NCBI GenBank assembly: GCA_029203145.1 | Contig: CP119309.1 | Location: 1,386,472 to 1,450,471, forward strand | DNA: 64,000 bases | Reading direction: 5' to 3' | Source of the DNA: Candidatus Brevundimonas phytovorans | Lineage (GTDB): Bacteria > Pseudomonadota > Alphaproteobacteria > Caulobacterales > Caulobacteraceae | Shown: positions 1 to 64,000 of the stretch, piece by piece | Layout of the letters: every line of letters starts with the position of its first letter | Numbering within the stretch: the stretch's first letter is position 1 | Translations under genes and position numbers: made by a program | The notes under the pieces: generated by a model | Databases searched by the model: none | What the model was told of the DNA's origin: nothing | What the model saw: only the letters and a program-made list of their open reading frames with translations

Positions 1-213
1 TCGATCTAGCGCCACGACGCCCGGATGACGGCGCCTCGCTGGGCGCGCACTGTTCGAGAGCGACATGGGCCAGAATGACGGTTGAGGCCGCGACTGTCGT
101 CCGACAGCGTCGCCTCCATGCCCTGAGACAATCTCGCTTTCCCCCGTCGTCACGGCGATGTGGGCTCCGCCGGCAGGCGGGCGATGAAGTGACCCTTCAT
201 GCCCTCGGGCCGG

Positions 214-729
214 TCACGGTCTGGACGACAGGTCGAGTTCAAAAGGCTCGCCCCAGGCCGCCTCAGCCCCACGCCCCATGGCGGCGATGGCGCGGGTCAT
301 GGCGCCGTTGCGGTTCAGATGACGGTCGGCCAGGGCCACGATCAGCGGATTGGGCGTGGCGGTGGGAGCGGCGGCGCGCAGGCGTTCGGCCCAATCCGCT
401 TCTCCGCCAGGGGCAGATTTGGCGCAGGCGACGGCATAGGCCGCCGCCGTAGACCGACTGATCCCTGCCCAGCAGTGAATCAACAGAGGCCGAACCCCGT
501 TCCAGCTCTCGGCGAAGACCAACAAGGCGTTGATGTCGGCCGGGCTCGGCGGCGTCAGGCCCGGCCGAACCTCGGCGATGTCGTTGAACCTCAGGTCCAG
601 TCGATGAACCAGCGGATCGGCCAGAGGATCGTCGACGTGACCTGGCGAGGCCAGACTGACAAGATGCGACGGTTGATACCGCGCCAGCAGACCGCCGACC
701 TCACGCAGGGGCGCGACGATCAGCTTCAT
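214..729 (-). CDS. Cys-dependent (PTP/DSP-fold) phosphatase-like protein
   Basis: HCWAGISRS = CX5R P-loop; ATGA overlap with cobS stop (726-729). Confidence 0.85.
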   Translation of the reverse strand: MKLIVAPLREVGGLLARYQPSHLVSLASPGHVDDPLADPLVHRLDLRFNDIAEVRPGLTPPSPADINALLVFAESWNGVRPLLIHCWAGISRSTAAAYAVACAKSAPGGEADWAERLRAAAPTATPNPLIVALADRHLNRNGAMTRAIAAMGRGAEAAWGEPFELDLSSRP

Positions 730-1493
730 CCAACCACCAGCCCGGCGACGCCCAGCAGGAAGCCGACCTCGAACGCCTGCTCGACCGCGCCCAGAACGTC
801 ACCCGTGCGCCCGCCGATCAGGCGCCAGGCCAGCCAAGCGGGAACGGCGCCGAGCAACAGGCCCAGCGCCACGCCTCCGCCTCCCATGGCAGGTGTGAAG
901 AAACTCAGGGGCCATAGAGCGGTGAGAACGGCCACCGTCAGTCCCGCCAGCGAGGCACGATCCGGCCTGCCCTCCTTGGCCATGCCAGGGTCGCCGCCAT
1001 AGGGCATGATCGTCATCGCCATGACCGCCGCCGCACGCCCCAACCCATGCGCCGCCAACAAGGCAACGGCGGCAAGCAGAGGCGAAACCTGCGTCAGCAT
1101 GGCCAGGGCCGCGACGCGCAGCGCCAGGGTCAGACCCAGCGCCAAGGCGCCGTAGGAGCCCAATCGGCTGTCCTTCATGATCTCCAGCCGGCGCGCGCGT
1201 GTCAGCCCGCCGCCCAGACCATCGGCCGTGTCGGCCAGTCCATCTTCGTGGAAACCGCCGGTCAGGACGACGCCTGCCGCCACGGCCAGCAGGGCTGCGA
1301 TCCACGCGCTCCAGACCTGGGCCGCGCCATAGATGACGAGCGCCGACAGTGCCCCGACGATCTGGCCCACCAGTGGATAATAGCGCGCGCTCTGCTGAAT
1401 CCATTCTGATCGGAAACCGACCAAAGGCGGCGTTGGGATCCGGGTCAGGAACTGCACGGCGCAGACGAACAGCCTTCCCTCATGCCGGATCAA
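726..1493 (-). CDS. cobS: Adenosylcobinamide-GDP ribazoletransferase (cobalamin synthase)
   Basis: FLTRIP, TGGFHEDGLADTADG, IMKDSRLG, TGDVLGA motifs; hydrophobic. Confidence 0.95.
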   Translation of the reverse strand: MIRHEGRLFVCAVQFLTRIPTPPLVGFRSEWIQQSARYYPLVGQIVGALSALVIYGAAQVWSAWIAALLAVAAGVVLTGGFHEDGLADTADGLGGGLTRARRLEIMKDSRLGSYGALALGLTLALRVAALAMLTQVSPLLAAVALLAAHGLGRAAAVMAMTIMPYGGDPGMAKEGRPDRASLAGLTVAVLTALWPLSFFTPAMGGGGVALGLLLGAVPAWLAWRLIGGRTGDVLGAVEQAFEVGFLLGVAGLVVG

Positions 1494-2533
1494 ACCGCCG
1501 CCTCCAATACTTCAGACAGGTCCGCGACCTCGGACAGCAGGGCGCAGGCGGCCTTTGCCAAGGGCACGGCCAGCAAGGCGCCGGTTCCCTCGCCCAGCCT
1601 CATGTCCAGTTGCAGCAAGGGACGCGCTTCCATCGCCTCCAGCATCAGACGGTGCCCTGCCTCCGCCGAGGCATGAGCAAAGAGGCAATAATGGCGCGCG
1701 GCCGGCGCCAGGCGCACCGCCAACAGGGCCGCTGCTGTGCCGATAAAGCCGTCCACCAGCACGGGAACTCCAGCGTGGGCCGCCGCCAGCAGCCCCCCGG
1801 CCATCATGGCGATTTCATAGCCGCCAAACTGGCTCAGGACGTCGAAGGGCGTGGTGACGTCCGATCGCGCCGCCGCCTTGGCCAAAACCTCCCGCTTCCT
1901 CGCCATGCCTTCTGGCGCATGACCCGCCCCCTGCCCCACGCATTGCTCCAGGGACGCGGGAGCCAGCCGATGCATCAACAGGGCGGCCGAGGCGCTGTTG
2001 CCTATTCCCATTTCTCCGAGCGCGATCAGATCGGCGCCGTTGGCGATCGCCTCGACTGCCACACGCGCTCCGGCCAAGAGGGCGGCCTCGGCCTGAACGC
2101 GCGTCATGGCTGGCTCGACCGAGGCGTCAGCCGTGCCCCAGCCGACCTTGGCCTGAACCAGCCCCGAACGGTGGGACAGATCGGCGGCGACGCCCGCATC
2201 TATCACGCGGACCTCGACGCCAACGACACGGGCGAAGGCATTGGCGCTGGCCTTGCCCGCCAGCAGGGCATCGACCATGGAGACGGTTACGCCAGGGGGA
2301 AAGGCCGCCACCCCCGAGCGGGTCAGACCGTGATCGCCCGCGAAGACCAGAAGCACGGGTCGCTCGATCATCGGCTGCATGCGCCCCTGGATCAGGCCCA
2401 GAACCAGGGCCAATTCCTCGATCCGGCCGAGAGCCCCGGGCGGTTTAGCCTTACCGTCAAGCGCCCGCCGCAAGGCAGGCTCCAGCCTTCTATCCAGGGC
2501 TGGGACGGCCAGAAGTTCGGTCAGGTCGGTCAT
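1490..2533 (-). CDS. cobT: Nicotinate-nucleotide-dimethylbenzimidazole phosphoribosyltransferase
   Basis: KPPGALGRIE, FAGDHG, GEMGIGNS, MRLGEGTGA motifs. Confidence 0.95.
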   Translation of the reverse strand: MTDLTELLAVPALDRRLEPALRRALDGKAKPPGALGRIEELALVLGLIQGRMQPMIERPVLLVFAGDHGLTRSGVAAFPPGVTVSMVDALLAGKASANAFARVVGVEVRVIDAGVAADLSHRSGLVQAKVGWGTADASVEPAMTRVQAEAALLAGARVAVEAIANGADLIALGEMGIGNSASAALLMHRLAPASLEQCVGQGAGHAPEGMARKREVLAKAAARSDVTTPFDVLSQFGGYEIAMMAGGLLAAAHAGVPVLVDGFIGTAAALLAVRLAPAARHYCLFAHASAEAGHRLMLEAMEARPLLQLDMRLGEGTGALLAVPLAKAACALLSEVADLSEVLEAAV

Positions 2534-4002
2534 GTCAAACCCGCGATCCGGCTCAGGGCCGGGATGTCGAAGTGTTGTTCCAAAACGGCGGCGATGCGGT
2601 TCAGCGCCTGATCGACACGGTCCGTCTGATCGACGCCGTCGGACGCCACGCCCATTTCCGCCAGCAAGGCGTGTCGCGCGTCCGCCCGGTCAAACAGGCC
2701 GTGGACGTAGAGCCCCGCAATTCGCCCGTCGGGCGAACGCGCGCCGTGCGGCTGCCCATCGACGACAGCAACAGGGCGCCCAGTATCAGGACCGTTGGTC
2801 GAGCCGATGTGAATTTCATAGCCCTCGAAGACGGCGCGGGAGGAGACCATGCAGCCGCTCACCCGGCGCAAGATTTTTTGGCCCGCCAGCACGGTCTCTA
2901 CGTTCAGCAACCCCAGGCCCGGCGCAGTTCCGGCCACGCCTTCGACGCCCTCCGGGTCGCTGATCGTCCGTCCCAGCATCTGATAGCCGCCGCAAACGCC
3001 CAGGACCCTTCCCCCTCGCCGCGCGTGGGCGGCGATGTCCACGTCCCACCCCTGCGCCCGCAGAAAAGCCAGATCGGCTAGCGTCGCCTTGGTCCCCGGA
3101 AGAATGAGCAGGTCGGCGTCGCCCGGCAGGGGCTGGCCGGGAGGAACGAAGCCGAAGTCCACGCCCGGCTCGTGTCTCAAAGGATCGAAGTCGTCGAAAT
3201 TGGCGATGCGCGACAACATGGGGACGGCGATACGAACTCGACCGTCCCCCTCGCGGCCAGCCCTGTCCAACACGACCGCGTCTTCCGCCGGCAGAGATCG
3301 GGCGTCACTCATCCAGGGCGCCATACCCAGGTCCGTCCATGTGGTGCGTCTTGCGATTTCGGCCCGTCCTTCATCGAATAGCGACGGATCACCTCTGAAC
3401 TTGTTGATCAAAAAGCCTTTGATCATGGATCGGTCTTCGTCTTCCAACACGGCATGGGCCCCAACCAGGGACGCGATGACATGGCCCCGATCAATATCGC
3501 CGACCAGAATCACCGGTACATGTGCGGCCCGCGCAAAGCCCATGTTGGCGATGTCTCCAGCGCGCAGATTGGTCTCGGCCGGACTACCCGCCCCCTCGAC
3601 AATCACGAGATCAGCTTCCGCCTCCAGTGTGCGGAAGCTCTTCAGCACGACATCGAGAAGCGCGGCCTTGCGCCCTTGATAGCCCGCCGCCTGCCAGACG
3701 CCCTCGACCTGCCCGCGCACGACCAGTTGCGCGCCCGTATCACTCTGCGGTTTCAGCAGGACCGGGTTCATGTCCACGTTTGGCGGAACGCGGCAAGCCA
3801 GGGCTTGCAGCGCCTGGGCGCGACCGATTTCACCCACCTGCCCCTCGGCGCCGGGCGCGGTGACGGCGGCGTTGTTGGACATGTTCTGCGGCTTGAACGG
3901 CCGCACTGTCAGGCCGCGATTGGTGAACAGGCGGCACAGGCCCGCAACCAGCACCGACTTGCCCACGTCCGAGCCGCACCCCTGGATCATCAGCGCGCCC
4001 AT
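2530..4002 (-). CDS. cobQ: Cobyric acid synthase
   Basis: QGCGSDVGKS, PFKPQNMSNN, EGAGSPAE, GVCGGYQMLG, YVHGLF; start set at ATG 4002 after GGAGG. Confidence 0.95.
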   Translation of the reverse strand: MGALMIQGCGSDVGKSVLVAGLCRLFTNRGLTVRPFKPQNMSNNAAVTAPGAEGQVGEIGRAQALQALACRVPPNVDMNPVLLKPQSDTGAQLVVRGQVEGVWQAAGYQGRKAALLDVVLKSFRTLEAEADLVIVEGAGSPAETNLRAGDIANMGFARAAHVPVILVGDIDRGHVIASLVGAHAVLEDEDRSMIKGFLINKFRGDPSLFDEGRAEIARRTTWTDLGMAPWMSDARSLPAEDAVVLDRAGREGDGRVRIAVPMLSRIANFDDFDPLRHEPGVDFGFVPPGQPLPGDADLLILPGTKATLADLAFLRAQGWDVDIAAHARRGGRVLGVCGGYQMLGRTISDPEGVEGVAGTAPGLGLLNVETVLAGQKILRRVSGCMVSSRAVFEGYEIHIGSTNGPDTGRPVAVVDGQPHGARSPDGRIAGLYVHGLFDRADARHALLAEMGVASDGVDQTDRVDQALNRIAAVLEQHFDIPALSRIAGLT

Positions 4003-4934
4003 GCGAAACCTCCGGCGATCAGCAGCAACATCAGAACAACGCAAGCCATGCCATAGACGCGAAGACCTCGGTTCAGGTCATGGGCGCGCGGGGGCGCCCA
4101 GTCGCCGAAATCGGGGCGGTAGGTGGTGATTCCGTCATAGCGAACCGGCCCGCCCAACCGAACCCGAAGCGCGCCCGCCATGGCCGCCTCGGTCCAGCCG
4201 GCGTTGGGCGAGGCGTGCTTGCCCGCATCGCGCCACATGACGCGCCAGCCCTGCCAACCGCCCAGCGCGATCAAGGCCCCGGCGATCCGTGCCGGGATCC
4301 AGTTCATCACATCGTCGGTGCGCGCCGCCGCCCAGCCGAAAGCGCGCCAGCGCGGCTCCATATGGCCGATCATGCTGTCGGCGGTGTTGACCGCCTTGTA
4401 GACGAACAGACCCGGCAGGCCGCCGACCACGAACCAGAAGACCGGCGCGACCACCCCGTCGCAAAAGCTCTCGGCCAGACTTTCCAAGGCGGCGCCGGCC
4501 ACCTCGCCTTCGTCCATCGCCTCTACGTCGCGGCCGACGATCATGGCCACGGCCAGCCGCGCGGCGGGCAGATCGCCTGCCGCCAGCGGACGCGCCACGG
4601 CGCGGACGTGGTCGAACAGGCTGCGCGCCGCCAGGCCCGTCGCCCCCCAGATCACCAGGATCGCCTGTCCCGGCCAGAAGGGCGCCGTGGCGGCCAGCCC
4701 TTCAAGGCCCCAGCCCGCGCCGCCCGCCACGACCAGCAGGATCAGAACCGTCAGGACGCCCAGCGCGCGCCGTGACTTCGCCGACCACGCCGCGCGGTTC
4801 CAGCGCCGTTCCAGCGTCGCGATCAGACCGCCGATCCAGACGACCGGATGGCTCAGACGGCGCGGCCAGCCGATCGCGCCTTCCAGCAACAGGGCGCCCG
4901 CGACGATCCAGGGCGTCGGTACGCTAGCGGGCAC
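3990..4934 (-). CDS. cbiB: Adenosylcobinamide-phosphate synthase (CbiB/CobD family)
   Basis: HPVVWIG, IVGRD, ESLAESFCDG, YKAVNTADSMIG, SPNAGWTEAAMAGAL; probable GTG start at 4934 (start uncertain). Confidence 0.9.
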   Translation of the reverse strand: MPASVPTPWIVAGALLLEGAIGWPRRLSHPVVWIGGLIATLERRWNRAAWSAKSRRALGVLTVLILLVVAGGAGWGLEGLAATAPFWPGQAILVIWGATGLAARSLFDHVRAVARPLAAGDLPAARLAVAMIVGRDVEAMDEGEVAGAALESLAESFCDGVVAPVFWFVVGGLPGLFVYKAVNTADSMIGHMEPRWRAFGWAAARTDDVMNWIPARIAGALIALGGWQGWRVMWRDAGKHASPNAGWTEAAMAGALRVRLGGPVRYDGITTYRPDFGDWAPPRAHDLNRGLRVYGMACVVLMLLLIAGGFAWAR

Positions 4935-5700
4935 GGCCGACCATCTCCAGCACCGGGCCACGCAGGCCGTCCAGCGTGCGGGCCTCGACGCCATAGGCTG
5001 CTTTCAGCACCTCGGGCGACAGGGCCTCGACCGGCGCGCCGTCGGCCAGCACCCGCGCCTCGGCCAGAACGATCACGCGGTCGGCCACGCGCAGGGCGGC
5101 GTCGAGGTCGTGCAGGGTGATGACGACGCCACGCCCCTCTTCATCCGCCAGTCGCCGGAACAGGTCGCAGGCGTCCAGAACATGGCCGGGGTCCAGACCG
5201 GCCAGAGGCTCGTCGGCCAGCAGCCATTGCGGATCGCCGGCCAGAGCACGGGCGATCAGGACGCGCGCCCGTTCGCCGCCCGACAGGGTCGAGACGACGC
5301 GATCGGCAAACGCCTCCACGCCGGTCACGGCCATGGCGCGGTCCACGGCGACCCGGTCCTCGGCGGTCAGGCCCCAGGCGCCGACATGGGGGGTGCGGCC
5401 CAGACCGACGAAGGTGCGCCCGTTCACCGCCCAGGCGATCTCGGCGTTCTGTGGCAGATAGGCGATCCGGCGGGCCCGTTCCCGCGGCGGCAGGGTACGC
5501 AGGGCGCGACCGTCCAGCGTCACCTGACCGGCATCGGGTTTTCGCAGGGCCGCCAGACAGTCCAGCAACGTGGACTTGCCCGCCCCGTTCGGTCCGACCA
5601 CCGCCGTCACCAGTCCCGGCGCAAAGGCCGCGCCGACGCCGTTCAGCACCGCCTTGTCGCCCAGACGGACCGACAGATTTTCCGCGCTCAGAAGGCTCAC
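4924..5700 (-). CDS. btuD: ABC transporter ATP-binding subunit (cobalamin/Fe-chelate type)
   Basis: GPNGAGKST, LSGGE, LLADEP; GTGA overlap with permease; symbol from operon context. Confidence 0.85.
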   Translation of the reverse strand: MSLLSAENLSVRLGDKAVLNGVGAAFAPGLVTAVVGPNGAGKSTLLDCLAALRKPDAGQVTLDGRALRTLPPRERARRIAYLPQNAEIAWAVNGRTFVGLGRTPHVGAWGLTAEDRVAVDRAMAVTGVEAFADRVVSTLSGGERARVLIARALAGDPQWLLADEPLAGLDPGHVLDACDLFRRLADEEGRGVVITLHDLDAALRVADRVIVLAEARVLADGAPVEALSPEVLKAAYGVEARTLDGLRGPVLEMVGRAR

Positions 5701-6680
5701 GCCAGCTTCCTCCGCATGCCGATCAACAGGGCCAGGAAGAAGGGCCCGCCCAGAGCCGCCATGGCCACGCCCAGCTTGATCTCGGCGGCCGACGGGGTCA
5801 GCCGCACCAGAATATCCGCCGCCAGCACCAGGACCGCGCCGCCCAGAGCCGAGGGCAGCAGCAGCCCGCCGGGCCGGGCCCCGATCAGCGGTCGCAGCAG
5901 ATGAGGCACGATCAGGCCGACGAAGCCGATAGACCCTGTCACCGCCACCGCGGAGCCGACAGCCAGCGCCGCACCTAGGGCGAGCATCAAACGCCCCCTA
6001 TCCAGCCGAACCCCCAACGACCGCGCCCCGGCCTCGCCTAGGATCAGGGCGTCCAGCGTTCGACCCTGCGTCAGCAACAGCAGAGCCCCCAGGATCATGC
6101 CCGGCGCGGCCAGCTTCAGTTCGACCACGCTGCGGTCGGCCAACGAGCCCATCAGCCAGTTGACGATCTCGTTCACCGCCCAGGGGTTGGGCGCGAGGTT
6201 CAGCGCCAAGGCCACCCCCGCTCCGGCCATGGTCTGGATCACCACGCCCGCCAGAATGAAGGTGACGACACTGCTGGTCGCCCCCGCCAAGGCCAGTAGA
6301 AGGACCACGCCCAGTCCGGCCCCGAGCATGGCCGCACCGGGCAACACCCAGGGCGCGCTCGCCGCCGCACCCAGATAGAAGGTCAGCACCGCCCCGAGCG
6401 CCGCCATGGTCGAGACGCCCAGCATCCCCGGATCGGCCAGCGGATTGCGGGTGTAGCCTTGCAGCGCCGCCCCGGTCAGTCCCAGAACCGCCCCGACCAT
6501 CAGAGCCAGGATGGTGCGCGGCAGGCGCAGTTCAAACAGGATGGCCCAGGCCGGACCACCACGCTGGCTGGCCCAGTCGCTCCATGGAATCCAGACGCGT
6601 CCAGCGCTCATGCTGGCGACGAAGAGGACGGCGATCAGGGCCAGCAGCCCCGCCATGATCAAGGGTCGCGGCACGGTCAT
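5697..6680 (-). CDS. btuC: ABC permease, FecCD/BtuC family
   Basis: LRLPR, RNPLADPG, GSIGFVGLIVPH, GGPFF; start MTVPRP at 6680. Confidence 0.88.
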   Translation of the reverse strand: MTVPRPLIMAGLLALIAVLFVASMSAGRVWIPWSDWASQRGGPAWAILFELRLPRTILALMVGAVLGLTGAALQGYTRNPLADPGMLGVSTMAALGAVLTFYLGAAASAPWVLPGAAMLGAGLGVVLLLALAGATSSVVTFILAGVVIQTMAGAGVALALNLAPNPWAVNEIVNWLMGSLADRSVVELKLAAPGMILGALLLLTQGRTLDALILGEAGARSLGVRLDRGRLMLALGAALAVGSAVAVTGSIGFVGLIVPHLLRPLIGARPGGLLLPSALGGAVLVLAADILVRLTPSAAEIKLGVAMAALGGPFFLALLIGMRRKLA

Positions 6681-7525
6681 AGGGCCTCCAGCGCCGAGCG
6701 GCGCGCCCGAGCCAGGGCGGCGGCGGTCTGAATCAGCACCGGGCCGCCGCAATAGAGCAGCTTCTCGTCCAGTTGCGCCTGGACCATCCGACCTGACAGC
6801 GAGGCCAGCGCCGGGTGGCGCATCACCCGGTCGGCCCAGGTGCGCGAGCCCAGGGCGGGCGTGCCGCTGAGCAGGACCTGAGGCGGATCGGCCAGCAAGC
6901 GCTCGACCGGGACATTGCCCCACTTGCCGAGGCCATAGCGCCCGGCGACGTTATCGAACCCGGCGCGGGTCATCATCTCGTCCATCAGGGTGCCGCGCCC
7001 GGCGGCGAAACCGTTGGGCTGATAGATCAGGGCCTTGAGCGGTCGCGATCCCGGCGGCGGCGCGGCGGCGGCGATGGCGGTCTCAATGCGGGCGATCAGG
7101 GCCGCGGCTCGCGCCGGGCGACCAACCAGACGCGCGACCTCCCGCACCTGATCCAGACTGGCTGAGACGCTGTCGGGAACGGCGAACAACTCCGTAGGGA
7201 TGTTCATCCGCCCCAGCGCATTGCGGGTTGCGAGCGCGCTGTGGCGGCTGGTCAGCACCAGATCGGGGCGCAGGGCGATAACCTCCTCGGCCGTCTCCCA
7301 GGTGAAGGGCAGGGTCTTCGCCACCTCGGAAATGGTCGAGCCAACCGGCTCGCGCGCATAGTGGCTGAGCGCCGCGATCTGGCCCCGGTCGGCGACATGA
7401 ACCAAGATGGCGTCGAGGCAGGCGTTCAGGGAAACGACGCGACGCGGCGCGGGCTTGGCCACGGCGGGCGCGGCGATCAGGGCCGCGCCTGCACCGACCA
7501 ATGCGCCCCGCCGCGTCGTCCTCAC
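6677..7525 (-). CDS. btuF: Periplasmic cobalamin/Fe-chelate binding protein
   Basis: RRVVSLNACLD, AEEVIALRPDLV; RR-containing signal peptide; GTG start overlapping cobD stop. Confidence 0.82.
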   Translation of the reverse strand: MRTTRRGALVGAGAALIAAPAVAKPAPRRVVSLNACLDAILVHVADRGQIAALSHYAREPVGSTISEVAKTLPFTWETAEEVIALRPDLVLTSRHSALATRNALGRMNIPTELFAVPDSVSASLDQVREVARLVGRPARAAALIARIETAIAAAAPPPGSRPLKALIYQPNGFAAGRGTLMDEMMTRAGFDNVAGRYGLGKWGNVPVERLLADPPQVLLSGTPALGSRTWADRVMRHPALASLSGRMVQAQLDEKLLYCGGPVLIQTAAALARARRSALEAL

Positions 7526-8532
7526 GAGAAGGTCTCCAGCGCGCGGGCCAATCGCGGCAGATCGCGTTCGGTCGGCACGCCGAAGCGCAGACCGTCGGGC
7601 GTATGATCGAAGGGCCGGGTCAGGATGCCCGCCCGGCACAGGTGCTGAAACCAACGCGCCGCGTGGGGCGTGCGCGTCATGCGAAATAGGCTGGTTCCGC
7701 CAATGATCTGAAATCCGGCGTGGACTAGCAGATCATTGAGCCGATCAGCGCGATCCGCCAGGGCCGCCTCGGTCCGCCGCCGCCATCTGCTGTCGGCATA
7801 GGCGCCCCGCCCCATGATCAGGGCGTCGGCGCCGACAGGCCAGTCGCCCAGCAGGGCGCGCAGGCGTGAGATCACATCCGGCGCGGCCAGCATGAAGCCC
7901 AGCCTTACCCCGGCCAGACCATAGAACTTGCCGAACGAGCGCAGGACGATCAGGCCCGGTTCGGCCAAATCCGACACGCTGTCGTCGGGCGCGCATTCGA
8001 TGAAGGACTCGTCCACCACCAGCCAGCGGCCCGCCGCCGAGCGCTCGCGCGCCATGGCGATCAGGTCGGCGCGCCGGGTCAGGCGGCCGTCGGGATTATT
8101 CGGATTGACGATGACCAGCACTCCCGCCTGCGACGCCGCCGCCTGATCCGGTGCGATCAGGCGCGTCGCTACGCCCGCCGCCCGCCAGGCCTCGGCATGA
8201 GCGCCATAGGTCGGACCGACGATCTCGACCGAACGCACGCCCAGCAACAGAGGCAGAAGACGGATCGCCGCCTCGGCCCCGGCCACAGCAGCCGTCCGAT
8301 CCGTCGTCGCGCCGAAGGCCGCCGCCGCCGTCGTCTCCAGCGCGACCAGGGCGCCGGGATCAGGCAGGCGGTTCAACTCGGCCTCCGCCGCACGCGGCCC
8401 GCGCCATGGTTCGGGGTTGATCCCGGTGGACAGGTCCAGCCAGGGGCGCGGCGCGTCGGGATAGGCGGCGGCGGCCCTCATCAGACCGCCGCCGTGCCGG
8501 GTCGCCGTCGTCAGAAACGCGGCGTCATGCAT
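7522..8532 (-). CDS. cobD: L-threonine-O-3-phosphate decarboxylase (PLP; CobD/CobC-type)
   Basis: HGG, DLSTGINP, NPNNPDG, RSFGKFYGLAGVRLG. Confidence 0.92.
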   Translation of the reverse strand: MHDAAFLTTATRHGGGLMRAAAAYPDAPRPWLDLSTGINPEPWRGPRAAEAELNRLPDPGALVALETTAAAAFGATTDRTAAVAGAEAAIRLLPLLLGVRSVEIVGPTYGAHAEAWRAAGVATRLIAPDQAAASQAGVLVIVNPNNPDGRLTRRADLIAMARERSAAGRWLVVDESFIECAPDDSVSDLAEPGLIVLRSFGKFYGLAGVRLGFMLAAPDVISRLRALLGDWPVGADALIMGRGAYADSRWRRRTEAALADRADRLNDLLVHAGFQIIGGTSLFRMTRTPHAARWFQHLCRAGILTRPFDHTPDGLRFGVPTERDLPRLARALETFS

Positions 8533-8536
8533 CAGA

Positions 8537-10492
8537 TCAGAACCGGACGCGAACGCCGCCGAACACGCCGCGACCGGCCGTGCCGTAGTTCAGGACCGTC
8601 TGATAGTCCTCGTCGAAGGCGTTCTCGATCCGGCCATAGACCTCGAGGTTGTCATCGATCGGATAGGAGACCCGGAGGTCGACCAGGGTGTATTCGCCCA
8701 CGACGACGGTGTTGGCGTCGTTGTTGAACGTCTCGCCCACATAGCGCACCGCCACGCCCGTCTTCAGGCCAAAGGCGAAGGCGTAGTCGGCGGCCAGGTT
8801 GGCCATGTGCTCGGGGCGACGCGTCAGACGCTTGCCGTCCGTCGCGCCCGAGGCGCTCTTGGCGTCGGTCCAGGTGTAGTTAGCGCTGAGGTTAAGGCGG
8901 TCGGTCACATCGACGCGAGCGACCAGTTCGACGCCTTGCGCCTCGGTCTTCTGGACGTTCTTGTAATAGCCCCAGCGGCCGACGCCGTTCACCGTGCACA
9001 GCGGGTCGGTCGTGCCGAAGTCGCAGCCGTTGTAACGGATCTCGTTATCAGCCTGACGGTTGAAGTAGGTCGCCGAAACCACGGCGCGATCGAACAGACG
9101 CTGCTCGACGCCGACTTCCCAGCTGTCGAACTCTTCCGGCTGCAGCGTCAGATTGCCGTACTCACTGTAAAGCTCATACAGACCCGGCGCGCGGAAGCCC
9201 TGCCCCCAGCTGGCGCGCACCACAGTGTCGCCGTCGTTCAGAGCCCAGGCCGCCGCGACCTGACCCAGCAGGTTGTCGCCGTATTGGGCGTGGTCGTCGT
9301 AACGCAGGCCGCCGGTCAGGGTCAGGCCGTCGAGCACGGTCCACTGAACCTGGGCATAGGCGCTGTCCAGGTCCGCCTGACCGCGCGCGAAGGCCGGGTT
9401 CAGATTGAAGGCCGACGGCGAGCGGGTGCGCATTTCCGAACGCTCGCTCTCGATGCCGAAAGTGGTGTTCAGCGCCTCGGTAACGGCGAACGTGCCCTGG
9501 TATTCCCAGCGACGGTTCTCGCCCGCTGCGTCGAAGGTCAGCGGCTGAGCCAGGGTCTCCGGGTTGTAGTTGCGGCGGTTGGTGTCGGTGTAGGCATAGC
9601 CGATCCGGTTGCGGAAACGGCCGTCCAGCAGGTCGAAGTTGAGGCCCGCATAGCCGACCAATTCCTTGGTCTTGCCGTACTCGCGGCTGTCGCCGTTCCA
9701 GGCGTCAAAGTCATTCTGACCGCTGGACCAGACCGAGCGCAGGTCCAGCGAGACGGCGTCCGTGATCTTCAGGTTCAGGCGGCCCGACAGGCCGGTGTTG
9801 GTGTAGCCGTCGTCCTCGGTTCCCGTCGCATAGGCCGAGAAGCCGTCGGTATCATAGCGGCTGGCCGCCAGACGCCAGCTCAGACGGTCATTGGCGCCGC
9901 CGACGCCGCCGCGGAAGTAGGTCGTGCCGCGCGAACCCGCTTCGGCGTCGAGCGAGCCTTGCAGGGCCTCGGTCGGTTCGGCGGTGACGATGTTGACCAC
10001 ACCGCCGATGGCCTGGCTACCCCACAGGGTCGACTGGGCGCCGCGCAGGACCTCGATGCGTGCGGTGTCGCCGACCAGCAGGTTTCCGAAGTTGAAGCCG
10101 CCCTGGGTCGAGGACGGGTCGTTCAGCTTGACCCCGTCGATCAGGACGACAGTGTGCTGGCTCTCGGCGCCGCGAATGTTGACGCCCGCGGCAGCGCCGA
10201 CGCCGCCATTCCGAGTGTAGCTGACGCCCGGCGTCTGGGCCAGAAGCTCGGCCACGGCGGGGGTCTGGCGGGCTTCGATGGCGGCCTGGGTCAGGACCGT
10301 GACCGAGGCGCCGACGCGCTCGATGGGCTGGGCCGAACGGTTGGCGGTGACGATGACGTCGGCCACGGCGGTGGCGCCGGCGCGACCGGCCACGTCAGGC
10401 GCGGCGGCCTTCTGATCCAGATCTTCGGCGGCGGCGGGGAATGCGGCCAGAAGGCTGGCGGCAGCGAGGGTGGCATAGGCGATCCGGTTCAT
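8537..10492 (-). CDS. btuB: TonB-dependent cobalamin receptor
   Basis: Signal peptide, VIVTANR TonB box, plug motifs LIDGVKL and IEVLRGAQSTLWG, C-terminal Phe; downstream of B12 riboswitch; AAGGAG before ATG 10492. Confidence 0.93.
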   Translation of the reverse strand: MNRIAYATLAAASLLAAFPAAAEDLDQKAAAPDVAGRAGATAVADVIVTANRSAQPIERVGASVTVLTQAAIEARQTPAVAELLAQTPGVSYTRNGGVGAAAGVNIRGAESQHTVVLIDGVKLNDPSSTQGGFNFGNLLVGDTARIEVLRGAQSTLWGSQAIGGVVNIVTAEPTEALQGSLDAEAGSRGTTYFRGGVGGANDRLSWRLAASRYDTDGFSAYATGTEDDGYTNTGLSGRLNLKITDAVSLDLRSVWSSGQNDFDAWNGDSREYGKTKELVGYAGLNFDLLDGRFRNRIGYAYTDTNRRNYNPETLAQPLTFDAAGENRRWEYQGTFAVTEALNTTFGIESERSEMRTRSPSAFNLNPAFARGQADLDSAYAQVQWTVLDGLTLTGGLRYDDHAQYGDNLLGQVAAAWALNDGDTVVRASWGQGFRAPGLYELYSEYGNLTLQPEEFDSWEVGVEQRLFDRAVVSATYFNRQADNEIRYNGCDFGTTDPLCTVNGVGRWGYYKNVQKTEAQGVELVARVDVTDRLNLSANYTWTDAKSASGATDGKRLTRRPEHMANLAADYAFAFGLKTGVAVRYVGETFNNDANTVVVGEYTLVDLRVSYPIDDNLEVYGRIENAFDEDYQTVLNYGTAGRGVFGGVRVRF

Positions 10493-10639
10493 CCGGCGGC
10501 TCCTTGACGACGCCGGCCAACAGCCTCCCAAATGCCCATCGGACACGCGGAAGGGACCGCTGGCGCGGCTGGTTTACGACTGTCGTCACACGAGTCACCT
10601 CGACCGCTCGGCACATCCCGACCGCGCGGAGAACGACGG

Positions 10640-10825
10640 CGACAGGCAGGTCTCCTGGCTCACGGATCAACGCCGGTGCGCGTCGCCTTCCCAGAAATCC
10701 TTCGGGTCGAAACCGTCCAGATCGCCAGTGGCTATTGACGCGCGGGCTAGCCGCTTACAGTTGCGGGAACAGCCGGAGCATTAAACTCCGTTCCCTTTTG
10801 ATCCCCTCACGGGGAACCTGACGCG
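10640..10825 (-). promoter_or_regulatory. Cobalamin (AdoCbl) riboswitch
   Basis: Minus strand shows AGGTTCC...AAAAGGGAA...CCCGCAACTGTAA...GCCACTG...TGGGAAGG...AGCCAGGAGACCTGCC in the canonical order; boundaries approximate. Confidence 0.95.
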
Positions 10826-10873
10826 ATGGTGGCAGTAGGACCGCGCGCTGCTCAGGTCAACCGGAGACGATCA

Positions 10874-11395
10874 ATGAGCCTAACCCTGGTCCTGGGCGGC
10901 GCCCGCTCGGGCAAGAGCGCCTATGCCCAAAAGCAGGCCGAACGGGCGGCTGCGGGCACGGGCCGCCCTCCCCTGATGCTCGCCACCGCCGAAGCCTTCG
11001 ACGACGAGATGCGCGACCGCATCAACCGCCACCGTGAAGAACGCGGCGACGGCTGGCGTACCCGCGAGGTTCCGCTGGACCTGGCCGCGGCCATCCGCGA
11101 CCTGAGGCCTGAGGATGTCGTGGTCGTGGACTGCCTGACCCTGTGGCTCAGCAATCAGATGCTTGGCGGCCGCGACGTCGCCGCCGCCATTGACGACCTG
11201 GCCAGCGCGCTTGCGGCCTGTCCTGCCGCCGCCTGGGTCGTCAGCAACGAGGTCGGCTGGTCATTGGTGCCGGAGACCGCGCTTGGGCGCCGTTTTCGCG
11301 ATGCGGCCGGGCGATTGAACCAGCGGATCGCGGCTGTCGCTGACAGCACCTGCCTAATCGTCGCCGGGATGCGCCTGGCCCTTCATCCCGCCTAG
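10874..11395 (+). CDS. cobU: Bifunctional adenosylcobinamide kinase / cobinamide-phosphate guanylyltransferase
   Basis: LVLGGARSGKS, DDEMRDRI, VDCLTLWLSN, VSNEVG, FRDAAGRLNQ. Confidence 0.95.
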   Translation: MSLTLVLGGARSGKSAYAQKQAERAAAGTGRPPLMLATAEAFDDEMRDRINRHREERGDGWRTREVPLDLAAAIRDLRPEDVVVVDCLTLWLSNQMLGGRDVAAAIDDLASALAACPAAAWVVSNEVGWSLVPETALGRRFRDAAGRLNQRIAAVADSTCLIVAGMRLALHPA

Positions 11396-11531
11396 AGCCC
11401 CGGACGCGCCGCCCTGTCCCCCTCCATGAAGATCTCGGCGTGTATGGCTGTTCAGCGCCAGATGCGGGCATCGGTTCAATGAGGCAAAGCAGACCTGGCG
11501 ACTGACAGCGCGGCTGGATCCGATCCGGGCG

Positions 11532-12431
11532 TCAGGACGCCGAGAAACGTCTTGTCATATAGTCCATCAACGCGGCGACACGCGCCGGACGCGGTCCGCC
11601 GCCGGGCGCGACAAGGTGGACGGAAATAGGCGGCAAGGCCCAATCCGTCATGACGGTCTCTAGCCGCCCCTCGGCGACGTCCCGCCCGTAGATGAAGTCC
11701 GGCTGGACGGCGATGCCCAGGCCGGCGCACAGGGCGGCGGTCAAGGCGTCGGCGTTGTTGGCGCGCAGCGGGCCGGTCGGGCGCACCAAGACCTCTTCTC
11801 CGCTCTCATGCACCAGACGCCAGGTCTCGCCGCTAGGCAAATAGGCGTATCCAAGGCAGGCATGACGGGCCAAATCATCAGGATGGGTCGGACGGCCTCG
11901 TTGCTCCAGATAGTCGGGAGAAGCCACCAGATGGCGACGAACTGGCCTTAGCTTACGAGCGGTAAGCGACGAATCCGGCAGTGCGGCGATGCGAAGGGCG
12001 CAGTCAAAGCCCTCCCCCACCAGATCCACAGTCGCGTCCGACAGGTGCAGATCCACCGATACGTCAGGGTGTGTAGCCAGGAACTCAGGCAGGGCCGGCG
12101 CCACATAGGCCATGCCGAACGACATGGGCGCGGCCAGACGCACCAGCCCGCGCGGCATGACAGCCTGATCCAGAGCCTCGCCCTCGGCGGCTTCCGCCTC
12201 GGCTACCATCAGACTGGCGCGCGCCGCCATCGACCGTCCTGAATCCGTCAGGGAAAAGCGGCGCGACGTCCGGTGCAGCAGGGTGGTGCCCAGGCGCAGC
12301 TCCAGTCGCGACACCGCCTTGGACACCGTCGCCTTTGACAGGGCCAGGGCGTCCGCAGCGCCCGAGAAGGACTGGGTCTCAGCGACCTTGGCGAAGATCG
12401 CCATGGCTTCAAGATCGGGGAGCTTTGACAT
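11532..12431 (-). CDS. LysR family regulator (DmlR/CrgA-like)
   Basis: SFSGAA...VSKAVSRLE...LLHRTSR HTH; VDLVGEGFDCALRI; start MSKLPDL. Confidence 0.92.
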   Translation of the reverse strand: MSKLPDLEAMAIFAKVAETQSFSGAADALALSKATVSKAVSRLELRLGTTLLHRTSRRFSLTDSGRSMAARASLMVAEAEAAEGEALDQAVMPRGLVRLAAPMSFGMAYVAPALPEFLATHPDVSVDLHLSDATVDLVGEGFDCALRIAALPDSSLTARKLRPVRRHLVASPDYLEQRGRPTHPDDLARHACLGYAYLPSGETWRLVHESGEEVLVRPTGPLRANNADALTAALCAGLGIAVQPDFIYGRDVAEGRLETVMTDWALPPISVHLVAPGGGPRPARVAALMDYMTRRFSAS

Positions 12432-12440
12432 CACTTCTCC

Positions 12441-12455
12441 GAAACGATGAGTTTC
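12441..12455. promoter_or_regulatory. Candidate LysR operator
   Basis: GAAAC-GATGA-GTTTC dyad between divergent LysR and pirin genes. Confidence 0.5.
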
Positions 12456-12553
12456 ATTCGTTTCTATTTCTGAACTCAACCTGATCGCTATCCTGATTTC
12501 ACACAAGAGCGCCGGGCGGTTCCGGGCTCTGAGAGACATTCAGGATCAAGACC

Positions 12554-13252
12554 ATGATCGAACTGCGCCCCTTCGACAGCCTCGGCGGCGAAAACCACGG
12601 CTGGCTGAACGCCAAGCACCACTTCTCCTTCGCCAACTACTATGACCCGAAGCGCATGAGCTGGGGTTCGCTGCGGGTCTGGAACGACGACGAAATCCAG
12701 GCGGGAACAGGCTTCCCTCCCCACCCGCACTCGGACATGGAAATCATCACCTACGTCCGCGACGGGGCCATCACCCACGAGGACAACCTGGGCAACCGGG
12801 GTCGTACCGAAGCCGGCGACGTTCAGGTCATGAGCGCCGGCAACGGCGTGCGTCACTCCGAGTTCAACCTGGAATCCGAAACCACTCGGATCTTCCAGAT
12901 CTGGATCGAGCCGACCCGTCGTGGCGAAGACGCCAGCTGGGGCGCCAAGCCCTTCCCCAAGGGCGACCGCGCCGGACAGTTCGTGGTCCTGGCCTCGGGT
13001 TTTGAGGACGATGCCGACGCCCTGCCGCTTCGCACCGACGCCCGCGTCGTAGCGGCCACGCTTAAGGCCGGCGAGACGGCGTCTTATCCTCTGGGCGCCC
13101 AGCGCCGCGCCTACCTGGTCCCCGCCAAGGGCTCCATCGACGTCAACGGCGTGGTCGGGAACGCTCGCGACGGCCTGGCCGTTCGCGATGTCGAGACCCT
13201 GATCGTCACCGCCCTGACCGACAGCGAAATCGTGCTCGTCGACGCCGCCTGA
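12554..13252 (+). CDS. Pirin family protein (YhhW-like)
   Basis: HHFSF, LRVWNDD, GFPPHPHSDMEIITY, MSAGNGVRHSE. Confidence 0.93.
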   Translation: MIELRPFDSLGGENHGWLNAKHHFSFANYYDPKRMSWGSLRVWNDDEIQAGTGFPPHPHSDMEIITYVRDGAITHEDNLGNRGRTEAGDVQVMSAGNGVRHSEFNLESETTRIFQIWIEPTRRGEDASWGAKPFPKGDRAGQFVVLASGFEDDADALPLRTDARVVAATLKAGETASYPLGAQRRAYLVPAKGSIDVNGVVGNARDGLAVRDVETLIVTALTDSEIVLVDAA

Positions 13253-13302
13253 TTGTCTCTCTGTAAGCGTCCTTCAGAACCCTCATTCAACGGAATCCGA
13301 CC

Positions 13303-14136
13303 ATGCCCTTCGTCACCACCTCCGACGGCGTCGACATCTTCTACAAGGACTGGGGGCCGCGCGACGGGCGCCCCCTGGTCTTCCACCACGGCTGGCCGCT
13401 CAGCTCGGACGACTGGGACGCCCAGACGCTGTTTTTCGTCAACAGAGGCTATCGCGTCATCGCGCATGACCGTCGCGGCCATGGGCGCTCGACCCAGGTC
13501 TCCGATGGTCACGATATGGATCATTACGCCGCCGACTTCGAAGCCGTGGCCGCAGCCCTGAACCTGAAGGGCGCCGTCCATATCGGCCACTCTACTGGCG
13601 GCGGCGAAGTGGCTCGCTATGTCGCAAAATACGGCGCCGGTCGGGGCGTGGCCAAGGCTGTTCTGATCGGCGCCGTGCCTCCGATCATGCTCAAGACCGA
13701 AGCCAATCCCGAAGGTCTGCCGTTGGAGGTCTTCGACAGCTTCCGAGAAGGCGTCGCCAACAACCGCGCGCAGTTCTATCGCGACGTGGCGGCCGGCCCC
13801 TTCTACGGCTTCAACCGCCCCGGCGCCGAGCCGGTCGCCGGGGTGATCGACAACTGGTGGCGTCAGGGCATGATGGGCGGCGCCAAGGCCCACTATGACG
13901 GGGTGAAGGCCTTCTCGGAAACCGACTTCACTGAGGACCTGAAGGCGATCGAGGTTCCGACCCTGATCCTGCATGGCGACGACGACCAGGTCGTGCCGAT
14001 CGCAGATTCCGCCCACAAGGCCATCAAGTTGCTGAAGAACGGCCAGCTCAAGGTCTATCCCGGCTATCCGCACGGCATGGCGACCGTCAACGCAGACGTC
14101 ATCAACGCCGACCTGCTGGCCTTCATCGAAGGCTGA
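13303..14136 (+). CDS. cpo: Non-heme chloroperoxidase-like alpha/beta hydrolase
   Basis: YKDWG, FHHGWPLSSDDW, DRRGHGRS, GHSTGGGE, HGDDDQVVP, YPHG. Confidence 0.9.
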   Translation: MPFVTTSDGVDIFYKDWGPRDGRPLVFHHGWPLSSDDWDAQTLFFVNRGYRVIAHDRRGHGRSTQVSDGHDMDHYAADFEAVAAALNLKGAVHIGHSTGGGEVARYVAKYGAGRGVAKAVLIGAVPPIMLKTEANPEGLPLEVFDSFREGVANNRAQFYRDVAAGPFYGFNRPGAEPVAGVIDNWWRQGMMGGAKAHYDGVKAFSETDFTEDLKAIEVPTLILHGDDDQVVPIADSAHKAIKLLKNGQLKVYPGYPHGMATVNADVINADLLAFIEG

Positions 14137-14156
14137 ATTCCTCAGTAATCCTCATC

Positions 14157-14190
14157 AAAAGGGCCGCCCCGTGTGCGACACGGGGCGGTC
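14157..14190. terminator. Probable intrinsic terminator between convergent genes
   Basis: Stem GCCGCCCCGTGT-GCG-ACACGGGGCGGT with an A-run on the left (U-run on minus strand). Confidence 0.6.
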
Positions 14191-14367
14191 GTGCTGGACC
14201 GCGACTAATTCTCGATGGCCGAGGACGAGATCGTCCATGTCGAGAGCGACCTGACCCTGCTGGGCGGCCAGGTGGTCTGGGGCGCCGTCTCCATTCTGGC
14301 CGTGCTCGGGGTCCTTATTCATGGAGCGGCGACAGGCCGTGGCCGGCGCCCTGCCCGCCAGTTCGGT

Positions 14368-15732
14368 CTACGGCGCTGCGCGCGCGAGAAGGCGTCCGTC
14401 GCCATAGGTTCCGTCCAGCCGGCCTGTCCGCGCCCAGTCCAGCACCGCCTGATAGTAGCCCGAGGCATAGCCGAGCGAGGTTCTCGCGCCGTCTGGCGCC
14501 GTTTCGAACCGGACAATGCCGTGGTCGGTATCCGGGTATTCCAGCAGGGTGACGGGTCGGCCCTGCGCCGCCAGATCAATGAGCCGCTTGCGGGTCGCGT
14601 CAGGCGGGGCGCCGATATCATTTTCCGCCTGGATCCACAGCATGGGCGTATCCAGACTGTTCAGCACCGGCAGGGGATCATAGTCCCAGGATGTCCCCAG
14701 ATCGAGGACAGGGGCCATGGCGATGATCTGATCGTTCGGCGTGTTCAACAGAAAGCCGGTGAACTCGCCCTTGATGTCCGCGAACCAGGGCTCCGCGCCA
14801 TATCTGGCCCGCACGGCCTCCAGATCGCCAAAGCCAGTCTTGCCGTGGGAGGCGATGAAGGCGCTGGAGACGTCGGTGATCGCGCGCGCCTGTTCGAGGA
14901 CGTCGGCGCCCCACCCCTTGGCCTTGAGATCCAGAATCACCTGATCGCTGTCTTCCGAAAGCGCGCCATAGGCTAGGCCGAAGGCCACGGTGACGAAGTC
15001 GACAGGTGTCTGGCTGGCGGCGAGCGGCGCGATCCAGCCGCCCTGGCTCGCGCCGTGCAGACCGACCCGTCCAGCTCGCGTTCCGGCAAGACGGCGCGCC
15101 TCCAACACCGCTGCCGCTGCGTCTTCAGCCAGCACATGAAAGTCTTGCGTATAGCGCCCCTCCGATCCGCCCGACCCTCGCTTGGCGTAGACAAAGACGC
15201 CGACACCCGACGCGGGCGCGAACCGCTGGAAGGGGTTGAAGTCCAGCGCATTGGCGCCTTCTGACCCGTGCACCTCGACCATGATCGGAACTGGTCCATC
15301 TCCCGGCGGCAGGATCAGGCGTCCGTTCAGACGGGTTCCGCCCTGCCCGATGAATGTCGTGGCCAGGGTGTCCAGGGCCATCCGATGGCCAGGCTTCCCT
15401 TCAAACGCGATCCGCGCCTCGTCGCAGCGCCCAAGCTGAGGTTGCGGGCCTTCGACACGGGTAGTCCAGCCCAGCGTGCTGACCCAATGACCGTCGGCGC
15501 CCGGCATCATCTTCGCCGAGGTCCCGTCCAGGCGACGCCACCGAAGCCCCCTGCTCTCAAGCGGTGCGACATCCACCCAACTGCCGTCTTCAAGTCGGTA
15601 GATCCCCACGTGGCACGCCACGGCCGGGTCCGGTCGCGCATCGACATCGGCGCCTGGCAACTGGGCGGCCGCAGGGAATGCTGCTGAAAAGATGATGAAG
15701 GCCAGCGTGCTGGCGAGCCAGGATTGCGACAC
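14368..15732 (-). CDS. Secreted alpha/beta hydrolase (S9/S15-like)
   Basis: Signal peptide (AAAQ), HGSEG, GASQGG elbow, AEND and DHG acid/His; GTG start 15732 preferred, ATG 15774 possible. Confidence 0.8.
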   Translation of the reverse strand: MSQSWLASTLAFIIFSAAFPAAAQLPGADVDARPDPAVACHVGIYRLEDGSWVDVAPLESRGLRWRRLDGTSAKMMPGADGHWVSTLGWTTRVEGPQPQLGRCDEARIAFEGKPGHRMALDTLATTFIGQGGTRLNGRLILPPGDGPVPIMVEVHGSEGANALDFNPFQRFAPASGVGVFVYAKRGSGGSEGRYTQDFHVLAEDAAAAVLEARRLAGTRAGRVGLHGASQGGWIAPLAASQTPVDFVTVAFGLAYGALSEDSDQVILDLKAKGWGADVLEQARAITDVSSAFIASHGKTGFGDLEAVRARYGAEPWFADIKGEFTGFLLNTPNDQIIAMAPVLDLGTSWDYDPLPVLNSLDTPMLWIQAENDIGAPPDATRKRLIDLAAQGRPVTLLEYPDTDHGIVRFETAPDGARTSLGYASGYYQAVLDWARTGRLDGTYGDGRLLARAAP

Positions 15733-15843
15733 GGGTTTTTCCTGCGTGAAGGGTGTGTTCTCGCCCAACGCCATTGCTCCGGGAGCGACGGCTCGCTAGG
15801 CCCGAATTCGCGAACGGCGCCACAGGTGCGCGAACGGGGCTGC

Positions 15844-16620
15844 ATGGGTCACAGCGACAAGGTCATCATCGGAACGGGGACCGCGCGACGCCGGGTGATC
15901 GACGCCGTCATGCTCGTTGCGATGGGGGTGCTGCTGGGCTTTCTCGGCCCCTTCGACTCGGACAGCGCCCCAATCGGAACCCGTTACGCCTACTGGATCG
16001 CCTGCATGCTGGGCGGGGGACTGATCGCCGTCGCGGTGGACGAAGGGTTCGGCCGACGCTTGCCTGTGGCGTGGAAACGGGTGGTTGCAACCTCGACGCT
16101 CGCAACGCCGCTCGTGGCGCTGTTCGTCCTGACCACTCAGTGCTTCCTCTTCGGCGAGATCCTGGGATGGCCGATCTACATGCCGCTGCTCTGGCAGGTC
16201 TTGCCGATCATGCTGGCGGCCATGACGGTCAGAGCCCTGGTTTGGCGGCAATTGCCTGTGCGGGTCGAGGCGCGAACCATCGTCGCGCCGCCGCTGCCCG
16301 AGGCCGAGGCGGCGTTCCGGCGACGGCTTTCAGCCAAGCGTCGCGGGGCGCGCTTGATCGCTGTCGAGGCCCACGATCATTACCTGAAGGTCCATACCGA
16401 CGCTGGCCCGGAGTTGATCACGCTTCGCTTTTCGGACGCGATGGAGGACCTGGCGCAAGCGCACGGATGGCGGGTACACCGCTCCTGGTGGGTGGCGGCT
16501 GACGCAATCGAAGAGGTGCGCTGGCATCGTGGCGGCGGCGAGATAAGCCTCACTGGCAACCGGAGGGCCCCCGTCAGCCGGACCTACATTGCCCGATTGA
16601 AAGAGGCCGGCTGGTTCTAA
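15844..16620 (+). CDS. Membrane-anchored LytTR family DNA-binding protein
   Basis: Several hydrophobic helices, then AVEAHDHYLKVHT...GWRVHRSWWV...PVSRTY LytTR domain. Confidence 0.88.
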   Translation: MGHSDKVIIGTGTARRRVIDAVMLVAMGVLLGFLGPFDSDSAPIGTRYAYWIACMLGGGLIAVAVDEGFGRRLPVAWKRVVATSTLATPLVALFVLTTQCFLFGEILGWPIYMPLLWQVLPIMLAAMTVRALVWRQLPVRVEARTIVAPPLPEAEAAFRRRLSAKRRGARLIAVEAHDHYLKVHTDAGPELITLRFSDAMEDLAQAHGWRVHRSWWVAADAIEEVRWHRGGGEISLTGNRRAPVSRTYIARLKEAGWF

Positions 16621-16752
16621 AAAGCGGGTCCGACCATTCGCTATGTCAACCGATGACATGCAGCCACGACGTGAATGCGCCAGGCACGGTCCTTCGATCA
16701 CCACCGAGCCCCGACATTCGACGGGGGCGGATGCGATGAAACCCCGCCGATC

Positions 16753-17346
16753 TCAGGCCCCGGACGAGACCGAAACAGCCTCTCCGTCCCGACGCTGTCC
16801 TCGTGTGCTGTCGTCGATCCAGTTTCGCGCTTCTTGCAAGATCTCATCGGACAGGGCGGGATCGTCGACGGTGCGCGCCATGACCAGCGCGCCCACCAGA
16901 GACGCCCAGGCGCCGATCGCCGCCCGCCGGGCGTTTGGCGATTCTGTCTGGCCGATTGCTGACGTGATGCGATCAATCTGGGATTTGAAACCAGAGGTCA
17001 TCGCCTGGCGCGCAGCCGGGGTCTGACGGCGGACGTCGGCGATCAAGGCGGCCGTAGGACACCCTCTGGCGACGCTGTCGCGGTGCCTGGGGGACAGATA
17101 GGCGTCGAGGATCTCGACTAGATCCTCGGGGCCTGACCGCTCCGTGCCGAAGATGTGGGCGATCGTCTGGGCGATCAGATCGTCCTTTGATTCAAAGTGC
17201 CCGTAGAAGCCGCCGTGGGTCAGGCCGGCGGCCTTCATCACCTCCGCCACGCTGACCGCCTCGAAGCCCTTCTCGCGGAACAGCCGTCCGGCGGCGTCCA
17301 GGATTCGCGTCCTGTTGGCCTGCATCTGCTCGCGCGTCACTCTCAT
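16753..17346 (-). CDS. TetR/AcrR family regulator
   Basis: ILDAAGRLFREKGFEAVSVAEVMKAAGLTHGGFYGHF; RGCP motif. Confidence 0.92.
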   Translation of the reverse strand: MRVTREQMQANRTRILDAAGRLFREKGFEAVSVAEVMKAAGLTHGGFYGHFESKDDLIAQTIAHIFGTERSGPEDLVEILDAYLSPRHRDSVARGCPTAALIADVRRQTPAARQAMTSGFKSQIDRITSAIGQTESPNARRAAIGAWASLVGALVMARTVDDPALSDEILQEARNWIDDSTRGQRRDGEAVSVSSGA

Positions 17347-17369
17347 TCCGAAATCCTTCGAACCGTCTG

Positions 17370-17422
17370 TTGACACTTAGATGATGGGCATCATATTTGG
17401 CAACTAAGATGATGCCCATCAT
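17370..17422 (+). promoter_or_regulatory. Promoter with two TetR-type operators
   Basis: TTGACA at 17370; ATGATG-GG-CATCAT 17381-17394 and ATGATG-CC-CATCAT 17409-17422. Confidence 0.7.
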
Positions 17423-17449
17423 GAAAAAGACCCTCAAGGAGCCGCATCC

Positions 17450-18229
17450 ATGTCTGATCTGCCGTCCGTTCTGATCACCGGCGCTTCAAGCGGTATCGGC
17501 GCCGCCTACGCCGACCGCTTTGCCCGCCGCGGGCACGATCTGGTGCTTGTCGCTCGGGACGCGGCGCGAATGGAGACGCTAGCCGCGACGCTGCGGGCCG
17601 AAACCGGTGTCTCGATCGAAATTCGGAAGGCTGACCTCACGCATGGCCCGGATCTCGAAACGGTCTCCAGCCGCCTGCGCCAGGATGATCGGATCGGGGT
17701 GCTGGTCAACAATGCCGGCGCCAGCATCGGCGGCCAGTTCGCCAATCAATCCGGCGCCGACCTCCAGAAGCTTATCGCCCTGAACGTGTCAGCGGTGGTC
17801 GAACTCGCCAACGCCGCCGCGCCGCGCTTCGCTCGGGAAGGGCGGGGGGCCATCGTCAACATCGGCTCCGTCGTCGGCCTCGCGCCTGAGTTCGGCCTGT
17901 CGATCTATGGCGCGACCAAGGCCTTCGTCCTCTATCTGTCCCAAGGGCTCGCTATCGAACTCACCCCCAAGGGCGTCTATGTTCAGGCGGTCCTACCCGC
18001 CGGAACCCGAACCGAGATATGGGAACGGTCGGGCGCCGACCCCGAAAAGCTGCCGCCGCTTATGGAGGTTGCCGAGTTGGTGGACGCCGCACTGGTCGGT
18101 TTCGACCGGCGGGAGCCGGTCACCATCCCGCCGCTTCAGAACGCCGCCCTGTGGGACGCCTTCCAAGGCGCCCGCCAGGCCATGCTGCCCGGCTTCGCCG
18201 CCACCGTGCCCGCCGACCGCTACCGCTAA
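17450..18229 (+). CDS. Short-chain dehydrogenase/reductase
   Basis: TGASSGIG, LVNNAG, S...YGATK. Confidence 0.93.
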   Translation: MSDLPSVLITGASSGIGAAYADRFARRGHDLVLVARDAARMETLAATLRAETGVSIEIRKADLTHGPDLETVSSRLRQDDRIGVLVNNAGASIGGQFANQSGADLQKLIALNVSAVVELANAAAPRFAREGRGAIVNIGSVVGLAPEFGLSIYGATKAFVLYLSQGLAIELTPKGVYVQAVLPAGTRTEIWERSGADPEKLPPLMEVAELVDAALVGFDRREPVTIPPLQNAALWDAFQGARQAMLPGFAATVPADRYR

Positions 18230-18280
18230 CCCTCCTGACGCCCTTCCCGTCACAGACCCTGTGAGAGATCAGAGATCCCC

Positions 18281-19372
18281 ATGCCCGACACCAGCCTGTT
18301 CGCCCCCTACGCCCTCGGTCCCATCACACTGTCCAACCGGATCGTCATGGCGCCCCTGACGCGCAACCGGGCCGGACCGGGCTTCGTGCCCGGCGACCTC
18401 GCCGTGGACTATTATCGCCAGCGCGCCACGGCCGGGCTGATTATCACAGAAGCAGCGCAGATCTCTCAACAGGGCCAGGGATATCAGGACACCCCCGGCA
18501 TCTATGACGCAGCCCAGATCGAGGGCTGGCGCAGGGTGACTGAGGCCGTTCACGCCGAGGGCGGGCGCATCTTTATCCAGCTCTGGCACGTCGGGCGCAT
18601 CTCGCACATTGACCTTCAGCCCGGCGGCGCGGCGCCTGTCGGGCCGTCCGCCATCCGGGCCGCGACCAAGACCTTCGTCAACAACGGTTTCGTCGATGTG
18701 TCGGAGCCTCGTGCGCTTGAGCTTGAAGAGATCCCCGGCATCGTCCAGGACTTCCGCCGGGCCGCAGCGAATGCGATCTCGGCCGGGTTCGACGGCGTCG
18801 AGATCCACGGCGCCAACGGCTATCTTCTGGACCAGTTCGCCAAGGACGGCGCCAATGTCCGCACGGACTCCTATGGCGGATCGGTCGAAAATCGCGCGCG
18901 TCTGATGCTGGAGGTCGCCGCCGCCGTCGCCGAGGAGATCGGGGCTGATCGCACAGGCATCCGGCTTTCGCCCGCATCCCCCGCCAACGCCATCTCGTCC
19001 AGCGACCCGCAATCCCAGTTCGACTACATCGTCGATCAGTTGAATGCGCTCGGGCTGGTCTACATCCACGTAGTCGAGGGCGCGACCGGCGGCCCCCGCG
19101 ACGACGCCGCCTTTGACTACGGTTCGCTGCGCCGGCGCTTCGCCAACACCTACATCGCCAACAACGGCTACGACCGGACGCTCGCCGAGACACGACTGGA
19201 CGCCGGAGAGGCCGATCTGTTCGCCTTTGGCCGCCCATTCATCGCCAATCCCGACCTGGTGGAACGGCTGAAGACCGGCGGGCCCCTGGCCGATCTCAAC
19301 CCGGCGACCCTCTACGGCGGCGGCGCCGAGGGCTACACCGACTATCCCGCCCTCGACGCGGCTCGCCAATAA
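18281..19372 (+). CDS. nemA: Old Yellow Enzyme / alkene reductase
   Basis: MAPLTRNRA, QLWHVGRISH, EIHGANGYLLDQF, FGRPFIANPDL, YTDYP. Confidence 0.92.
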   Translation: MPDTSLFAPYALGPITLSNRIVMAPLTRNRAGPGFVPGDLAVDYYRQRATAGLIITEAAQISQQGQGYQDTPGIYDAAQIEGWRRVTEAVHAEGGRIFIQLWHVGRISHIDLQPGGAAPVGPSAIRAATKTFVNNGFVDVSEPRALELEEIPGIVQDFRRAAANAISAGFDGVEIHGANGYLLDQFAKDGANVRTDSYGGSVENRARLMLEVAAAVAEEIGADRTGIRLSPASPANAISSSDPQSQFDYIVDQLNALGLVYIHVVEGATGGPRDDAAFDYGSLRRRFANTYIANNGYDRTLAETRLDAGEADLFAFGRPFIANPDLVERLKTGGPLADLNPATLYGGGAEGYTDYPALDAARQ

Positions 19373-19404
19373 GCGACAGACGACCTGCGGAACGGAGATC
19401 CCCG

Positions 19405-20418
19405 ATGAAGGCCTATATCCTCGACCGCTACGCCAGGAAGGCCGTTCTGCGTCTGGGCGAGCTGCCCGAGCCTGCGCTGCGTGAAAACGACGTCCTGATC
19501 GAAGTGCATGCTGCGGGTCTGAACCTGCTCGACTCCAAGATTCGGGACGGCGAATTCAAAGCCATCCTGCCCTATCGACCGCCCCTGGTGCTCGGTCACG
19601 ACGTGGCGGGCAAGGTCGTTCGCGTCGGATCTGGCGCAAGGCGGTTCAAGCTCGGCGACGCCGTCTACGCCCGCCCTCGTGACGGCCGGATCGGGACCTT
19701 CGCCGAGTTCATCGCGGTCGACGAAGCCGATGCGGCGCCAAAGCCCGTCAACCTGACCATGGAGGAAGCGGCCGGCCTCCCCCTGGTCGCCCTGACGGCC
19801 TGGCAGGTCCTGGTCGAGCGCGCCGGGCTGAGCCCAGGCCAGAAGGTTCTGATCCATGCGGGTTCGGGCGGCGTCGGGGTCTTCGCCATCCAGTTGGCCA
19901 AACACCTCGGCGCGGCGGTCGCCACGACCGCCAGCGCCGCCAACGCCGAACTGGTCCGCAGCCTGGGGGCCGATGTCGTCATCGACTACAGGACCCAGGA
20001 TTTCGCCCGCGAACTGTCGGGCTACGATGTCGTGCTGAACAGCCTGGACGGCGAGACGCTGGAGCGCTCTCTGAATGTCCTGAAACCCGGCGGCAAGCTG
20101 ATCTCGATCTCGGGGCCGCCGGACCCCGCCTTCGCCAAGGCCCAGGGCCTGAACCCGATCCTCAAGCTGATCATAGGTCTTCTGAGCCGCAAGATCAGAC
20201 ACAAGGCCGCCGCGAAGGGGATCGACTATTCCTTCCTGTTCATGCGTGCGGGCGGCGAACAGCTGCGGCGGATCACCGCCCTGATCGAAGCCGGCGACAT
20301 CCGGCCGGTGCTGGATCGCACCTTTGCCTTCGCCGACCTGAACGCCGCCCTCGCCTACCTCGAGACCGGCCGGGCCAAGGGCAAGGTCGTGGTCACTCTC
20401 AAAGAGGATGCGCAATAA
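19405..20418 (+). CDS. NADP-dependent MDR oxidoreductase (quinone reductase-like)
   Basis: LGHDVAG, LIHAGSGGVG, RAKGKVVV. Confidence 0.9.
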   Translation: MKAYILDRYARKAVLRLGELPEPALRENDVLIEVHAAGLNLLDSKIRDGEFKAILPYRPPLVLGHDVAGKVVRVGSGARRFKLGDAVYARPRDGRIGTFAEFIAVDEADAAPKPVNLTMEEAAGLPLVALTAWQVLVERAGLSPGQKVLIHAGSGGVGVFAIQLAKHLGAAVATTASAANAELVRSLGADVVIDYRTQDFARELSGYDVVLNSLDGETLERSLNVLKPGGKLISISGPPDPAFAKAQGLNPILKLIIGLLSRKIRHKAAAKGIDYSFLFMRAGGEQLRRITALIEAGDIRPVLDRTFAFADLNAALAYLETGRAKGKVVVTLKEDAQ

Positions 20419-20462
20419 GCGCCGTCCACTCAAACGCCCTGTCCGCCACTCCGGCTCGCGGC

Positions 20463-20825
20463 CTAGTCGGAGACCGCCCGCGGATCGTGGGTGCTGAGCA
20501 GATCATCGATGTCCGCCTGAGCCAGGCCCTGACCGCGCAGGGCGGGACCGTTTTCAAGCTTGACCACGCCTGAGGCTGGTAGGCTAGCAGGTGAGATGGC
20601 GCCGCTGAGTTGCGTCAAACGCTGGCCGATCACGTCTTCAAAGGCGCACAGTTCCAACAGCCCCAGGAGACGACCCTCCAGCCGGCACAGCGCCGCGTCA
20701 TCGCCGTCCCGAAACCTGGCGATGTCGTCCAAACCCGCCTCGTGGACCGCCAGAAGCGCCTCTGTCGCCGTCGCCAGCTCTTGCCGTATCTCGCTGACCA
20801 GGTCGGCGAAGGCGGCGGCCGCCAT
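20463..20825 (-). CDS. cheZ: Short alphaproteobacterial CheZ-like phosphatase
   Basis: CAFEDVIGQR (DxxxQ) and C-terminal NGPAL.GQGLAQADIDDLL; 1 nt downstream of cheY stop. Confidence 0.72.
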   Translation of the reverse strand: MAAAAFADLVSEIRQELATATEALLAVHEAGLDDIARFRDGDDAALCRLEGRLLGLLELCAFEDVIGQRLTQLSGAISPASLPASGVVKLENGPALRGQGLAQADIDDLLSTHDPRAVSD

Positions 20826-20826
20826 G

Positions 20827-21213
20827 TCAGAATTCCCCCAGCACGGCCGTCAGCTTCTGCTTCAGCACAGCGTGCGTGAAGGGCTTGATGATGTAGCTGT
20901 TCACGCCCGCTTGCCGGGCGGCGATGACGTTCTCGATCTTGGCCTCAGCCGTGACCAGCACGAAGGGCAAGGCCCTGGTTTTGGGCTCGGCGCGCACCGC
21001 CTTCAACAGTTCGAACCCCGTCATCGGCGCCATGTTCCAGTCGGACAGGACCAGTCCATATCCATTCGCGGCGATCATCGTCAGCGCCGTCGGCCCGTCC
21101 GTCGCCTCGTCCACATTCATGAAGCCGAGCTGGTTCAACAGCCCGCGCACGATCCGAACCATTGTCTTGTAGTCGTCAACAACCAGGATCTTCATCGATT
21201 TATCGACAGCCAT
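20827..21213 (-). CDS. cheY: Chemotaxis response regulator
   Basis: ILVVDD, LSDWNMAPM, VTAE, IKPF single-domain receiver. Confidence 0.93.
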   Translation of the reverse strand: MAVDKSMKILVVDDYKTMVRIVRGLLNQLGFMNVDEATDGPTALTMIAANGYGLVLSDWNMAPMTGFELLKAVRAEPKTRALPFVLVTAEAKIENVIAARQAGVNSYIIKPFTHAVLKQKLTAVLGEF

Positions 21214-21280
21214 GCCTTCCCCCAATCACCCTCCGTGACCCCAAAACAAGAACACCGATATTCTGAACAAATTCTGGACA

Positions 21281-21294
21281 TTGATTCAGATCAA
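21281..21294. promoter_or_regulatory. FNR/FixK-type box
   Basis: TTGAT-TCAG-ATCAA, exact match to TTGAT-N4-ATCAA, 68 nt upstream of cheY ATG. Confidence 0.7.
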
Positions 21295-21546
21295 AATGAC
21301 GAATTGAAGAATATAAAAATCAATAGTTACACCTAGAGCGTATATTTTTCATCGTAGTGCGCCACTACAAATACCAGAGGAGCCGTTTGATAGCGGTATT
21401 TTACACCGACTATATTTGGATAAATTATCGGAACCATCTTTCCACCTAGCGAAAACTCCGAATCTACAGATAACAGCGCCATCCCACGCATTCGTTCGCA
21501 TGGCGCCAGGCCCTACGGAACTGCGCCTCAACTATCAGGAGGGGCC

Positions 21547-24402
21547 GTGGACGAGATCTTGGGCGACTTCATCGCTGAGACCCGCGAGGGCCTAGAGGCG
21601 CTGGACAGCGAACTTGTGCGTTTCGAGCGTAATCCGCACGACCCCGAGCCCCTGGCCAGCGTCTTTCGCCTGATGCACACCATCAAGGGCGCGTGCGGCT
21701 TCATCGGCCTGGTGCGACTTCAAAGGATCGCCCACGCGGCGGAAGAGGTTCTAGGCGGTTTCCGCGACGGCTCTCTGATCGTGACCTCCGCCGCCGTCAC
21801 CACCATCCTGGAAGCCGTGGACGTGATCCGCGGCCTGATCGACGTTCTGGACGCAACGGGCCAAGAGCCGACCGGCGAGGACGGCGCGCTGATACATCGC
21901 CTCGAAGCGGCCTGCGTGGCCGTCGCGTCGGCCTCGCCGCCTCCGGCGACCTCAACCAGACCCCTGATCGAACGAATTGGCGGCGACGCTACACTGGACG
22001 CCGCCGCCGAGGCGGCCGCTGCGCGCCTGATGCGGTTGGCCCCGTTTGAGTCTCTGCTCGGCGCCGCCGACCCCATCCTGTTGCAGGCGGCCCTGTTGCA
22101 GGGCCTGCTGGGCGCCGCTCGCGGCAGCGAGGCCGCCACCCTGAGCCGGGCGCTGGAGGATATCGCCGAGATTCGCCTTGACGCCGAAATGCTGGACACC
22201 CTGTTCAGCGTAGTCGCGGCGGCGCTGGAGGCCTTGGACGCCTCGCCCGAGGACGTGGCGGAGTTGCGCATCCGCGCTCAGATCGGGACGAACGCCGCCG
22301 CACCGGCCTCGGCCCCGCCCGCGCCTGAAGACGTCGCGTTCGTCGCCGGCGTCGGCAAGTCCGCCGCCACCATCCGCATCAACGTCGAGGTGCTGGAACA
22401 GCTGATGCGCTCGGTCAGCGAACTGGTGCTGATCCGCAACCAGATGATCCAGACCCTGCGGCTGGAACCGGAAAGCCCCTTCAAAGGTCCGCTGCATCGC
22501 CTGAATCAAGTGACCAGCGAGATCCAGGAGAAGGTCATGGTCGCCCGGATGCAGCCGATCGGCGGCGCCTGGGCGAAGCTGCCGCGTCTGGTGCGCGATC
22601 TTGAGCAGGAACTCGGCAAGCGCATCGAACTGCATATGTCCGGTCAGGAGACTGAACTGGACCGACAGGTCATGGAGCTGATCCGCGACCCGCTGACCCA
22701 CATGATCCGCAACGCCGCCGATCACGGACTGGAAACCACGGAACAGCGCCGCGCCGCCGGCAAGTCCGAGGCGGGCCGCATCACCCTGGCCGCGCGCCAC
22801 GAAGGCGGGGCCATCGTCATCGAGGTGTCCGACGACGGGCGCGGCCTGTCGGTGTCGCGCCTGCGAGCCAAGGCGGTCTCTCTGGACCTGCTGACCGCCG
22901 CCGAAGCCGAGCAGATGAGCGACGCCGAGGCGATGCAACTGATCTTCCGCGCCGGTTTCTCGACGGCGTCCCAGGTCACCAGCGTCTCGGGCCGGGGCGT
23001 CGGCATGGACGTGGTGCGCTCCAACATCGAACAGATCGGCGGGGTGATCGAACTGAGATCCACCGAGGGTCAAGGCGCCTGTTTCACCGTCCGCATCCCC
23101 CTGACCCTGACCATCGTCTCGGCCCTGATCGTCGAGGCGGGCGGCGAGCGGTTCGCCCTGCCCCAGTCGTCGATCATCGAACTGGTCAGCGCCAGCGGCG
23201 CCTCGGGCCGCTGTATCGAACAGATCGAAGACGCGCCCGTCCTGCGGCTGCGCGAGCGCCTGTTGCCGCTGGTGTCGCTACAACGCCTGCTCAAGCTGGA
23301 CGACGAGGCCCCGCCCCAAACCCAGGGCAAGGCAGCCAACGAAACCTGCATCGTCGTCACCCATTTCGGAGCCAGCACCTTCGGCGTCATCGTCGACCGG
23401 GTCTTCGATATCGAGGAGATCGTGGTCAAGCCGGTGGCCGGGGTGCTGCGCCACCTCAACCTCTATTCCGGCGCGACCATCCTCGGCGACGGGGCGGTCA
23501 TCCTGATCCTGGACCCCAAGGGCACGGCGCGCACCGCCGGGGTCGATCAGATTTCCGGCCACCTGGCCGGGCTCGCCAGCGACGCCGCCCGCAAGGCCAA
23601 CGCCGCCCCGCCGCCGAAGGAGGAAGCCCTGCTCCTGTTCCGCGCCGCCGACGCGACCCTGCGCGCCGCCCCGCTGACCACCGTGTCCCGCATCGAAGAG
23701 GTCGAGGCCGCCCAGATCGAACAGGTCGAAGGCCGCGCCGTGCTTCAATACCGTGGACGGCTCATGCCGATCCTCGGCGCCGACGGTCGCGCGCCGGACT
23801 GGAGCGGCCCCGGTCGTCGCCCCCTGCTGGTCTTCGCGCGCGGCGATCAGGCCCTGGGCATGTTGATCGGCGAGATCGTCGACATCGTCGAGACCGCAGC
23901 CCAGCCCGAGATCAACAGCGCGGGCGGACTGACGCTGGGCAGCCTGATCGTCATGGACCAGGCCGCCGACCTGATCGACGTCGACGCCTATTGGCGGCGA
24001 GCCTTCGACGCCGCCGCGACGACGGAGGCCAGCCCATCCGGCGACGCCCTCTCCGCCCCCATCGCCGGCCTGAAACGTCTGCTGATCATAGACCCCAGCA
24101 CCTTCACCCAGTTGCTGCTGGGGCCGCTGCTGGCGCGCGCCGGCTATGTCGTGATCGTCGCCCCGGACGCCGAGGCGGCTCTGGCCCACCACGACGCCAA
24201 CGAGGTCTTCGACCTGATCCTAGCCGACCTTCAGCCCAGCCGCGCGCGCGAGTTCGCCCGGATTTTGGCCAGCGCCGAGCAGTGGCACGCCACGCCGCTT
24301 CTCAGCCTCAGCCTGCTGAACGGCGGCGGTCCCGCGCTGGACGCCACCCGACTGCTGGACGCCGTTTCCAGCGCCCTGACGCCCGAAAGCGCGGCGGCGT
24401 GA
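21547..24402 (+). CDS. cheA: Hybrid chemotaxis kinase: Hpt - globin-like insert - dimerization - HATPase - CheW - CheW - degenerate REC
   Basis: HTIKG, HMIRNAADHG, DDGRG, GFSTA, GRGVGMDVV; two CheW repeats; GTG start after AGGAGG. Confidence 0.95.
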   Translation: MDEILGDFIAETREGLEALDSELVRFERNPHDPEPLASVFRLMHTIKGACGFIGLVRLQRIAHAAEEVLGGFRDGSLIVTSAAVTTILEAVDVIRGLIDVLDATGQEPTGEDGALIHRLEAACVAVASASPPPATSTRPLIERIGGDATLDAAAEAAAARLMRLAPFESLLGAADPILLQAALLQGLLGAARGSEAATLSRALEDIAEIRLDAEMLDTLFSVVAAALEALDASPEDVAELRIRAQIGTNAAAPASAPPAPEDVAFVAGVGKSAATIRINVEVLEQLMRSVSELVLIRNQMIQTLRLEPESPFKGPLHRLNQVTSEIQEKVMVARMQPIGGAWAKLPRLVRDLEQELGKRIELHMSGQETELDRQVMELIRDPLTHMIRNAADHGLETTEQRRAAGKSEAGRITLAARHEGGAIVIEVSDDGRGLSVSRLRAKAVSLDLLTAAEAEQMSDAEAMQLIFRAGFSTASQVTSVSGRGVGMDVVRSNIEQIGGVIELRSTEGQGACFTVRIPLTLTIVSALIVEAGGERFALPQSSIIELVSASGASGRCIEQIEDAPVLRLRERLLPLVSLQRLLKLDDEAPPQTQGKAANETCIVVTHFGASTFGVIVDRVFDIEEIVVKPVAGVLRHLNLYSGATILGDGAVILILDPKGTARTAGVDQISGHLAGLASDAARKANAAPPPKEEALLLFRAADATLRAAPLTTVSRIEEVEAAQIEQVEGRAVLQYRGRLMPILGADGRAPDWSGPGRRPLLVFARGDQALGMLIGEIVDIVETAAQPEINSAGGLTLGSLIVMDQAADLIDVDAYWRRAFDAAATTEASPSGDALSAPIAGLKRLLIIDPSTFTQLLLGPLLARAGYVVIVAPDAEAALAHHDANEVFDLILADLQPSRAREFARILASAEQWHATPLLSLSLLNGGGPALDATRLLDAVSSALTPESAAA

Positions 24403-24923
24403 ACGCGCTCAACCCTACGACCGAGGCCGGGCTGGTCTCGGTCCAGATCGGCGGCCAGACCTTTGGCGTGCCGGTGCTGGAGGTGCAGGACGTGATCGCC
24501 GAGACCGCGATCAACCGCGTGCCCCTGGCCCCGCCCGAGATCGCCGGTTCGTTGAACCTGCGCGGCCGCATCGTCACCGCCATCGACATGCGCCGCCGCC
24601 TCGGCCTGCCGCCACAAGCCGAAGACCAAAGAGCCAGCGGCGTTTCGGTCATCGTCGAACAGGCCTCAGGCGAGCTCTACGCCCTGATGGTCGATGACGT
24701 CGGCGACGTGCTGTGGCTGCCGCCCTCGGCGCACGAGCCGACGCCGCCGACCCTGTCGCCCGCCTGGCGCGACCTGTGCGACGGCCTCTACCGGCTGAAA
24801 GATGACCTCATGCTGGTGCTGCGGACTGAGGCGGTCCTGACCCTGGCCCCGCCGCCTGTCGGCGACACCCCCGATACCCCTCGCCGCACGGCGGACCTTG
24901 TCACTCACGGAGACCGATCATGA
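24399..24923 (+). CDS. cheW: Chemotaxis coupling protein
   Basis: [36 protein letters not shown]; GTGA overlap with cheA stop. Confidence 0.92.
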
Positions 24924-26530
24924 CCAACGGAGCCACGGCGCGCAGCGCCCGTCCCCTCGCCCCTCGCAGCCTGGACCAGACCGCTCAGGCCTCGGCCGAA
25001 TGGACGCCCGACTTCCGGCAGTTGCTGGAAGACGCCCCGTTCAACGTCATGATCTGCGACCTGATCGACTTCCAGATCACCTATGCCAACAAGGCGACGC
25101 TGACGACGCTGCGATCGATTGAACACGTCCTGCCGATCCGGGCCGACGATCTGGTCGGCGCCTCGATCGACGTCTTCCACAAGGCCCCGGCGCATCAGCG
25201 CCGGATGCTGGCCGACCCGCGCAACCTGCCCCATCAAGCCACCATCGAGATCGGCGGCGAGTTCCTGGACCTGCTGGTCAGCGCCGTGCTGGATGACCAG
25301 GGCCGTTACGTCGCCGCCATGACGACCTGGTCGCTCCAGACCGAACGGGTCAAGGCCGAGCGCGACAACCAGCGCCTGCTGCAGATGCTGGACGACATGC
25401 CGCTCAACGTCATGCTGTGCGAGCCCGAAGAGCTGCGTCTGACCTATGTGAACCGCCGCTCCATCGAGACCCTGCGCCCGCTGCAACACCTGCTGCCGAT
25501 CCCGGTCGATCAGATGCTGGGCCAGTCCATCGACATCTTCCACAAGCACCCCGAGCATCAGCGCCGCATGCTGGCCGATCCGCGCAGCCTGCCGCACCGG
25601 GCCATGATCCAGTTGGGCGATCAGAAGCTGGACCTCAACATCGCCGCCGTGAAGAACCCCGAGGGGCGGATGACAGGCATGATGCTGACCTGGGGGGTCG
25701 TGACCGAACAGGCCCGCTTCATCGACCGGGTCAACGACTTCAGCCAGGACGTCGCCGGCGCCGCCGCCGCCCTCAGCACCATGGCCCAGGGCATGGCCGC
25801 CAGCGCCGAGGAGACCAACAGCCAGGCCTCAGCCGTCGCCGTCGCCTCGGACGAGGCCTCGTCCAACGTTCAGACCGTGGCTGCCGCCGCCGAAGAACTG
25901 TCAGCCTCGATCCAGGAGATCACCCGTCAGGTCGAGCAGTCCAGCAGCATCTCACGCCACGCGGTCGAGGAAGCCCTGTCCACCGACGAGACCATGCGCG
26001 GCCTGGCGGACTCAGCCGAGCGCGTCGGCGAGGTCGTCGGCCTGATCCAGGAGATCGCCGCCCAGACCAAGCTGCTGGCCCTGAACGCCACCATCGAGTC
26101 CGCTCGCGCGGGCGAGGCCGGCAAGGGCTTCGCCGTGGTCGCCTCGGAGGTGAAGAACCTGGCCGATCAGACGGCGCGCGCGACCAAGCAGATCGCCGAT
26201 CAGGTCAACTCGATCCAGAAGGCCAGCCACGCCGCCGTCAGCGCCATTGAAAGCATCCGCCGCACCATCGAACGCGCCAGCGAAGCCTCCTCGGCCATCG
26301 CCAGCGCGGTCGAGGAACAGGGCGCGGCCACGCAGGAGATCACCCGCAACGTCCAGGAAGCCGCCATGGGCACGCGTGAGGTCTCGTCCAACATCGTGGC
26401 CGTGACCGCCGCCGCCTCGGACAATGCTCAGGCGGCGACCGACATGCTGTCGGCCACGGCGGCCCTGACGGAAAAGGCGCGCGAACTCGACACCCTGCGC
26501 GCGGAGATCGAGTCCTTCATGCGCGGCTAG
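24920..26530 (+). CDS. Soluble chemoreceptor with two Aer2-like PAS domains
   Basis: No TM segments; [12 protein letters not shown] and [12 protein letters not shown] repeats; [31 protein letters not shown] hairpin tip. Confidence 0.93.
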
Positions 26531-26550
26531 GACATGGCCGCCCGCAGCGT

Positions 26551-27387
26551 TCAGACGGTGCGGGCGGCCTTGCCTGAGGCGCGGCGGAACAGCCCCGCCG
26601 CGCCGGGGGTCAGTTCAAAGGCGTCAGTCACGCCCAGCACCGTCTCGGCGCTGCCCAGAAACAGGCCGCCGTCCTCGGCCAGGGTCCGCGCCATGCGTTG
26701 CAGCACGGCCCGCTTCTGATCCACGTCGAAATAGATCAGGACATTGCGGCAGAAGACCACGTCGAACACGCCCGGCAGACTGTCGCTCAACAGGTTGTGC
26801 GGACGGAAACTGACCAGCGACCGCAAGTCGGGGCTGACGCGCCAGCCGTGCCCCTCGCGCAAAAACCAGCGATCGCGGCGCGCGTCGGTCAGCCCCCGAC
26901 GAACCTCGAAGTCGCTGTAGAGCCCCTCCTCCGCCTTCCTCAGGATCGGTCGCGACATGTCGGTGGCCACAACCTCCAGCCGCCACCCCGCCAGTTGAGC
27001 GCCCATCTCCTTCAACAGGATGGCGATGGAATAGGGCTCCTGACCGCTGGAACAGGCGGCGCACCAGATTCGCAGCGTCCGCGTCGCCGCCCGCGCCTCG
27101 ACCAGTTGCGGCAGGACCCGCCCGGCCAGCAGGTTGAACGGCGTGCCGTCGCGAAAAAAGAAGGATTCGTGCGTCGCCATCGCCTCGACGCAGCGAACCA
27201 GAAGCGGCTCCGCCGATGCCCCGCCGAGGCGCAACCGCTCCAGCAGCTGCGGCACGCCCGCCAGACCCTCGGCCCGCGCCAGCGGGGCCAAACGGCTCTC
27301 GACCAGATAGCCCTTGTGCGCGGTCAGAATCAGACCCGAACGGTCCTTCACCAGACGACAGAAGTGCTCGAAATCCGGCCCGGTCAC
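26551..27387 (-). CDS. cheR: Chemoreceptor methyltransferase
   Basis: FFRD, IWCAACSSGQEPYS, FCRNVLIYFD; GTG start overlapping cheB stop. Confidence 0.93.
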   Translation of the reverse strand: MTGPDFEHFCRLVKDRSGLILTAHKGYLVESRLAPLARAEGLAGVPQLLERLRLGGASAEPLLVRCVEAMATHESFFFRDGTPFNLLAGRVLPQLVEARAATRTLRIWCAACSSGQEPYSIAILLKEMGAQLAGWRLEVVATDMSRPILRKAEEGLYSDFEVRRGLTDARRDRWFLREGHGWRVSPDLRSLVSFRPHNLLSDSLPGVFDVVFCRNVLIYFDVDQKRAVLQRMARTLAEDGGLFLGSAETVLGVTDAFELTPGAAGLFRRASGKAARTV

Positions 27388-28445
27388 GCGGCGGTCTCCG
27401 TCACGCGTCTAAGCCAGGGCCCGATGTCGTCCAGCGGCAGAACCGCCTCGGCCAGCCCGGTCGCCGCCGCCGCCGCGGGCATGCCCCAGACGGCGCTGGT
27501 CGCCTGATCCTGGGTGATGAATCGCCCCCCGGCGCGCACCACCGCCTCGCAACCCAGCGCGCCGTCCGCACCCATGCCCGTCAGGATGGCCGCGAGCGCC
27601 CCGTCGCCATAGACGGCGGCCAGGCTTCGCAGCATGGGATCTACAGCCGGGCGACAGAAGTGCTCGGGCGCCCCTTGGTCCAGCCGGATGACGGGTGAGG
27701 TCGGACCATTCTCGAGCCGCATATGCCACCCCCCGGGCGCGACATAGATATGGCCAGGCCGTACCGGCTCGCCGTCCTTGCCCTCGACGCAGGGACGGCC
27801 CGCCGCACGTCCGATCTGCTCAGCCAGCAGCGTGGTGAAGGTCGCAGGCATGTGCTGCGTCACAAAGACAGGCTGCCACCCGACCCCGCCCTGCAAGGCC
27901 CGGAACAGGTTCAGCAAGGCGGGTGGCCCGCCGGTCGAAGCGCCGATCCCCAGAGCTCGCACCACAGGCCGGCGCGTGGGCGCATAGCGAGGCACGGAGG
28001 TCGGGCTCGAGGCGAGGCTCACGCGCGAAGGCCGACGCGTCGCCAACGCCTTCACCCGCGCGATCAGGTCGCGTCCGAACTCGGCGGCGGTGGCGATCCC
28101 CGCTTCAGGCTTGGCCACATAGTCGGCGGCGCCGATCCTCAAGGCCTCTAGACTGATCTCGGCGTTGCGGCGCGTCAGGGTCGAAACCATGATCACCTTG
28201 ACCGCCGGGTAGTCCACGACGATCCGCCTCAGCGCCGTCATCCCGTCCATGACCGGCATCTCGATGTCCAGCAGCACGACATCCGCTGCATGCTGGCGCA
28301 GTTCCTTCAGGGCCAACTCGCCGTTCGACGCCGCCGCCGCGACTTCAATCTGAGGCTCCGCCTCCAGCAGGCGCCGCAGGACACCGCGAACAACAGCTGA
28401 GTCGTCAACAATTATGACTTTAATCGCCTGTGAGGCGTTCATCAT
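27384..28445 (-). CDS. cheB: Chemoreceptor methylesterase (REC + esterase)
   Basis: VDDSAV, LDIEMP, GASTGG, QHMP, LTGMGADG. Confidence 0.95.
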   Translation of the reverse strand: MMNASQAIKVIIVDDSAVVRGVLRRLLEAEPQIEVAAAASNGELALKELRQHAADVVLLDIEMPVMDGMTALRRIVVDYPAVKVIMVSTLTRRNAEISLEALRIGAADYVAKPEAGIATAAEFGRDLIARVKALATRRPSRVSLASSPTSVPRYAPTRRPVVRALGIGASTGGPPALLNLFRALQGGVGWQPVFVTQHMPATFTTLLAEQIGRAAGRPCVEGKDGEPVRPGHIYVAPGGWHMRLENGPTSPVIRLDQGAPEHFCRPAVDPMLRSLAAVYGDGALAAILTGMGADGALGCEAVVRAGGRFITQDQATSAVWGMPAAAAATGLAEAVLPLDDIGPWLRRVTETAA

Positions 28446-28708
28446 TGCCTTCCCCCCAAGACATCGCCACTGAACGTTTCAAGAAAGCCGTTCATCTTTA
28501 ATTCGCTCGGCGCCTACAAAAAACTGCGGCAATGACTAAACGTCAAATAGTTATGAGGAAACTCGTAACGAAACGCGATCAGCATATGGGGAGATGGAAT
28601 CATCGGATAACTTACATCAGGTATGTAACAACATCAGAAATGCCTATTACAAACCTTTGTGGGCATTAATTTACACCCTGGGTGCAATCCGATTTCTTTA
28701 CGTAAACG

Positions 28709-29554
28709 ATGGCTTTCAATATTCTAATGCTTACAGGCGAGCAAATACGCGCCGCCCGCGCCCTTTCGCGGATCGAGCAAACCGAGCTGGCGCAAATTTC
28801 CGGCCTCAGCCTTGAGACCATCAAACGGCTGGAACGTCTCCGCGGGCCGGTAGACGCCAACGCCCGGACGCTGCGCGCGATCCAGGACGCCTTTGAAACC
28901 ATCGGGGTGCAGTTCGACGGCGACGACACCGGCAAGGTCGGCGTGCTGCTTCGCCCCATGCGACAAGCCGCCCTGCGCCCCTCCGGCCTTGCTGCCGAAC
29001 CGCAATCGACGCCGCATCTGCATCGGCTGATCTGCCATAGCCGGATCGCGAGACAGGGCGAGGAAAGCCTCCGGCCGGCCCTGACCGCCCTCCATGACGA
29101 AGCCCAGGCCCTTCACGCCGATCTCGGCGTCACCGGCATCATCTTCGCACGCGAGGGCCATCTGCTTCACGCCCTGGAGGGCGACAGGGAGGTCGTTCAT
29201 CAGGCCTATCGTGACATGGCCCGCTCCCCCCGACGCCAAGGCCTTCACCTGCTCGAAGATCGCGCCACCACCCGGCGTCAATTCCCGGAATTCAGCTTCT
29301 GCTGCGGCCTGTTCACGGAGGACCTCGATGTCATGGCCGGTGAAAAGGCGCTTCAGCGTGGGTTCAGTCCCGGCGACCTGACGCCGAACGCGGCCTCGGG
29401 CTTGCTGGGCATCGCCCGCGACCTTCAACAAACCGCGCCCCGCAACGCACGCGGAAACCCCCGCGCCTGCACCCTCGCCTCATCCTGCCTCGACACCACC
29501 TGCGGCCGCGGCCGGTCCGCGCCAACCCACGCCCTTGCCCCTCAGGCGCACTGA
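28709..29554 (+). CDS. XRE-family HTH fused to a degenerate BLUF-like domain with Cys-containing tail
   Basis: QIRAARAL...Q.ELA...GLS..TIKRLE HTH; LHRLICHS...LGVTGII...HALEG...RRQF BLUF pattern; start may be ATG 28727. Confidence 0.78.
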   Translation: MAFNILMLTGEQIRAARALSRIEQTELAQISGLSLETIKRLERLRGPVDANARTLRAIQDAFETIGVQFDGDDTGKVGVLLRPMRQAALRPSGLAAEPQSTPHLHRLICHSRIARQGEESLRPALTALHDEAQALHADLGVTGIIFAREGHLLHALEGDREVVHQAYRDMARSPRRQGLHLLEDRATTRRQFPEFSFCCGLFTEDLDVMAGEKALQRGFSPGDLTPNAASGLLGIARDLQQTAPRNARGNPRACTLASSCLDTTCGRGRSAPTHALAPQAH

Positions 29555-29734
29555 ATCGCCGCCCAGGATAAGGACGATGCCTTTTTGATGCAACGTAATG
29601 ATTTTACGGGAATAATTTTCTTACAATGAGAAAACGCCGATCTTGAATCGGCCAGTTTCTCGCTATGAAGGGATGGCAGGCGGCGTGCGCCGATCCACAC
29701 CCTTGAACAGAGACCGGCCGGGAAAATCCCAACC

Positions 29735-31405
29735 ATGAAGAGCTCCAATGGCGGCGAACAACCCAGCGCCAATGACTCCCGGTCGCGCTGGCGACATGCC
29801 CGCGACGCACTGAAAAAGACGTTGGCGGTTCAGGCCGGCCTTCCCGAAACCCTCGAGGACATCTTCAGCAGCATCCTGAACATCTCGTCCGAGGGGATCA
29901 TCGTCGCCGATCAGGACATGCGGATTCTGCTGTTCAGCAAGGGCGCGGAGGTCATCTTTGGCTATACCGCGCCTGAGATCCTGGGGCAGTCGATCGACCT
30001 GCTCATTCCGCACGACCGGCGTGAGGCCCACCAGCAGCGGGTTCAGGGTTTCGCCGCCGGCGCCATCCTGAGCCGACGCATGAGCAATCGCCAGGACGTG
30101 ACCGGTCTGACCAAGGACGGACGACTGGCGCCAATCGAGGTGGGCCTGTCCAAGACCACGACCCGCGGCGGGATGATCTACACCGCCATCATCCGCGACA
30201 TTTCCGAAAGCCTGCAGGCCGAGGCCGAACTGAACCAGGCGGTCAGCGAGGCCAATGCCGCCAACGCCGCCAAGTCCGCCTTCCTGGCCGCCATGAGCCA
30301 TGAGGTGCGCACCCCGTTGAACGGCGTCCTCGGCATGGCTCAGGCTATGGCGCGCGACCCTCTGCCGCCCAGGCAGGCCGAGCGCCTGGAGGTCATCCGC
30401 CAGTCGGCGGAGAGCCTGCTCGGCATCCTCAACGACATGCTGGACCTGTCCAAGATCGAGGCTGGCAAGCTGGAGATGGAGACTCTCGAGTTCGACCTCG
30501 ACGACCTGATGGCCGGGACTCACAACACCTTTTCCGCGTTGGCGGCGCAGAAGGGCCTGCAGTTCGACCTGCACGTCGCCCCTCGCGCCAGGGGCGCCTA
30601 TCTCGGCGATCCGCTAAGGCTGCGCCAAGTCCTGAACAACCTGATCTCGAATGCGATCAAGTTCACCGAACGAGGCCTGGTCCAGGTGGACGTGGATCGC
30701 CAGGACGCCCTGCTGATGATCTGCGTGCGGGATACGGGGATGGGCATTTCGCCCGACGCCCTCACGCGCCTGTTCAACAAGTTCGAGCAGGGCGATCTTT
30801 CGACGACGCGCCGTTTCGGGGGCACCGGCCTGGGTCTGGCCATCTGCCGGGATCTGGTCCGTCTGATGGGCGGCGACATATCGGCGGACAGTTCCCTCGA
30901 TGAAGGCGCGACCTTCACCGTTCAACTGCCGCTGGAACACGTCGGTCACGCCCCCGCCCTGCCCGACCTGGCCCGTACAACGGAGTCCGCCGAAGACGCC
31001 CGCCAGGTCCGCCTGCTGGTCGCAGAAGACAATCGCGCCAATCAACTGGTCATCGACACCCTGTTGCGGCAGGTCGGCATTGCCCCTGTCATTGTCGAGA
31101 ACGGGCGTGCGGCTGTCGCCGCCTGGGAGGATCGGCCCTGGGACCTCATTCTGATGGACGTCCAGATGCCGGAAATGGACGGCCCGACCGCGACCTCGAT
31201 CATCCGTCGCCGAGAACTGGACAACGGCCAGGCCCGCACGCCTATCCTGGCCCTGACGGCCAACGCCATGGATCACCAACTGCACGAGTATCGTCAGGCG
31301 GGCATGGACGGCCTGATCGCGAAGCCGATCGAAGTCGACAAGCTGTTCGCCGCCATTTCCCAGGCCATCAAGACCGGCGGCGTCACCGCCCAGGTTTCTC
31401 GCTGA
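29735..31405 (+). CDS. PAS-HisKA-HATPase-REC hybrid histidine kinase
   Basis: [34 protein letters not shown]...MDVQMP...TANA...KP. Confidence 0.93.
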
Positions 31406-31718
31406 AGTACTTCTCGAACTTGCCCGTTTCGCGCTCATAGACGGCGCGGTCAGCGGGCGGCTCGCCCTTCAGCGTGATATTGGGCCAGAGCCTGGCGTAG
31501 TCGGCGTTGATCTTCAGCCACTTCCCGTCGGGCTCGTCTTCCGTGTCCGGCTTGATGGCGTCCACCGGGCATTCCGGCTCGCAGACGCCGCAGTCGATGC
31601 AGTCGTCCGGCGAGATGACCAGGAAGTTCTCGCCCTCATAGAAGCAGTCGACAGGGCAGACTTCGACGCAGTCCATGAACTTGCATTTCACGCAGGCGTC
31701 GGTGACGAGATAGGTCAA
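31383..31718 (-). CDS. fdxA: 7Fe ferredoxin
   Basis: [17 protein letters not shown] and [12 protein letters not shown]; TTG start. Confidence 0.93.
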
Positions 31719-31744
31719 AGGGATAATCCAGTCGGAGCGGCGGC

Positions 31745-33595
31745 CTAGAGCCAGCCGCGTTCTGCAAGAAGTCGACGCACCGCATCGGCCGCTGAGGACG
31801 GCGACAACTGTTCGGTGGCCAAGGTCAGGTCCGGAGCGCTGGGCGCCTCATAGGGGGCGGCGATCCCGGTGAAGCTGGCGAGCGTCCCCGCAGACGCCTT
31901 GGCGTAGAGCCCCTTGGGATCACGCGCCTGGCAGCTTTCCAGCGAAGCGTCCACGAAGACCTCGACGAAGCGATGGTCGTCAAAGCGCGCCCGTACGGCC
32001 TCCCGGTCCGCCTGACGCGGTGAGATCAGGGCGCAGATGGCGATGACGCCCGTATCGGCGAACAGCCGCGCCGCCTCGCCGGTCCGCCGCACGTTCTCGG
32101 CCCGATCCTCGTCCGAAAAACCGAGATCGCGGTTCAACCCATGGCGCAGGTTGTCGCCGTCCAGCAGAACGGTGCGGCAGCCCTGCCCATGCAGGCTCTG
32201 CTGCAGGGCCTGGGCCACGGTAGACTTGCCCGCGCCGGACAGGCCCGTCAGCCACACCACGCCGCCACGATGGCCGTTCAGCAGTTCATGCGCTTCGCGT
32301 GAGACGGCGGCGGGGCTGTGATGAATATGGGCCGCCTGATCGGAGGCGCCGACGACCACGCCTGCCGCCACCGTGACGCCGGTCGCTCGGTCGATCAGGA
32401 CAAAAGCGCCCTGAGCCGGATCGTCTCGGAAGGCGTCCACGGCGACCGGCGACGGCAGGGCCAGGCGCCCGTCTGCTACCTCATTGGGCGCCAGACCGAC
32501 CGCGGCCTCCGCCAGCGTCAGACGTGCCGGCAGGGTGCGGGTGCCCAGCTTGACCTGATACCGCCGCGCCGGATCAAAGGGCCGATCCCCCATCCAAAGC
32601 AGTCGCACATCCAGCCGATCAGAGGCCGCCGGGCGGTCATCGGCAGGCGCCAGGACGTCGCCGCGCGCCACGTCCACATCCTCAGCCAGAACCAGGGTCA
32701 CGGCCTCGCCAGCCCGCGCCTCGGCCACATCGACATCGCCGGACAGGATGCGCGACACGGCCGCCGTCCGCCCGCTGGGGCAAACCGCCAGAGCGTCGCC
32801 GACCCTGATCTCGCCCGAGGCGATGGTTCCGGCGTAACCTCTGAAATCGGCATGAGGCCGGTTTACATACTGGACCGACAGGCGAAACGGCCGCGCAGCG
32901 CCGGTCTCGGCCACCGGCAGATCTTCCAGCGCTTCGATCAGACTAGGACCGTCGTACCAGGGCGTGGCGGCCGACCGCGCTGTCAGGTTGTCGCCCCGAC
33001 GCGCGCTGACCGGAATCGCCGTCACCGAGCGGAAGCCCAGATCCGCCACCAGATCGGCATAGGCGTCTCTGATACGCTCAAACGCCGAAGGATCGTCCGC
33101 GACCAGATCGATCTTGTTGACCGCCAGAATGACGTGGCGAATGCCGAACAGGGCGACGATGCGGCTGTGCCGCGCCGTCTGGGCCGTGACGCCCTTGACC
33201 GCATCGACCAGCACGACCGCCGCGTCGCAGGTCGAGGCGCCGGTGGCCATGTTGCGCGTATATTGCTCATGCCCCGGAGTATCGGCGACGATGAAGCTGC
33301 GGCGCGCCGTCGACATATAGCGATAGGCCACGTCGATGGTGATGCCCTGCTCGCGCTCGGCCTCCAGCCCGTCCAGCAGCAGGGCGTAATCCAGGTTGGT
33401 CCCGTCGGTGCCGAACCGGCGCGAATCGCGCTCCAGCGTCGCCAGCTGATCCTCGGGCACCTGCCCCGTCTCGAACAACAGCCGCCCGATCAGGGTCGAC
33501 TTGCCGTCGTCCACGGAGCCGCAGGTCAGGAAACGCAGCAGGTCGCGTTCCTCGCGCCGGGTTTTCGGCGGAAAGGCCGTCACGGCGCCGTCCAT
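31745..33595 (-). CDS. cysNC: Sulfate adenylyltransferase subunit 1 / APS kinase fusion
   Basis: [22 protein letters not shown]; C-terminal [21 protein letters not shown]; TGATG overlap with cysD. Confidence 0.93.
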
Positions 33596-34539
33596 CAGAA
33601 GTAGCCCTCGCGCTTCTTGCGCTCCATCGAGGCGGTCTCGTCGGCGTCGATCAGCCGTCCCTGACGCTCGGATTGCTTGGTGGCGCGCAGTTCGCGGATG
33701 ACGGCGTCCAGACTGTCCGCCTCGGACTCCACCGCCGCGCTCAACGGATAGCAACCCAGCGAGCGGAAGCGGACCCGCCGCAACTCAGGCGTCTCGCCCT
33801 CGCGCAACGGCAAACGCTCATCATCGCGGACGATCAGGGCGCCGTCGCGCACCACGACTGGTCGCAGAGCGGAGAAATACAGCGGCACGACAGGGATGCC
33901 CTCAGCCTGGGTGTATTCCCACACGTCCAGCTCGGTCCAGTTCGACAGGGGGAAGACGCGCAGGCTCTCGCCCGGCCCCAGGTTCGAGTTCCACAACCGC
34001 CACAGCTCCGGCCGCTGGCGACGCGGGTCCCAGCTGTGGTCCGCGCCCCGGAACGAGAAGATGCGCTCCTTGGCCCGCGACTTCTCCTCGTCGCGACGCG
34101 CGCCGCCTATGGCCACGTCAAAGCCATGCAGGTCCAGCGCCTGCTTCAGCGCATCCGTCTTCATCGCCTGGGTGTGGGCCGACGATCCCGAGGTGATCGG
34201 GCTGATCCCGCGCGCCAGCGCCTCATGATTGGTGTGGACCAGCAGCCGCGCGCCATAGAGGCCGGCCACATGATCGCGGTGGGTGATCATCTCGCGGAAC
34301 TTCCACGTCGTGTCGACGTGCAGAAGCGGGAACGGCGGCCGCCCCGGATAGAAGGCCTTGGCGGCCAGATGCAGCAGGACGCCGGAATCCTTGCCGATCG
34401 AATACATCATGACCGGGTTGCGCGCGGTCGCCGCCACCTCACGCAGGATTTCGATCGCCTCGGCCTCAAGCTGACGCAAATGCGGGGGCAGGACGCGACG
34501 CGCGGTGGCGTCTTTCTGCTTTTCGACGGTCGCCTGCAT
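33595..34539 (-). CDS. cysD: Sulfate adenylyltransferase subunit 2
   Basis: [36 protein letters not shown]. Confidence 0.96.
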
Positions 34540-34647
34540 AGGCTGCGGTCCTCACTGGTCGTCATGAACGAGGGATATTTGAAGCGTGGAGGGCCGGTCC
34601 GCGTCGAACGATATGATCTCGTGCCGGCCGATAGGAAATCTGCGGGG

Positions 34648-35472
34648 TCAGCCGACGAAGGCGCGTTCCAGCACATAGTCGCCGGGTTCGGCGTTTGAGC
34701 CTTCGCTGAGGCCATGGCTTTCCAGCAGGGCCGCCGCCTCGCGGATCATGGCGGTCGAGCCGCACAGCATGATGCGGTCAGACGCCGGATCAAACCGACG
34801 CTCCAGGCCCAGATCGTCGAAGAAGGCGCCGCTGGTGATCCGGTCAGTGATGCGGCCCGGCGTGTCGAACGCTTCGCGCGTCACGGTCGGATAATAGGTC
34901 AGACGGCCCTGCGCCGTTTCCCCGACCAGAGGGTCTTCAAACAGCTCGGTTTGCAGGAAGTCGCGATAGGCCAGATCCGCGACCTGACGCACCGTATGGG
35001 TGACGACCACCTGCTCGAACCGCTCATAGGTTTCGGGATCGCGCGCCACGCTGAGCCAGGGGGCCAGGCCGGTCCCGGTCCCTATCAGGAACAACCGACG
35101 CCCTGGCTTCAAGGCGTCCAGCACCAGGGTCCCGGTCGGCTTCCTGCCCAGCAAGACCTCGTCACCCGGCTGGATATCGACCAGACGCGACGTCAGCGGC
35201 CCGTCCTCGACGCGGATGGAGAAGAACTCCAGCTCGTCGGACCACGACGGACTGGCGATGGAATAGGCCCGCAGCGTCGGCTTGCCCGCGCCGTCCAGCG
35301 ACGGCAGGCCGATCATGACGAACTCGCCGGAGCGGAAGCGGAAGTCCTCGGGCCGGTCGATGGCGAAGCTGAACAGATGATCGGTCCAGCGCCGCACCCA
35401 GCGCACCCGCTGCGGCGTCCAGGGCGCGGGCGCCGCGACACGGGAACGTTCCAGAACTGCCACTTCGCTCAC
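34648..35472 (-). CDS. fpr: Ferredoxin-NADP+ reductase (bacterial FPR)
   Basis: RAYSIAS, GPLTSRL, GTGTGLAP, MLCGS, ERAFVG. Confidence 0.94.
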   Translation of the reverse strand: MSEVAVLERSRVAAPAPWTPQRVRWVRRWTDHLFSFAIDRPEDFRFRSGEFVMIGLPSLDGAGKPTLRAYSIASPSWSDELEFFSIRVEDGPLTSRLVDIQPGDEVLLGRKPTGTLVLDALKPGRRLFLIGTGTGLAPWLSVARDPETYERFEQVVVTHTVRQVADLAYRDFLQTELFEDPLVGETAQGRLTYYPTVTREAFDTPGRITDRITSGAFFDDLGLERRFDPASDRIMLCGSTAMIREAAALLESHGLSEGSNAEPGDYVLERAFVG

Positions 35473-35572
35473 GACCGACCTCCTGCTTGAAGGCCTTCGA
35501 CATAGGGCGGGACGCGTCAGTCGAGGAAACGATCAATCCTGTTTTGACCGTGCAGAAAATCTGACGGCGGTG

Positions 35573-36502
35573 TCAGAGCTGGTCCAGATTGTTGTCGTAG
35601 TCGATGGCCTGCTTCTTCAGCCAGGCCACGAAGGCCTTGGTTCCGGGCGAAGCCGGGCGGTCCCTCGGAAGAACGACGTAGTAGGCGAAACCCAGCACCT
35701 GGCTGCCGTCCGCGAAGGGCGCGACCAGACGCCCGGTGGCCAGATCGGCCTGGGCCAAGGTACGCTTGGCCAGAGCCACGCCCCGTCCCGCCGCCGCCGC
35801 CTCGATCAACAGGCTGGACTGGTCAAAACGCGAGCCGCGTCGAGCGTCGGCATGGCTGGCGTGCCGCGCCTTCAGCCACATGGCCCAGTCGGGCCGGGAG
35901 GCGTCGCCGTCCTCGGACATGTCGTGCAGCAAGGTGTGCCGGGTCAGGTCCTCGGCGGTGCGGATCGGGTGCGGCGCGGCCATCAGGGCGGGCGAGCAGA
36001 CGGGGATCACGGTCTCGGTCAGCAGGCGCTCGACCACATGGCCGGGATAGTCGCCGGGACCATAACGGATGGCCAGATCGACCTTGCCCTTGCCCACAGT
36101 CACCGGCTCCATATCCGCGGAAATCCAGACCTCGATGTCCGGGTGGGCGGCGTGGAAATCGTCCATGCGCGGCATCAGCCATTTGGACGCAAAGGACGGC
36201 GCGACGCTGATCGCCACCGTCCGGTTCAGCGGCGGCTCACGCAGGATGGCCGAGGCGTCCATCAGCCGCTCGAACCCTTCGCGCAGCAGCGGCATGGCCG
36301 CCCGCCCCAGCTCGGTCAGTTGCAACCCGCGCGCTTCTCGCGTGAACAGCGGCCCGCCGATGATCTCCTCCAGCAAGCGGATCTGCTGACTGACAGCCCC
36401 CGGCGTCACCGACAGCTCATCCGCCGTCCGCGAGAAGTTGAGATGCCGTGACGCGCTTTCGAAGGCACGCAGGGCGTTGAGGGGCAAAAGCGGTCGAACC
36501 AT
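35573..36502 (-). CDS. LysR family regulator, GcvA-like
   Basis: PLNALRAFESASRHLNFSRTADELSVTPGAVSQQIR; PSFASKWLMPR. Confidence 0.93.
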   Translation of the reverse strand: MVRPLLPLNALRAFESASRHLNFSRTADELSVTPGAVSQQIRLLEEIIGGPLFTREARGLQLTELGRAAMPLLREGFERLMDASAILREPPLNRTVAISVAPSFASKWLMPRMDDFHAAHPDIEVWISADMEPVTVGKGKVDLAIRYGPGDYPGHVVERLLTETVIPVCSPALMAAPHPIRTAEDLTRHTLLHDMSEDGDASRPDWAMWLKARHASHADARRGSRFDQSSLLIEAAAAGRGVALAKRTLAQADLATGRLVAPFADGSQVLGFAYYVVLPRDRPASPGTKAFVAWLKKQAIDYDNNLDQL

Positions 36503-36632
36503 GCGCTTGTAGAAAACCTATCAGGGCGTCGAAGACAATCTGGTTTGTGGAAGGATCGTGCACGACGGATGCTGAATGTCGAGCCGCCACGCAATAGCGA
36601 AGGCGGAAGGCAGCAGATCATGGAATCGTCCG

Positions 36633-38036
36633 ATGCGCGTCTTTCTGGCATCTATCCCCCTGGAACGGACGAAAGTCGTCGTCGTCGGCGCCGGCGAACC
36701 GGCCCTGGCGAAGCTGCGACTGTTCCTGAGCAGCCCGGCTGAGCTGGTCTGGTTCACCCCTGACGGCGCGCCCGCTGCGCTGGAAACGCCGCAGGGCGCT
36801 CCGACGCCGGCGACGCGTATTCCCGACGCAGCCGACCTGACCGGCGCCCGGCTGGTCTTCATCGCCCTTCATGATCTCACCCTCGCCCGCGACATCGCCG
36901 AGGCCGCCCGCAAGGCCGGGGCCCAGGCCAACATCGTCGATCAACCCGCCTCCAGCGACTTCCACACCCCGGCCCTGATCGACCGCGATGACGTGGTCGT
37001 GGGCGTGGCCACTGGCGGGAACGCCCCTATCCTTGCCCGCGATCTGCGCTCCCGGATCGAAGCCGTCTTGCCGCAGGGCGTGGCCTCGGTCGCCAAGCTG
37101 GCGGGCGAACTGCGCGGCGCGGTGAAGGAATCCATCCCCGACTTCCTCGCGCGCCGCCGCTTCTGGGAAAAGGCCTTCCGCAGTCCCGCCGCCGACCTCG
37201 CCGCCGACGGCCGCATGGCCGAGGCCCGCCGCGAGATGGTCCGCCTGTTGAACGTCGCCGCCTCGCCGCATGATGAGGCCGCCCAGGGCATGGTCCACAT
37301 CGTCGGCGCCGGGCCGGGCGATCCCGAACTTCTGACCCTCAAGGCCCTGCGCGCGCTGCAAGACGCCGACGTCATCATCCACGACAAGCTGGTCTCGACC
37401 GAGGTGCTGGACCGCGCTCGTCGCGACGCCAAACGCATCTATGTCGGCAAGTCGCGCGGCGACCATTCGGTGCCGCAGGATCAGATCGAACAACTGATGA
37501 TCGACGAGGCCCGCGCCGGCCACCGCGTCGTTCGCCTGAAGGGCGGCGATCCCTTCGTCTTCGGACGCGGGGGCGAAGAACTGGAGGCGGTCCGCGCCGC
37601 CGGGATCGAGGCCATCGTCGTGCCGGGCATCACCGCCGCCCTCGCCTGCGCCGCCTCCACCGGCCTGCCCCTGACCCATCGCGACCACGCCCAGGCCGTC
37701 ACCTTCGTGACCGGCCAGCCCAAGCCGGGCGGTCAGGGCGCGGACTGGACCCGTCTGGCGGCGCCGAACCACACCCTCGCCGTCTACATGGGATCCGGTC
37801 AGGCCGAGGGCATCGCCTCCAGCCTGATCGCCGCCGGTCGCGACGGCGCCACCCCCGTCGCCGTGGTCGAGAACGGCAGCCGCCCTGAACAGCGCACGTT
37901 CAAGGGTCGCCTCGACGGCCTCGCCGCCCTGGTCGCCCGCATGGATCTGACCGGCCCGGCCCTGCTGTTCATCGGCGAGACCGCCGCCCTGGCCGTCGCC
38001 AGTGAAGAGCGCGCCTTGATCGAGGTCGCCGCATGA
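36633..38036 (+). CDS. cysG: Siroheme synthase
   Basis: VVVGAG dehydrogenase part, VGAGPGDPELLT, RLKGGDPFVFGRGGEE. Confidence 0.95.
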   Translation: MRVFLASIPLERTKVVVVGAGEPALAKLRLFLSSPAELVWFTPDGAPAALETPQGAPTPATRIPDAADLTGARLVFIALHDLTLARDIAEAARKAGAQANIVDQPASSDFHTPALIDRDDVVVGVATGGNAPILARDLRSRIEAVLPQGVASVAKLAGELRGAVKESIPDFLARRRFWEKAFRSPAADLAADGRMAEARREMVRLLNVAASPHDEAAQGMVHIVGAGPGDPELLTLKALRALQDADVIIHDKLVSTEVLDRARRDAKRIYVGKSRGDHSVPQDQIEQLMIDEARAGHRVVRLKGGDPFVFGRGGEELEAVRAAGIEAIVVPGITAALACAASTGLPLTHRDHAQAVTFVTGQPKPGGQGADWTRLAAPNHTLAVYMGSGQAEGIASSLIAAGRDGATPVAVVENGSRPEQRTFKGRLDGLAALVARMDLTGPALLFIGETAALAVASEERALIEVAA

Positions 38037-38320
38037 AACTGCTGACCGCCAACCGCCTCAATGACGGGCGCGTCATCTATCTGGGCGAGGCCGACGCAGC
38101 CGTCGAGACCATCGCCGCCGCCCGTCCGCTGGACGCCGAGGCCGCCGAAACCGCCCTGGCCCTGGCCCAGTCGCGCCCGGCCGTCTTCGTCAATCCCTAC
38201 CTGATCGAGGTCGAGGACCGCACCCCCACCGGCCGCGACCGGCTGAAGGAGCGCATCCGCTCGGCTGGCCCCACGGTCGGCCACAGCCTCGGCTTCGTCG
38301 TCCGAAACGAGACCGCCTGA
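38033..38320 (+). CDS. DUF2849 family protein
   Basis: LTANRLNDGRVIYL...RERIRSAGPTV-like pattern; usual position before cysI. Confidence 0.85.
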   Translation: MKLLTANRLNDGRVIYLGEADAAVETIAAARPLDAEAAETALALAQSRPAVFVNPYLIEVEDRTPTGRDRLKERIRSAGPTVGHSLGFVVRNETA

Positions 38321-39987
38321 TGTACCGCTATGACGAGTTCGACGCCGCCCTGGTCCGCGAGCGCATCGCGGAGTTCAGCGATCAGGTCGAACGCCGCAGC
38401 AGCGGCGCGCTGACCGAGGACGAGTTCAAGCCTCTGCGGCTGATGAACGGCGTCTATCTGCAACTGCACGCCTATATGGCGCGGATCGCGGTCCCCTATG
38501 GCGTGATGAACAGCCGTCAGATGCGCCAACTGGCCCATGTCGCCCGCACCTATGACAAGGGCTACGGCCACTTCACCACCCGCACCAATATCCAGTTCAA
38601 TTGGCCCGCGCTGCAGGACCTGCCGGCCATCCTCAGCGATTTGGCCGAGGTCGAGATGCACGCCATCCAGACCTCCGGCAACTGCATCCGCAACGTCACG
38701 ACCGACGTCTTCGCCGGCGTCGCCGCCGACGAGATCGAAGACCCACGCCCGTGGTGCGAGATCATCCGTCAGTGGTCGACGATCCACCCGGAATTCTCCT
38801 TCCTGCCGCGCAAGTTCAAGATCGCCATTGTCGGCGCGCCCAAGGACCGGGCAGCAATCCGCACCCACGACGTGGGGCTTCAGATCGTGCGCGGCGAGGA
38901 CGGTCAGACGGCGTTTCGCGTCTTCGTCGGCGGCGGTCAGGGGCGCCTGCCTCACATCGCGCAAGAGATCGCCTCGGCGGTGCCGGGGCAGTCCTTGCTG
39001 GCCTATCTGACCGCCATCCTGCGCGCCTACAACCTGCTGGGGCGGCGCGACAACATCCACAAGGCGCGCATCAAGATCCTGGTCGCCGCCATCGGCATCG
39101 ACGCCTTCCGCGACGAGGTCGAGCGCCAGTTCGCCATCCTGCGCCTCGAAGACCTGCACATTCCCGACGAAGAACTGGCGCGCATACAGACCTATTTCAC
39201 CCCGCCGCCGTTCGAGGCCCTGCCCGCCGTCAGCCCCGCCTATGACGGCGCCCGGCGCCTGAACCCCGAGTTCGCGCGCTTCACCCGCTCAAACCTGCGA
39301 TCGCACAAGCAGGCCGGCTATGGCGCCATCATCATCTCGCTGAAGCCCATTGATGGCGTGCCGGGCGACATCACAGCGGATCAGATGGAGGTCGTCGCCG
39401 ACCTGGCCGAACGCTATTCCTTCGACGAAGTCCGCGCCTCCTACGAACAGAACTTGGTCCTGCCGCACGTCCGGCTGGAGGACGCCCACGCTGTATGGAG
39501 CCGCCTGCGCGAGGCCGGTCTGGCCACGGCCAACGCCGACCTGGCCACCGACATCATCGCCTGCCCCGGCCTGGACTATTGCAGCCTGGCCAACGCCCGC
39601 TCCATCCCGGTGGCGCAGGCCCTGTCGCGCCAGCTGGCCGACGCGGCCTTGCAGGAAAAACTCGGGCCGGTGCGCATCAACATCAGCGGCTGCATCAACG
39701 CCTGCGGCCACCACCACGTCGGCCACATCGGCGTCCTCGGCGTCGATCGGAAGGGCGAGGAATATTATCAGATCACCGTCGGCGGCTCGCCCGACGAGCA
39801 GGCGGCTCTGGGCGAGATTGTCGGACGCAGCCTGCCCGCCGACGAGGTCGCCCCCGCCATCGCCCGCGCCCTGGACCGCTATCTGGAGATCCGCACCGAC
39901 GGCGAGCTGTTCATCGACACGGTCCGCCGCCTCGGCGCCGATCCCTTCCGCACCGCCATCTATGAGCCGATCTATGCAACTGCTTGA
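38320..39987 (+). CDS. cysI: Sulfite reductase hemoprotein
   Basis: HFTTRTNIQ, TSGNCIRN, ACPGLDYC, ISGCINACG. Confidence 0.94.
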   Translation: MYRYDEFDAALVRERIAEFSDQVERRSSGALTEDEFKPLRLMNGVYLQLHAYMARIAVPYGVMNSRQMRQLAHVARTYDKGYGHFTTRTNIQFNWPALQDLPAILSDLAEVEMHAIQTSGNCIRNVTTDVFAGVAADEIEDPRPWCEIIRQWSTIHPEFSFLPRKFKIAIVGAPKDRAAIRTHDVGLQIVRGEDGQTAFRVFVGGGQGRLPHIAQEIASAVPGQSLLAYLTAILRAYNLLGRRDNIHKARIKILVAAIGIDAFRDEVERQFAILRLEDLHIPDEELARIQTYFTPPPFEALPAVSPAYDGARRLNPEFARFTRSNLRSHKQAGYGAIIISLKPIDGVPGDITADQMEVVADLAERYSFDEVRASYEQNLVLPHVRLEDAHAVWSRLREAGLATANADLATDIIACPGLDYCSLANARSIPVAQALSRQLADAALQEKLGPVRINISGCINACGHHHVGHIGVLGVDRKGEEYYQITVGGSPDEQAALGEIVGRSLPADEVAPAIARALDRYLEIRTDGELFIDTVRRLGADPFRTAIYEPIYATA

Positions 39988-41050
39988 GCAAGCCCAGGAC
40001 GGCGTCCGCCTGAGTGTTTCCACGCCAGAGCAGGACATCCGCGCGGCGGCCGCCGCCAATGACAGCCTGATCCTGGAGTTCGAGGCCTTTCGTGACGGAC
40101 GCGGCTTTTCGCTGGCCGCCATCCTGCGCGGCCAAGGCTATCAGGGCCGCCTGATCGCGGCGGGCAAGGTCCTGCCCGATCAGGCCAGGCATCTGCGCCG
40201 CAGCGGCTTTGACGCCGTCGAACTGGCGCCGGGCGCCGACCCCACGCCGTGGCGGCGCATGGATCAGGCCTTCAGCGCGGCCTATCAAACCGCTTCCAGC
40301 GACGACCGTCTGGTCTGGCGTCAACGCCACGCCGCGTCCGCCAGCGACGACGCCATCGCCCTGGCCGCGCGCCTGAACGCCCAATGGGGCGACGCTGACT
40401 CGGAAGACCTGCTGCGCGCAGCGCTGGCCCCGGAACTGGGCCGCAAGGCCGCCGCCATCTCTTCCTTCGGCGCCGAGGCGGCGGTGCTCCTGCACCTGAT
40501 CTCTCGCATTCAACCCGACCTGCCGGTGCTCTTCCTCGAGACCGGTCAGCACTTCTTTCAGACCCTGGCCTATCGTCGTGCGCTGACCGACCGCCTCGGC
40601 TTGACCGACGTGCGAGACATCACGCCCGACGCCGCCGCCCTGTCCAAGACGGACCCGAACGGCGACCTGTGGCGCAGCGCCCCAGACGCCTGCTGCGATG
40701 TCCGCAAGGTGCAGCCGCTGGCCCAGGCCCTGGCCGGGTTCGACACCCGCATCACCGGCCGCAAGCGTTTCCAGAACACCCACCGCGCGTCGCTCGCACC
40801 GTTCGAGGCGGCTGACGGGGTGCTGACGGTCAACCCTCTCGCCAGTTGGACCGCCGAGCAGATCGAGGCCTGGCTTCGCGATCACCAACTCCCCCGCCAC
40901 CCTCTGGTCGAGCAGGGCTACCCCTCCATCGGCTGCTGGCCCTGCACCCGCGCCATCAAGACCGGCGAGGACGCCCGCGACGGTCGCTGGGCCGGTCAGG
41001 AGAAAACAGAGTGCGGCATCCACGGACGGACGCTGGCCCCGGCCTGTTGA
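39974..41050 (+). CDS. cysH: DUF934 - adenylylsulfate (APS/PAPS) reductase fusion
   Basis: N-terminal FRDGRGFSLA..LR...G.VLPDQ (DUF934); SSFGAE, CCDVRK, SIGCWPCT, ECGIH; no stop between the parts. Confidence 0.9.
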   Translation: MQLLEQAQDGVRLSVSTPEQDIRAAAAANDSLILEFEAFRDGRGFSLAAILRGQGYQGRLIAAGKVLPDQARHLRRSGFDAVELAPGADPTPWRRMDQAFSAAYQTASSDDRLVWRQRHAASASDDAIALAARLNAQWGDADSEDLLRAALAPELGRKAAAISSFGAEAAVLLHLISRIQPDLPVLFLETGQHFFQTLAYRRALTDRLGLTDVRDITPDAAALSKTDPNGDLWRSAPDACCDVRKVQPLAQALAGFDTRITGRKRFQNTHRASLAPFEAADGVLTVNPLASWTAEQIEAWLRDHQLPRHPLVEQGYPSIGCWPCTRAIKTGEDARDGRWAGQEKTECGIHGRTLAPAC

Positions 41051-41108
41051 CGCTCTCTCTCCGTCCCATCCCCCGCTCCCATTACAAGACCTGAAGCAGA
41101 GACATCCC

Positions 41109-42128
41109 GTGTCCATCGCCAGCATCGTCAACCTCATCGGCGACACGCCGCTCATCCGCCTGAACCGCCTGTCGGACGCCACCGGCTGCGAGATTCTGGG
41201 CAAGGCGGAGTTCCTGAACCCCGGCCAGTCCATCAAGGACCGCGCCGCCCTGTCTATCGTGCAGAAGGCCAAGGCCTCGGGCGCGTTGCGCCCCGGCGGG
41301 GTGATCGTCGAGGGCACAGCGGGCAACACCGGCATCGGTCTGGCCCTGGTCGGCGCGGCTCTGGGCCACCGCGTGGTCATCGTCATGCCGCGCACCCAGT
41401 CGGAAGAGAAGAAGCTGGCCATCCGCGCCTTGGGCGCCCGGCTGATCGAGGTGGACGCCGCCCCCTTCTCCAGCCCCAACCACTTCGTGCATTACTCCGA
41501 AGAAGTGGCGCGAAAGCTGAACCTCAGCGAACCAAACGGCGCCTTCTGGGCCAATCAGTTCGACAACACGGCCAACCGCGCCGCCCACTATGAAGGCACC
41601 GCCGCCGAGATCTGGGAACAGACCCAGGGCAAGGTCGACGCCTTCGTCAGCGCCGTCGGCAGCGGCGGCACCCTGGCCGGCGTCGCCGCCTTCCTGCGCG
41701 AGCGCAATCCGGCGGTGAAGATCGGCCTGGCGGACCCGGCCGGCGCCTCGCTCCACAACTGGTTCACTCAAGGCCAGATGACCGGTGAAGGTAGTTCGAT
41801 CACCGAGGGCATCGGCGTGGCCCGCATCACCGGCAATCTGGAAGGCTTCACGCCCGACTTCTCCTATCGGATCGAAGACGCTGAATTCCTGCCCATTCTG
41901 TTCGATCTCGTGACCCACGAAGGCCTATCGCTGGGCGGATCGTCGGGCGTCAATCTGGCCGGCGCCGTGCGACTGGCCCGCGACCTCGGACCGGGCAAGA
42001 CCATCGTCACCGTCCTGTGCGACCCGGGCACGCGCTACGCCTCTCGCCTGTTCAATCCGGAGTTCCTGCGCAGCAAGGGCCTGCCGACTCCCCATTGGGT
42101 GACTGAAAACGTCAGGGAACTCGCATAA
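41109..42128 (+). CDS. cysK: Cysteine synthase
   Basis: [42 protein letters not shown]. Confidence 0.93.
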
Positions 42129-43168
42129 TGACCGGCCTGATCCCCAACCGCCGCGGTCTTCTGATCGGCGCCGCCGCGCTTCCTTTCATCGCCCCGGCCT
42201 TCAGCGGCTGCGCCCAGAGCCAGGGGACGCAGGCCGCCCTGCTCAACGTCTCCTATGATCCGACGCGCGAATTCTACCGCGCCTACAATGAGGCCTTCCT
42301 CGCCCGCTGGCGTGAAAAAGGCGGCGCGCCCTTCGCCGTCGAACAGTCGCACGGCGGATCGGGCAAGCAGGCCCGCGCCGTCATCGATGGCCTGCCCGGC
42401 GACGTGGTCACATTAGCCTTGGCCTCCGACATCGACGAGATCACCGCGCGCGGCCTTATCAAGCCCGACTGGCAGACCCGCCTGCCCGACAACGCCTCGC
42501 CCTACACTTCGACCATCGTGTTTCTGGTGCGCAAAGGAAATCCGAAAGGGATCCACGACTGGCCCGACCTGCTGAAGCCCGGCGTCGAGGTCATCACCCC
42601 CAATCCCAAGACCTCGGGCGGCGCGCGCTGGAACTATCTGGCGGCCTGGGCCGACGCCCTGCGGCGTCCAGGCGGCGCCGAGCAATCGGCTCAGGCGTTC
42701 GTCACCGAACTGTTCCGCCGCGTGCCTGTGCTGGACACCGGCGCGCGCGGATCGACCACCACCTTTGTCCAGCGCGGCATCGGCGACGTCCTGCTGACCT
42801 GGGAGAACGAGGCCTTCCTCGCCGCCAAGGAACTGGGGCCGGACAAGGTCGACATCATCGCCCCGCCCTTCTCCATCCTGGCCGAACCGCCGGTGGCCGT
42901 GGTCGACAGCGTCGTGGACCGCAAGGGCACGCGCGACCGGGCCGAGGCCTATCTCGCCCAGCTCTATGATGAACCCGCCCAGGTTCTGGCCGCCGAGCAC
43001 TTCTATCGCCCGCGTAACCCGGCCGTGGCGGCGCGTTTCGCTGACCGCTTCCCCCACCTGACGCTGGCCGACATCTCCGATTTCGGCGGCTGGACCGCCG
43101 CCCAGAAGCGCCACTTCGCTGACGGCGGCCTGTTCGATCAGATCTATCAGCCCGGCCGACGACCATGA
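42128..43168 (+). CDS. sbp: Sulfate ABC transporter binding protein
   Basis: [39 protein letters not shown]; RR signal peptide. Confidence 0.94.
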
Positions 43169-44010
43169 CCCGACAGGCCGGTCGCTCGTTCTGGAAGGCG
43201 CCCAGCGCCCTGCCCGGCTTTTCCCTCTCGCTGGGGGTCACCGTCGCCTACCTGTCCTTCTTCGTGCTGATCCCTCTGACGGCCTTGGCGATCAGGCCCT
43301 GGGAGCATGGACTGGATGGCGTCGTCGCCGCCGTCACTTCACCGCGCGCCCAGGCCGCCCTCAGGCTCAGCTTCGTCGCCGCCGCCATCGCCGCTGCGGT
43401 CAATGCGGTCATGGGCGGCCTGCTGGCCTGGGTGCTGACCCGCTATGAGTTTCCGGGCAAGCGGCTGGCCGACGCCGTCATCGACCTGCCCTTCGCCTTG
43501 CCGACGGCGGTGGCCGGCATCGCCCTGACCGCCCTCTACGCCCAGAACGGGCCGATCGGGGGCCTGCTGGCGCCGCTGGGGATCAAGATCGCCTACACCC
43601 CCGTCGGCGTGGTCGTGGCCATGATCTTCGTCGGCCTGCCCTTCGTCGTCCGCTCCATCCAGCCCGTGCTTCAGGATCTGGATCAGGAGGTCGAGGCCGC
43701 CGCCGAGACCCTAGGCGCCTCGCCGTGGCAGAGCGCCACGCGGGTCATCCTGCCCGCCATCCTGCCCGCCCTGCTGTCCGGCGTCGGTCTGGCCTTCGCG
43801 CGCGGGGTCGGGGAATACGGCTCGGTCATCTTCATCGCCGGCAATATGCCGCTGCGCTCCGAAATCGCCCCTCTGCTCATCGTCACCCAGTTGGAGCAGT
43901 TCGACTACGCCGGCGCGGCGACCATCGGCATGGCCATGCTGATCCTGTCCTTCCTGATCCTGCTCGGCTTCAACGGCCTGCAAGGCCTGATCGCGAGGCA
44001 AGGCGTATGA
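43165..44010 (+). CDS. cysT: Sulfate ABC permease
   Basis: [31 protein letters not shown]. Confidence 0.94.
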
Positions 44011-44882
44011 CGGTGGAGGTCATGACCGGCGCGCCCCCGGCGACGCCCTCTCGCTATCGCCGCCGCACGGCCAGTCGTCGGCTGCTCATCGGTCTGGCCC
44101 TGCTGTGGCTCACCCTGATCGTGCTGGCGCCTCTGGGCGTCATCCTGGTTGAGGCCCTGAGAAAAGGTCTGGGCGCGGCCATCACCAGCCTGTCCCATCC
44201 CGACGTCTGGTCGGCCGCCCGCCTGACCCTGCTGACCACGGCCATCGCCACGCCGCTGAACGCCGTCTTCGGTCTGGCCGCCGCCTGGTGCGTCACCCGG
44301 TTCGACTTCGTCGGCAAGACCCTGCTGATGGCCCTGATCGACCTGCCCCTGTCGGTGTCGCCGGTCATTTCCGGCCTGGTCTGGGTCCTGCTGTTCGGCG
44401 CCTCGGGCTGGTTCGCGCCCTGGCTCAACGCCACCGGGTTGCAGATCATGTTCACCCCGGTCGCCATCGTCCTGGCCACGATCATCGTCACCCTGCCCTA
44501 TGTGGCGCGCGAGTTGATCCCCCTGATGCAGCAACAGGGGTCGGACGAGGAACTCGCCGCCCTGACGCTGGGCGCGCGTCCCTCCGCCATCTTCTTCTTC
44601 ATCACCCTGCCCAACGTGCGCTGGGCCCTGCTGTACGGCGTCCTGCTGGCCAACGCCCGAGCCATGGGCGAGTTTGGCGCCGTATCAGTCGTGTCCGGCC
44701 ATATTCGCGGCCTGACCAACACCCTGCCGCTGCACGTCGAGATTCTTTACAACGAGTACGACTTCGTCGGCGCCTTCGCGACCGCCGCCCTGCTGGCGGT
44801 TCTGGCGCTTGTGACCCTGGTGCTGAAGTCCTTCCTCGAGCACCGCCACGCCGACGACCTCGCCGCGAGGGGGCGGCGCTGA
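44007..44882 (+). CDS. cysW: Sulfate ABC permease
   Basis: DLPLSVSPV, LPYVARELIP, ARAMGEFGAVSVVSG; start 44007 or 44022. Confidence 0.93.
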   Translation: MTVEVMTGAPPATPSRYRRRTASRRLLIGLALLWLTLIVLAPLGVILVEALRKGLGAAITSLSHPDVWSAARLTLLTTAIATPLNAVFGLAAAWCVTRFDFVGKTLLMALIDLPLSVSPVISGLVWVLLFGASGWFAPWLNATGLQIMFTPVAIVLATIIVTLPYVARELIPLMQQQGSDEELAALTLGARPSAIFFFITLPNVRWALLYGVLLANARAMGEFGAVSVVSGHIRGLTNTLPLHVEILYNEYDFVGAFATAALLAVLALVTLVLKSFLEHRHADDLAARGRR

Positions 44883-44883
44883 C

Positions 44884-45912
44884 ATGACCCTCGACATCCA
44901 GTCCATCACCCGCGCCTATGACGGCTCCCCCGCTCTGGACGACGTCAGCCTGACGGTGCGCGACGGCGAGTTCCTGGCTCTGCTTGGCCCTTCCGGTTCC
45001 GGCAAGACCACCCTGCTGCGGATCATGGCAGGTCTGGACAGCCCCACCGCCGGGCAGGTCCTGTTCAACGGCGAGGACTTCCTGGCCCTCAGCCCGCGCG
45101 AGCGCCGCGTCGGCATGGTGTTCCAGAGCTACGCCCTGTTCCGCCACATGACGGTGGCCGACAACATCGCCTTTGGCCTGAAGGTCCGCCCGCGCGCCAC
45201 CCGCCCCGGCCGCGCCGAGATCGCCGACCGAGTCCGGGACTTGCTGCGGCTGATCCAGCTGGAGGGTTACGGCGCCCGCTACCCCAGTCAGTTGTCCGGC
45301 GGCCAGCGTCAGCGCGTCGCCCTGGCCCGCGCCCTGGCCATCGAACCGCGCCTTCTGCTGCTGGACGAACCCTTCGGCGCCCTCGACGCCCGCGTCCGCC
45401 GCGACCTGCGCCGCTGGCTGCGTCAGGTGCATGAGCAGACCGGCGTCACGACCGTCCTCGTCACCCACGATCAGGAGGAGGCGCTGGAACTGGCCGACCG
45501 CGTCGCCATCCTGAAACAGGGGCGCATCGAACAGGTCGACACGCCGCAAGGCCTCTACGACCGCCCCGCCTCGGCCTTCGTCCACGACTTCCTCGGCGAA
45601 GGGTTGCAGCTTCAGGCCACCGTGGCGCGGGGCGAGGTCGTGTCGAACGACTGGCGCGCGCCGTCCGACGCCCCGACCGGCGACGCCTTCCTCTGCATCC
45701 GGCCCGAAGATCTGGAGGCCGGCGATACGGGCCTGGTCGGCATCGTCATGTCCAGCCTGAGGCGCGGCGACCGCGCCCGCGTGGCGGTGTCCCTGCATGG
45801 CCGCCGCCTGGAGCTGGAACGTCCTGTCGGCGATCCCCTGACGACCCTGGCGCCCGGCGAAGCGGTCCGGCTGCATCCCCGCCGCTTCCATGTTCTGGCG
45901 AAAAGCGCATGA
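44884..45912 (+). CDS. cysA: Sulfate ABC ATP-binding subunit
   Basis: [34 protein letters not shown]. Confidence 0.94.
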
Positions 45913-47309
45913 GCGGCCCGACGGTCGCGGTCGTCGGTGCGGGGTTCAGCGGCCTGCTGACCACGCTGAACCTGCTGCGCCTGTCGCCCGACCTCTCGGT
46001 GCAGTTGATCGAACGGCGCGGCGTCTTCGGCCTCGGTCCCGCCTATGCGACCGGCAACCCCAAGCACCTGCTCAACGTCCGCCTGTCGAACATGAGCGCC
46101 TTTCCCGACCGGCCGCATCATCTGACTGACTGGATGGCCGAGCAGCCCGCCTGGTTCGCCCGCGACGACTTCATTACGCGCGGCGACTATGGCCGCTATC
46201 TGGCCCATCTACTCGACGACGCCCTGCGCCCCGACCGCGACGGCCAACGCCTGAGCCTGATCCGAGGCGAGGTCAGCGCCATCCGCCCGGACGACGGCCG
46301 CTGGAAGATCATGCTGGACGGCCGCAGCTCGACGTTCGCCGACGCCGTGGTCCTGGCCCAGGGCAACCTCAGTCCAGCCGCACCCCCCGGTCTGGACCCC
46401 GACCTGATCGGCTCCCAACGCTATCTCAGCGATCCGTGGAGCGCCCTGGACGCCCTGCCTGCCGACGCCGACGACATCCTGCTGATCGGGACGGGTCTGA
46501 CCATGGTGGACACCGCCATCGCCCTGCGCCGGCCCGGCCGCCGCTTCACCGCCGCCTCGCGCCACGGTCTGCTGCCGCGCAGTCACGCCTCGACGCCTAT
46601 GCCCTCGCCTCGTCGCCTGTATCTCGGCAGTCCCGCTGCGGTCTTCAGACAGGCTCGGCAGGCGGGCCTGAAAGACGACTGGCGCGTCGTCGTCGACGAC
46701 GTGCGCCATTCCGCCCGTGACCTCTGGGCGGCCTGGTCCCTGCCCGAACGCAGCCGCTTCCTGCGGCATCTCCGGGCCTTATGGGACAATCATCGCCACC
46801 GCCTCGCCCCCGGCGTCGCGCGCGAGGTGACGGCCATGCTGGCGTCCGAGGAACTGCAGGTGACGGCTGCCCGGATCAGCGCCCTTACGTCCGGCGAGAG
46901 CGAGGTCGAGGTGATTCTGCACGGTCGCGGCGATCTGCAGCCCCGCGCCCATCGCTTCGATGCGGTGATCAACTGTAGCGGGCCGAGCGGCGACATCGTT
47001 CACAGCACCGATCCCCTGCTGAAAAACCTGCTGAAACAGGGGCTGGCCGCCCCCGCCGCCTTGGGTCTCGGTCTCGCGGTCGACGCCAAAGGGCGGCTGA
47101 TCGACGGGCGGCTGGCGACCCACAGCCGCCTTTTCGCCATCGGTCCCCTGACCCGCAGCCTGTTCTGGGAAGCCACCGCCGTCCCCGACCTGCGCGAGGA
47201 CGCCGTGAGCATCGCCCGCGCGGTGGTTAAAACCTTGCAACGGAATCAGGAATACAGACCGCCCACGCAGCCCGACGCCCCACACCCGAACCTTGCTGAG
47301 TATCGCTGA
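45909..47309 (+). CDS. FAD/NAD(P)-binding protein (YdhS/COG4529-like)
   Basis: VVGAGFSG, GPAY, LLNV...MSAFP, IGTGLTMVD, NCSG, GPLTR...WEATAVP. Confidence 0.85.
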   Translation: MSGPTVAVVGAGFSGLLTTLNLLRLSPDLSVQLIERRGVFGLGPAYATGNPKHLLNVRLSNMSAFPDRPHHLTDWMAEQPAWFARDDFITRGDYGRYLAHLLDDALRPDRDGQRLSLIRGEVSAIRPDDGRWKIMLDGRSSTFADAVVLAQGNLSPAAPPGLDPDLIGSQRYLSDPWSALDALPADADDILLIGTGLTMVDTAIALRRPGRRFTAASRHGLLPRSHASTPMPSPRRLYLGSPAAVFRQARQAGLKDDWRVVVDDVRHSARDLWAAWSLPERSRFLRHLRALWDNHRHRLAPGVAREVTAMLASEELQVTAARISALTSGESEVEVILHGRGDLQPRAHRFDAVINCSGPSGDIVHSTDPLLKNLLKQGLAAPAALGLGLAVDAKGRLIDGRLATHSRLFAIGPLTRSLFWEATAVPDLREDAVSIARAVVKTLQRNQEYRPPTQPDAPHPNLAEYR

Positions 47310-47312
47310 GAA

Positions 47313-47344
47313 ATAAAAAAGCCGCCCAAGATCATTGAGCGGCT
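47313..47344 (-). terminator. Probable intrinsic terminator for tRNA-Gln
   Basis: A-run followed by AGCCGC-CCAA...TTGA-GCGGCT hairpin. Confidence 0.6.
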
Positions 47345-47379
47345 ACATCTCTGGATGATGTTTACAACCATCGGGTGGT

Positions 47380-47453
47380 TGGCTGGGGAACTAGGACTCG
47401 AACCTAGAATGACGGTACCAAAAACCGTAGTGTTACCATTACACCATTCCCCA
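47380..47453 (-). tRNA. tRNA-Gln (anticodon TTG)
   Basis: TGGGGAA/TTCCCCA acceptor stem, ACGGT-TT-TTG-GT-ACCGT anticodon arm, GGTTCGAGTCC T-loop, encoded CCA. Confidence 0.97.
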
Positions 47454-47496
47454 GCAGGACCAGTGCGCCCCGCAGTTCGTCGCTGCGAGGAGCGGT

Positions 47497-47525
47497 GAAA
47501 TACGCCAAGCTTTTCGGGGATGCAA
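47497..47525 (-). promoter_or_regulatory. Candidate sigma70 promoter for tRNA-Gln
   Basis: TTGCAT-N17-TATTTC on minus strand. Confidence 0.55.
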
Positions 47526-47586
47526 CACTGAAAACAAAAGAATTTTCATCGAGCAGCGACTTTTTTAAAAGCCGCAAAATCCCCGC

Positions 47587-47615
47587 TTGCGAGGTCCGGA
47601 ACGGGTGGCTATAAG
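47587..47615 (+). promoter_or_regulatory. Candidate sigma70 promoter for tRNA-Pro
   Basis: TTGCGA-N17-TATAAG. Confidence 0.6.
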
Positions 47616-47665
47616 CCCCCTCCTCGACGCAACAACGGCCTCTGGCCCGCGCCGGGAAGAAATGT

Positions 47666-47742
47666 CGGAGTGTGGCTCAGTCTGGTAGAGCACTGCGTTC
47701 GGGACGCAGGGGTCGGAGGTTCGAATCCTCTCACTCCGACCA
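47666..47742 (+). tRNA. tRNA-Pro (anticodon CGG)
   Basis: CGGAGTG/CACTCCG acceptor stem, CTGCG-TT-CGG-GA-CGCAG, GGTTCGAATCC, encoded CCA. Confidence 0.97.
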
Positions 47743-47817
47743 TTTTTCCTTACATCGTCAGATGATTTTCCCCTCGCGGGGCCGTGCTTTCGCGTCGGTG
47801 CACGCTAAGCTGGCGGC

Positions 47818-48366
47818 ATGAGCCCCCTGCCTGACCCCGCCGACATCGTCGCCTTCTGGATCAAAGCCGGACCTGATAAGTGGTTCGCCAAGGACGCCGC
47901 CTTCGATACGGCCTTCATCGAAGGATTCCAGGAAGCGCATTTCGCCGCCGCCCGCCGCGACCTCGATCATTGGGCCGCCACGCCCGAGGGCGCGCTGGCC
48001 CTGATCCTTCTGCTGGATCAACTGCCGCGCAACGCCTTCCGCGACACCGCGCACATGTTCGCCACCGACTCACTGGCGCTGATGTTCGCCAAGGCGGCGA
48101 TTGCACGCGGGCACGACCGCCATGTGGCCGCCGACCTGCGCCCCTTCATCCTCATGCCCCTGATGCATTCCGAATCCCTGGCGGACCAGGAAAGACTTCT
48201 GACCCTGCTGAACCCGGAAGAAGCGCCGGACACCTTCAAATTCGCCGTCATCCATCGCGACATCATCGCCCGCTTCGGGCGATACCCTCATCGCAACGCC
48301 TCCCTGGGTCGAGAAACAACCGAGGATGAGGCGATCTTCCTGAAATCAGGCGGCTTTGCGGGCTGA
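47818..48366 (+). CDS. DUF924 family protein
   Basis: FW...WFAKD..FD, LLDQLPRN.FR, MPLMHSESL.DQ, RFGRYPHRN. Confidence 0.9.
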   Translation: MSPLPDPADIVAFWIKAGPDKWFAKDAAFDTAFIEGFQEAHFAAARRDLDHWAATPEGALALILLLDQLPRNAFRDTAHMFATDSLALMFAKAAIARGHDRHVAADLRPFILMPLMHSESLADQERLLTLLNPEEAPDTFKFAVIHRDIIARFGRYPHRNASLGRETTEDEAIFLKSGGFAG

Positions 48367-48445
48367 ACGCCACGGCTCGCGGTTGCTTTTTCGATATGGC
48401 AAAGCTAGAGAAATGAGGCTTTTTCAACAACCATAAGCCATAATC

Positions 48446-49615
48446 ATGACCCATTTTGCACGCGGTCTGACTGCCGCCGCCTTGACCCTCCTGCTGACAT
48501 CCCCGGCCGAAGCGCAGATCTTTGGTCGCCGCAGCAACGAGTCGGCGGCGACGGTCATCAACGAAACGCCGCGTTGCACTCAGAACCTCGGCACGGTGAC
48601 GATCGCCGACACCCAAGGGGCCTTGTTCAATCAACTGGGCCTCGGCGCGCCGTCTGAACTGCTGCGCTATCTGGTCCGCGAATCCGGCTGCTTCACATTG
48701 ATCGAACGCGGGCCGGGCATGGACGTGGTCGAGCGCGAACGCGGCCTGGGCGCCGCCGGGCGCATCCGCACCGCAGATTTCGTCCTGGTCGCCGAGTTGG
48801 CCAATCCGATCGAAGCGGACAGCGGCGACAGCCGTCGGGGCCTGCTTGGCTCCCTGGCCTCCAGTGGGGGGCGCATACTGCTGCAAGCCGGCGTCGCCGC
48901 GGTCACGGGGGGCGAAGGCGCCGAAATGGGCGCAGGCATGTCCCAGATGCTCTCTGCGGGCGCCAACGCGGCCGGCAATCAGTTGGACCAGGCGCTGAGC
49001 AATCGCACCGTCAACGCCATCAAGGACCTCAAGAAGGACCTCGCCAAGGGCAAGGAGGGCGCTCAGGTCGTCTTCTCCCTGTCCAGCGTGCCCCTGGCGG
49101 AAACCGTGGGCTACACTCGCGCGCTGGCGAACAAGGACGACTGGCGCCGCCTGCGCATCCGCGACAATCAATTCGGCGGCCGCGTCGGCGCCGGCTATGA
49201 GACCGAGGATGAGGGCAAGACCGTCGCCCTGGCCTTCGTTCGCGGCTACGCCGACCTCGTGACCAGCCTGGGCGGCACGGGCTCGACGGTGCCGGAAGTC
49301 ACCCTTGCCAACCGTGAAGCCCTCCGCGCCCAGGCCAGCGCAGAAGCCGCCCAGGCCGCGCGTCGCCCTGAACCCGCCCGGCCGGGACGCGGGCGTCAGG
49401 AACAGCGCGGCGCCCCGCAACCTGCCGCGACCAGCTACACCCTCGCCAGAGCGTCCATCCTGCGCAGCGCGCCGGGCGGCGACGTCGTTCGCCCGATGGC
49501 CGCCGAGGACACCGTCTTCCCGACCGGCAACACAGACGGAGACTGGATCGAAGTTCTGGACGCCGACGACAACGTCGGGTGGCTGCAGCGCGATCGCCTG
49601 ACGACCGAAGACTGA
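48446..49615 (+). CDS. Secreted CsgG/HfaB-like protein with C-terminal SH3-like domain
   Basis: Signal peptide; PRC...LGTV, SGCFTLIERG, ADFVL; C-terminal ILRSAP...DWIEV...VGWL. Confidence 0.7.
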   Translation: MTHFARGLTAAALTLLLTSPAEAQIFGRRSNESAATVINETPRCTQNLGTVTIADTQGALFNQLGLGAPSELLRYLVRESGCFTLIERGPGMDVVERERGLGAAGRIRTADFVLVAELANPIEADSGDSRRGLLGSLASSGGRILLQAGVAAVTGGEGAEMGAGMSQMLSAGANAAGNQLDQALSNRTVNAIKDLKKDLAKGKEGAQVVFSLSSVPLAETVGYTRALANKDDWRRLRIRDNQFGGRVGAGYETEDEGKTVALAFVRGYADLVTSLGGTGSTVPEVTLANREALRAQASAEAAQAARRPEPARPGRGRQEQRGAPQPAATSYTLARASILRSAPGGDVVRPMAAEDTVFPTGNTDGDWIEVLDADDNVGWLQRDRLTTED

Positions 49616-49671
49616 ACATCGCCCGCCGCTCATGTCAGGGCGGCGGCGCTTGAACCCTACAGGAGTTTACC

Positions 49672-50631
49672 TTGAACAAGCCTATGATGGCCCGCGGCCT
49701 CGCCCCCGCCCTGGCCGTGCTGATGGCCGCCTCTGCCCTGCCGACCGCCTCGGAAGCTCAGGCGCGCCGCAGCAACGCCCAGCAGACCCAGGACGCGCAA
49801 ATGGCCCAGATCCCGCGCTGCGCCCGCAGCCTGGGCACCCTCACCCTGGCCGACGGTCAGTCCGACTACTGGCGCGAGCTGCAGCTTTCGCCGCCGCAAA
49901 CCCTGCTGCGCGTCGTGATCCAGCGTTCGGGCTGCTTCACCCTGGTGGACCGCGGCACAGGCATGAGCGTCGCCCAGCGCGAGCGTGAACTGGCCTCGGG
50001 CGGCAACCTGCAGCGTGGCTCCAACGTCGGCGGCGGTCAGGTGCGGGCGGCGGACTTTGTCCTCGTCGGCGAAATCGCCAGCCAGAACGCCAACTCGGGC
50101 GGCAGCGCCCTGGCCGGCCTGGCCGGCGCCGCCATCGGCGGCCGCGCCGGCGCCATCGTCGGCGGTCTGCGCACGCGCCGGATGGAGGCCAATACGGTCC
50201 TGTCCCTGACCAATGTCCGCACCTCGGAAACGGCGGCCGTGGCCGAAGGCTACGCCTCCAAGAGCGACATGAGCTGGGGCCTGGGCGCCGGCGGCTTCGG
50301 CGCGGGCGCGCTCGGCGGCGGCAGCTACGAGAACACCGAGATCGGCCGCATCGTGTCGCAGGCCTTCATCCAGGCCTATGCCGACATGGTCATGCAGATG
50401 GGCGGCCTCGACGGCGGCTCGCCGGCCCATGAAGCGCCGGTCCAGAGCTATACGGTGCAGCAAGCCTCGACGCTGCGCTCGCGGCCGAATGGCGGCTCGG
50501 TCGTGCGCGCCCTGCCCACGGGCCTGCGCCTCTATCCGACCGGCAACCGCGAGGGCCCCTGGTGGGAGGTCCTTGACGACAACGACAACCTCGGATGGGT
50601 CCAGAACGAACGCCTGGCTCCGGGTCGCTGA
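49672..50631 (+). CDS. Secreted CsgG/HfaB-like protein with C-terminal SH3-like domain (paralog)
   Basis: PRC...LGTL, SGCFTLVDRG, QRERELA...RAADF; TLRSRP...WWEV...LGWV; TTG start after AGGAG. Confidence 0.75.
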   Translation: MNKPMMARGLAPALAVLMAASALPTASEAQARRSNAQQTQDAQMAQIPRCARSLGTLTLADGQSDYWRELQLSPPQTLLRVVIQRSGCFTLVDRGTGMSVAQRERELASGGNLQRGSNVGGGQVRAADFVLVGEIASQNANSGGSALAGLAGAAIGGRAGAIVGGLRTRRMEANTVLSLTNVRTSETAAVAEGYASKSDMSWGLGAGGFGAGALGGGSYENTEIGRIVSQAFIQAYADMVMQMGGLDGGSPAHEAPVQSYTVQQASTLRSRPNGGSVVRALPTGLRLYPTGNREGPWWEVLDDNDNLGWVQNERLAPGR

Positions 50632-50655
50632 TCCTGGCCGAACCGACTAAATGGA

Positions 50656-50692
50656 AGAGCGCCCGCTGACCTCATCGGCGGGCGCTTTTCTG
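50656..50692 (+). terminator. Intrinsic terminator
   Basis: AGCGCCCGC...GCGGGCGCT stem followed by TTTCT. Confidence 0.7.
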
Positions 50693-50706
50693 TTGCCCTC
50701 TCGTAA

Positions 50707-50816
50707 CCGCTCATCCCGGCGGACGCCGGGATCCAGTCCTTTGGCTGCATCCAAGGTCATTTCGGTTCGGTGTGCAGTGGCTCTTACTGGATCCCGGCGT
50801 CCGCCGGGATGAGCGG
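50707..50816. repeat. REP/CIR-like bipartite palindromic element
   Basis: Two perfectly inverted 31-nt arms (50707-50737, 50786-50816), each with an internal CCCGGC-GGAC-GCCGGG type hairpin; 48-nt spacer. Confidence 0.85.
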
Positions 50817-50897
50817 GGATAAGGAACCCGACTTTTCTGTGAGCAAGCGAATCAGACGTCTGCCCAGCGACACGAATCAGCGGCATCCTCCCTTCCC

Positions 50898-51755
50898 ATG
50901 ACCGCCGCACTCGCCCTCGCCGATCTGGAAACGCTCAGCGGGGCGGCCCCGGCCGATCACCCCGAGTGGCAGTATCTCAACCTGCTGCGCGACATCCTCG
51001 ACAACGGCGTGCGCCGCGACGACCGCACTGGCACCGGAACTCTCGGCGTCTTCGGGCGGCAGATCCGTTTTGACCTGTCGAAGGGCTTTCCCCTTCTGAC
51101 CACCAAGAAGCTGCACACGCGCTCGATCTTCATCGAGCTGCTGTGGTTCCTGCGCGGCGAGACCAATATCGGCTGGCTCAAGGACAACGGCGTCGGCATC
51201 TGGGACGAATGGGCCGACGCCAACGGCGACCTCGGCCCCGTCTATGGCAAGCAATGGCGCTCCTGGGCCGCCCCGAACGGCCAGAGCATCGACCAGATCG
51301 AAAAGCTGGTCCACGGCCTGAAGACCAATCCCAACAGCCGCCGCCACATCGTCAGCGCCTGGAACCCGGCTGACGTCGACGACATGGCCCTGCCGCCCTG
51401 CCACTGCCTGTTCCAGTTCTTCGTCGCCGACGGCAAACTGAGCTGCCAGCTGTATCAGCGCAGCGCCGACGTCTTCCTCGGCGTGCCGTTCAACATCGCC
51501 TCCTACGCCCTGCTGACCCTGATGCTGGCTCAGGTGCTGGGGCTGGAGCCCGGCGACTTCGTCCACACCTTCGGCGACGCCCACCTGTATCTGAACCATC
51601 TGGAGCAGGCCGAGCTGCAACTTAGCCGCCAACCCCTGCCCTTGCCGACCCTGACCGTCGCGCCCAAGTCGGACCTGTTCGCCTATGAGCTGTCGGACTT
51701 CGTCCTCAGCGACTACGCCCCCTGGCCGCACATCAAGGCCGCCGTCGCGGTCTGA
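50898..51755 (+). CDS. thyA: Thymidylate synthase
   Basis: [49 protein letters not shown]. Confidence 0.97.
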
Positions 51756-51760
51756 CCCCC

Positions 51761-52075
51761 ATGAAGATCGCTGACCTCAAGGCGGACGTCCTCCGCATCT
51801 CCGACATCTATGCACGCGAGCATTCCATCGACCGCGACCGTGACTGGGCCCTGCTCAAGCTGCAGGAGGAACTCGGCGAGTTGACCAAGGAACACCTCAA
51901 CCTCACCGGACGCGCCCGCGGCGCGCCCGACGCCTCTGCCCTCGGCGACGAGGCCGCCGACGTGCTGGGGATGCTGCTGATCTACTGCGACCACGCAGGC
52001 ATCGACATCGAAGCCGCCATGCAGCGTAAATGGCTGAAGTGGCTGGCGCCGGAAGCGCTCAAGACCGAAGCGTAA
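51761..52075 (+). CDS. MazG-like all-alpha NTP pyrophosphohydrolase
   Basis: LKLQEELGEL...DEAADVL acidic motif pair. Confidence 0.8.
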   Translation: MKIADLKADVLRISDIYAREHSIDRDRDWALLKLQEELGELTKEHLNLTGRARGAPDASALGDEAADVLGMLLIYCDHAGIDIEAAMQRKWLKWLAPEALKTEA

Positions 52076-52166
52076 ACTCCCGTAACATCGTATGGTGAAC
52101 GCCTGAGACTCGGCGCACCCTCCCCTGATCCGCGTCGCTGCGGGCGCATGAAACGGGAGGGTTGTC

Positions 52167-52838
52167 ATGTTGAAGAAGTTTGCGGCCGAACTGGTCGGGA
52201 CGATGGTTCTGGTGCTGTTCGGGTGCGGCGCCGCCGTGCTGGGCGGGTTCGACCATGTGGGACAGTTGGGCATCGCCCTGGCCTTCGGCTTCGCCATCAT
52301 CGCCATGGCCTATGGCATCGGGCCGGTGTCGGGTTGCCACGTCAATCCGGCGGTCAGCCTGGGCGTCTTCGTCGCCGGGCGGATGAGCGCCAGGGACATG
52401 GTCATCTACTGGATCGCCCAGTTCATCGGCGCCGTCGTCGGCGCGGCCATCCTCGGCCTGATCGCCAAGACTGGTTTCGCCAATCTGGGTCAGAACGGCT
52501 TCGACGCCGGATCGCCCGGCGGATACGGCCTGCACGCGGCCCTGATCTTCGAGATCGTCGCCACAGCCATCTTCATCATCGCCATTCTGGGCGTGACGGG
52601 GGCCAAGGGGCATGGCGCCTTCGCCGGCGTCGCCATCGGCATCACCCTGGCGGTCATCCACATCGTCGGCATCCAGGTGACGGGCGTGTCGGTCAATCCG
52701 GCTCGCAGCTTCGGCCCAGCCTTGCTGGCTGGCGGCCAGGCCCTGAGCCAGGTCTGGGTCTTCTTCGTCGCCCCTGCCGTCGGCGCGGTGATCGGCGCGC
52801 TCTTCTTCCGCTTGAAACTGCTCGAGCCAGAGGCCTAA
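52167..52838 (+). CDS. aqpZ: Aquaporin (MIP family)
   Basis: SGCHVNPAVS and SVNPARS double NPA motifs. Confidence 0.92.
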   Translation: MLKKFAAELVGTMVLVLFGCGAAVLGGFDHVGQLGIALAFGFAIIAMAYGIGPVSGCHVNPAVSLGVFVAGRMSARDMVIYWIAQFIGAVVGAAILGLIAKTGFANLGQNGFDAGSPGGYGLHAALIFEIVATAIFIIAILGVTGAKGHGAFAGVAIGITLAVIHIVGIQVTGVSVNPARSFGPALLAGGQALSQVWVFFVAPAVGAVIGALFFRLKLLEPEA

Positions 52839-52890
52839 GTCCGGATAAGGGGGCGGTGTTCAGCCGCCCCCGTCTTTCGGAGCCTGTCCA

Positions 52891-53418
52891 GTGTCCATTC
52901 CCAAGATCGCCCTCGTCGTCGCCCGCGCCAGAAACGGCGTCATCGGACGCGACGGCGACCTGCCGTGGCGGCTGCGCTCCGACCTGCAACGTTTCAAGGC
53001 CATCACCGTCGGCAAGCCCTGCATCATGGGCCGCAAGACCTGGGAAAGCCTGCCGCTCAAACCCCTTCCCGGCCGCCTGAACATCGTCCTGACCAAGGAC
53101 GGCTCCTATGAGTCTGAAGGCATGTCCAAGGGCGCGCTGGTCTGCTCCAATCTGGGCGAGGCCCTGTCCATCGCCCGTGAAACCGCCGAGGAAGACGGCG
53201 TGGACGAGGTCTGCATCATCGGCGGCACCGCCCTGTTCGAGATGGCCCTGCCCCGCGCCCAGCGCCTCTACATCACCGAGGTCGACGCCGAGCCGGAAGG
53301 CGACGCCCGTTTCCCTGCCTTTGACGAGAGCGCCTTCGTCGAGACGGCGTCCGAGCCCCATCCGGCGGGCGAGAAGGACGACCACGCCTTCACCTTCCGC
53401 ACCCTGGACCGCCGCTAG
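52891..53418 (+). CDS. folA: Dihydrofolate reductase
   Basis: NGVIG, LPWRL.SDLQRFK, MGRKTWESL, LPGRLNIVLT, IIGG; GTG start. Confidence 0.95.
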   Translation: MSIPKIALVVARARNGVIGRDGDLPWRLRSDLQRFKAITVGKPCIMGRKTWESLPLKPLPGRLNIVLTKDGSYESEGMSKGALVCSNLGEALSIARETAEEDGVDEVCIIGGTALFEMALPRAQRLYITEVDAEPEGDARFPAFDESAFVETASEPHPAGEKDDHAFTFRTLDRR

Positions 53419-53427
53419 ATCGGAGAC

Positions 53428-53754
53428 ATGACCATGCTCGTCGCCACCACCAATGACCTGCCCGGCCACCGCATCGTACGCCATATCGGCATGGTGCGCG
53501 GCGTCACCGTGCGCTCTCGCAACGTCATCTCCGACGCCATCGGCGGTGTGCAGTCGATGATCGGCGGGCGCGTAGGCGCCTATGTGAAGCTGGCCGAGGC
53601 CGCGCGTCAGGAAGCCTATGACGAACTGGTCGCCCATGCGCGCGACATGGGCGCCAACGCCATCCTGGCCATGCGCTACGACGCCAACGAGATCATGCCC
53701 GGCGTGACCGAGGTCCTGGCCTATGGCACGGCCGTGGTGGTCGAACCGGCCTGA
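53428..53754 (+). CDS. ybjQ: YbjQ (UPF0145) family protein
   Basis: TTNDLPG, GMVRG, GANAI..MRYD, AYGTAV. Confidence 0.9.
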   Translation: MTMLVATTNDLPGHRIVRHIGMVRGVTVRSRNVISDAIGGVQSMIGGRVGAYVKLAEAARQEAYDELVAHARDMGANAILAMRYDANEIMPGVTEVLAYGTAVVVEPA

Positions 53755-53758
53755 CGGA

Positions 53759-54568
53759 TCAGGCGGCGGGGATCACCGCCCCGTCGTACTTCCTGGCGAT
53801 GAAGTCCTTGACCGCCTGACTGCGCAGCGCCGTAGCCAGGGCTTGAACGCGCGGGTCGTTCTGGTTGTCCGGGCGCGCCACCAGATAGTTGACGTAGGGG
53901 CTGTCGGCGCCTTCCAGCGACAGGGCGTCCGTCTTCGGCTTCAGCCCGGCGTCCAGCGCATAGTTGGTGTTGATCACCGCCGCATCGACCTGGGGCAGGA
54001 TGCGCGGAATGGTGGCGGCCTCGACCTCCTGGAACTTCAGGCCCTTGGGGTTGGTCGCGATGTCGCGCACCGTCTGCAGCGGATTGGCCGGGTCGCGCAG
54101 GGTGATCAGGCCGGCGCTTTGCAGCAGCAGCAGCGAACGCCCGGTGTTCGAGGCGTCGTTCGGCAGCACCACCTGCGCCCCGTTCGGGATCGCCGCCAGC
54201 GTCGTGTGCTTCCTGGAATAGAGGCCCAGCGGCTCAACATGAACCCCAGCGACCACCACCAGATCGGCGCCGCGCGCGGCATTGAACTCGTCCAGATAGG
54301 GCTTGGTCTGGAAGTAGTTCACATCCAGCCGTTTTTCAGACAGTTGCACGTTCGGTTGAACGTAGTCGTTGAAGACCTTGATCTCGATCGGCACGCCCTC
54401 GGCGGCCAGGATCGGTTTCACGACCTCCAGGATCTCGGCGTGCGGCACGGCGGTGGCGCCGACCAGAAGCGGCGCGCCTTCAGCGCCGGCCTTCTTGCCC
54501 GCGCCCTGGCCGCAGGCGGCGAGCGTCAGGACAGCGACGGCGGACAGCAGCAGCGAACGGCGGATCAT
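53759..54568 (-). CDS. metQ: Methionine ABC binding lipoprotein
   Basis: LAAC lipobox, PHAEIL, FNDYVQPN, NYFQT.PYL, PNDASN.GRSL. Confidence 0.93.
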   Translation of the reverse strand: MIRRSLLLSAVAVLTLAACGQGAGKKAGAEGAPLLVGATAVPHAEILEVVKPILAAEGVPIEIKVFNDYVQPNVQLSEKRLDVNYFQTKPYLDEFNAARGADLVVVAGVHVEPLGLYSRKHTTLAAIPNGAQVVLPNDASNTGRSLLLLQSAGLITLRDPANPLQTVRDIATNPKGLKFQEVEAATIPRILPQVDAAVINTNYALDAGLKPKTDALSLEGADSPYVNYLVARPDNQNDPRVQALATALRSQAVKDFIARKYDGAVIPAA

Positions 54569-54586
54569 GGGCGGGCTCTCAGGAAA

Positions 54587-55243
54587 TCAGCGGTGCGAGA
54601 CCTTAGCGACCAGACGGTCGCCGATCATCTGCAGAATTTGTACGAGGATCAGCAGCAGAACTACGGTCACGACCATGACATCGGTCTGGAAGCGCTGATA
54701 GCCAAAGCGCACGGCCAGGTCGCCCAGACCCCCCGCGCCGACCACGCCCGCCATGGCGGTGTAGCTGACCAAGGCGATGGCTGTGACCGTGACTCCGGCG
54801 ATGATGCCCGGCATGGCCTCGGGCAGCAGGGCCCGTGTGACGATCTGGAAGGTCGAGCCGCCCATGGCCTGGGTCGCCTCGACCACGCCCTTGTCCACTT
54901 CGCGCAGCGCCGTCTCGACCAGTCGCGCATAAAAGGGCGCGGCCCCCACGACCAGAGGCGGAATGGCGCCAGCCACCCCCAGCGAGGTGCCGACCAGCAG
55001 CACCGTCACCGGCAGCATGACGATCAGCAGGATGATGAAGGGCACCGATCGCAGCACGTTGACGATCAGCGACAGCCCGGCGTTCAGCACAGGATTCGAG
55101 GCCAACCGCCCCTTGCCCGACAGATAGAGCAGCACGCCCAGCGGCACGCCCAGAATGACGGTCAGCACCAGCGACCCGCCCAGCATCAACAGGGTGTCGA
55201 TGGTGGCGCGGCCGATCTCGGCCCAATCAACGTTGTCGAACAT
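54587..55243 (-). CDS. metI: Methionine ABC permease
   Basis: NVLRSVPFIIL, PFYARLVE, EATQAMG, GGLGDLA.RFGYQRF. Confidence 0.94.
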   Translation of the reverse strand: MFDNVDWAEIGRATIDTLLMLGGSLVLTVILGVPLGVLLYLSGKGRLASNPVLNAGLSLIVNVLRSVPFIILLIVMLPVTVLLVGTSLGVAGAIPPLVVGAAPFYARLVETALREVDKGVVEATQAMGGSTFQIVTRALLPEAMPGIIAGVTVTAIALVSYTAMAGVVGAGGLGDLAVRFGYQRFQTDVMVVTVVLLLILVQILQMIGDRLVAKVSHR

Positions 55244-56232
55244 CAGACCGCCTCTACCGTCACGCCGCGCGCGGTCAGTTGCGCCACGGCCGCCTCGGCG
55301 TCGCCGCCGGTGAAGGCCACGACCAACTGGCCATAGGGCTCGCCCCGGATACGGCTGATCCGCCCCGACAGGATGGAATAGTCCACGCCCACCGTCCGCG
55401 CCACGCGGCTCAGCTCGGGCTCATAGGTCGAGCCGCCGCGGAAGGTCAGCCTGGCCATCCGCGCGCCGGCGGGCACGACTGAGGCGTCGAACGCCTCTTC
55501 GCCCTCGGCCAGCATGGCGCGGGTCACGGCGTGCTGCGGATGCAGGAAGACGTCGGCCGTCGCGCCCTGCTCCACGATCCGACCGTCCTTCAGCACCGCC
55601 ACGCGGTCACAGACGCGGCGCACCACCTCCATCTGGTGGGTGATCAGGACGATGGTCAGGCCCAGGTCGCGGTTCAGACCGTCCAGCAGGGTCAGGATGT
55701 CCTCGGTCGTCTCTGGGTCCAATGCGCTGGTCGCCTCGTCGCACAGCAGGACGCTGGGACCGCAGGCCAGGGCGCGGGCGATGCCGACGCGCTGCTTCTG
55801 ACCGCCCGACAGCTGGGCCGGATGCTTCTTGGCGTGTTCCGCCAGACCCAGCTGATCCAGCAACTGCGCCGTGCGCGCCTTCACCTCGGCCTCGGGCCGC
55901 CCCTCCAGCCGCAGGGGAAAGGCGACATTGTCCTCGATGGTCTTGGCGTTCAGCAGGTTGAAATGCTGGAAGATCATGCCGATCCGCCGCCGGGCGGCGC
56001 GCAACTCGGCGGGCTTCAACGCCGTGATTTCCTGATCGTCGACGAAGATGCGGCCCGCGTCGGGCGTCTCCAGCCGGTTGATAGCGCGGATCAGGGTCGA
56101 CTTGCCCGCGCCGGAACGCCCGACCACGCCGAACACCTCGCCGCGCCCGATGGTCAGGTCAACGGCGTCCAGCGCAGTGCGCTCGCCCGCCGCGCTGCGA
56201 TAGCGCCGGGTCACACCCTCCAGTCGGATCAT
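55243..56232 (-). CDS. metN: Methionine ABC ATPase
   Basis: GRSGAGKST, MIFQHFNLL, LSGGQKQR, CDEATSALDP; C-terminal NIL-like domain. Confidence 0.94.
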   Translation of the reverse strand: MIRLEGVTRRYRSAAGERTALDAVDLTIGRGEVFGVVGRSGAGKSTLIRAINRLETPDAGRIFVDDQEITALKPAELRAARRRIGMIFQHFNLLNAKTIEDNVAFPLRLEGRPEAEVKARTAQLLDQLGLAEHAKKHPAQLSGGQKQRVGIARALACGPSVLLCDEATSALDPETTEDILTLLDGLNRDLGLTIVLITHQMEVVRRVCDRVAVLKDGRIVEQGATADVFLHPQHAVTRAMLAEGEEAFDASVVPAGARMARLTFRGGSTYEPELSRVARTVGVDYSILSGRISRIRGEPYGQLVVAFTGGDAEAAVAQLTARGVTVEAV

Positions 56233-56233
56233 T

Positions 56234-56632
56234 CTAGTCGGCGTCCAGGGCGGCGGCGGGGATGATGGTCACGCTCTCGCCGCAGCCGCAGGCGTCGGTC
56301 TCGTTCGGATTGCGGAACACGAACTTGGACGCCAGCTTGGTCGTCTCATAGTCGATCTCCGAGCCGATCAGGAACAGCACGGCCTTGGGCTCGATCAGGA
56401 TGGTGACGCCCTTGTCCTCGACCACCTCGTCCAGCGGCTCGATCTGTTCGGCATAGGCGAAGGTGTATTCCTGCCCGGCGCAGCCGCCGTTCTTCACCCC
56501 GACGCGCAAGCCGACGTAGTCCTTCTCCGCGTTGGACATGATCTCGCGCACGCGCGCGGCGGCGGCGTCGGTCAGGGTCACGGCCTTGGGACGGGGGCGG
56601 CGCGGTCGGGCGGCGGTCTGAAGCTCGGTCAT
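56234..56632 (-). CDS. sufA: A-type Fe-S carrier
   Basis: GCAG, IDY, CGCGES. Confidence 0.93.
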   Translation of the reverse strand: MTELQTAARPRRPRPKAVTLTDAAAARVREIMSNAEKDYVGLRVGVKNGGCAGQEYTFAYAEQIEPLDEVVEDKGVTILIEPKAVLFLIGSEIDYETTKLASKFVFRNPNETDACGCGESVTIIPAAALDAD

Positions 56633-56642
56633 CGCTGCGTCC

Positions 56643-57050
56643 TCAGAACATGTTCAGGGCCAGCTTGGCCTCGTCGCTCATCTTGGAGGAGTCCCACGGC
56701 GGGTCGAACACCAGATTGGCCCGCGCCGACTTCACGCCCGGCACCTTCTTGACCGCCTCCTCGACCCAGCCCGGCATTTCGCCAGCCACGGGACAGCCCG
56801 GCGCCGTCAGCGTCATCTCGACCAGAACGTCGCGGTCGTCGGACACATCGACCTTGTAGATCAGGCCCAGCTCATAGATGTCGACCGGAATTTCCGGGTC
56901 GTACACCGTCTTCAGCGCCTCGATCAGGTCGTCGGTCAGCTTGTCCAGCTCAGCCTGCGACAGGGCGCTCTTTTGCGGCTCGTCCCAGCTGGCGGCGAAG
57001 GCGTCGCTGTCGCTGATGGCGGTTTCGGTCTTGGCGTCGTCCATACTCAT
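56643..57050 (-). CDS. sufT: SUF system DUF59 protein
   Basis: DPEIPVDIYELGLIY, MTLTAPGCP, PPWD. Confidence 0.9.
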   Translation of the reverse strand: MSMDDAKTETAISDSDAFAASWDEPQKSALSQAELDKLTDDLIEALKTVYDPEIPVDIYELGLIYKVDVSDDRDVLVEMTLTAPGCPVAGEMPGWVEEAVKKVPGVKSARANLVFDPPWDSSKMSDEAKLALNMF

Positions 57051-58303
57051 CACACGAAGAAGTTTCGCGCCTTGATCAGCGCATCCACGAAGGCGTCTGT
57101 ATCCTCCACGGTGTTATATAGGGCGAAGGAGGCGCGCGTGCTCGAGGTCACGCCCAGTCTTTTCGCCAGCGGTTCGGCGCAGTGCAGACCGGCCCGCACG
57201 GCGACGCCGTAGCGGTCCATGATCTGGGCCACGTCATGGGCGTGAGCGCCCTCGACCGAGAAGGTCAGCAGCGCACCCTTGCCCTCGGCCTCGCCCAGAA
57301 CCCGCAGCCATCCGGCGTCGGCCAGCCGGGCGCGGGCGTGGTCATAGAGGGCCATTTCGTGCGCGGCCACCGCCTGACGGTCGAAGCCGGACAGCCATTC
57401 CAGCGCCGCGCCCAGACCAATGGCCTCCAGGATCGGCGGCGTGCCGGCCTCGAAGCGATGCGGCGGCGGCGCGTAGGTAATCCGGTCCTTCTCGACCGTC
57501 TCAATCATCTCTCCCCCGCCCTGATAGGGCGGCAGGCTCTCCAGAGCCTCGGTCGTGCCATAGAGGGCGCCGACGCCGGTCGGGCCATAGAGCTTGTGGC
57601 CGGTGATCACATACCAGTCGCAGCCGACAGCCTGAACGTCCGGCGTGGCGTGAACCGCGCCCTGACAGCCGTCGACCAGCACCCGCGCGCCAGCCGCATG
57701 GGCCAGACGGGTGATCTCGGTGATCGGGTTGATGGTGCCCAGGACGTTGGACATATGCGTCACGGCGACGACCTTGGTCCTCGGCCCCAGCAGTTCGGCA
57801 TAGGCCGCAATGTCCAGCGAACCGTCGTCCTTGATCGGCGCCCATTTCAGCACCGCGCCCTTGCGTTCGCGCAGCAGGTGCCAGGGCACGATGTTGGAGT
57901 GGTGCTCCATCTCGCTGACGATGATCTCGTCGCCCGGTTCGATGCTCAGGCCGATCCCGTTGGCGACCAGATTGATCGCCTCGGTCCCGCCCTTGGTCCA
58001 GACGATGTTCTCACCCGACGGCGCGTTCAGGAAGCGGGCGACGATCTCGCGCGCCGCCTCGAACGCCTCGGTCGCCTCGTTCGACAAGGTGTGCAGGCCC
58101 CGGTGGACGTTGGCGTAACTGCCCTCCATCGACGCCACCAGGGCGTCGATCACCGCGCGCGGCTTCTGCGCCGAGGCGGCGTTGTCTAGATAGACCAGCG
58201 GCTTGCCGTTCACCTGTCGCGACAGGATCGGGAACTGCGCCCGCGCGGCGTAGGGGTCGAAGGTCTTCACAGGCACATCTTTCAGAGTCTGGCCGTCAGC
58301 CAT
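57050..58303 (-). CDS. sufS: SufS-type cysteine desulfurase
   Basis: YLDNAASAQKP, TGHKLYGPTG, RAGLHCA; start MADGQ at 58303. Confidence 0.94.
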   Translation of the reverse strand: MADGQTLKDVPVKTFDPYAARAQFPILSRQVNGKPLVYLDNAASAQKPRAVIDALVASMEGSYANVHRGLHTLSNEATEAFEAAREIVARFLNAPSGENIVWTKGGTEAINLVANGIGLSIEPGDEIIVSEMEHHSNIVPWHLLRERKGAVLKWAPIKDDGSLDIAAYAELLGPRTKVVAVTHMSNVLGTINPITEITRLAHAAGARVLVDGCQGAVHATPDVQAVGCDWYVITGHKLYGPTGVGALYGTTEALESLPPYQGGGEMIETVEKDRITYAPPPHRFEAGTPPILEAIGLGAALEWLSGFDRQAVAAHEMALYDHARARLADAGWLRVLGEAEGKGALLTFSVEGAHAHDVAQIMDRYGVAVRAGLHCAEPLAKRLGVTSSTRASFALYNTVEDTDAFVDALIKARNFFV

Positions 58304-59300
58304 GCGCGAACAACCTCCTTGGCCGCCTCGTCCTCGATGCGGTCGATGACCTCGAACAGGAAGGCCTGGACCAGCAGGGCGCGGGCCTCGTCGGCTGGGA
58401 TGCCGCGCTGCTGCATGTAGAAGAGCGCGCTTTCGTCCAGCGTCCCGACCGTATTGCCGTGGGCGCACTGCACGTCGTCGGCATAGATGATCAGCTCCGG
58501 CTTGGCGTCGATCTCGCCGCGTTCACTGGCGATCAGGGCGTTGTGGGCCATGCGGGCGTCGGTGCCGTCGGCCCCGCGCTCGACGATGATCTTGCCCTGA
58601 AACACGCCGCGCGCCGTGTCGTGAACGACGCCCTTGGTCAGTTGGCTGGTCGTGCCGTCGGCGGCGCGGTGATCGACCACGGTCGTCAGGTCCGCATGGC
58701 GCGAACCCTTGAGCAGATAGAGGCCGTCCAGACGCGCATCGGCGCCCTCGGCCCCGTGGCTCAGTTGCGTCTCTATACGTTGCAGCTTGGCGCCGGTCGT
58801 GATGATGGTCTGGCGATAGCGACCGCCAGCCTCCAGCCGCACCTCGGCGTTGATCACCGAGATGGCGTCCTCGGGCTCCTCGATCAGGACGATCCGCGTG
58901 ACCTCGGCGTCGCGGGCGACATCGATCTCGATCTTGTTGTGAGCGACATAGGCCGAGCCCTTGCCCTCGTGCGTCTCCAGCAGCAGCAGGCGCGCGCCGG
59001 GGCGAGCGACGATCCGCGCCGCCGCCGTGTGGCCGGTGCCGACCGCGTCGGAAATGAAGCGCAGACGCAGGGTCTGCACGCCCGAGGCGATGAAGTCGGT
59101 GACGCCGACCGGGCGCCCGTTGGCGAAGACGATCGCCTCGCCGCCCAGGTCGTAAAACGGCCCCGGCGCGCCGACCAGCGCCGTGCCCGACGGTTCCGGC
59201 GCTTCGCGAAGCCAGCGCTTCAGGTCGCTGTATTTCCACGCTTCCGTGCGCCGAGAGGGAAAGGTCTCGGGATTGGTCAGGTCGATCTGCGGCGCCGCGC

Positions 59301-59304
<4 letters not shown>
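58282..59304 (-). CDS. sufD: Fe-S assembly protein SufD
   Basis: EAWKYSDL, GVFQGKI, KPEL.IYADDVQCAHG, FYMQQRGI. Confidence 0.92.
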
Positions 59305-60049
<745 letters not shown>

Positions 60050-60050
<1 letters not shown>

Positions 60051-60270
60051 CAGGCTTTTTCAGTTCGAGAAATGATCACCGCATTGAGCGGGAAGGAAGC
60101 AATCATAAAGGCGATGAAGATCGCCGCCGAAATCCAGATGTTGATCCAGGCAAAAACCAACATCCCCGCAAGGCCGAGAACCGCGATGGCGGCCGTCGCC
60201 AACCAAATGCGATAGCCGGTCGGGTGTATTGGCTGCCATCCGTACCAGCGGCGCCGGAACCAAGGCTCCA

Positions 60271-60271
<1 letters not shown>
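60050..60271 (-). CDS. Small membrane protein (hypothetical)
   Basis: WFRRRWYGWQP motif plus two hydrophobic helices; TGATG overlaps with both sufB and sufC. Confidence 0.72.
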
Positions 60272-61737
<1,466 letters not shown>

Positions 61738-61740
61738 GAC

Positions 61741-62877
61741 TTACGCGACTTCCTTCACGCGCTCAGACAGGCGCGCTTGATGCTTGTTCCAGGCCGTGAC
61801 CCAGGACTCGGCGAACCGGTCCCAGTCGCCTTGCGTGGTGCCCCAGCCGCCCGAGACGCGCACGCCCCCGGTCGCCAGATGATGCAGGCCCATGGCGCTG
61901 ATCGCCTTGGACGGCTTGACCTTGCCCGACGAACAGGCCGAGCCGGCCGAGACCATGACCCCGACCAGATCGAGCGTGATCAACTGCTGCGGGCTGTCCC
62001 AGCCCTCGACGGCCATGAACAGGGTGTTGGGCAGACGTTCGACGGCCCCGCCAATGATGGTCGCGCCCGCCGCCTTGACCCTGGCCTCGGCCGCGTCGCG
62101 CCAGACGACGTGCGCCATGGCCGCGTCCAGATCGCGCGCGGCGCAATCCGCCGCCAGGCCAAAGCCAGTGATCCCCGGCACGTTCTCGGTCCCGGCGCGC
62201 AGGCCGCGCTCCTGACCCGCGCCGTGCAGGATACGCACGGCGGCCACGCCTTCCTTGAGCACCAGAGCGCCCACGCCCTGCGGCCCGCCCAGCTTGTGCC
62301 CCGACAGGGTCAGGCTGTCCGCGTCCAGCGCCCGCATATCGACCGGCGCCTTGCCCGCCGACTGGATGGCGTCGACGTGCAGCCAGCCGCCCGCAGCACG
62401 GACCAGAGCCCCCGCCTCGGCGATGGGCTGGATCACGCCGCTTTCATTGTTGGCATGATGGATGGCGACCACGGCCCGGCCCGGACGCGCCAGCGCCTCG
62501 GCCAGCCAGGCCAGGTCGACCACGCCGTTGCCATCGACCGGCAGCACCTCGACCGGCGCGCCGGACGCCGTCGCCGCCTCAGCCACGCAAGGGTGCTCGG
62601 TCGCGCCGACGATCAGCCGCTCGCAGCCTGCAGCCAGGGCGCTGACGATGGCCTGAGCATTGGATTCCGTGCCGCCGGACGTAAAGACCACGGCGGTCGG
62701 GTCAGCCCCGACGAGTTCCGCCACCTGGGCCCGCGCCGTCTCGACCCGCGCCCGCGCCCGACGCCCGGCGGCGTGGACCGCCGAGGGATTGCCATTGTCA
62801 GCCAGGGCCTTGGCCATGATCTCCTGAACCTCAGGACGCACCAGACCCGAGGCGTTGTAATCGAGGTAGACGCTCAC
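61741..62877 (-). CDS. iscS: IscS/NifS-type cysteine desulfurase
   Basis: YLDYNAS, GNPSAVH, SGGTESN, SGHKLGGP, SAGSACSSG. Confidence 0.92.
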   Translation of the reverse strand: MSVYLDYNASGLVRPEVQEIMAKALADNGNPSAVHAAGRRARARVETARAQVAELVGADPTAVVFTSGGTESNAQAIVSALAAGCERLIVGATEHPCVAEAATASGAPVEVLPVDGNGVVDLAWLAEALARPGRAVVAIHHANNESGVIQPIAEAGALVRAAGGWLHVDAIQSAGKAPVDMRALDADSLTLSGHKLGGPQGVGALVLKEGVAAVRILHGAGQERGLRAGTENVPGITGFGLAADCAARDLDAAMAHVVWRDAAEARVKAAGATIIGGAVERLPNTLFMAVEGWDSPQQLITLDLVGVMVSAGSACSSGKVKPSKAISAMGLHHLATGGVRVSGGWGTTQGDWDRFAESWVTAWNKHQARLSERVKEVA

Positions 62878-63344
62878 GCCGCCGCCTCCATGCTCGCGGC
62901 CGCCGGGGCCGCCCCCAGCCGCGCCTGACCGGTGCGGTTCTGGATCACGTCTTCCAGACTGACGCTGGCGAGATAGCGGTGGATCTCCTGCCCCAGATCT
63001 TCCCAGAGGTGGTGGGTGATGCAGCGTTCGCCCTTGATCATGCAGCCCTTGGGCGATCCGGCGCCGACGCAGCGCGTGGCGCGGATCGGTTCATCGACGG
63101 CCAGAACGATCTCGGCCACGGCGGTCTCGCAGGCCTCCCGCGCCAGCCGATAGCCGCCGCCGGGACCGCGCACGCTCTTGACCAGACCGCTTTTACGCAG
63201 CCGCGCAAACAGCTGTTCCAGATAGCTGAGGGAGATTTCCTGACGTGTCGCGATCTCGGCCAGCGACACCGCCCGGTCCGCGCCATTGCGCGCCAGATCG
63301 GCCATCGCCATCACGGCGTATCGTCCCTTTGTCGACAGGCGCAT
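62874..63344 (-). CDS. iscR: Rrf2 family Fe-S regulator
   Basis: LSTKGRYAV, SYLEQLF, RGPGGGY, three Cys plus His (C..C..CITH). Confidence 0.92.
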   Translation of the reverse strand: MRLSTKGRYAVMAMADLARNGADRAVSLAEIATRQEISLSYLEQLFARLRKSGLVKSVRGPGGGYRLAREACETAVAEIVLAVDEPIRATRCVGAGSPKGCMIKGERCITHHLWEDLGQEIHRYLASVSLEDVIQNRTGQARLGAAPAAASMEAAA

Positions 63345-63505
63345 GGAATGCCCTCAAAAATTTCACGCTTTTCGGGGCTCATGTGTTAGAACCCGCGCCC
63401 TCGCAGACAAGTGCGCCACGCTGGCTCGACTTAGAAAGTCCTACCGCGTTGGTCAAGTATTGTCCGCCCGCGAAACGACAGTTGAAGACAGGATTCCGCT
63501 GATCC

Positions 63506-64000
63506 ATGCCTGAAGTCATTCTTCCCGGCGCCTCGGGCCGCATCGAAGGCCGCTATTCGCCCGGCAAGCGCCCGAACGCGCCGATCGCCCTGATCCTGCA
63601 TCCGCACCCCAAGGCGGGCGGGCACATGAACAACCCGGTGGCTGTGACCCTGCACCAGCTGTTCGTCCAGCGTGGCTTCGCCACCCTGCGCTACAACTCG
63701 CGCGGCGTCGGCAAGTCCCAGGGCGAGTTCGACAGCGGCATCGGTGAACTGGCCGACGCGGCCACCGCTTTGGACTGGTTGCAGGCCAACAACCCCGCCG
63801 CCACCCAGACCTGGGTCGCCGGTTATCAGTTTGGCGCCTATATCGGCATGCAACTGCTGATGCGCCGCCCTGAGACGGACGGCTTCATCTCGGTGTCGCC
63901 GCCCTCGAACATGTACGACTTCAGCTTCCTGGCCCCCTGCCCGGCGTCTGGCCTCTTCCTGCACGGCACCGCCGACACCGTGGTGCCGCCGGTCGAGGTC
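63506..64000 (+). CDS. Alpha/beta hydrolase of the family found beside isc/suf loci; truncated by window end
   Basis: HPHP..GG.MNN, NSRGVGKSQG, GYQFG; divergent from iscR. Confidence 0.85.
   Translation, partial: MPEVILPGASGRIEGRYSPGKRPNAPIALILHPHPKAGGHMNNPVAVTLHQLFVQRGFATLRYNSRGVGKSQGEFDSGIGELADAATALDWLQANNPAATQTWVAGYQFGAYIGMQLLMRRPETDGFISVSPPSNMYDFSFLAPCPASGLFLHGTADTVVPPVEV

What the first reader, a model, noticed from the sequence alone, without database searches (positions are those of the whole stretch)
214..729. CX5R phosphatase coupled to cobS: candidate non-orthologous replacement of CobC
Seen: the last gene of the riboswitch-controlled B12 operon overlaps the cobS stop (ATGA) and encodes a 171-aa protein with HCWAGISRS. 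No histidine-phosphatase (RHG motif) gene is present in the cob cluster. Established: CobT makes alpha-ribazole-5'-phosphate, CobS incorporates it, and a phosphatase (CobC in enterobacteria, unrelated enzymes elsewhere) must remove the phosphate; CX5R enzymes also act on small molecules. Inference: this PTP-fold protein may be an unrecognised alpha-ribazole-phosphate / AdoCbl-5'-phosphate phosphatase.
Basis: partly seen in the sequence, partly recalled or inferred. Interest (0 to 1): 0.7.

Follow-up and report, generated by a model that had tools for sequence, protein, structure and literature searches.

The report
Candidate B12 last-step phosphatase, PTP fold
A small cysteine phosphatase gene fused into a Brevundimonas vitamin B12 operon, in the slot where other bacteria keep the unrelated CobC phosphatase, is probably the enzyme that removes the final phosphate in B12 assembly; this is untested, and most relatives of the gene sit next to NAD-related genes instead.

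Summary
Window 214-729 (-) encodes a 171-aa protein with HCWAGISRS at residues 85-93. Its start overlaps the cobS stop (ATGA). It ends a gap-free operon headed by a cobalamin riboswitch: btuB-cobD-btuFCD-cbiB-cobQ-cobT-cobS-PTP. The protein reaches no Pfam or NCBIfam threshold, but its model (pLDDT 90.7) has a dual-specificity-phosphatase fold.

The linkage to B12 genes is conserved. Among cob-gene-containing stretches, 33 hold this phosphatase and no CobC-like histidine phosphatase. This covers two separate clades with different junctions (cobS-PTP and cobD-PTP, both usually overlapping). Six cob clusters have a CobC-like gene next to cobT/cobS and no PTP. None has both. One Nitratireductor plasmid carries the whole aerobic cob pathway with this gene as its only phosphatase.

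Against a simple story, about 46 other relatives lie in an HD-hydrolase-PTP-NadQ (NAD regulator) module with no riboswitch found in the eight loci scanned. Their conserved residues are the same as in the cob-linked copies.

Best reading (about 0.55): an analogue of CobC that dephosphorylates adenosylcobalamin-5'-phosphate or alpha-ribazole-5'-phosphate. There is no experiment. Whole-genome absence of cobC could not be checked. A 2003 in-silico proposal (cblXY in some Alphaproteobacteria) may already cover this family.

The parts
214..729 (-). 171-aa PTP/DUSP-fold cysteine phosphatase; candidate adenosylcobalamin-5'-phosphate / alpha-ribazole-5'-phosphate phosphatase
   Evidence: ORF. AF2 pLDDT 90.7, pTM 0.90. 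Foldseek best matches DUSP22/DUSP15/MKP5, TM 0.57-0.60. Only sub-threshold Pfam hits. Conserved cob linkage.
451..477 (-). P-loop HCWAGISRS (His85-Ser93): nucleophile Cys86, phosphate-binding Arg92
   Evidence: Translation. C86, A88, G89, S91, R92 and S93 are invariant in all 78 grouped relatives; H85 in 76 of 78.
580..582 (-). Asp50 (FNDI motif), candidate general acid 36 residues before Cys86
   Evidence: Invariant in alignments A1 and ptp.aln. Its role is inferred from PTP enzymology, not tested.
726..1493 (-). cobS (adenosylcobinamide-GDP ribazoletransferase); its stop overlaps the PTP start (ATGA)
   Evidence: PF02654 9e-51, NF001277 221 bits.
1490..2533 (-). cobT (NaMN:DMB phosphoribosyltransferase)
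   Evidence: PF02277 5.5e-115, TIGR03160 388 bits.
2530..4044 (-). cobQ/cbiP (cobyric acid synthase)
   Evidence: GATase_3 and CbiA domains.
3990..4994 (-). cbiB/cobD (adenosylcobinamide-phosphate synthase); start codon uncertain
   Evidence: PF03186 5.7e-97.
4924..7654 (-). btuF-btuC-btuD-like ABC importer genes (ORFs 6677-7654, 5697-6923, 4924-5700); starts uncertain
   Evidence: ORFs. The names are my reading of the translations and of the conserved order in relatives; they were not scanned against Pfam.
7522..8532 (-). cobD (L-threonine-O-3-phosphate decarboxylase)
   Evidence: TIGR01140 311.8 bits, above the cut-off of 290.55.
8537..10546 (-). TonB-dependent receptor (btuB-like), first gene after the riboswitch
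   Evidence: ORF. Its position after the riboswitch is conserved in relatives.
10628..10836 (-). Cobalamin riboswitch aptamer heading the operon
   Evidence: RF00174 110.6 bits, E 7.6e-27, full length.
10826..11395 (+). cobU/cobP, divergent from the operon (true start probably downstream of 10826)
   Evidence: PF02283 5.5e-54.

Best explanation
The gene encodes a metal-independent cysteine phosphatase of the PTP/dual-specificity fold that has taken the place of CobC in nucleotide-loop assembly of cobalamin. CobT makes alpha-ribazole-5'-phosphate. Membrane-bound CobS joins it to adenosylcobinamide-GDP to give adenosylcobalamin-5'-phosphate. This enzyme then removes the 5'-phosphate. The inferred chemistry is as follows: Cys86 attacks the phosphate held by the P-loop and Arg92, Asp50 protonates the leaving ribose 5'-oxygen, and water then hydrolyses the cysteinyl-phosphate intermediate with help from Ser93. 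Translational coupling to cobS would keep phosphatase and synthase in step, as expected if the phosphatase docks on CobS. Shown: fold, motifs, operon membership, riboswitch, conserved coupling, and mutual exclusion with CobC-like genes inside cob clusters. Inferred: substrate, catalytic roles of residues, and interaction with CobS.
For: (1) The gene belongs to a gap-free operon headed by a riboswitch and has an ATGA overlap with cobS. The same riboswitch-to-PTP operon occurs in Caulobacter (L012) and in L061.
(2) The cobS stop and PTP start overlap by 4 nt in 18 of 21 cobS-PTP loci across several families (two more overlap by 10 nt, one has a 3-nt gap). The cobD-PTP junctions in six loci overlap or are at most 24 nt apart. 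Annotated Nitratireductor plasmids show cobD-PTP overlapping by 1 nt in two records and by 4 nt in a third.
(3) An NJ tree puts the cobS-linked and cobD-linked copies in two separate clades, so the gene joined cob genes at least twice.
(4) Among cob-gene loci, 33 have the PTP and no histidine phosphatase, 6 have a histidine phosphatase and no PTP (plus Bradyrhizobium L094), and none has both. All seven comparator histidine phosphatases hit TIGR03162 ribazole_cobC best. In Methylibium that gene overlaps the cobS stop, exactly as the PTP does here.
(5) Nitratireductor kimnyeongensis pNK_1 carries a contiguous complete aerobic cob set whose only phosphatase is this gene.
(6) In other Brevundimonas the gene lies between cobS and cobO.
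(7) CobC counteracts CobS toxicity and binds liposomes only with CobS, which gives a reason for tight cobS-phosphatase coupling (PMC8749415).
(8) The best profile hit among solved structures is a PTP-like phytase, a small-molecule phosphatase.
Against: About 46 of the 80 reference-genome loci, plus the annotated S. meliloti locus, carry the gene in an HD-hydrolase-PTP(-NadQ) module far from cob genes. No cobalamin riboswitch was found in the 8 such loci scanned. Every strongly conserved column is the same in cob-linked and HD-linked copies, which argues for one shared substrate that need not be a cobamide. Absence of a cobC-type gene was shown only for the window and for 10-kb flanks, not for whole genomes. 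Histidine phosphatases are common and cobC mutants of Salmonella are leaky (my own knowledge). The loci were chosen through the PTP and the comparators through plasmid cobT, so the 33/6/0 table is neither a random nor a phylogenetically independent sample. There are no experimental data of any kind.
Confidence: 0.55

Rival explanations
1. The family is a housekeeping phosphatase for a pyridine or other ribonucleotide phosphate (for example NaMN/NMN, NADP or an ADP-ribose phosphate). It works with the adjacent YfbR-like HD hydrolase under the NAD regulator NadQ. Its presence in cob operons reflects only the NaMN link through CobT, or opportunistic use of a broad-specificity enzyme.
For: An HD gene ends about 15 nt before the PTP in 46 loci, and NadQ follows in 27, sometimes with nadA nearby. 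NadQ clusters with NAD genes (PMC2330246). Weak Pfam similarity to PTP-NADK and Tc-R-P nucleotide-associated PTP families. Conserved residues are identical across contexts.
Against: A phosphatase that destroys NaMN would work against CobT when co-translated with it. It does not explain two independent recruitments into cob operons, the exact CobC slot, or the mutual exclusion with CobC-like genes. The HD partner is absent from every cob-linked locus.
Confidence: 0.2
2. It is a protein phosphatase (tyrosine or dual-specificity), as the public names say, regulating some protein unrelated to or only loosely tied to B12.
For: PTP/DUSP fold and HCX5R(S) motif. NCBI, UniRef and IMG names are 'tyrosine phosphatase family protein', and one record carries GO 'protein dephosphorylation' by electronic inference.
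Against: No kinase or known phosphoprotein partner is seen in the cob operons or cob-adjacent genes examined (window and annotated plasmid clusters). Operon embedding with translational coupling to metabolic enzymes is conserved. The names come from fold-level similarity below family thresholds.
Confidence: 0.08
3. It dephosphorylates the linker precursor, (R)-1-amino-2-propanol O-2-phosphate (or threonine phosphate). This would feed the classical 'aerobic' route, in which free aminopropanol is attached and cobinamide is then phosphorylated by CobP.
For: In Rhizobiaceae/Phyllobacteriaceae the gene is coupled to cobD, the threonine-phosphate decarboxylase, not to cobS.
Against: In the window and in the whole Caulobacterales/Rhodospirillales clade it is coupled to cobS, with cobD up to 7 kb upstream. 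The step would waste a phosphate that CbiB can use directly (established for Salmonella; my own knowledge).
Confidence: 0.06
4. It is a cobamide-remodelling enzyme that cleaves the nucleotide loop of imported non-cognate cobamides, useful to a salvager such as Brevundimonas.
For: The window encodes only uptake and late-assembly genes, which is a salvage set.
Against: PTP-fold enzymes are phosphomonoesterases, not diesterases (my own knowledge). The gene also sits in complete de novo clusters.
Confidence: 0.03

Closest known systems
CobC of Salmonella/E. coli (adenosylcobalamin/alpha-ribazole phosphatase, EC 3.1.3.73; histidine phosphatase superfamily, TIGR03162)
   Same: Proposed to catalyse the same reaction. 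It occupies the same place in cob clusters: next to cobT/cobS, and in Methylibium overlapping the cobS stop.
   Different: Unrelated fold and chemistry: a cysteinyl-phosphate intermediate on an HCX5R loop versus a phosphohistidine intermediate on an RHG motif. There is no sequence similarity.
CobZ of Methanosarcina mazei (archaeal non-orthologous CobC replacement; named in PMC7617358 and PMC8123684; experimental proof is from my own knowledge of Zayas et al. 2006)
   Same: A precedent that the last phosphatase step has been filled by an unrelated enzyme.
   Different: Different lineage and family, and experimentally verified, whereas this gene is not. No sequence comparison was run here.
cblXY / cblZ (in-silico CobC displacements proposed by Rodionov et al. 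2003, as cited in PMC8620254 and in the supplement of PMC6593275)
   Same: The same idea: a non-orthologous alpha-ribazole-phosphate phosphatase, with cblXY assigned to 'some Alphaproteobacteria'.
   Different: Identity unknown to me because the 2003 paper is not held. No NCBI, UniRef or IMG name of this family or of the neighbouring HD, DUF1289 or TIGR02281 genes carries a Cbl label. It may be the same family (the HD-PTP pair would fit 'XY') or a different one.
Eukaryotic-type dual-specificity phosphatases (DUSP22, DUSP15, MKP5) and PTP-like phytases
   Same: Fold, HCxxGxxR(S/T) P-loop, and an upstream acidic residue.
   Different: 14-21% identity, TM about 0.6, below all Pfam gathering scores. 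It has extra invariant elements of its own (E110, R118, TPN 125-127, D135, R140, GRG 152-154). It is embedded in a bacterial metabolic operon.

Membership tests
Cysteine-based PTP / dual-specificity phosphatase superfamily | P-loop HCX5R(S/T) with nucleophilic Cys and phosphate-binding Arg | tested here: met
   HCWAGISRS at residues 85-93. C, A, G, S, R and S are invariant in all 78 grouped relatives; H in 76 of 78.
Cysteine-based PTP / dual-specificity phosphatase superfamily | DUSP-like alpha/beta fold | tested here: met
   AF2 pLDDT 90.7. Foldseek against PDB gives DUSP22, DUSP15 and MKP5 with probability 1.0 and TM 0.57-0.60.
Cysteine-based PTP / dual-specificity phosphatase superfamily | General-acid Asp on a loop upstream of the P-loop | tested here: inconclusive
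   Asp50 is invariant and 36 residues upstream of Cys86. Its position relative to the active site in the model could not be inspected.
Cysteine-based PTP / dual-specificity phosphatase superfamily | Match to a curated family model (Pfam DSPc, Y_phosphatase, PTPlike_phytase, etc.) above the gathering score | tested here: not met
   The best is Y_phosphatase at 14.8 bits against a cut-off of 20.9. There are no NCBIfam hits. This is superfamily-level membership only, and the subfamily is uncurated.
CobC (histidine phosphatase, TIGR03162 / PRK15004) | RHG histidine-phosphatase fold and sequence | tested here: not met
   No similarity to E. coli CobC or to seven cob-linked histidine phosphatases by tblastn or HMM. 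No NCBIfam hit.
Functional class: adenosylcobalamin-5'-P / alpha-ribazole-5'-P phosphatase (EC 3.1.3.73) | Co-operonic and co-regulated with nucleotide-loop-assembly genes | tested here: met
   Riboswitch-headed operon and ATGA coupling to cobS. The arrangement is conserved in 33 cob loci.
Functional class: adenosylcobalamin-5'-P / alpha-ribazole-5'-P phosphatase (EC 3.1.3.73) | Complementary distribution with cobC | tested here: inconclusive
   At cluster level: 33 PTP only, 6 (plus 1) histidine phosphatase only, 0 with both. Whole genomes could not be scanned, and the sampling is biased.
Functional class: adenosylcobalamin-5'-P / alpha-ribazole-5'-P phosphatase (EC 3.1.3.73) | Hydrolyses the 5'-phosphate of alpha-ribazole-P or AdoCbl-P; complements a cobC mutant | not testable with these tools
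   This needs enzymology and genetics.
CblX/CblY (Rodionov 2003 predicted CobC displacement in Alphaproteobacteria) | Sequence identity with the genes so named | not testable with these tools
   The paper is not held. No source name carries the label.
CobZ (archaeal CobC replacement) | Homology to M. mazei CobZ | not tested

The most novel reading that the evidence does not exclude
The whole alphaproteobacterial family (COG5350) is the long-unassigned last enzyme of the 'aerobic' B12 pathway, including in Sinorhizobium, Brucella and the industrial producers. Its usual partners, a YfbR-like HD hydrolase and the NAD regulator NadQ, would then mark a previously unseen coupling between lower-ligand (ribotide) processing and NAD homeostasis. 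For example, the HD enzyme could cleave an NAD-derived dinucleotide precursor while the PTP removes the phosphate.
Probability: 0.22. Interest if true: 0.7.

Novelty: new variant of a known kind. Interest (0 to 1): 0.55.

Why it matters
The final dephosphorylation is the least well assigned step of cobamide assembly. As far as I could find, only the histidine phosphatase CobC and the archaeal CobZ have experimental support. Genome-based B12 predictions often leave the step out: the main text of Shelton et al. 2019 never mentions cobC. A PTP-fold enzyme in this role would be a third independent solution to the same reaction. It would give a marker gene for B12 salvage and synthesis in Caulobacterales, Rhodospirillales and many Rhizobiales. 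It would correct thousands of 'protein tyrosine phosphatase' annotations. It would also add a small-molecule, cofactor-biosynthetic function to the bacterial PTP superfamily. The complementation and enzyme assays needed are cheap, so the question is directly testable.

Tried and rejected
1. Pfam, NCBIfam and PDB sequence searches gave only sub-threshold PTP-superfamily hits and no named family.
2. I looked for Rosetta-stone fusions among ten unusually long family members and found none. One 465-aa protein is a hybrid with an FAD-binding domain, probably an artefact.
3. I looked for a cobalamin riboswitch near eight HD-linked copies and found none.
No paper links this family or COG5350 to B12; COG5350 appears only in a phosphatome census. 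Rodionov 2003, Vitreschak 2003, Zayas 2007, Romine 2017 and Gray 2010 are not held. Hits for 'cblX/cblY' were mostly accession prefixes or the human cblX disease.
5. CobS as a tblastn query against plasmids failed because of the low-complexity filter, so I switched to CobT.
6. RNA evidence: only metagenomes hold the sequence, plus one small metatranscriptome with a third of the words, so I did not pursue it.
7. No convincing terminator or stable structure lies after the gene.
8. Distant paralogues (about 30-35% identity) on Rhizobium, Sinorhizobium and Roseateles plasmids stand alone in unrelated contexts and say nothing about function.
9. One metagenome look-up of a distant representative returned a 1.3-kb contig that was too short to help.
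10. My GC3-based gene caller missed several true genes in these high-GC loci, so context calls were redone with tblastn and HMMs (versus 74, 90).

Full report
**1. What is in the window**

The window comes from a Brevundimonas genome: the closest relatives of its proteins and loci are all Brevundimonas. On the minus strand a cobalamin riboswitch (10628-10836; RF00174, 110.6 bits) heads an uninterrupted gene array:
- a TonB-dependent receptor (8537-10546);
- threonine-phosphate decarboxylase CobD (7522-8532; TIGR01140 at 312 bits);
- three ABC-importer genes (4924-7654);
- CbiB (3990-4994), CobQ (2530-4044), CobT (1490-2533) and CobS (726-1493);
- the 171-aa ORF of the finding (214-729).

cobU is divergent at 10826-11395. 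Consecutive genes overlap or are at most 4 nt apart. The junction of interest reads GGATGAAG, so the PTP start ATG overlaps the cobS stop TGA. HCWAGISRS is residues 85-93. GC content by codon position matches the neighbours. No histidine-phosphatase homologue exists anywhere in the 64 kb.

The rest of the window holds regulators, a chemotaxis cluster and sulfate-assimilation genes, and nothing more for B12.

**2. What the protein is**

It passes no curated Pfam or NCBIfam threshold. Only weak hits to Y_phosphatase, DSPc, PTP-like phytase, Tc-R-P and PTP-NADK appear.
- An AlphaFold model built on 15 homologues is confident (pLDDT 90.7, pTM 0.90).
- Foldseek against the PDB returns dual-specificity phosphatases (DUSP22, DUSP15, MKP5) at TM 0.57-0.60 and 14-21% identity.
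- A profile search of PDB sequences ranks a PTP-like phytase first.
- The family is large: 3807 word-indexed hits and 4687 50%-cluster representatives at E<=1e-3.
- Public names are only 'tyrosine phosphatase family protein' or 'predicted protein tyrosine phosphatase', the COG5350 label.
- Besides the P-loop, the conserved residues are Asp50 (the likely general acid), E110, R118, T125-P126-N127, D135, R140 and G152-R153-G154.

It is thus a member of the cysteine-phosphatase superfamily, in a subfamily that no library describes.

**3. Gene neighbourhoods**

A scan of one genome per GTDB species returned 80 loci with 10-kb flanks. tblastn and HMM annotation plus an NJ tree separate three situations.

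(A) A clade containing the window, made of Brevundimonas, Caulobacter, Acidocella, Rhodospirillaceae and Alsobacter. It has cobT-cobS-PTP.
- The cobS stop and PTP start overlap by 4 nt (ATGA, GTGA or TTGA) in 18 of 21 loci. Two more overlap by 10 nt and one has a 3-nt gap.
- In eight Brevundimonas loci cobO follows directly, so the gene is internal to the operon.
- In the window's own strain a resolvase/ParB element follows instead, and cobO is absent from the window.
- The riboswitch-to-PTP operon is also seen in Caulobacter L012 and in L061.

(B) A separate clade in Rhizobiaceae and Phyllobacteriaceae with cobD(decarboxylase)-PTP, overlapping or at most 24 nt apart.
- Annotated Nitratireductor plasmids confirm this arrangement.
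- Plasmid pNK_1 carries a contiguous and apparently complete aerobic cob set (cobW, N, G, precorrin methyltransferases, cobA, cobB, cobS, cobT, cobF, cobU, cobO, cbiB, cobD). This gene is the only phosphatase in it.

(C) About 46 loci with a YfbR-like HD hydrolase ending about 15 nt before the PTP. These include Brucella, Pseudovibrio, Aestuariivirga and Rhizomicrobium, and the annotated S. meliloti locus shows the same arrangement.
- In 27 of them the 'NAD regulator' NadQ follows.
- Eight such loci contain no riboswitch.
- No cob-linked locus has the HD gene.

**4. The replacement test**

I fetched cob clusters that lack the PTP from annotated plasmids:
- Methylibium: cobT-cobS-histidine phosphatase, with the phosphatase overlapping the cobS stop;
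- Sphingomonas, Sphingopyxis, Croceicoccus and Sphingobium: cobT-histidine phosphatase-cobS;
- Acidiphilium and Bradyrhizobium: histidine phosphatase adjacent to cobU/cobT.

All seven proteins hit TIGR03162 (ribazole_cobC) best, though below its cut-off. A uniform HMM scan gave this table for loci with cob genes:

| Content of cob locus | Loci |
|---|---|
| PTP only | 33 |
| Histidine phosphatase only | 6 (plus Bradyrhizobium) |
| Both | 0 |
| Neither | 1 (the S. meliloti cobS/cobT locus) |

This is the pattern expected of non-orthologous displacement. However, the sample is biased by how the loci were found, is not phylogenetically independent, and says nothing about genes elsewhere in the genomes.

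**5. Mechanism proposed**

Established steps (reviewed in PMC7242693):
- CobT makes alpha-ribazole-5'-phosphate from NaMN and DMB.
- CobS condenses it with adenosylcobinamide-GDP to give adenosylcobalamin-5'-phosphate.
- A phosphatase finishes the cofactor.

Jeter and Escalante-Semerena showed three things: excess CobS kills E. coli, CobC relieves this, and CobC associates with liposomes only when CobS is present. They proposed that CobS anchors a multienzyme complex (PMC8749415).

A phosphatase translationally coupled to cobS fits that picture. I infer the following chemistry: Cys86 forms a cysteinyl-phosphate with the 5'-phosphate of AdoCbl-P (and probably of free alpha-ribazole-P). Arg92 and the P-loop amides bind the phosphate. 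Asp50 protonates the leaving oxygen. Ser93 assists hydrolysis. None of this chemistry was tested.

**6. What speaks against it, and the rivals**

The conserved columns of the cob-linked and HD-linked copies are the same, with no systematic difference at any strongly conserved site. The family therefore probably has one substrate class.

If that substrate is the cobamide phosphate, the family would be the general alphaproteobacterial last-step enzyme. The HD/NadQ neighbourhood would then remain unexplained, although E. coli cobC itself lies next to nadD.

If instead it is a pyridine or other ribonucleotide phosphate, its use in cob operons would be secondary. I give that rival 0.2.

The other rivals are less likely. 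Their evidence and the results that would refute them are given in the rival explanations:
- a protein phosphatase: 0.08;
- an aminopropanol-phosphate phosphatase, suggested by the cobD coupling: 0.06;
- a remodelling diesterase: 0.03.

**7. Known or new**

- CobC and archaeal CobZ are the recognised enzymes for this step (PMC7617358).
- PMC8620254 states that cblZ and cblXY were proposed for Actinobacteria and for some Alphaproteobacteria respectively, citing Rodionov et al. 2003.

I could not obtain the 2003 paper. No NCBI, UniRef or IMG name for this family, its HD neighbour, or the DUF1289 and TIGR02281 genes that follow cobS in S. meliloti carries a Cbl label.

COG5350 had 6 members in 5 of the 66 genomes of the early COG set. 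That is compatible with the five non-rickettsial Alphaproteobacteria then sequenced; this is my inference. It is therefore quite possible, roughly even odds in my judgement, that the PTP, alone or with the HD gene, is what was called cblX/cblY.

Either way, three points stand:
- The idea has not reached current annotation.
- I found no experimental test.
- The evidence assembled here is, as far as I can tell, not in the papers I could search. It comprises two independent recruitments, conserved stop-start overlap, the cluster-level exclusion table, and a complete cob supercluster with this as the sole phosphatase.

**8. Verdict**

This is a real gene and a real, conserved association. I rate it as a new variant of a known kind, namely an analogous enzyme for a known reaction. 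Interest is moderate to high for B12 specialists, and the tests needed are simple.

Noticed in passing
L085 5381-7483 (S. meliloti); also L022-L080, about 9400-11500: A conserved three-gene module: YfbR-like HD hydrolase, this PTP family, then the NAD regulator NadQ, often with overlapping genes and sometimes with nadA nearby. The HD protein is 59-67% identical across genera, much more conserved than the PTP. The function of the pair is unknown.
   Followed up: partly
window 1-213; L081 2999-5978: In eight other Brevundimonas loci cobO follows the PTP within about 30 nt. This strain has no cobO in the 64-kb window. A contig of the same strain shows a 101-aa ORF, a serine recombinase and a ParB/RepB gene right after the PTP, which suggests a mobile-element insertion that split the operon end.
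   Followed up: partly
L090 3020-4774 (S. meliloti): cobS is followed on the same strand by a 73-aa DUF1289 (YdhL-like Cys-rich) gene and a TIGR02281 membrane aspartic protease gene that overlaps it. This apparent cobS operon has no obvious B12 logic. These, rather than the PTP, might be what older literature called cblX/cblY.
   Followed up: no
L083 3297-4573 (E. coli K-12): The canonical cobC lies immediately next to nadD (NaMN adenylyltransferase). This echoes the NAD-gene neighbourhood of the PTP family.
   Followed up: no
L087 6083-8746 (Methylibium plasmid): cobS, the CobC-like histidine phosphatase, a '2'-5' RNA ligase family' (2H phosphoesterase) gene and a hypothetical gene all overlap in one cob operon. 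The 2H enzyme has no assigned B12 role.
   Followed up: no
L088 5489-5896; L095 7489-7896; L096 7489-7896; L093 798-1256: A DUF1636 gene sits directly upstream of and overlapping cobT in Sphingomonadales, and next to cobW in Nitratireductor thuwali.
   Followed up: no
L059 4015-4484; L047 5349-5808; L060 5403-5859; L071 4005-4455; L078 4007-4461: Two full-length cobalamin riboswitches lie back to back on opposite strands, about 60-75 nt apart, upstream of the cobU-cobO-cobQ operon and of a divergent gene in Rhizobiaceae and Mesorhizobium.
   Followed up: no
L093 5992-6498 (Nitratireductor thuwali plasmid): The PGAP record gives this cob-cluster gene the GO term 'protein dephosphorylation' by electronic inference. 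That is probably an over-annotation from fold-level similarity.
   Followed up: no
L035 891-1424; L036 11590-12180: Two HD-type loci from uncultured Alphaproteobacteria do carry a CobC-like histidine phosphatase within 10 kb of the PTP, but without cob genes nearby. They are the only cases where both phosphatase types occur in one stretch.
   Followed up: no
window 21547-28445 and 31745-44010: A chemotaxis cluster (CheA-CheW fusion, MCP, CheR, CheB) and a sulfate-assimilation cluster (CysNC, siroheme synthase CysG, sulfite reductase, CysK-like protein, sulfate-binding protein). The CysG here serves siroheme, not B12.
   Followed up: partly

Follow-up and report, generated by a model that had tools for sequence, protein, structure and literature searches.

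On balance, and with moderate confidence, we read the DNA between positions 20463 and 31405 of a 64-kb chromosomal window of Candidatus Brevundimonas phytovorans (the window being the whole stretch that was analysed) as one copy of a nine-gene, wholly cytoplasmic chemotaxis module of F5 type, which is conserved in Caulobacteraceae and most likely serves aerotaxis, or taxis to another haem-binding gas, under O2 limitation. The absence of membrane segments, the haem-PAS motifs and the two CheW domains of CheA support the cytoplasmic, haem-centred pathway of F5-like architecture that the preliminary description of this DNA had proposed. No description of this combination was found in the literature searched, in agreement with its suggestion that the combination is undescribed.

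Gene content and layout

Using Pfam and coding bias we recovered nine genes, and their content and order agree with those given earlier: short cheZ and cheY; cheA, cheW and a soluble receptor; cheR and cheB; an XRE-BLUF regulator; and a PAS hybrid kinase. The features are as follows.

20463–20825, minus strand: short CheZ-like CheY-P phosphatase, 120 aa (profile and alignment, without direct Pfam match)
20827–21213, minus strand: CheY, 128 aa from the ATG at 21213 (Pfam Response_reg, 5e-25)
21281–21294, no strand: FNR/FixK-type box TTGATTCAGATCAA in the divergent spacer between cheY and cheA
21547–24402, plus strand: CheA, 951 aa (Pfam Hpt, H-kinase_dim, HATPase_c and two CheW)
21958–22284, plus strand: truncated-haemoglobin-like domain of CheA, aa 138–246 (AF2 model, Foldseek, hhalign)
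24073–24315, plus strand: degenerate receiver-like C-terminal domain of CheA, aa 843–923 (Response_reg, 19.3 bits)
24399–24923, plus strand: CheW (Pfam CheW, 3e-28)
24920–26530, plus strand: soluble receptor with two PAS-haem domains and a signalling hairpin (Pfam MCPsignal, 9e-32)
26551–27387, minus strand: CheR methyltransferase (Pfam CheR, 2e-57, and CheR_N)
27384–28445, minus strand: CheB methylesterase with receiver domain (Pfam CheB_methylest, 3e-56, and Response_reg)
28550–28569, no strand: palindrome GTTATGA-N6-TCGTAAC, candidate operator, in the AT-rich spacer between cheB and xre-bluf
28709–29554, plus strand: regulator with XRE-type HTH, BLUF and Cys-rich tail, 281 aa (Pfam BLUF, 2.5e-12, and weak HTH_3)
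29735–31405, plus strand: soluble hybrid histidine kinase (Pfam PAS, HisKA, HATPase_c, Response_reg)

The spacers are AT-rich, as had been claimed, with a G+C of 0.42 and 0.43 against 0.65–0.72 in the genes. The flanks were also described correctly, with a TetR/SDR/OYE/Zn-ADH group upstream and ferredoxin/CysNC/CysD downstream. Transmembrane hydrophobicity was not reached by any 19-residue stretch of the nine proteins, and the KD19 maximum of the receptor, said to be membrane-free, was 1.19, which is below the transmembrane level. All nine reading frames of this copy are intact, the third-codon-position G+C of the genes is at the level of the host genome, and near-identical metatranscriptome contigs, which carry no condition information, span most of the module genes. 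The 64-kb window contains no flagellar genes, which counts against aerotaxis, and no FixK, FNR or FixJ genes, which counts against aerotaxis at low O2.

Conservation and evolution

The nine genes stay together, in unchanged order, in at least 10 loci of three genera, so the locus is not the singular island it had seemed. The layout is shared by other Brevundimonas (L002/L084, L003/L085, L082, L083, L086 and L089), Caulobacter sp. (L087) and Phenylobacterium soli (L088). In P. soli the gene immediately after the module encodes flagellin, and in Caulobacter sp. L087 a GGDEF-EAL gene comes after it. The flanks vary between genomes, a serine recombinase abuts the module in L083, and the hybrid kinase is split in L086. 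The same genomes carry elsewhere a paralogous core cluster with cheY, cheA-cheW-mcp and cheR-cheB (L006, L007); with at least one further cluster of the family present, the copy at 20463–31405 may be accessory.

The eight genes tested gave dN/dS values of 0.04–0.30, by which the module genes are under purifying selection. The receptor is 98 % identical to its B. bullata counterpart (dN/dS 0.04), CheW is 96 % identical to the B. bullata orthologue, and the dN/dS of CheY is 0.05–0.06. Synonymous divergence is uneven, with dS of 0.22–0.33 for cheA to cheR versus 0.54–0.85 for cheY, cheB, bluf and hhk, and the copy under study is a divergent, mosaic one.

CheA and its globin-like domain

The domain order of CheA is P1 (Hpt), a globin-like domain, P3, P4, two P5 (CheW-like) domains and a degenerate receiver, and E. 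coli CheA was matched in PDB at 2.6e-86. Duplicated CheW domains occur in 99 % of F5-class CheAs (PMC10782961), and it is from this feature that we assign the module to the F5 type. The F5-like layout proposed earlier, from Hpt through two CheW domains to a receiver, holds for the Hpt and CheW domains, but the C-terminal domain is only partly a receiver. Its Response_reg score of 19.3 bits is below the Pfam cut-off of 30.2 and covers only profile positions 2–51, and its matches to PDB receivers are weak. In the family alignment D849 and D894 are invariant, but the domain lacks the second acidic residue and the conserved Lys. This degenerate receiver-like domain is kept throughout the F5-like CheA family.

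Structure and profile comparison confirmed that CheA has a truncated-globin-like insert, which occupies the P2 position. The AF2 model of the insert has a pLDDT of 85. In the Foldseek search of PDB, truncated haemoglobins took the first nine places and the majority of the top 50, with a target-normalised TM of 0.6–0.74 and a probability of about 1.0, and the rest of the top 50 were other globins apart from one low-probability designed protein. Pfam gave no match to this domain. Genuine truncated haemoglobins (Bac_globin) are fused to CheW and to the receptor in relatives of the module, and hhalign matched the insert to these domains with a probability of 97.3 % and an E value of 2e-11. In this alignment the F8 His falls on the conserved Leu203 and the B10 Tyr on Leu/Ala, and no His of the domain is conserved across 120 homologues. 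Judging by the aligned residues, the domain is haem-pocket-degenerate, with canonical haem ligation excluded by the replacement of F8 His and B10 Tyr. It is not peculiar to this locus but found throughout the CheA family of Caulobacteraceae.

Receptor and hybrid kinase

The receptor has two predicted PAS-haem domains (approximately aa 33–150 and 152–263) joined directly to the signalling hairpin. Both were predicted to be of Aer2 type, and both do align with the Aer2 PAS-haem structures 3VOL, 4HI4 and 6CEQ, keeping the haem His (FHK), the motif IDxFHKxPxHQR and the O2-stabilising Trp. The top NCBIfam match of the receptor is Vibrio Aer2 (1e-66, under the NCBIfam cut-off). Its hairpin has about 38 heptads, with the tip at E399 and arms of 135 and 137 aa, and carries methylation-like EE sites at 325–326 and 465–466. 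We found no HAMP domain, transmembrane segment or C-terminal pentapeptide in the receptor, and because Aer2 does have HAMP domains, its coupling mechanism is not simply transferable.

The hybrid kinase is a PAS-HisKA-HATPase-REC protein without an Hpt domain. The top PDB matches of its PAS domain, expected to be FixL/DosP-like, were indeed the haem PAS domains of EcDOS and FixL (about 1e-12), and eight orthologues from three genera all share the proximal His99 and distal Arg119. In Aer2 the distal Trp stabilises bound O2, and in FixL/DosP the distal Arg discriminates O2.

CheY and a short CheZ

The top PDB matches of CheY are the E. coli and Salmonella proteins (1e-42). It is about 60 % identical to E. 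coli CheY and keeps all switch residues (D12, D13, D57, T87, Y106 and K109). The 120-aa protein encoded at 20463–20825 matched nothing in Pfam or NCBIfam, staying under both thresholds. A phmmer search against 1.8 billion representatives gave about 60 small homologues and some longer proteins, and all 10 of the longer homologues tested exceed the Pfam CheZ threshold. The alignment keeps D64...G67-Q68-R69, corresponding to the D143/Q147 motif of CheZ, as well as the C-terminal peptide LNGP..G.Q..ID.L of the CheY-binding tail, and its profile matched E. coli CheZ (1KMI) at 4e-15. By profile and alignment, this protein is a short CheZ. Co-transcription of CheY with CheZ is a pairing typical of motor-directed pathways. 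With a CheY so similar to that of E. coli and paired with CheZ, flagellar control (aerotaxis) is the likeliest output.

XRE-BLUF regulator

The AF2 model of the XRE-BLUF regulator (pLDDT 83.5) had PixD, TePixD, AppA and BlrB as top Foldseek matches. C109 and H154 replace the BLUF Tyr and Gln here, while among 120 homologues position 109 is Tyr in 109 and position 154 is Gln in 83. The earlier view of the BLUF domain as cofactor-degenerate is correct for this strain, but only for this strain, as all close orthologues keep both residues. The protein is 64–66 % identical to those of L002 and L003, which are 92 % identical to each other. C199, C254, C260 and C265 are invariant or nearly so, and the Cys-rich tail presumably recalls the Cys-rich region of AppA.

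Upstream of the gene, the palindrome GTTATGA-N6-TCGTAAC recurs in the same position, with no more than 2 mismatches, in L003/L085 (perfect), L082, L083, L084 and L086, and is absent from L087–L089. We regard it as a candidate operator of the XRE-BLUF regulator.

FNR/FixK-type box

The perfect box announced in the preliminary description is present at 21281–21294 and is the sole match in the 64 kb, where 0.01 would be expected; its pattern, TTGAT-N4-ATCAA, is the canonical FNR/FixK site. The box is kept in 7 of 8 related copies with a variable 4-base spacer, the half-sites standing at the same place in L002, L003/L085, L082, L083, L086 and L089. It is lost in L084, one B. bullata strain, and absent from the Caulobacter and Phenylobacterium copies, both of which count against the low-O2 reading; the paralogous clusters L006 and L007 do not have it either. 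The box is centred about 74 bp before the ATG of cheY and about 260 bp before the start of cheA, with a sigma-70-like site about 100 bp downstream of the box. Due to this distance and this site, it is uncertain whether the box controls the cheA operon. The conserved motif suggests that the module is probably switched on at low O2.

Proposed function and alternatives

At low O2, a FixK/FNR-family activator encoded elsewhere would bind the box and turn on cheY-cheZ, where its distance would suit a class II site, and possibly the divergent cheA-cheW-receptor operon. The soluble receptor, CheW and the two-P5 CheA would form a cytoplasmic array in which O2 on the PAS haems alters CheA autophosphorylation. 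CheA-P would pass phosphate to CheY and CheB; CheY-P would work on the flagellar switch, the short CheZ would end the signal, and CheR and CheB would adapt the receptor at the EE sites. The globin-derived domain of CheA, without His haem ligation, may act as a docking or regulatory domain. The XRE-BLUF-Cys regulator and the haem-PAS hybrid kinase may tune expression or cross-talk according to light/redox and O2, with the light input of the former probably lost in this strain.

Non-swimming outputs have been proposed for some alphaproteobacterial Che clusters, and the module could be such a chemotaxis-like pathway controlling adhesion, holdfast, biofilm or transcription, with the XRE-BLUF regulator and the hybrid kinase as a downstream or parallel arm. 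The lack of flagellar genes in the 64-kb window, the constant attachment of a transcription factor and a hybrid kinase, and the GGDEF-EAL gene in Caulobacter sp. L087 would fit this, as would the effect of both C. crescentus che operons on holdfast and biofilm (PMC10579534). However, the close identity of CheY to its E. coli counterpart with Y106, T87 and K109 kept, its co-transcription with a CheZ that keeps the CheY-binding tail, and the flagellin gene adjoining the module in P. soli argue against it, and we consider such an output rather unlikely, and less likely than the preliminary description suggests. Another possibility, which we find distinctly unlikely, is that this copy is a redundant paralogue, shuffled horizontally and on its way to losing its function, and that it matters little to a cell served by the main cluster. 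The paralogous clusters, the differing flanks with the serine recombinase in L083, the mosaic dS, the loss of Tyr and Gln from this BLUF allele, the split kinase in L086 and the lost box in L084 point in this direction, but nine intact frames, the low dN/dS with a nearly unchanged receptor, host-like third-position G+C, the conserved box and operator-like palindrome, and the transcript contigs for most genes speak against it.

A third alternative concerns the signal. Haem PAS domains of Aer2 and FixL/DosP types bind several gases, and the invariant Cys motif of XRE-BLUF points to redox or metal input. The PAS domains might sense NO, CO, redox via haem or a non-haem ligand, and an O2-unrelated CRP/FNR factor might act at the palindrome; the outcome would be metabolic or energy taxis instead of aerotaxis. 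In C. crescentus the same network has the further CRP-family regulators FtrA and FtrB (PMC3751524). The Trp kept in both receptor PAS domains, the distal Arg of the kinase PAS and the canonical form of the box nevertheless favour O2, and we hold the non-O2 reading to be very unlikely.

Comparison with known systems

Like the Aer2/F7 clusters (Pseudomonas aeruginosa Che2/Aer2-McpB, Vibrio cholerae cluster III), the module has a soluble receptor inside a cheY-cheA-cheW-receptor-cheR-cheB cluster. The receptor PAS domains share the haem motif IDxFHKNPxHQR and the distal Trp with Aer2, and their number with the dual-PAS Aer2 of V. cholerae. In contrast to these systems, the receptor has no HAMP domains or CheR pentapeptide and a hairpin of about 38 heptads versus 36H, CheA is of F5 and not F7 type, and CheD, an McpA-like partner and anti-sigma antagonist genes are missing. 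The FixL-FixJ-FixK network of Caulobacter and rhizobia, together with E. coli DosP, provides the closest solved relatives of the kinase PAS, with the proximal His and distal Arg, and the box agrees with the FixK/FNR consensus. Unlike in that network, the kinase is a hybrid that carries a receiver of its own, and fixJ, fixK and fixT are not nearby.

The CheA insert shares the 2-on-2 fold and detectable homology with truncated haemoglobins (group I, trHbN; Bac_globin) but differs from them in the replaced F8 His and B10 Tyr. It differs from globin-coupled sensors (HemAT) by its position inside the kinase and not the receptor, and from the classical ones by its truncated fold instead of a 3-on-3 sensor globin. 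Compared with CheZ of beta- and gammaproteobacteria, the short CheZ aligns in the catalytic D...Q motif and the C-terminal CheY-binding peptide, but is about half as long, the N-terminal half of the long helical hairpin being missing; CheZ has been reported absent from C. crescentus. The XRE-BLUF regulator has the PixD-like fold, including the C-terminal helices, of BLUF photoreceptors (PixD/Slr1694, TePixD, BlrB, AppA), and its family mostly keeps Tyr and Gln, whereas the N-terminal XRE-type HTH fusion sets it apart and the photocycle Met is almost never kept.

For the F5 systems of alphaproteobacteria we compared Che1 of Azospirillum brasilense and Rhodospirillum centenum, Azorhizobium caulinodans, and the Caulobacter crescentus CheA with two CheW domains. 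The module differs in its order split into divergent units, the globin-derived domain in the CheA linker, the degenerate receiver, the short CheZ, the soluble haem-PAS receptor within the cluster, and the attached XRE-BLUF regulator and haem-PAS hybrid kinase. It shares a CheA with Hpt, dimerisation domain, kinase, two CheW-like domains and a C-terminal receiver-like domain, the presence of CheW, CheR, CheB and CheY, and a receptor hairpin of about 38 heptads. The module appears to be an uncharacterised variant of this already known F5-type chemotaxis system.

Gene content and surroundings of the module

Using ORF listing, third-position G+C and Pfam, we delimited nine genes within 20463-31405, arranged in this order:

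120-aa ORF and cheY; minus strand
cheA, cheW and the receptor gene; plus strand
cheR and cheB; minus strand
HTH-BLUF gene (xre-bluf) and PAS-HisKA-HATPase-REC gene (hybrid histidine kinase, hhk); plus strand

The two divergent spacers have a G+C content of 0.42-0.43 versus 0.65-0.72 in the genes, and a hydrophobicity check detected no membrane-spanning stretch in any of the nine proteins. Gene content, AT-rich spacers and the lack of a transmembrane receptor are all as given in the preliminary description of this locus, made by a model from the sequence alone.

Upstream, the module is flanked by genes for a TetR regulator, a short-chain dehydrogenase, an old-yellow-enzyme reductase and a Zn-dehydrogenase, and downstream by ferredoxin, CysNC and CysD, followed by the remainder of the sulphate-assimilation cluster. 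The neighbourhood includes a large sulphur/iron-sulphur block (31745-47309 and 55243-63344) with genes for CysNC, CysD, a LysR regulator, sirohaem synthase, sulphite reductase, CysK, a sulphate ABC transporter, a methionine ABC ATPase, SufS and SufB/D. The last 23 bp of hhk (31383-31405) overlap a convergent ferredoxin ORF on the minus strand (31383-31718).

The window is part of a Brevundimonas chromosome; its CheA protein is 89% identical to that of B. bullata, and an identical 15-kb contig is present in a decomposition metagenome. We considered horizontal acquisition of a foreign island unlikely, because coding and third-position G+C equal the host values, and only the conserved promoter spacers are low in G+C.

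A soluble receptor with two Aer2-type PAS domains

Both N-terminal PAS domains of the receptor align with the PAS-haem structures of Aer2 from P. aeruginosa (3VOL, 4HI4) and V. cholerae (6CEQ). In these alignments both domains retain the haem-ligand His (FHK, within the signature ID(V/I)FHKxPxHQR) and the last-strand Trp, so the two Aer2-type motifs noticed earlier are borne out. In Aer2, this Trp stabilises bound O2. The top NCBIfam model for the receptor is the Vibrio Aer2 equivalog (1e-66, far under its cut-off).

No HAMP domain was matched by Pfam in the receptor: PAS2 reaches to about aa 263, and aa 264-536 are wholly taken up by the signalling hairpin. Its tip is at E399 and its arms measure 135 and 137 aa, which corresponds to about 38 heptads (38-39, from arm lengths). 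The 38H class is said, after Alexander and Zhulin and Wuichet and Zhulin, to be the one matching F5 receptors. The EE pairs 325-326 and 465-466 are candidate methylation sites, and the C-terminus, which reads ESFMRG, has no CheR-tethering pentapeptide. The receptor is thus predicted to sense in the fashion of Aer2 yet falls outside the Aer2/F7 group, whose F7 features are defined in PMC7184735. It appears that an Aer2 sensing unit can couple to another signalling class without HAMP domains. No O2 receptor has so far been assigned to Caulobacter aerotaxis (PMC10579534), and neither Caulobacter nor the alphaproteobacteria as a group appear in a 2026 review of aerotaxis receptors. The module supplies a testable candidate, a soluble dual haem-PAS receptor within an F5 cluster.

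CheA contains a globin-like domain

Pfam recognised in CheA an Hpt domain, a dimerisation domain, an ATPase and two CheW-like (P5) domains, the second of which is conserved in the family alignment. A duplicated CheW domain is found in 99% of F5-class CheAs, CheAs so built are almost all F5, and those of C. crescentus, Azospirillum and R. centenum belong to this set (PMC10782961). The C-terminal "receiver" scored 19 bits against a Pfam cut-off of 30.2, with half of the profile covered; the phospho-acceptor Asp is present in it, the Lys and the second acidic residue are not, and the region is homologous across the family.

Between P1 and P3 lies a conserved segment (aa 138-246) starting with L-I-E-R-L-G-G-D-A-T-L-D-A-A-A-E. 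An AlphaFold model of this insert, built on 74 family members, reached a pLDDT of 85. When it was compared with the PDB by Foldseek, the top nine matches and most of the top 50 were truncated haemoglobins (TM up to 0.74, probability about 1.0), the rest being other globins save for one low-probability designed protein. Pfam PF01152 gave no match to the insert even at E up to 10. The decisive evidence for homology comes from the relatives, because their modules carry genuine Bac_globin domains: with hhalign, the insert profile matched these at a probability of 97.3% (E 2e-11). The same comparison places a conserved Leu203 at the position of the globin F8 proximal His and Leu/Ala at that of Tyr B10. 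No conserved His was seen in the insert among 120 homologues.

The domain occurs across the CheA family of Caulobacteraceae, paralogues included, with weak traces in some Rhodospirillales. The globin-like, cofactor-degenerate insert of the preliminary description is therefore confirmed as to fold, homology and loss of the His, but it is not specific to this locus.

In Phenylobacterium soli (L088), genuine truncated haemoglobins are fused to CheW and form the start of the receptor (4165-5049 and 5257-7647), and the receptor of a Caulobacter MAG (L087, 5763-7784) combines Bac_globin with an Aer2-type PAS. These globin domains retain B10 Tyr and F8 His. Dual Aer2-type PAS fused to Globin or Bac_globin was also found in Rhodospirillaceae and Planctomycetes metagenome proteins (P0326, P0327, P0378, P0438), so the pairing of PAS-haem and globin extends beyond Caulobacteraceae; these proteins come from a search that used the dual-PAS region, whose matches were mostly partial and, as listed, included no module orthologues.

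A published survey of CheA (PMC10782961) does not mention globins and calls the linker unstructured where P2 is missing. Such linkers can evidently conceal a folded, globin-derived domain. The haem-less domain in place of P2 might descend from a gas sensor and still work in input or docking, by which the kinase itself would help in sensing or partner choice, but this proposal is tentative and we regard it as unlikely. If true, it would join the globin-CheW and globin-receptor fusions of the sister genera in one family of cytoplasmic arrays that are wired by globins, induced by hypoxia and controlled by their own BLUF/Cys transcription factor for light and redox.

CheY and a half-length CheZ

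The closest PDB relatives of CheY are the E. coli and Salmonella proteins (1e-42, about 60% identity), with D12, D13, D57, T87, Y106 and K109 kept; the match to S. meliloti CheY2 is far weaker (1e-21). The 120-aa protein encoded next to it had no match in Pfam (PF04344 included) or NCBIfam. An exhaustive phmmer search recovered about 60 small homologues together with a set of 170-300-aa proteins, and all ten of the longer homologues tested passed the Pfam CheZ threshold. Aligned with Pfam-positive CheZ, the short protein shares the invariant D64, G67, Q68, R69 and LNGP...Q..ID.L. The D64...Q68 pair is equivalent to the CheZ active-site D143/Q147, the C-terminal CheY-binding peptide is also aligned, and a joint profile of the short family and CheZ matches E. 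coli CheZ (1KMI_Z). Since the active-site motif and the binding peptide are kept and the profile finds E. coli CheZ, we assign the protein, by sequence, as a half-length CheZ; its 120 aa correspond to the C-terminal half only. Short CheZ proteins apparently occur in Caulobacteraceae although CheZ has been reported missing from C. crescentus, the model species of the family.

Hybrid kinase and XRE-BLUF regulator

Among solved structures, the PAS domain of the hybrid kinase is closest to the haem PAS domains of EcDOS/DosP and FixL. H99 aligns with EcDOS H77 and BjFixL H200, while R119 aligns with EcDOS R97 and lies one alignment column off BjFixL R220. Eight orthologues, which represent three genera, keep both the proximal H99 and the distal R119, and the FixL/DosP-like character proposed for this domain holds on the PDB matches and these residues. 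The HisKA/ATPase core of the kinase is complete and its receiver is canonical; an Hpt domain is absent from the protein, and there is no fixJ nearby.

In the regulator encoded upstream of the kinase, an XRE-type HTH is fused to BLUF (PF04940, 2.5e-12, 47-48 bits against a cut-off of 25). Its AlphaFold model (pLDDT 83.5) had PixD, TePixD, AppA and BlrB as top Foldseek matches. In the window allele the photocycle Tyr and Gln (Y8 and Q50 of PixD) are replaced by C109 and H154. About 160 homologues were found, all in Caulobacteraceae; among the 120 listed, Tyr is present in 109 and Gln in 83, and every close orthologue carries both. The BLUF domain had been described as cofactor-degenerate, which is correct for the window allele and does not extend to the family.

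The window protein is 64-66% identical to the alleles of B. bullata and Brevundimonas sp. NPDC090276, which are 92% identical to each other, whereas the neighbouring module genes are 83-98% identical to theirs. The dN/dS of the BLUF domain is moderately raised (0.38 versus 0.14). Because close orthologues keep Tyr and Gln, the window allele has diverged and dS is mosaic along the module, the degeneration is a strain-level event on a divergent allele. We rejected the possibility that the gene is a pseudogene, as the frame is intact, the HTH and all Cys are kept and dN/dS is 0.3.

The regulator has the cysteine pattern CC...C-x5-C-x4-C, in which C199, C254, C260 and C265 are invariant or nearly so and C198 is mostly kept. 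All family cysteines survive in the window allele. The motif suggests a redox or metal input, possibly a metal, Fe-S or disulphide redox site, and the cysteine-rich end may resemble that of AppA. Compact and conserved in its XRE-BLUF-Cys make-up, the regulator is a candidate for integrating light and redox signals at a chemotaxis locus.

Conserved sites in the promoter spacers

The cheY|cheA spacer contains TTGATTCAGATCAA (21281-21294), the sole TTGAT-N4-ATCAA in the 64 kb (expected 0.01), about 74 bp from the cheY ATG and about 260 bp from the cheA start. Its position near cheY is consistent with a class II activator site followed by a short leader. Half-sites are kept at the same position in six other loci, one of them (L089) from a Brevundimonas of another CheA lineage, while the N4 spacer varies (GCAG, TTAA, ACAA, ACCG, CTAG). 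The perfect FNR/FixK box reported earlier is thus genuine, unique in the window and conserved in its half-sites. Fixed half-sites around a variable spacer look like selection on the predicted site of a dimeric regulator. One B. bullata strain (L084, about 9729) has a degraded box, and there is none in the Caulobacter and Phenylobacterium copies or in the paralogous clusters of B. bullata (L006) and NPDC090276 (L007).

The cheB|xre-bluf spacer carries a 7-6-7 palindrome, GTTAYGA-N6-TCGTAAC (28550-28569), conserved in the island-type loci. It is also found in NPDC090276 (L003/L085, 16959), B. bullata (L084, 17023) and three further Brevundimonas copies (L082, 16999; L083, 16968; L086, 16909), and the Caulobacter and Phenylobacterium copies lack it. 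This palindrome is a candidate operator of the XRE-BLUF regulator.

Another strongly conserved block, CGAATCTATAGATAACAGCGCCATTCCACGC (about 21461-21500), is located 50-90 bp ahead of the cheA start; the palindrome ATCTATAGAT forms part of it. An RNA structure in this block was rejected, as covariation support was absent, and an Rfam scan of the island gave no match at E up to 1. The scan for sigma-70 promoters and terminators did not rise above shuffled background; it showed one plausible -35/-10 pair at 21387-21416.

Distribution and recombination

All nine genes in the same order were found in at least the following: B. bullata (two strains), NPDC090276, B. naejangsanensis, Brevundimonas sp. 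NPDC046655 and a metagenome contig, these counts from a genome scan being lower bounds. Flanking genes differ among the Brevundimonas copies. The Caulobacter MAG, P. soli and another Brevundimonas share this layout and have two additional genes upstream; in P. soli the gene next after the module encodes flagellin. Co-conservation, on which the preliminary description had first staked its reading, holds, the nine genes being strongly kept together across loci. With the same layout in three genera, the locus is not a singular island.

There are three CheA lineages in Brevundimonas, about 60% apart by CheA identities at the loci listed. The lineage of L006 and L007 lacks cheZ, bluf, hhk and the box and shares genomes with an island-type copy. 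Its clusters have the order cheY|cheA-cheW-mcp|cheR-cheB, and their receptor has one Aer2-type PAS and a different PAS; in L007 an additional cheR-cheB-cheY set lies about 7 kb upstream. A serine recombinase and DUF2924 adjoin the module in one Brevundimonas copy (L083, 20657-22760), and the hybrid kinase is split into two ORFs in the metagenome contig (L086, 18064-19712).

Relative to B. bullata, dS is 0.22-0.33 for cheA-cheW-mcp-cheR and 0.54-0.85 for cheY, cheB, bluf and hhk. This mosaic over 20827-31405, seen against B. bullata (L002) and NPDC090276 (L003), points to probable recombination within the module. From the shared gene order and the mosaic dS, the "island" is one divergent, mosaic copy of a family-wide module.

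Possible function

Anatomy, homologies, key residues, synteny, purifying selection and motif conservation are established. On this basis we lean, by a little, towards an aerotaxis (gas-taxis) pathway that is tuned to hypoxia and acts on the flagellar motor. The sensor domains would bind haem with O2 as the ligand, the proteins would assemble into a cytoplasmic chemosensory array, and the module would be induced by FixK, with O2-dependent binding at the box. The output would go to the motor, and the globin-like domain, the XRE-BLUF regulator and the hybrid kinase may each have a role.

The pairing of an E. coli-type CheY with CheZ argues for the flagellar switch as the target, and we consider an output other than motility unlikely. 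The recombinase, the split kinase and the degraded box are signs of flux across module copies, as might be seen in a drifting accessory paralogue; given the purifying selection, this explanation seems to us quite improbable. To a ligand other than O2, or a regulator other than FixK, we give little credence. The sole expression evidence for the module is a set of near-identical wastewater-metatranscriptome contigs over cheA, the receptor gene, cheR, cheB, bluf and hhk, which, coming from metatranscriptomes or contaminants and none from an isolate, show presence and not regulation.

Comparison with known systems

In an incomplete literature search we found no published description of the entire module, the CheA domain of globin origin, the globin-CheW fusion, the XRE-BLUF-Cys family or the short CheZ of Caulobacteraceae. 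Every part is of a known kind: F5 pathway, Aer2-type PAS, FixL-type PAS, BLUF, CheZ, truncated haemoglobin and FixK box. The system is a widespread family trait with ordinary predicted logic, in which several parts are unreported and directly testable.

With Aer2 the receptor shares the PAS-haem His and Trp, but the HAMP domains of Aer2 are missing. The Aer2/F7 group has 36H receptors, an F7 cluster and a C-terminal pentapeptide, whereas here we see about 38 heptads, an F5-type CheA and no pentapeptide. The duplicated CheW (P5) domain of CheA is shared with the F5 class. The CheA insert has the 2-on-2 fold of truncated haemoglobins and is homologous to them, but F8 His and B10 Tyr are replaced. 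Similarly, the XRE-BLUF protein has the PixD-like fold of BLUF photoreceptors, but the window allele has lost the photocycle Tyr and Gln. The hybrid kinase resembles FixL and DosP in its PAS His and Arg but has neither a FixJ partner nor a DosP-type c-di-GMP output, its output being HisKA-HATPase-REC. Current chemotaxis models are extended by the module, and none is overturned.

Follow-up and report, generated by a model that had tools for sequence, protein, structure and literature searches.

How does a heme-PAS sensor address the chemotaxis kinase where no HAMP relay lies between the two? The mechanism of PAS-heme chemoreceptors has so far been worked out wholly on Aer2, in which a di-HAMP unit stands between sensor and kinase-control domain. 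The locus discussed here, part of a 64,000-nucleotide stretch of the Candidatus Brevundimonas phytovorans genome (the window), bears directly on this question. The reading that we favour, at a probability of roughly three in four, is that its product is a gas-sensing chemoreceptor of the cytoplasm, probably a homodimer, with two heme-PAS domains, the second of which (PAS2) sits directly on a 38-heptad signalling hairpin with no HAMP relay.

A soluble receptor with two Aer2-type PAS domains

The receptor gene (P0001; 24920..26530, + strand, to which all coordinates inside the gene refer) runs from an ATG to a TAG and encodes 536 aa, comprising two PAS-heme domains and a 38-heptad (38H) signalling hairpin. 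Its GC3 of 0.90 is that of real genes of the window. The ATG shares the bases ATGA with the cheW stop and is preceded, at a distance of 8 nt, by a GGAG; this start codon and its Shine-Dalgarno sequence are kept in three other Brevundimonas genomes. The first 29 residues (24920..25006) are predicted to be disordered, with AF2 pLDDT below 50 for residues 1-27, and no transmembrane helix was found in the receptor, the highest 19-residue Kyte-Doolittle mean being 1.19. Relatives at 76% identity carry an N-terminal truncated-haemoglobin extension of about 137 aa, and Bac_globin was detected in two of them (P0024 and L003), while the Brevundimonas receptor has no such extension. A longer reading frame that would include an N-terminal globin was considered and ruled out: reading on from the in-frame stop upstream, the first start codon encountered is that at 24920, and this start is conserved. 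The reading frame, the residue numbering, the PAS repeats and the lack of a transmembrane helix, HAMP domain and C-terminal pentapeptide given in a preliminary description of this DNA were all confirmed, an agreement that we consider far beyond chance.

The two PAS repeats align without a gap over 112 aa, at 49% identity (E = 4e-45). PAS1 spans residues 30-139 (25007..25336) and PAS2, the module wired to the output, residues 163-260 (25406..25699), both with the boundaries given by AF2 strands and helices; between them lies a linker helix, residues 141-159 (25340..25396), placed by AF2 and by the 121-aa module period of the family described below. A phmmer search of the PAS region against the PDB matched only Aer2 chains (3vol, E = 1e-13, assigned to PAS1; 4hi4, 5e-12, assigned to PAS2; 6ceq, 2e-11), and the AF2 PAS model superposes on the same three structures with a target TM-score of 0.81-0.83 and an rmsd of 1.3-1.8 Å at 34% identity. 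In sequence alignment, H87 (25178-25180, CAC) and H208 (25541-25543, CAC) coincide with the His of the PaAer2 motif FHKNPAHQR, and W137 (25328-25330, TGG) and W258 (25691-25693, TGG) with the Trp of QWTDRT; the proposed heme ligands and O2-stabilising residues stand exactly at the positions given in the preliminary description. These four residues are invariant in a 63-sequence family alignment together with Q93, L116, L118, T141, L237 and L239, with H105 and H226 almost so. Among 337 PAS units, which were chosen for carrying the His motif, 331 have a Trp at His+50 and 335 a Leu at His+31. The other pocket residues of PaAer2 are also kept in the Brevundimonas PAS domains. Since neither domain has lost the His, the Trp or any other part of the pocket, it is sound to infer from sequence that both would bind heme and O2, as the preliminary description had proposed. 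The extra His residues of PAS2 (FHKHPEHQ) could change its heme coordination.

Two known types of soluble alphaproteobacterial receptor need to be set against this assignment. AerC of Azospirillum brasilense shares the gross layout, being a soluble PAS-PAS-MCP protein with no transmembrane helix or HAMP (PMC13401364). As the PAS domains of AerC bind FAD, it could be argued that those of the Brevundimonas protein bind FAD or no cofactor at all, making it a redox or energy sensor or a mere scaffold of a cytoplasmic array. A His-less derivative of the present PAS type does occur in Cache receptors of Niveispirillum, which indicates that heme can be lost in this lineage. We nevertheless regard this alternative as very improbable. 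Both domains hold a complete Aer2 pocket including the His, and belong to the heme type (Aer2 cluster 119), whereas AerC has PAS domains of the FAD-binding PAS_FAD2 type with a conserved F-alpha Trp (PMC10468136). The features of AerC-type FAD-PAS domains were not found in the Brevundimonas sequence, FAD-type PAS domains (E. coli Aer or NifL type) gave no sequence match, and the fold is much nearer to Aer2 than to NifL, whose match is weak (TM 0.62, rmsd 4.0, as against 0.83 and 1.3-1.8 for Aer2). The second system, IcpB of Azorhizobium caulinodans, is an aerotaxis receptor with a heme-PAS joined simply to the signalling domain (PMC13401364). It has one PAS only, assigned to Pfam PAS_9 and bearing no cluster number where Aer2 has 119 (PMC10468136, supplement), and is set apart by its description as close to the PAS of Aer and AerC (PMC8563088).

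Tandem heme-PAS domains, which had been put forward as a notable feature, are not new in themselves: Aer2 receptors with two (VcAer2) or three (VvAer2, LiAer2) have been characterised (PMC10107281).

The PAS-to-hairpin junction and the comparison with Aer2

The AF2 prediction is of a heme-free monomer with a mean pLDDT of 83.8 and a pTM of 0.39, low because the arrangement of the domains is uncertain. It places a strand at residues 251-260, followed by a single 135-residue helix (262-396), a turn and a second helix (398-535). The first helix is the unbroken N-arm of the kinase-control hairpin (25703..26107; pLDDT 83-92) and the second its C-arm (26111..26524), each counting 19 heptads in the heptad table. 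The hairpin tip is A397-G-E399-A-G-K-G403 (26108..26128), the CheA/CheW-binding region, recognised by its motif and by the invariant alignment columns 385-408. E297/E298 and E325/E326 on the N-arm and E465/E466 on the C-arm are candidate methylation pairs.

The continuity of the helix directly after PAS2 is matched by the domain search, in which Pfam (E <= 0.01) found no HAMP in the receptor but detected HAMP and HAMP_2 in a control Vibrio Aer2; the distance from the proposed heme-ligand His to the tip is 192 residues, against 276 in that control, measured in the same manner. Nor does the C-terminus carry a tether. The last residues, ...EIESFMRG, do not fit the pentapeptide motif x-[HFYW]-x2-[HFYW] (PMC7184735), the C-arm helix stops one residue short of the end, and the protein finishes four residues past heptad 19 with no linker, whereas the control Vibrio Aer2 ends in EWEEF after a linker of about 40 aa. 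An ending of the form [NEDG]W[EQ][ET]F was present in none of 121 family proteins.

With 19 heptads in each arm, the hairpin belongs to class 38H, an assignment made by counting and alignment rather than by class HMMs: it draws on the length of the hairpin as a whole, on its offset from 44H, and on a multiple alignment in which a control Aer2 and receptors of alphaproteobacteria were included. Each arm is longer by a net seven residues, or one heptad, than that of the 36H Vibrio Aer2 control, and the offset from the 44H receptor Tm1143 is 21 residues. In pairwise HMMER comparison with Tsr and E. coli Aer, the gaps fell asymmetrically within the low-complexity coiled coil, and the class was not read from these alignments alone. 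The hairpin aligns without gaps to those of alphaproteobacterial Cache, protoglobin and PilZ receptors, including a HAMP-PilZ receptor with a layout like that of Tlp1, which is itself 38H (PMC6759762). The view that the signalling domain is of an alphaproteobacterial rather than an Aer2 type is thus borne out by its heptad class, by the lack of di-HAMP and pentapeptide, and by its gap-free alignment with receptors bearing other sensors.

The junction itself also differs. The inter-PAS linker and the PAS2-to-stalk junction open alike, with W-x-x-x-T-E, and the Asp of the Aer2 'DxT' junction (W-T-D-R-T in PaAer2, W-V-D-I-T in VcAer2) is replaced by L139 in PAS1 and by V260 in PAS2. Since a hydrophobic residue takes the place of the Asp, coupling may differ from that in Aer2.

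These results bear on whether the protein is simply Aer2 in an unusual host. Like Aer2 (PaAer2/McpB, VcAer2, VvAer2, LiAer2), it belongs to the PAS subfamily with an E-eta His ligand and an I-beta Trp, its PAS domains being 33-39% identical to those of PaAer2 and VcAer2, and like Aer2 it is a soluble protein whose gene stands in a che cluster beside cheA, cheW, cheR and cheB. One could therefore see in it a plain orthologue of the Aer2 of F7 systems that was acquired by an alphaproteobacterium and acts through HAMP relays, and the Vibrio Aer2 equivalog model (NF041847) is indeed its best NCBIfam match. However, its score of 225.7 bits falls far below both the model's cut-off of 1200 and the 1806 bits of the control Vibrio Aer2, and the match covers model positions 42-305 only, in the PAS part. 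The consensus Aer2 core consists of the last PAS-heme and a di-HAMP unit followed by the kinase-control domain (Stuffle 2022, PMC10107281), all 130 Aer2-like receptors surveyed are 36H, and the tether has been termed a fundamental feature (Ortega 2020, PMC7184735). The Brevundimonas receptor would sense like Aer2, yet it lacks all three of these defining features, and membership of the Aer2 family is thereby refuted. The receptor comes from an alphaproteobacterial context, that of Aer2 being gammaproteobacterial and F7, and in the PAS tree its units do not join those of canonical Aer2. Taken with the continuous helix after PAS2, this leaves the orthologue explanation with hardly any probability.

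A family of HAMP-less multi-PAS receptors

The direct wiring is not peculiar to this gene. We define here, without naming it, a family of proteins that carry one or more Aer2-type PAS modules of about 121 aa, the last of them in fixed register with a 38H or 34H hairpin, and with no transmembrane helix or HAMP. The Brevundimonas receptor has all of these properties and is the minimal, two-PAS member of this large, mostly alphaproteobacterial family. Family members contain between two and four such heme-PAS modules, or more, each of exactly 121 aa, and often have a globin at the N-terminus as well; of 216 module intervals, 191 show the period of 121. The spacing from His to tip Glu is exactly 191 in 74/115 family proteins, as it is in the Brevundimonas receptor, which points to a fixed register. 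Pfam HAMP was found in none of the best 120 matches to the receptor.

Homologues at 73-77% identity have the exact PAS-PAS-38H body with a truncated haemoglobin at the N-terminus. A Bac_globin-PAS-MCP combination had been recorded in silico from seven genomes, one of them from Caulobacterales, with Corallococcus coralloides Cc_4972 and Phenylobacterium zucineum HLK1 among the examples; that study of 2018, which included no experiments, neither identified the PAS as an Aer2-type heme PAS nor remarked that HAMP is missing (PMC6194562). The Brevundimonas receptor differs from these proteins in having no globin. We found no biochemical data on the HAMP-less relatives in the literature, and nothing relevant on Aer2 in Caulobacter, Magnetospirillum, Azospirillum or Rhodospirillum. 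While the sensor type is well known, experiments on its direct connection to the stalk, which many relatives share, do not seem to have been reported.

In the PAS phylogeny, the units of the family form a clade apart from those of canonical Aer2, and PAS2 clusters with the last-position units of the relatives. A recent duplication giving rise to PAS1 and PAS2 was ruled out, as the two are only 49% identical and each groups with the unit at the same position in relatives; they are old, position-specific paralogues. The initial suggestion of domain shuffling is not supported in that form for the Brevundimonas gene, the PAS-PAS-38H arrangement being that of a widespread and conserved family. With a conserved family layout, a separate PAS clade and old paralogues, any recombination between sensor and output would be ancient rather than local.

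A wider reading, which we put forward tentatively and would rate at clearly less than even odds, treats these receptors as a family of their own and not as variants of Aer2, and joins to this several further proposals. The gas signal may leave the last PAS through a rigid junction from I-beta strand to helix, W-x-[VIL]-[VI]-T-E, held in fixed register and leading straight into the 38H/34H coiled coil, and the sensor array may expand and contract by exact 121-aa modules, each a PAS plus a helix, of which the Brevundimonas protein may be the minimal natural two-module form. The receptor may further belong to a chemosensory island under FNR/FixK control, private to it and equipped with its own cytoplasmic array, and CheA may still hold, as a domain without heme, the globin found in the receptors of relatives.

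The importance of these observations lies in the comparison with Aer2: in this protein and its many relatives, a heme-PAS module of the Aer2 kind joins the signalling coiled coil with nothing in between, and in a strictly conserved register. With only two PAS domains, no globin, membrane anchor or HAMP, and as the sole receptor of its cluster, the Brevundimonas protein offers a compact system in which a PAS I-beta strand would drive a helix without a relay, and it could help to explain the role of the upstream PAS. Its practical importance is modest, and in its chemistry the sensor should resemble Aer2.

The che cluster and the proposed signalling route

The receptor gene is the sole receptor gene of a self-contained cluster with the layout cheY | cheA-cheW-mcp | cheR-cheB, and a Caulobacter MAG shows the identical gene order. 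The cheY gene (20827..21225, - strand; a single receiver domain, 132 aa) is divergent from cheA (21547..24402, + strand), which heads the cheA-cheW-mcp operon and encodes 951 aa with Hpt, dimerisation and HATPase domains, two CheW-like stretches and a receiver-like tail. The stop of cheA overlaps the start of cheW (24399..24923, + strand) in GTGA. The methyltransferase gene cheR (26551..27387, - strand) is convergent with the receptor gene, and is accompanied by the methylesterase gene cheB (REC and CheB_methylest; 27384..28445, - strand). The divergent spacer between cheY and cheA contains a predicted perfect FNR/FixK-type box, TTGATTCAGATCAA (21281..21294), which occurs once in the window and is kept in four Brevundimonas loci; a conserved box of this type points to O2-linked expression.

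The box is relevant to the nature of the ligand. CO and NO are ligands of Aer2 PAS-heme domains too, the truncated haemoglobin added in close relatives has a fold that is frequently associated with the chemistry of NO, and the extra His residues of PAS2 are unusual, all of which would suit a receptor that binds heme yet responds to NO, CO or the redox state of the heme, reporting nitrosative or redox stress and not oxygen tension. We think this unlikely, although less so than the alternatives discussed above, given the near-universal O2-stabilising Trp in the PAS units counted above, the similar affinity with which every characterised Aer2 PAS binds O2 (PMC10107281), and the conserved box itself.

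For the favoured O2-sensing receptor, we propose a route that builds on the Aer2 mechanism and PAS roles (PMC10107281). It is inferred that heme is bound and that O2 is its ligand, as are the way in which the two PAS domains share the work, the sign of the signal and the response of the cell. The prediction is of one b-type heme on the conserved His of each PAS domain, with bound O2 stabilised by the Trp of the last beta strand. The last strand of PAS2 would pass through W258-G-V-V-T262-E into the 135-residue N-arm helix. By analogy with Aer2, gas on the PAS2 heme may shift the Trp/Leu pair and the I-beta strand, and this displacement may act directly on the coiled coil, altering the activity of the co-transcribed CheA/CheW, with PAS1 possibly serving as a modulator of PAS2. 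CheA would then signal to the adjacent CheY, and adaptation would be brought about by the neighbouring CheR and CheB on the Glu-Glu pairs, without a pentapeptide tether.

A minor observation concerns the CheA of this cluster, residues 140-239 of which align in register by BLASTP with residues 19-121 of the truncated globin of P0024, at 26% identity and with a non-significant E-value of 55.

A soluble receptor gene in a che cluster

The open reading frame at 24920-26530 on the forward strand (536 aa, ATG to TAG) is a real gene, with a GC3 of 0.90 that is typical for genes of this 67% GC window. Its ATG overlaps the stop codon of cheW (ATGA) and is preceded by GGAG, and since both overlap and GGAG are kept in three other Brevundimonas genomes, the N-terminus of the receptor is correctly placed. 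The protein has no transmembrane helix, as no 19-residue window has a Kyte-Doolittle mean above 1.19. Pfam matched MCPsignal and PAS_8 in it and found no HAMP, a single helix directly following PAS2 in the structural model, and its C-terminus (...EIESFMRG) lacks an aromatic pentapeptide. The lack of all three confirms what a preliminary description had observed from the sequence, as do two similar PAS repeats (49% identity over 112 residues, gap-free) and the residue numbers H87, W137, H208 and W258, which are all exact.

The receptor gene comes last in cheA-cheW-mcp, in which each stop codon overlaps the start of the next gene, with a divergent cheY upstream and a convergent cheR-cheB downstream; the same che gene order occurs in a Caulobacter MAG, and no further receptor gene was found within the cluster. 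The divergent cheY/cheA spacer holds a perfect FNR/FixK-type palindrome, TTGAT-N4-ATCAA (TTGATTCAGATCAA, 21281-21294), which is the single match in the 64-kb window, recurs in the equivalent position in four loci of Brevundimonas (L001, L002, L004, L005) and is not conserved in the Caulobacter MAG (L003). As a box of FNR/FixK type, it suggests oxygen-dependent expression. Between its Hpt and dimerisation domains, residues 140-239 of CheA (21964-22263) align in register, at 26% identity and a non-significant E = 55, with the truncated haemoglobin borne by receptors of relatives (LIERIGGDATLDAA against LFERLGGAAAVDAA). More sensor genes flank the cluster: beside cheB are genes for an HTH-BLUF protein (28709-29554) and a soluble PAS-HisKA-HATPase-REC hybrid kinase (29735-31405).

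Two predicted heme-PAS domains

Compared with all PDB sequences, the PAS region matched Aer2 PAS-heme chains only, namely PaAer2 3vol (E = 1e-13), PaAer2 4hi4 (E = 5e-12) and VcAer2 6ceq (E = 2e-11). In these alignments, H87 and H208 fall on the FHKNPAHQR histidine of Aer2, and W137 and W258 on its QWTDRT tryptophan. An AlphaFold2 model of the receptor, computed from 63 family sequences (mean pLDDT 83.8), superposed on the same three structures with a target TM of 0.81-0.83, an rmsd of 1.3-1.8 Å and 34% identity, its fold match to FAD- or FMN-type PAS being far poorer. Invariant in the family alignment are the His and a following Gln, the Trp, the Thr four residues past the Trp and both H-beta leucines (L116/L118 in PAS1, L237/L239 in PAS2), and a second His (H105/H226) is nearly so; the PaAer2 equivalents of these conserved pocket positions are H234, L264, W283 and H251. 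The exclusive Aer2 matches, the fold and the invariant pocket strongly argue that both PAS domains bind heme b, and O2 with the help of the Trp. In the Brevundimonas lineage, PAS2 reads FHKHPEHQ (25541-25558), with His at +2 from the ligand and Glu at +4, a position held by Ala in the family consensus FHKNPAHQ; both residues, close to the heme, might alter its coordination.

Direct junction to a 38H signalling hairpin

The model places PAS1 at residues 30-139, a linker helix at 141-159, PAS2 at 163-260, a single helix forming the N-arm of the signalling hairpin at 262-396 and, after a one-residue turn, a C-terminal helix at 398-535. In this modelled order the last PAS2 strand passes directly into the N-arm, with neither sign of nor room for a helix-connector-helix HAMP between them. 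A genuine Aer2 encoded on a Vibrio replicon (L025:3449-6238, 929 aa) served as positive control; it has four heme-type PAS units, matches both HAMP_2 and HAMP in Pfam and ends in EWEEF. On the NCBIfam Aer2 equivalog (cut-off 1200) it scored 1806 bits, against 225.7 bits for the Brevundimonas receptor, whose PAS region alone matched.

Counted from the tip Glu E399, each arm holds 19 heptads, with 4 residues left at the C-terminus. In a multiple alignment, each arm showed a net surplus of 7 residues over the 36H Vibrio Aer2; an Indioceanicola two-PAS relative stood at -14 per arm, i.e. 34H. For a 44H Thermotoga receptor, HMMER's two ungapped segments differ in offset by 21 residues, which also fits 38H. 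With no internal gap and at 44-59% identity, the signalling domain can moreover be aligned to several kinds of alphaproteobacterial receptor: Cache-HAMP receptors, one protoglobin receptor and HAMP-PilZ receptors with the layout of A. brasilense Tlp1, a 38H receptor (PMC6759762). Heptad count and alignments indeed point to the alphaproteobacterial 38H type, and the earlier impression of an alphaproteobacterial rather than Aer2-type domain was sound.

The receptor would thus sense as Aer2 does, yet it lacks three defining Aer2 features: the di-HAMP core (PMC10107281), the 36H class (PMC7184735), here 38H by count and alignment, and the pentapeptide tether (PMC7184735). AerC has the same gross layout but binds FAD, while IcpB, likewise a soluble heme-PAS receptor of an alphaproteobacterium, has one PAS of another subfamily instead of two of Aer2 type. 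Among the papers searched, mostly open-access ones, none reported experiments on a HAMP-less receptor of Aer2 type. Binding of heme and O2 by this protein is likely, and the receptor is of value chiefly as a minimal model in which a PAS domain would couple directly to a chemoreceptor hairpin.

A conserved family and the depth of domain shuffling

The receptor is a member of a conserved family architecture, not an isolated chimera. At least 120 relatives were among the database matches listed, and for none of those 120 was a Pfam HAMP given. Motif detection found two to four Aer2-type PAS units per relative, with a period of exactly 121 residues in 191 of 216 intervals and a Trp at His+50 in 331 of 337 units. 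The last His lies exactly 191 residues from the tip Glu in 74 of 115 proteins, 181 or 177 in 11, where the C-arm is 14 residues shorter, and 195 in 15 (e.g., the relatives' proteins P0010, P0013 and P0031). A spacing of 195 rather than 191 means that four residues, not a whole heptad, are inserted at the PAS-helix junction or close to it, which would shift the helical phase. About a third of relatives bear an N-terminal Bac_globin or Globin (Pfam column, matches listed); such proteins have been listed once, in silico (PMC6194562). By source names and fetched loci, the family ranges over Caulobacterales, Rhodospirillales, Kiloniellales and unclassified Alphaproteobacteria. B. bullata shows 98% amino-acid identity to the organism studied here, a Brevundimonas, and the closest non-Brevundimonas relatives among the matches listed (73-77% identity) have the PAS-PAS-38H body too, with or without a truncated-haemoglobin extension of ~137 aa.

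A 499-aa two-PAS family member on an Indioceanicola profundi plasmid (P0122, L026:5929-7428) sits on a 34H hairpin, so two receptor length classes share one sensor array. In Niveispirillum, membrane-bound sCache receptors (L006:7104-9176, L008:286-2274) carry one derivative of this PAS type directly on the same 38H hairpin. Gln takes the place of its ligand His (LNIFQAD) and LPW that of LPH, the I-beta Trp is retained, and the derivative is probably a heme-less offshoot.

A tree was built from PAS units of the family (72), of canonical Aer2 receptors (six) and of c-di-GMP enzymes (two). A branch with SH-aLRT 91 had all the canonical units to one side, set off from the family units, for which a single clade was not rejected (AU p = 0.82). 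PAS1 and PAS2 each grouped with the unit at the corresponding position in Caulobacterales-type relatives (support 99 and, in two trees, 98, respectively), which points to old paralogues with position-specific conservation; last-position units tended to cluster together. Such paralogy agrees with the modulator/transmitter division of PAS domains in VcAer2 and VvAer2 (PMC10107281).

The domain shuffling proposed at the outset holds only in a deep sense, in that one PAS subfamily occurs on different outputs. In gammaproteobacteria the output is 36H with di-HAMP, in alphaproteobacteria it is a directly joined 38H or 34H hairpin, and in Shinella, Ralstonia and Burkholderia it is an EAL/GGDEF enzyme. 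Shuffling does not hold as a local event, since the architecture is that of a conserved family. Annotated EAL or GGDEF proteins with Aer2-type PAS are encoded in Shinella (L027:2338-4701), Ralstonia (L028:2383-4713) and on Burkholderia and Agrobacterium vitis plasmids, so the module also feeds c-di-GMP enzymes; their PAS domains share about 50% identity with the type described here and carry the motifs IDVFH..HQRR and LTWALVT.
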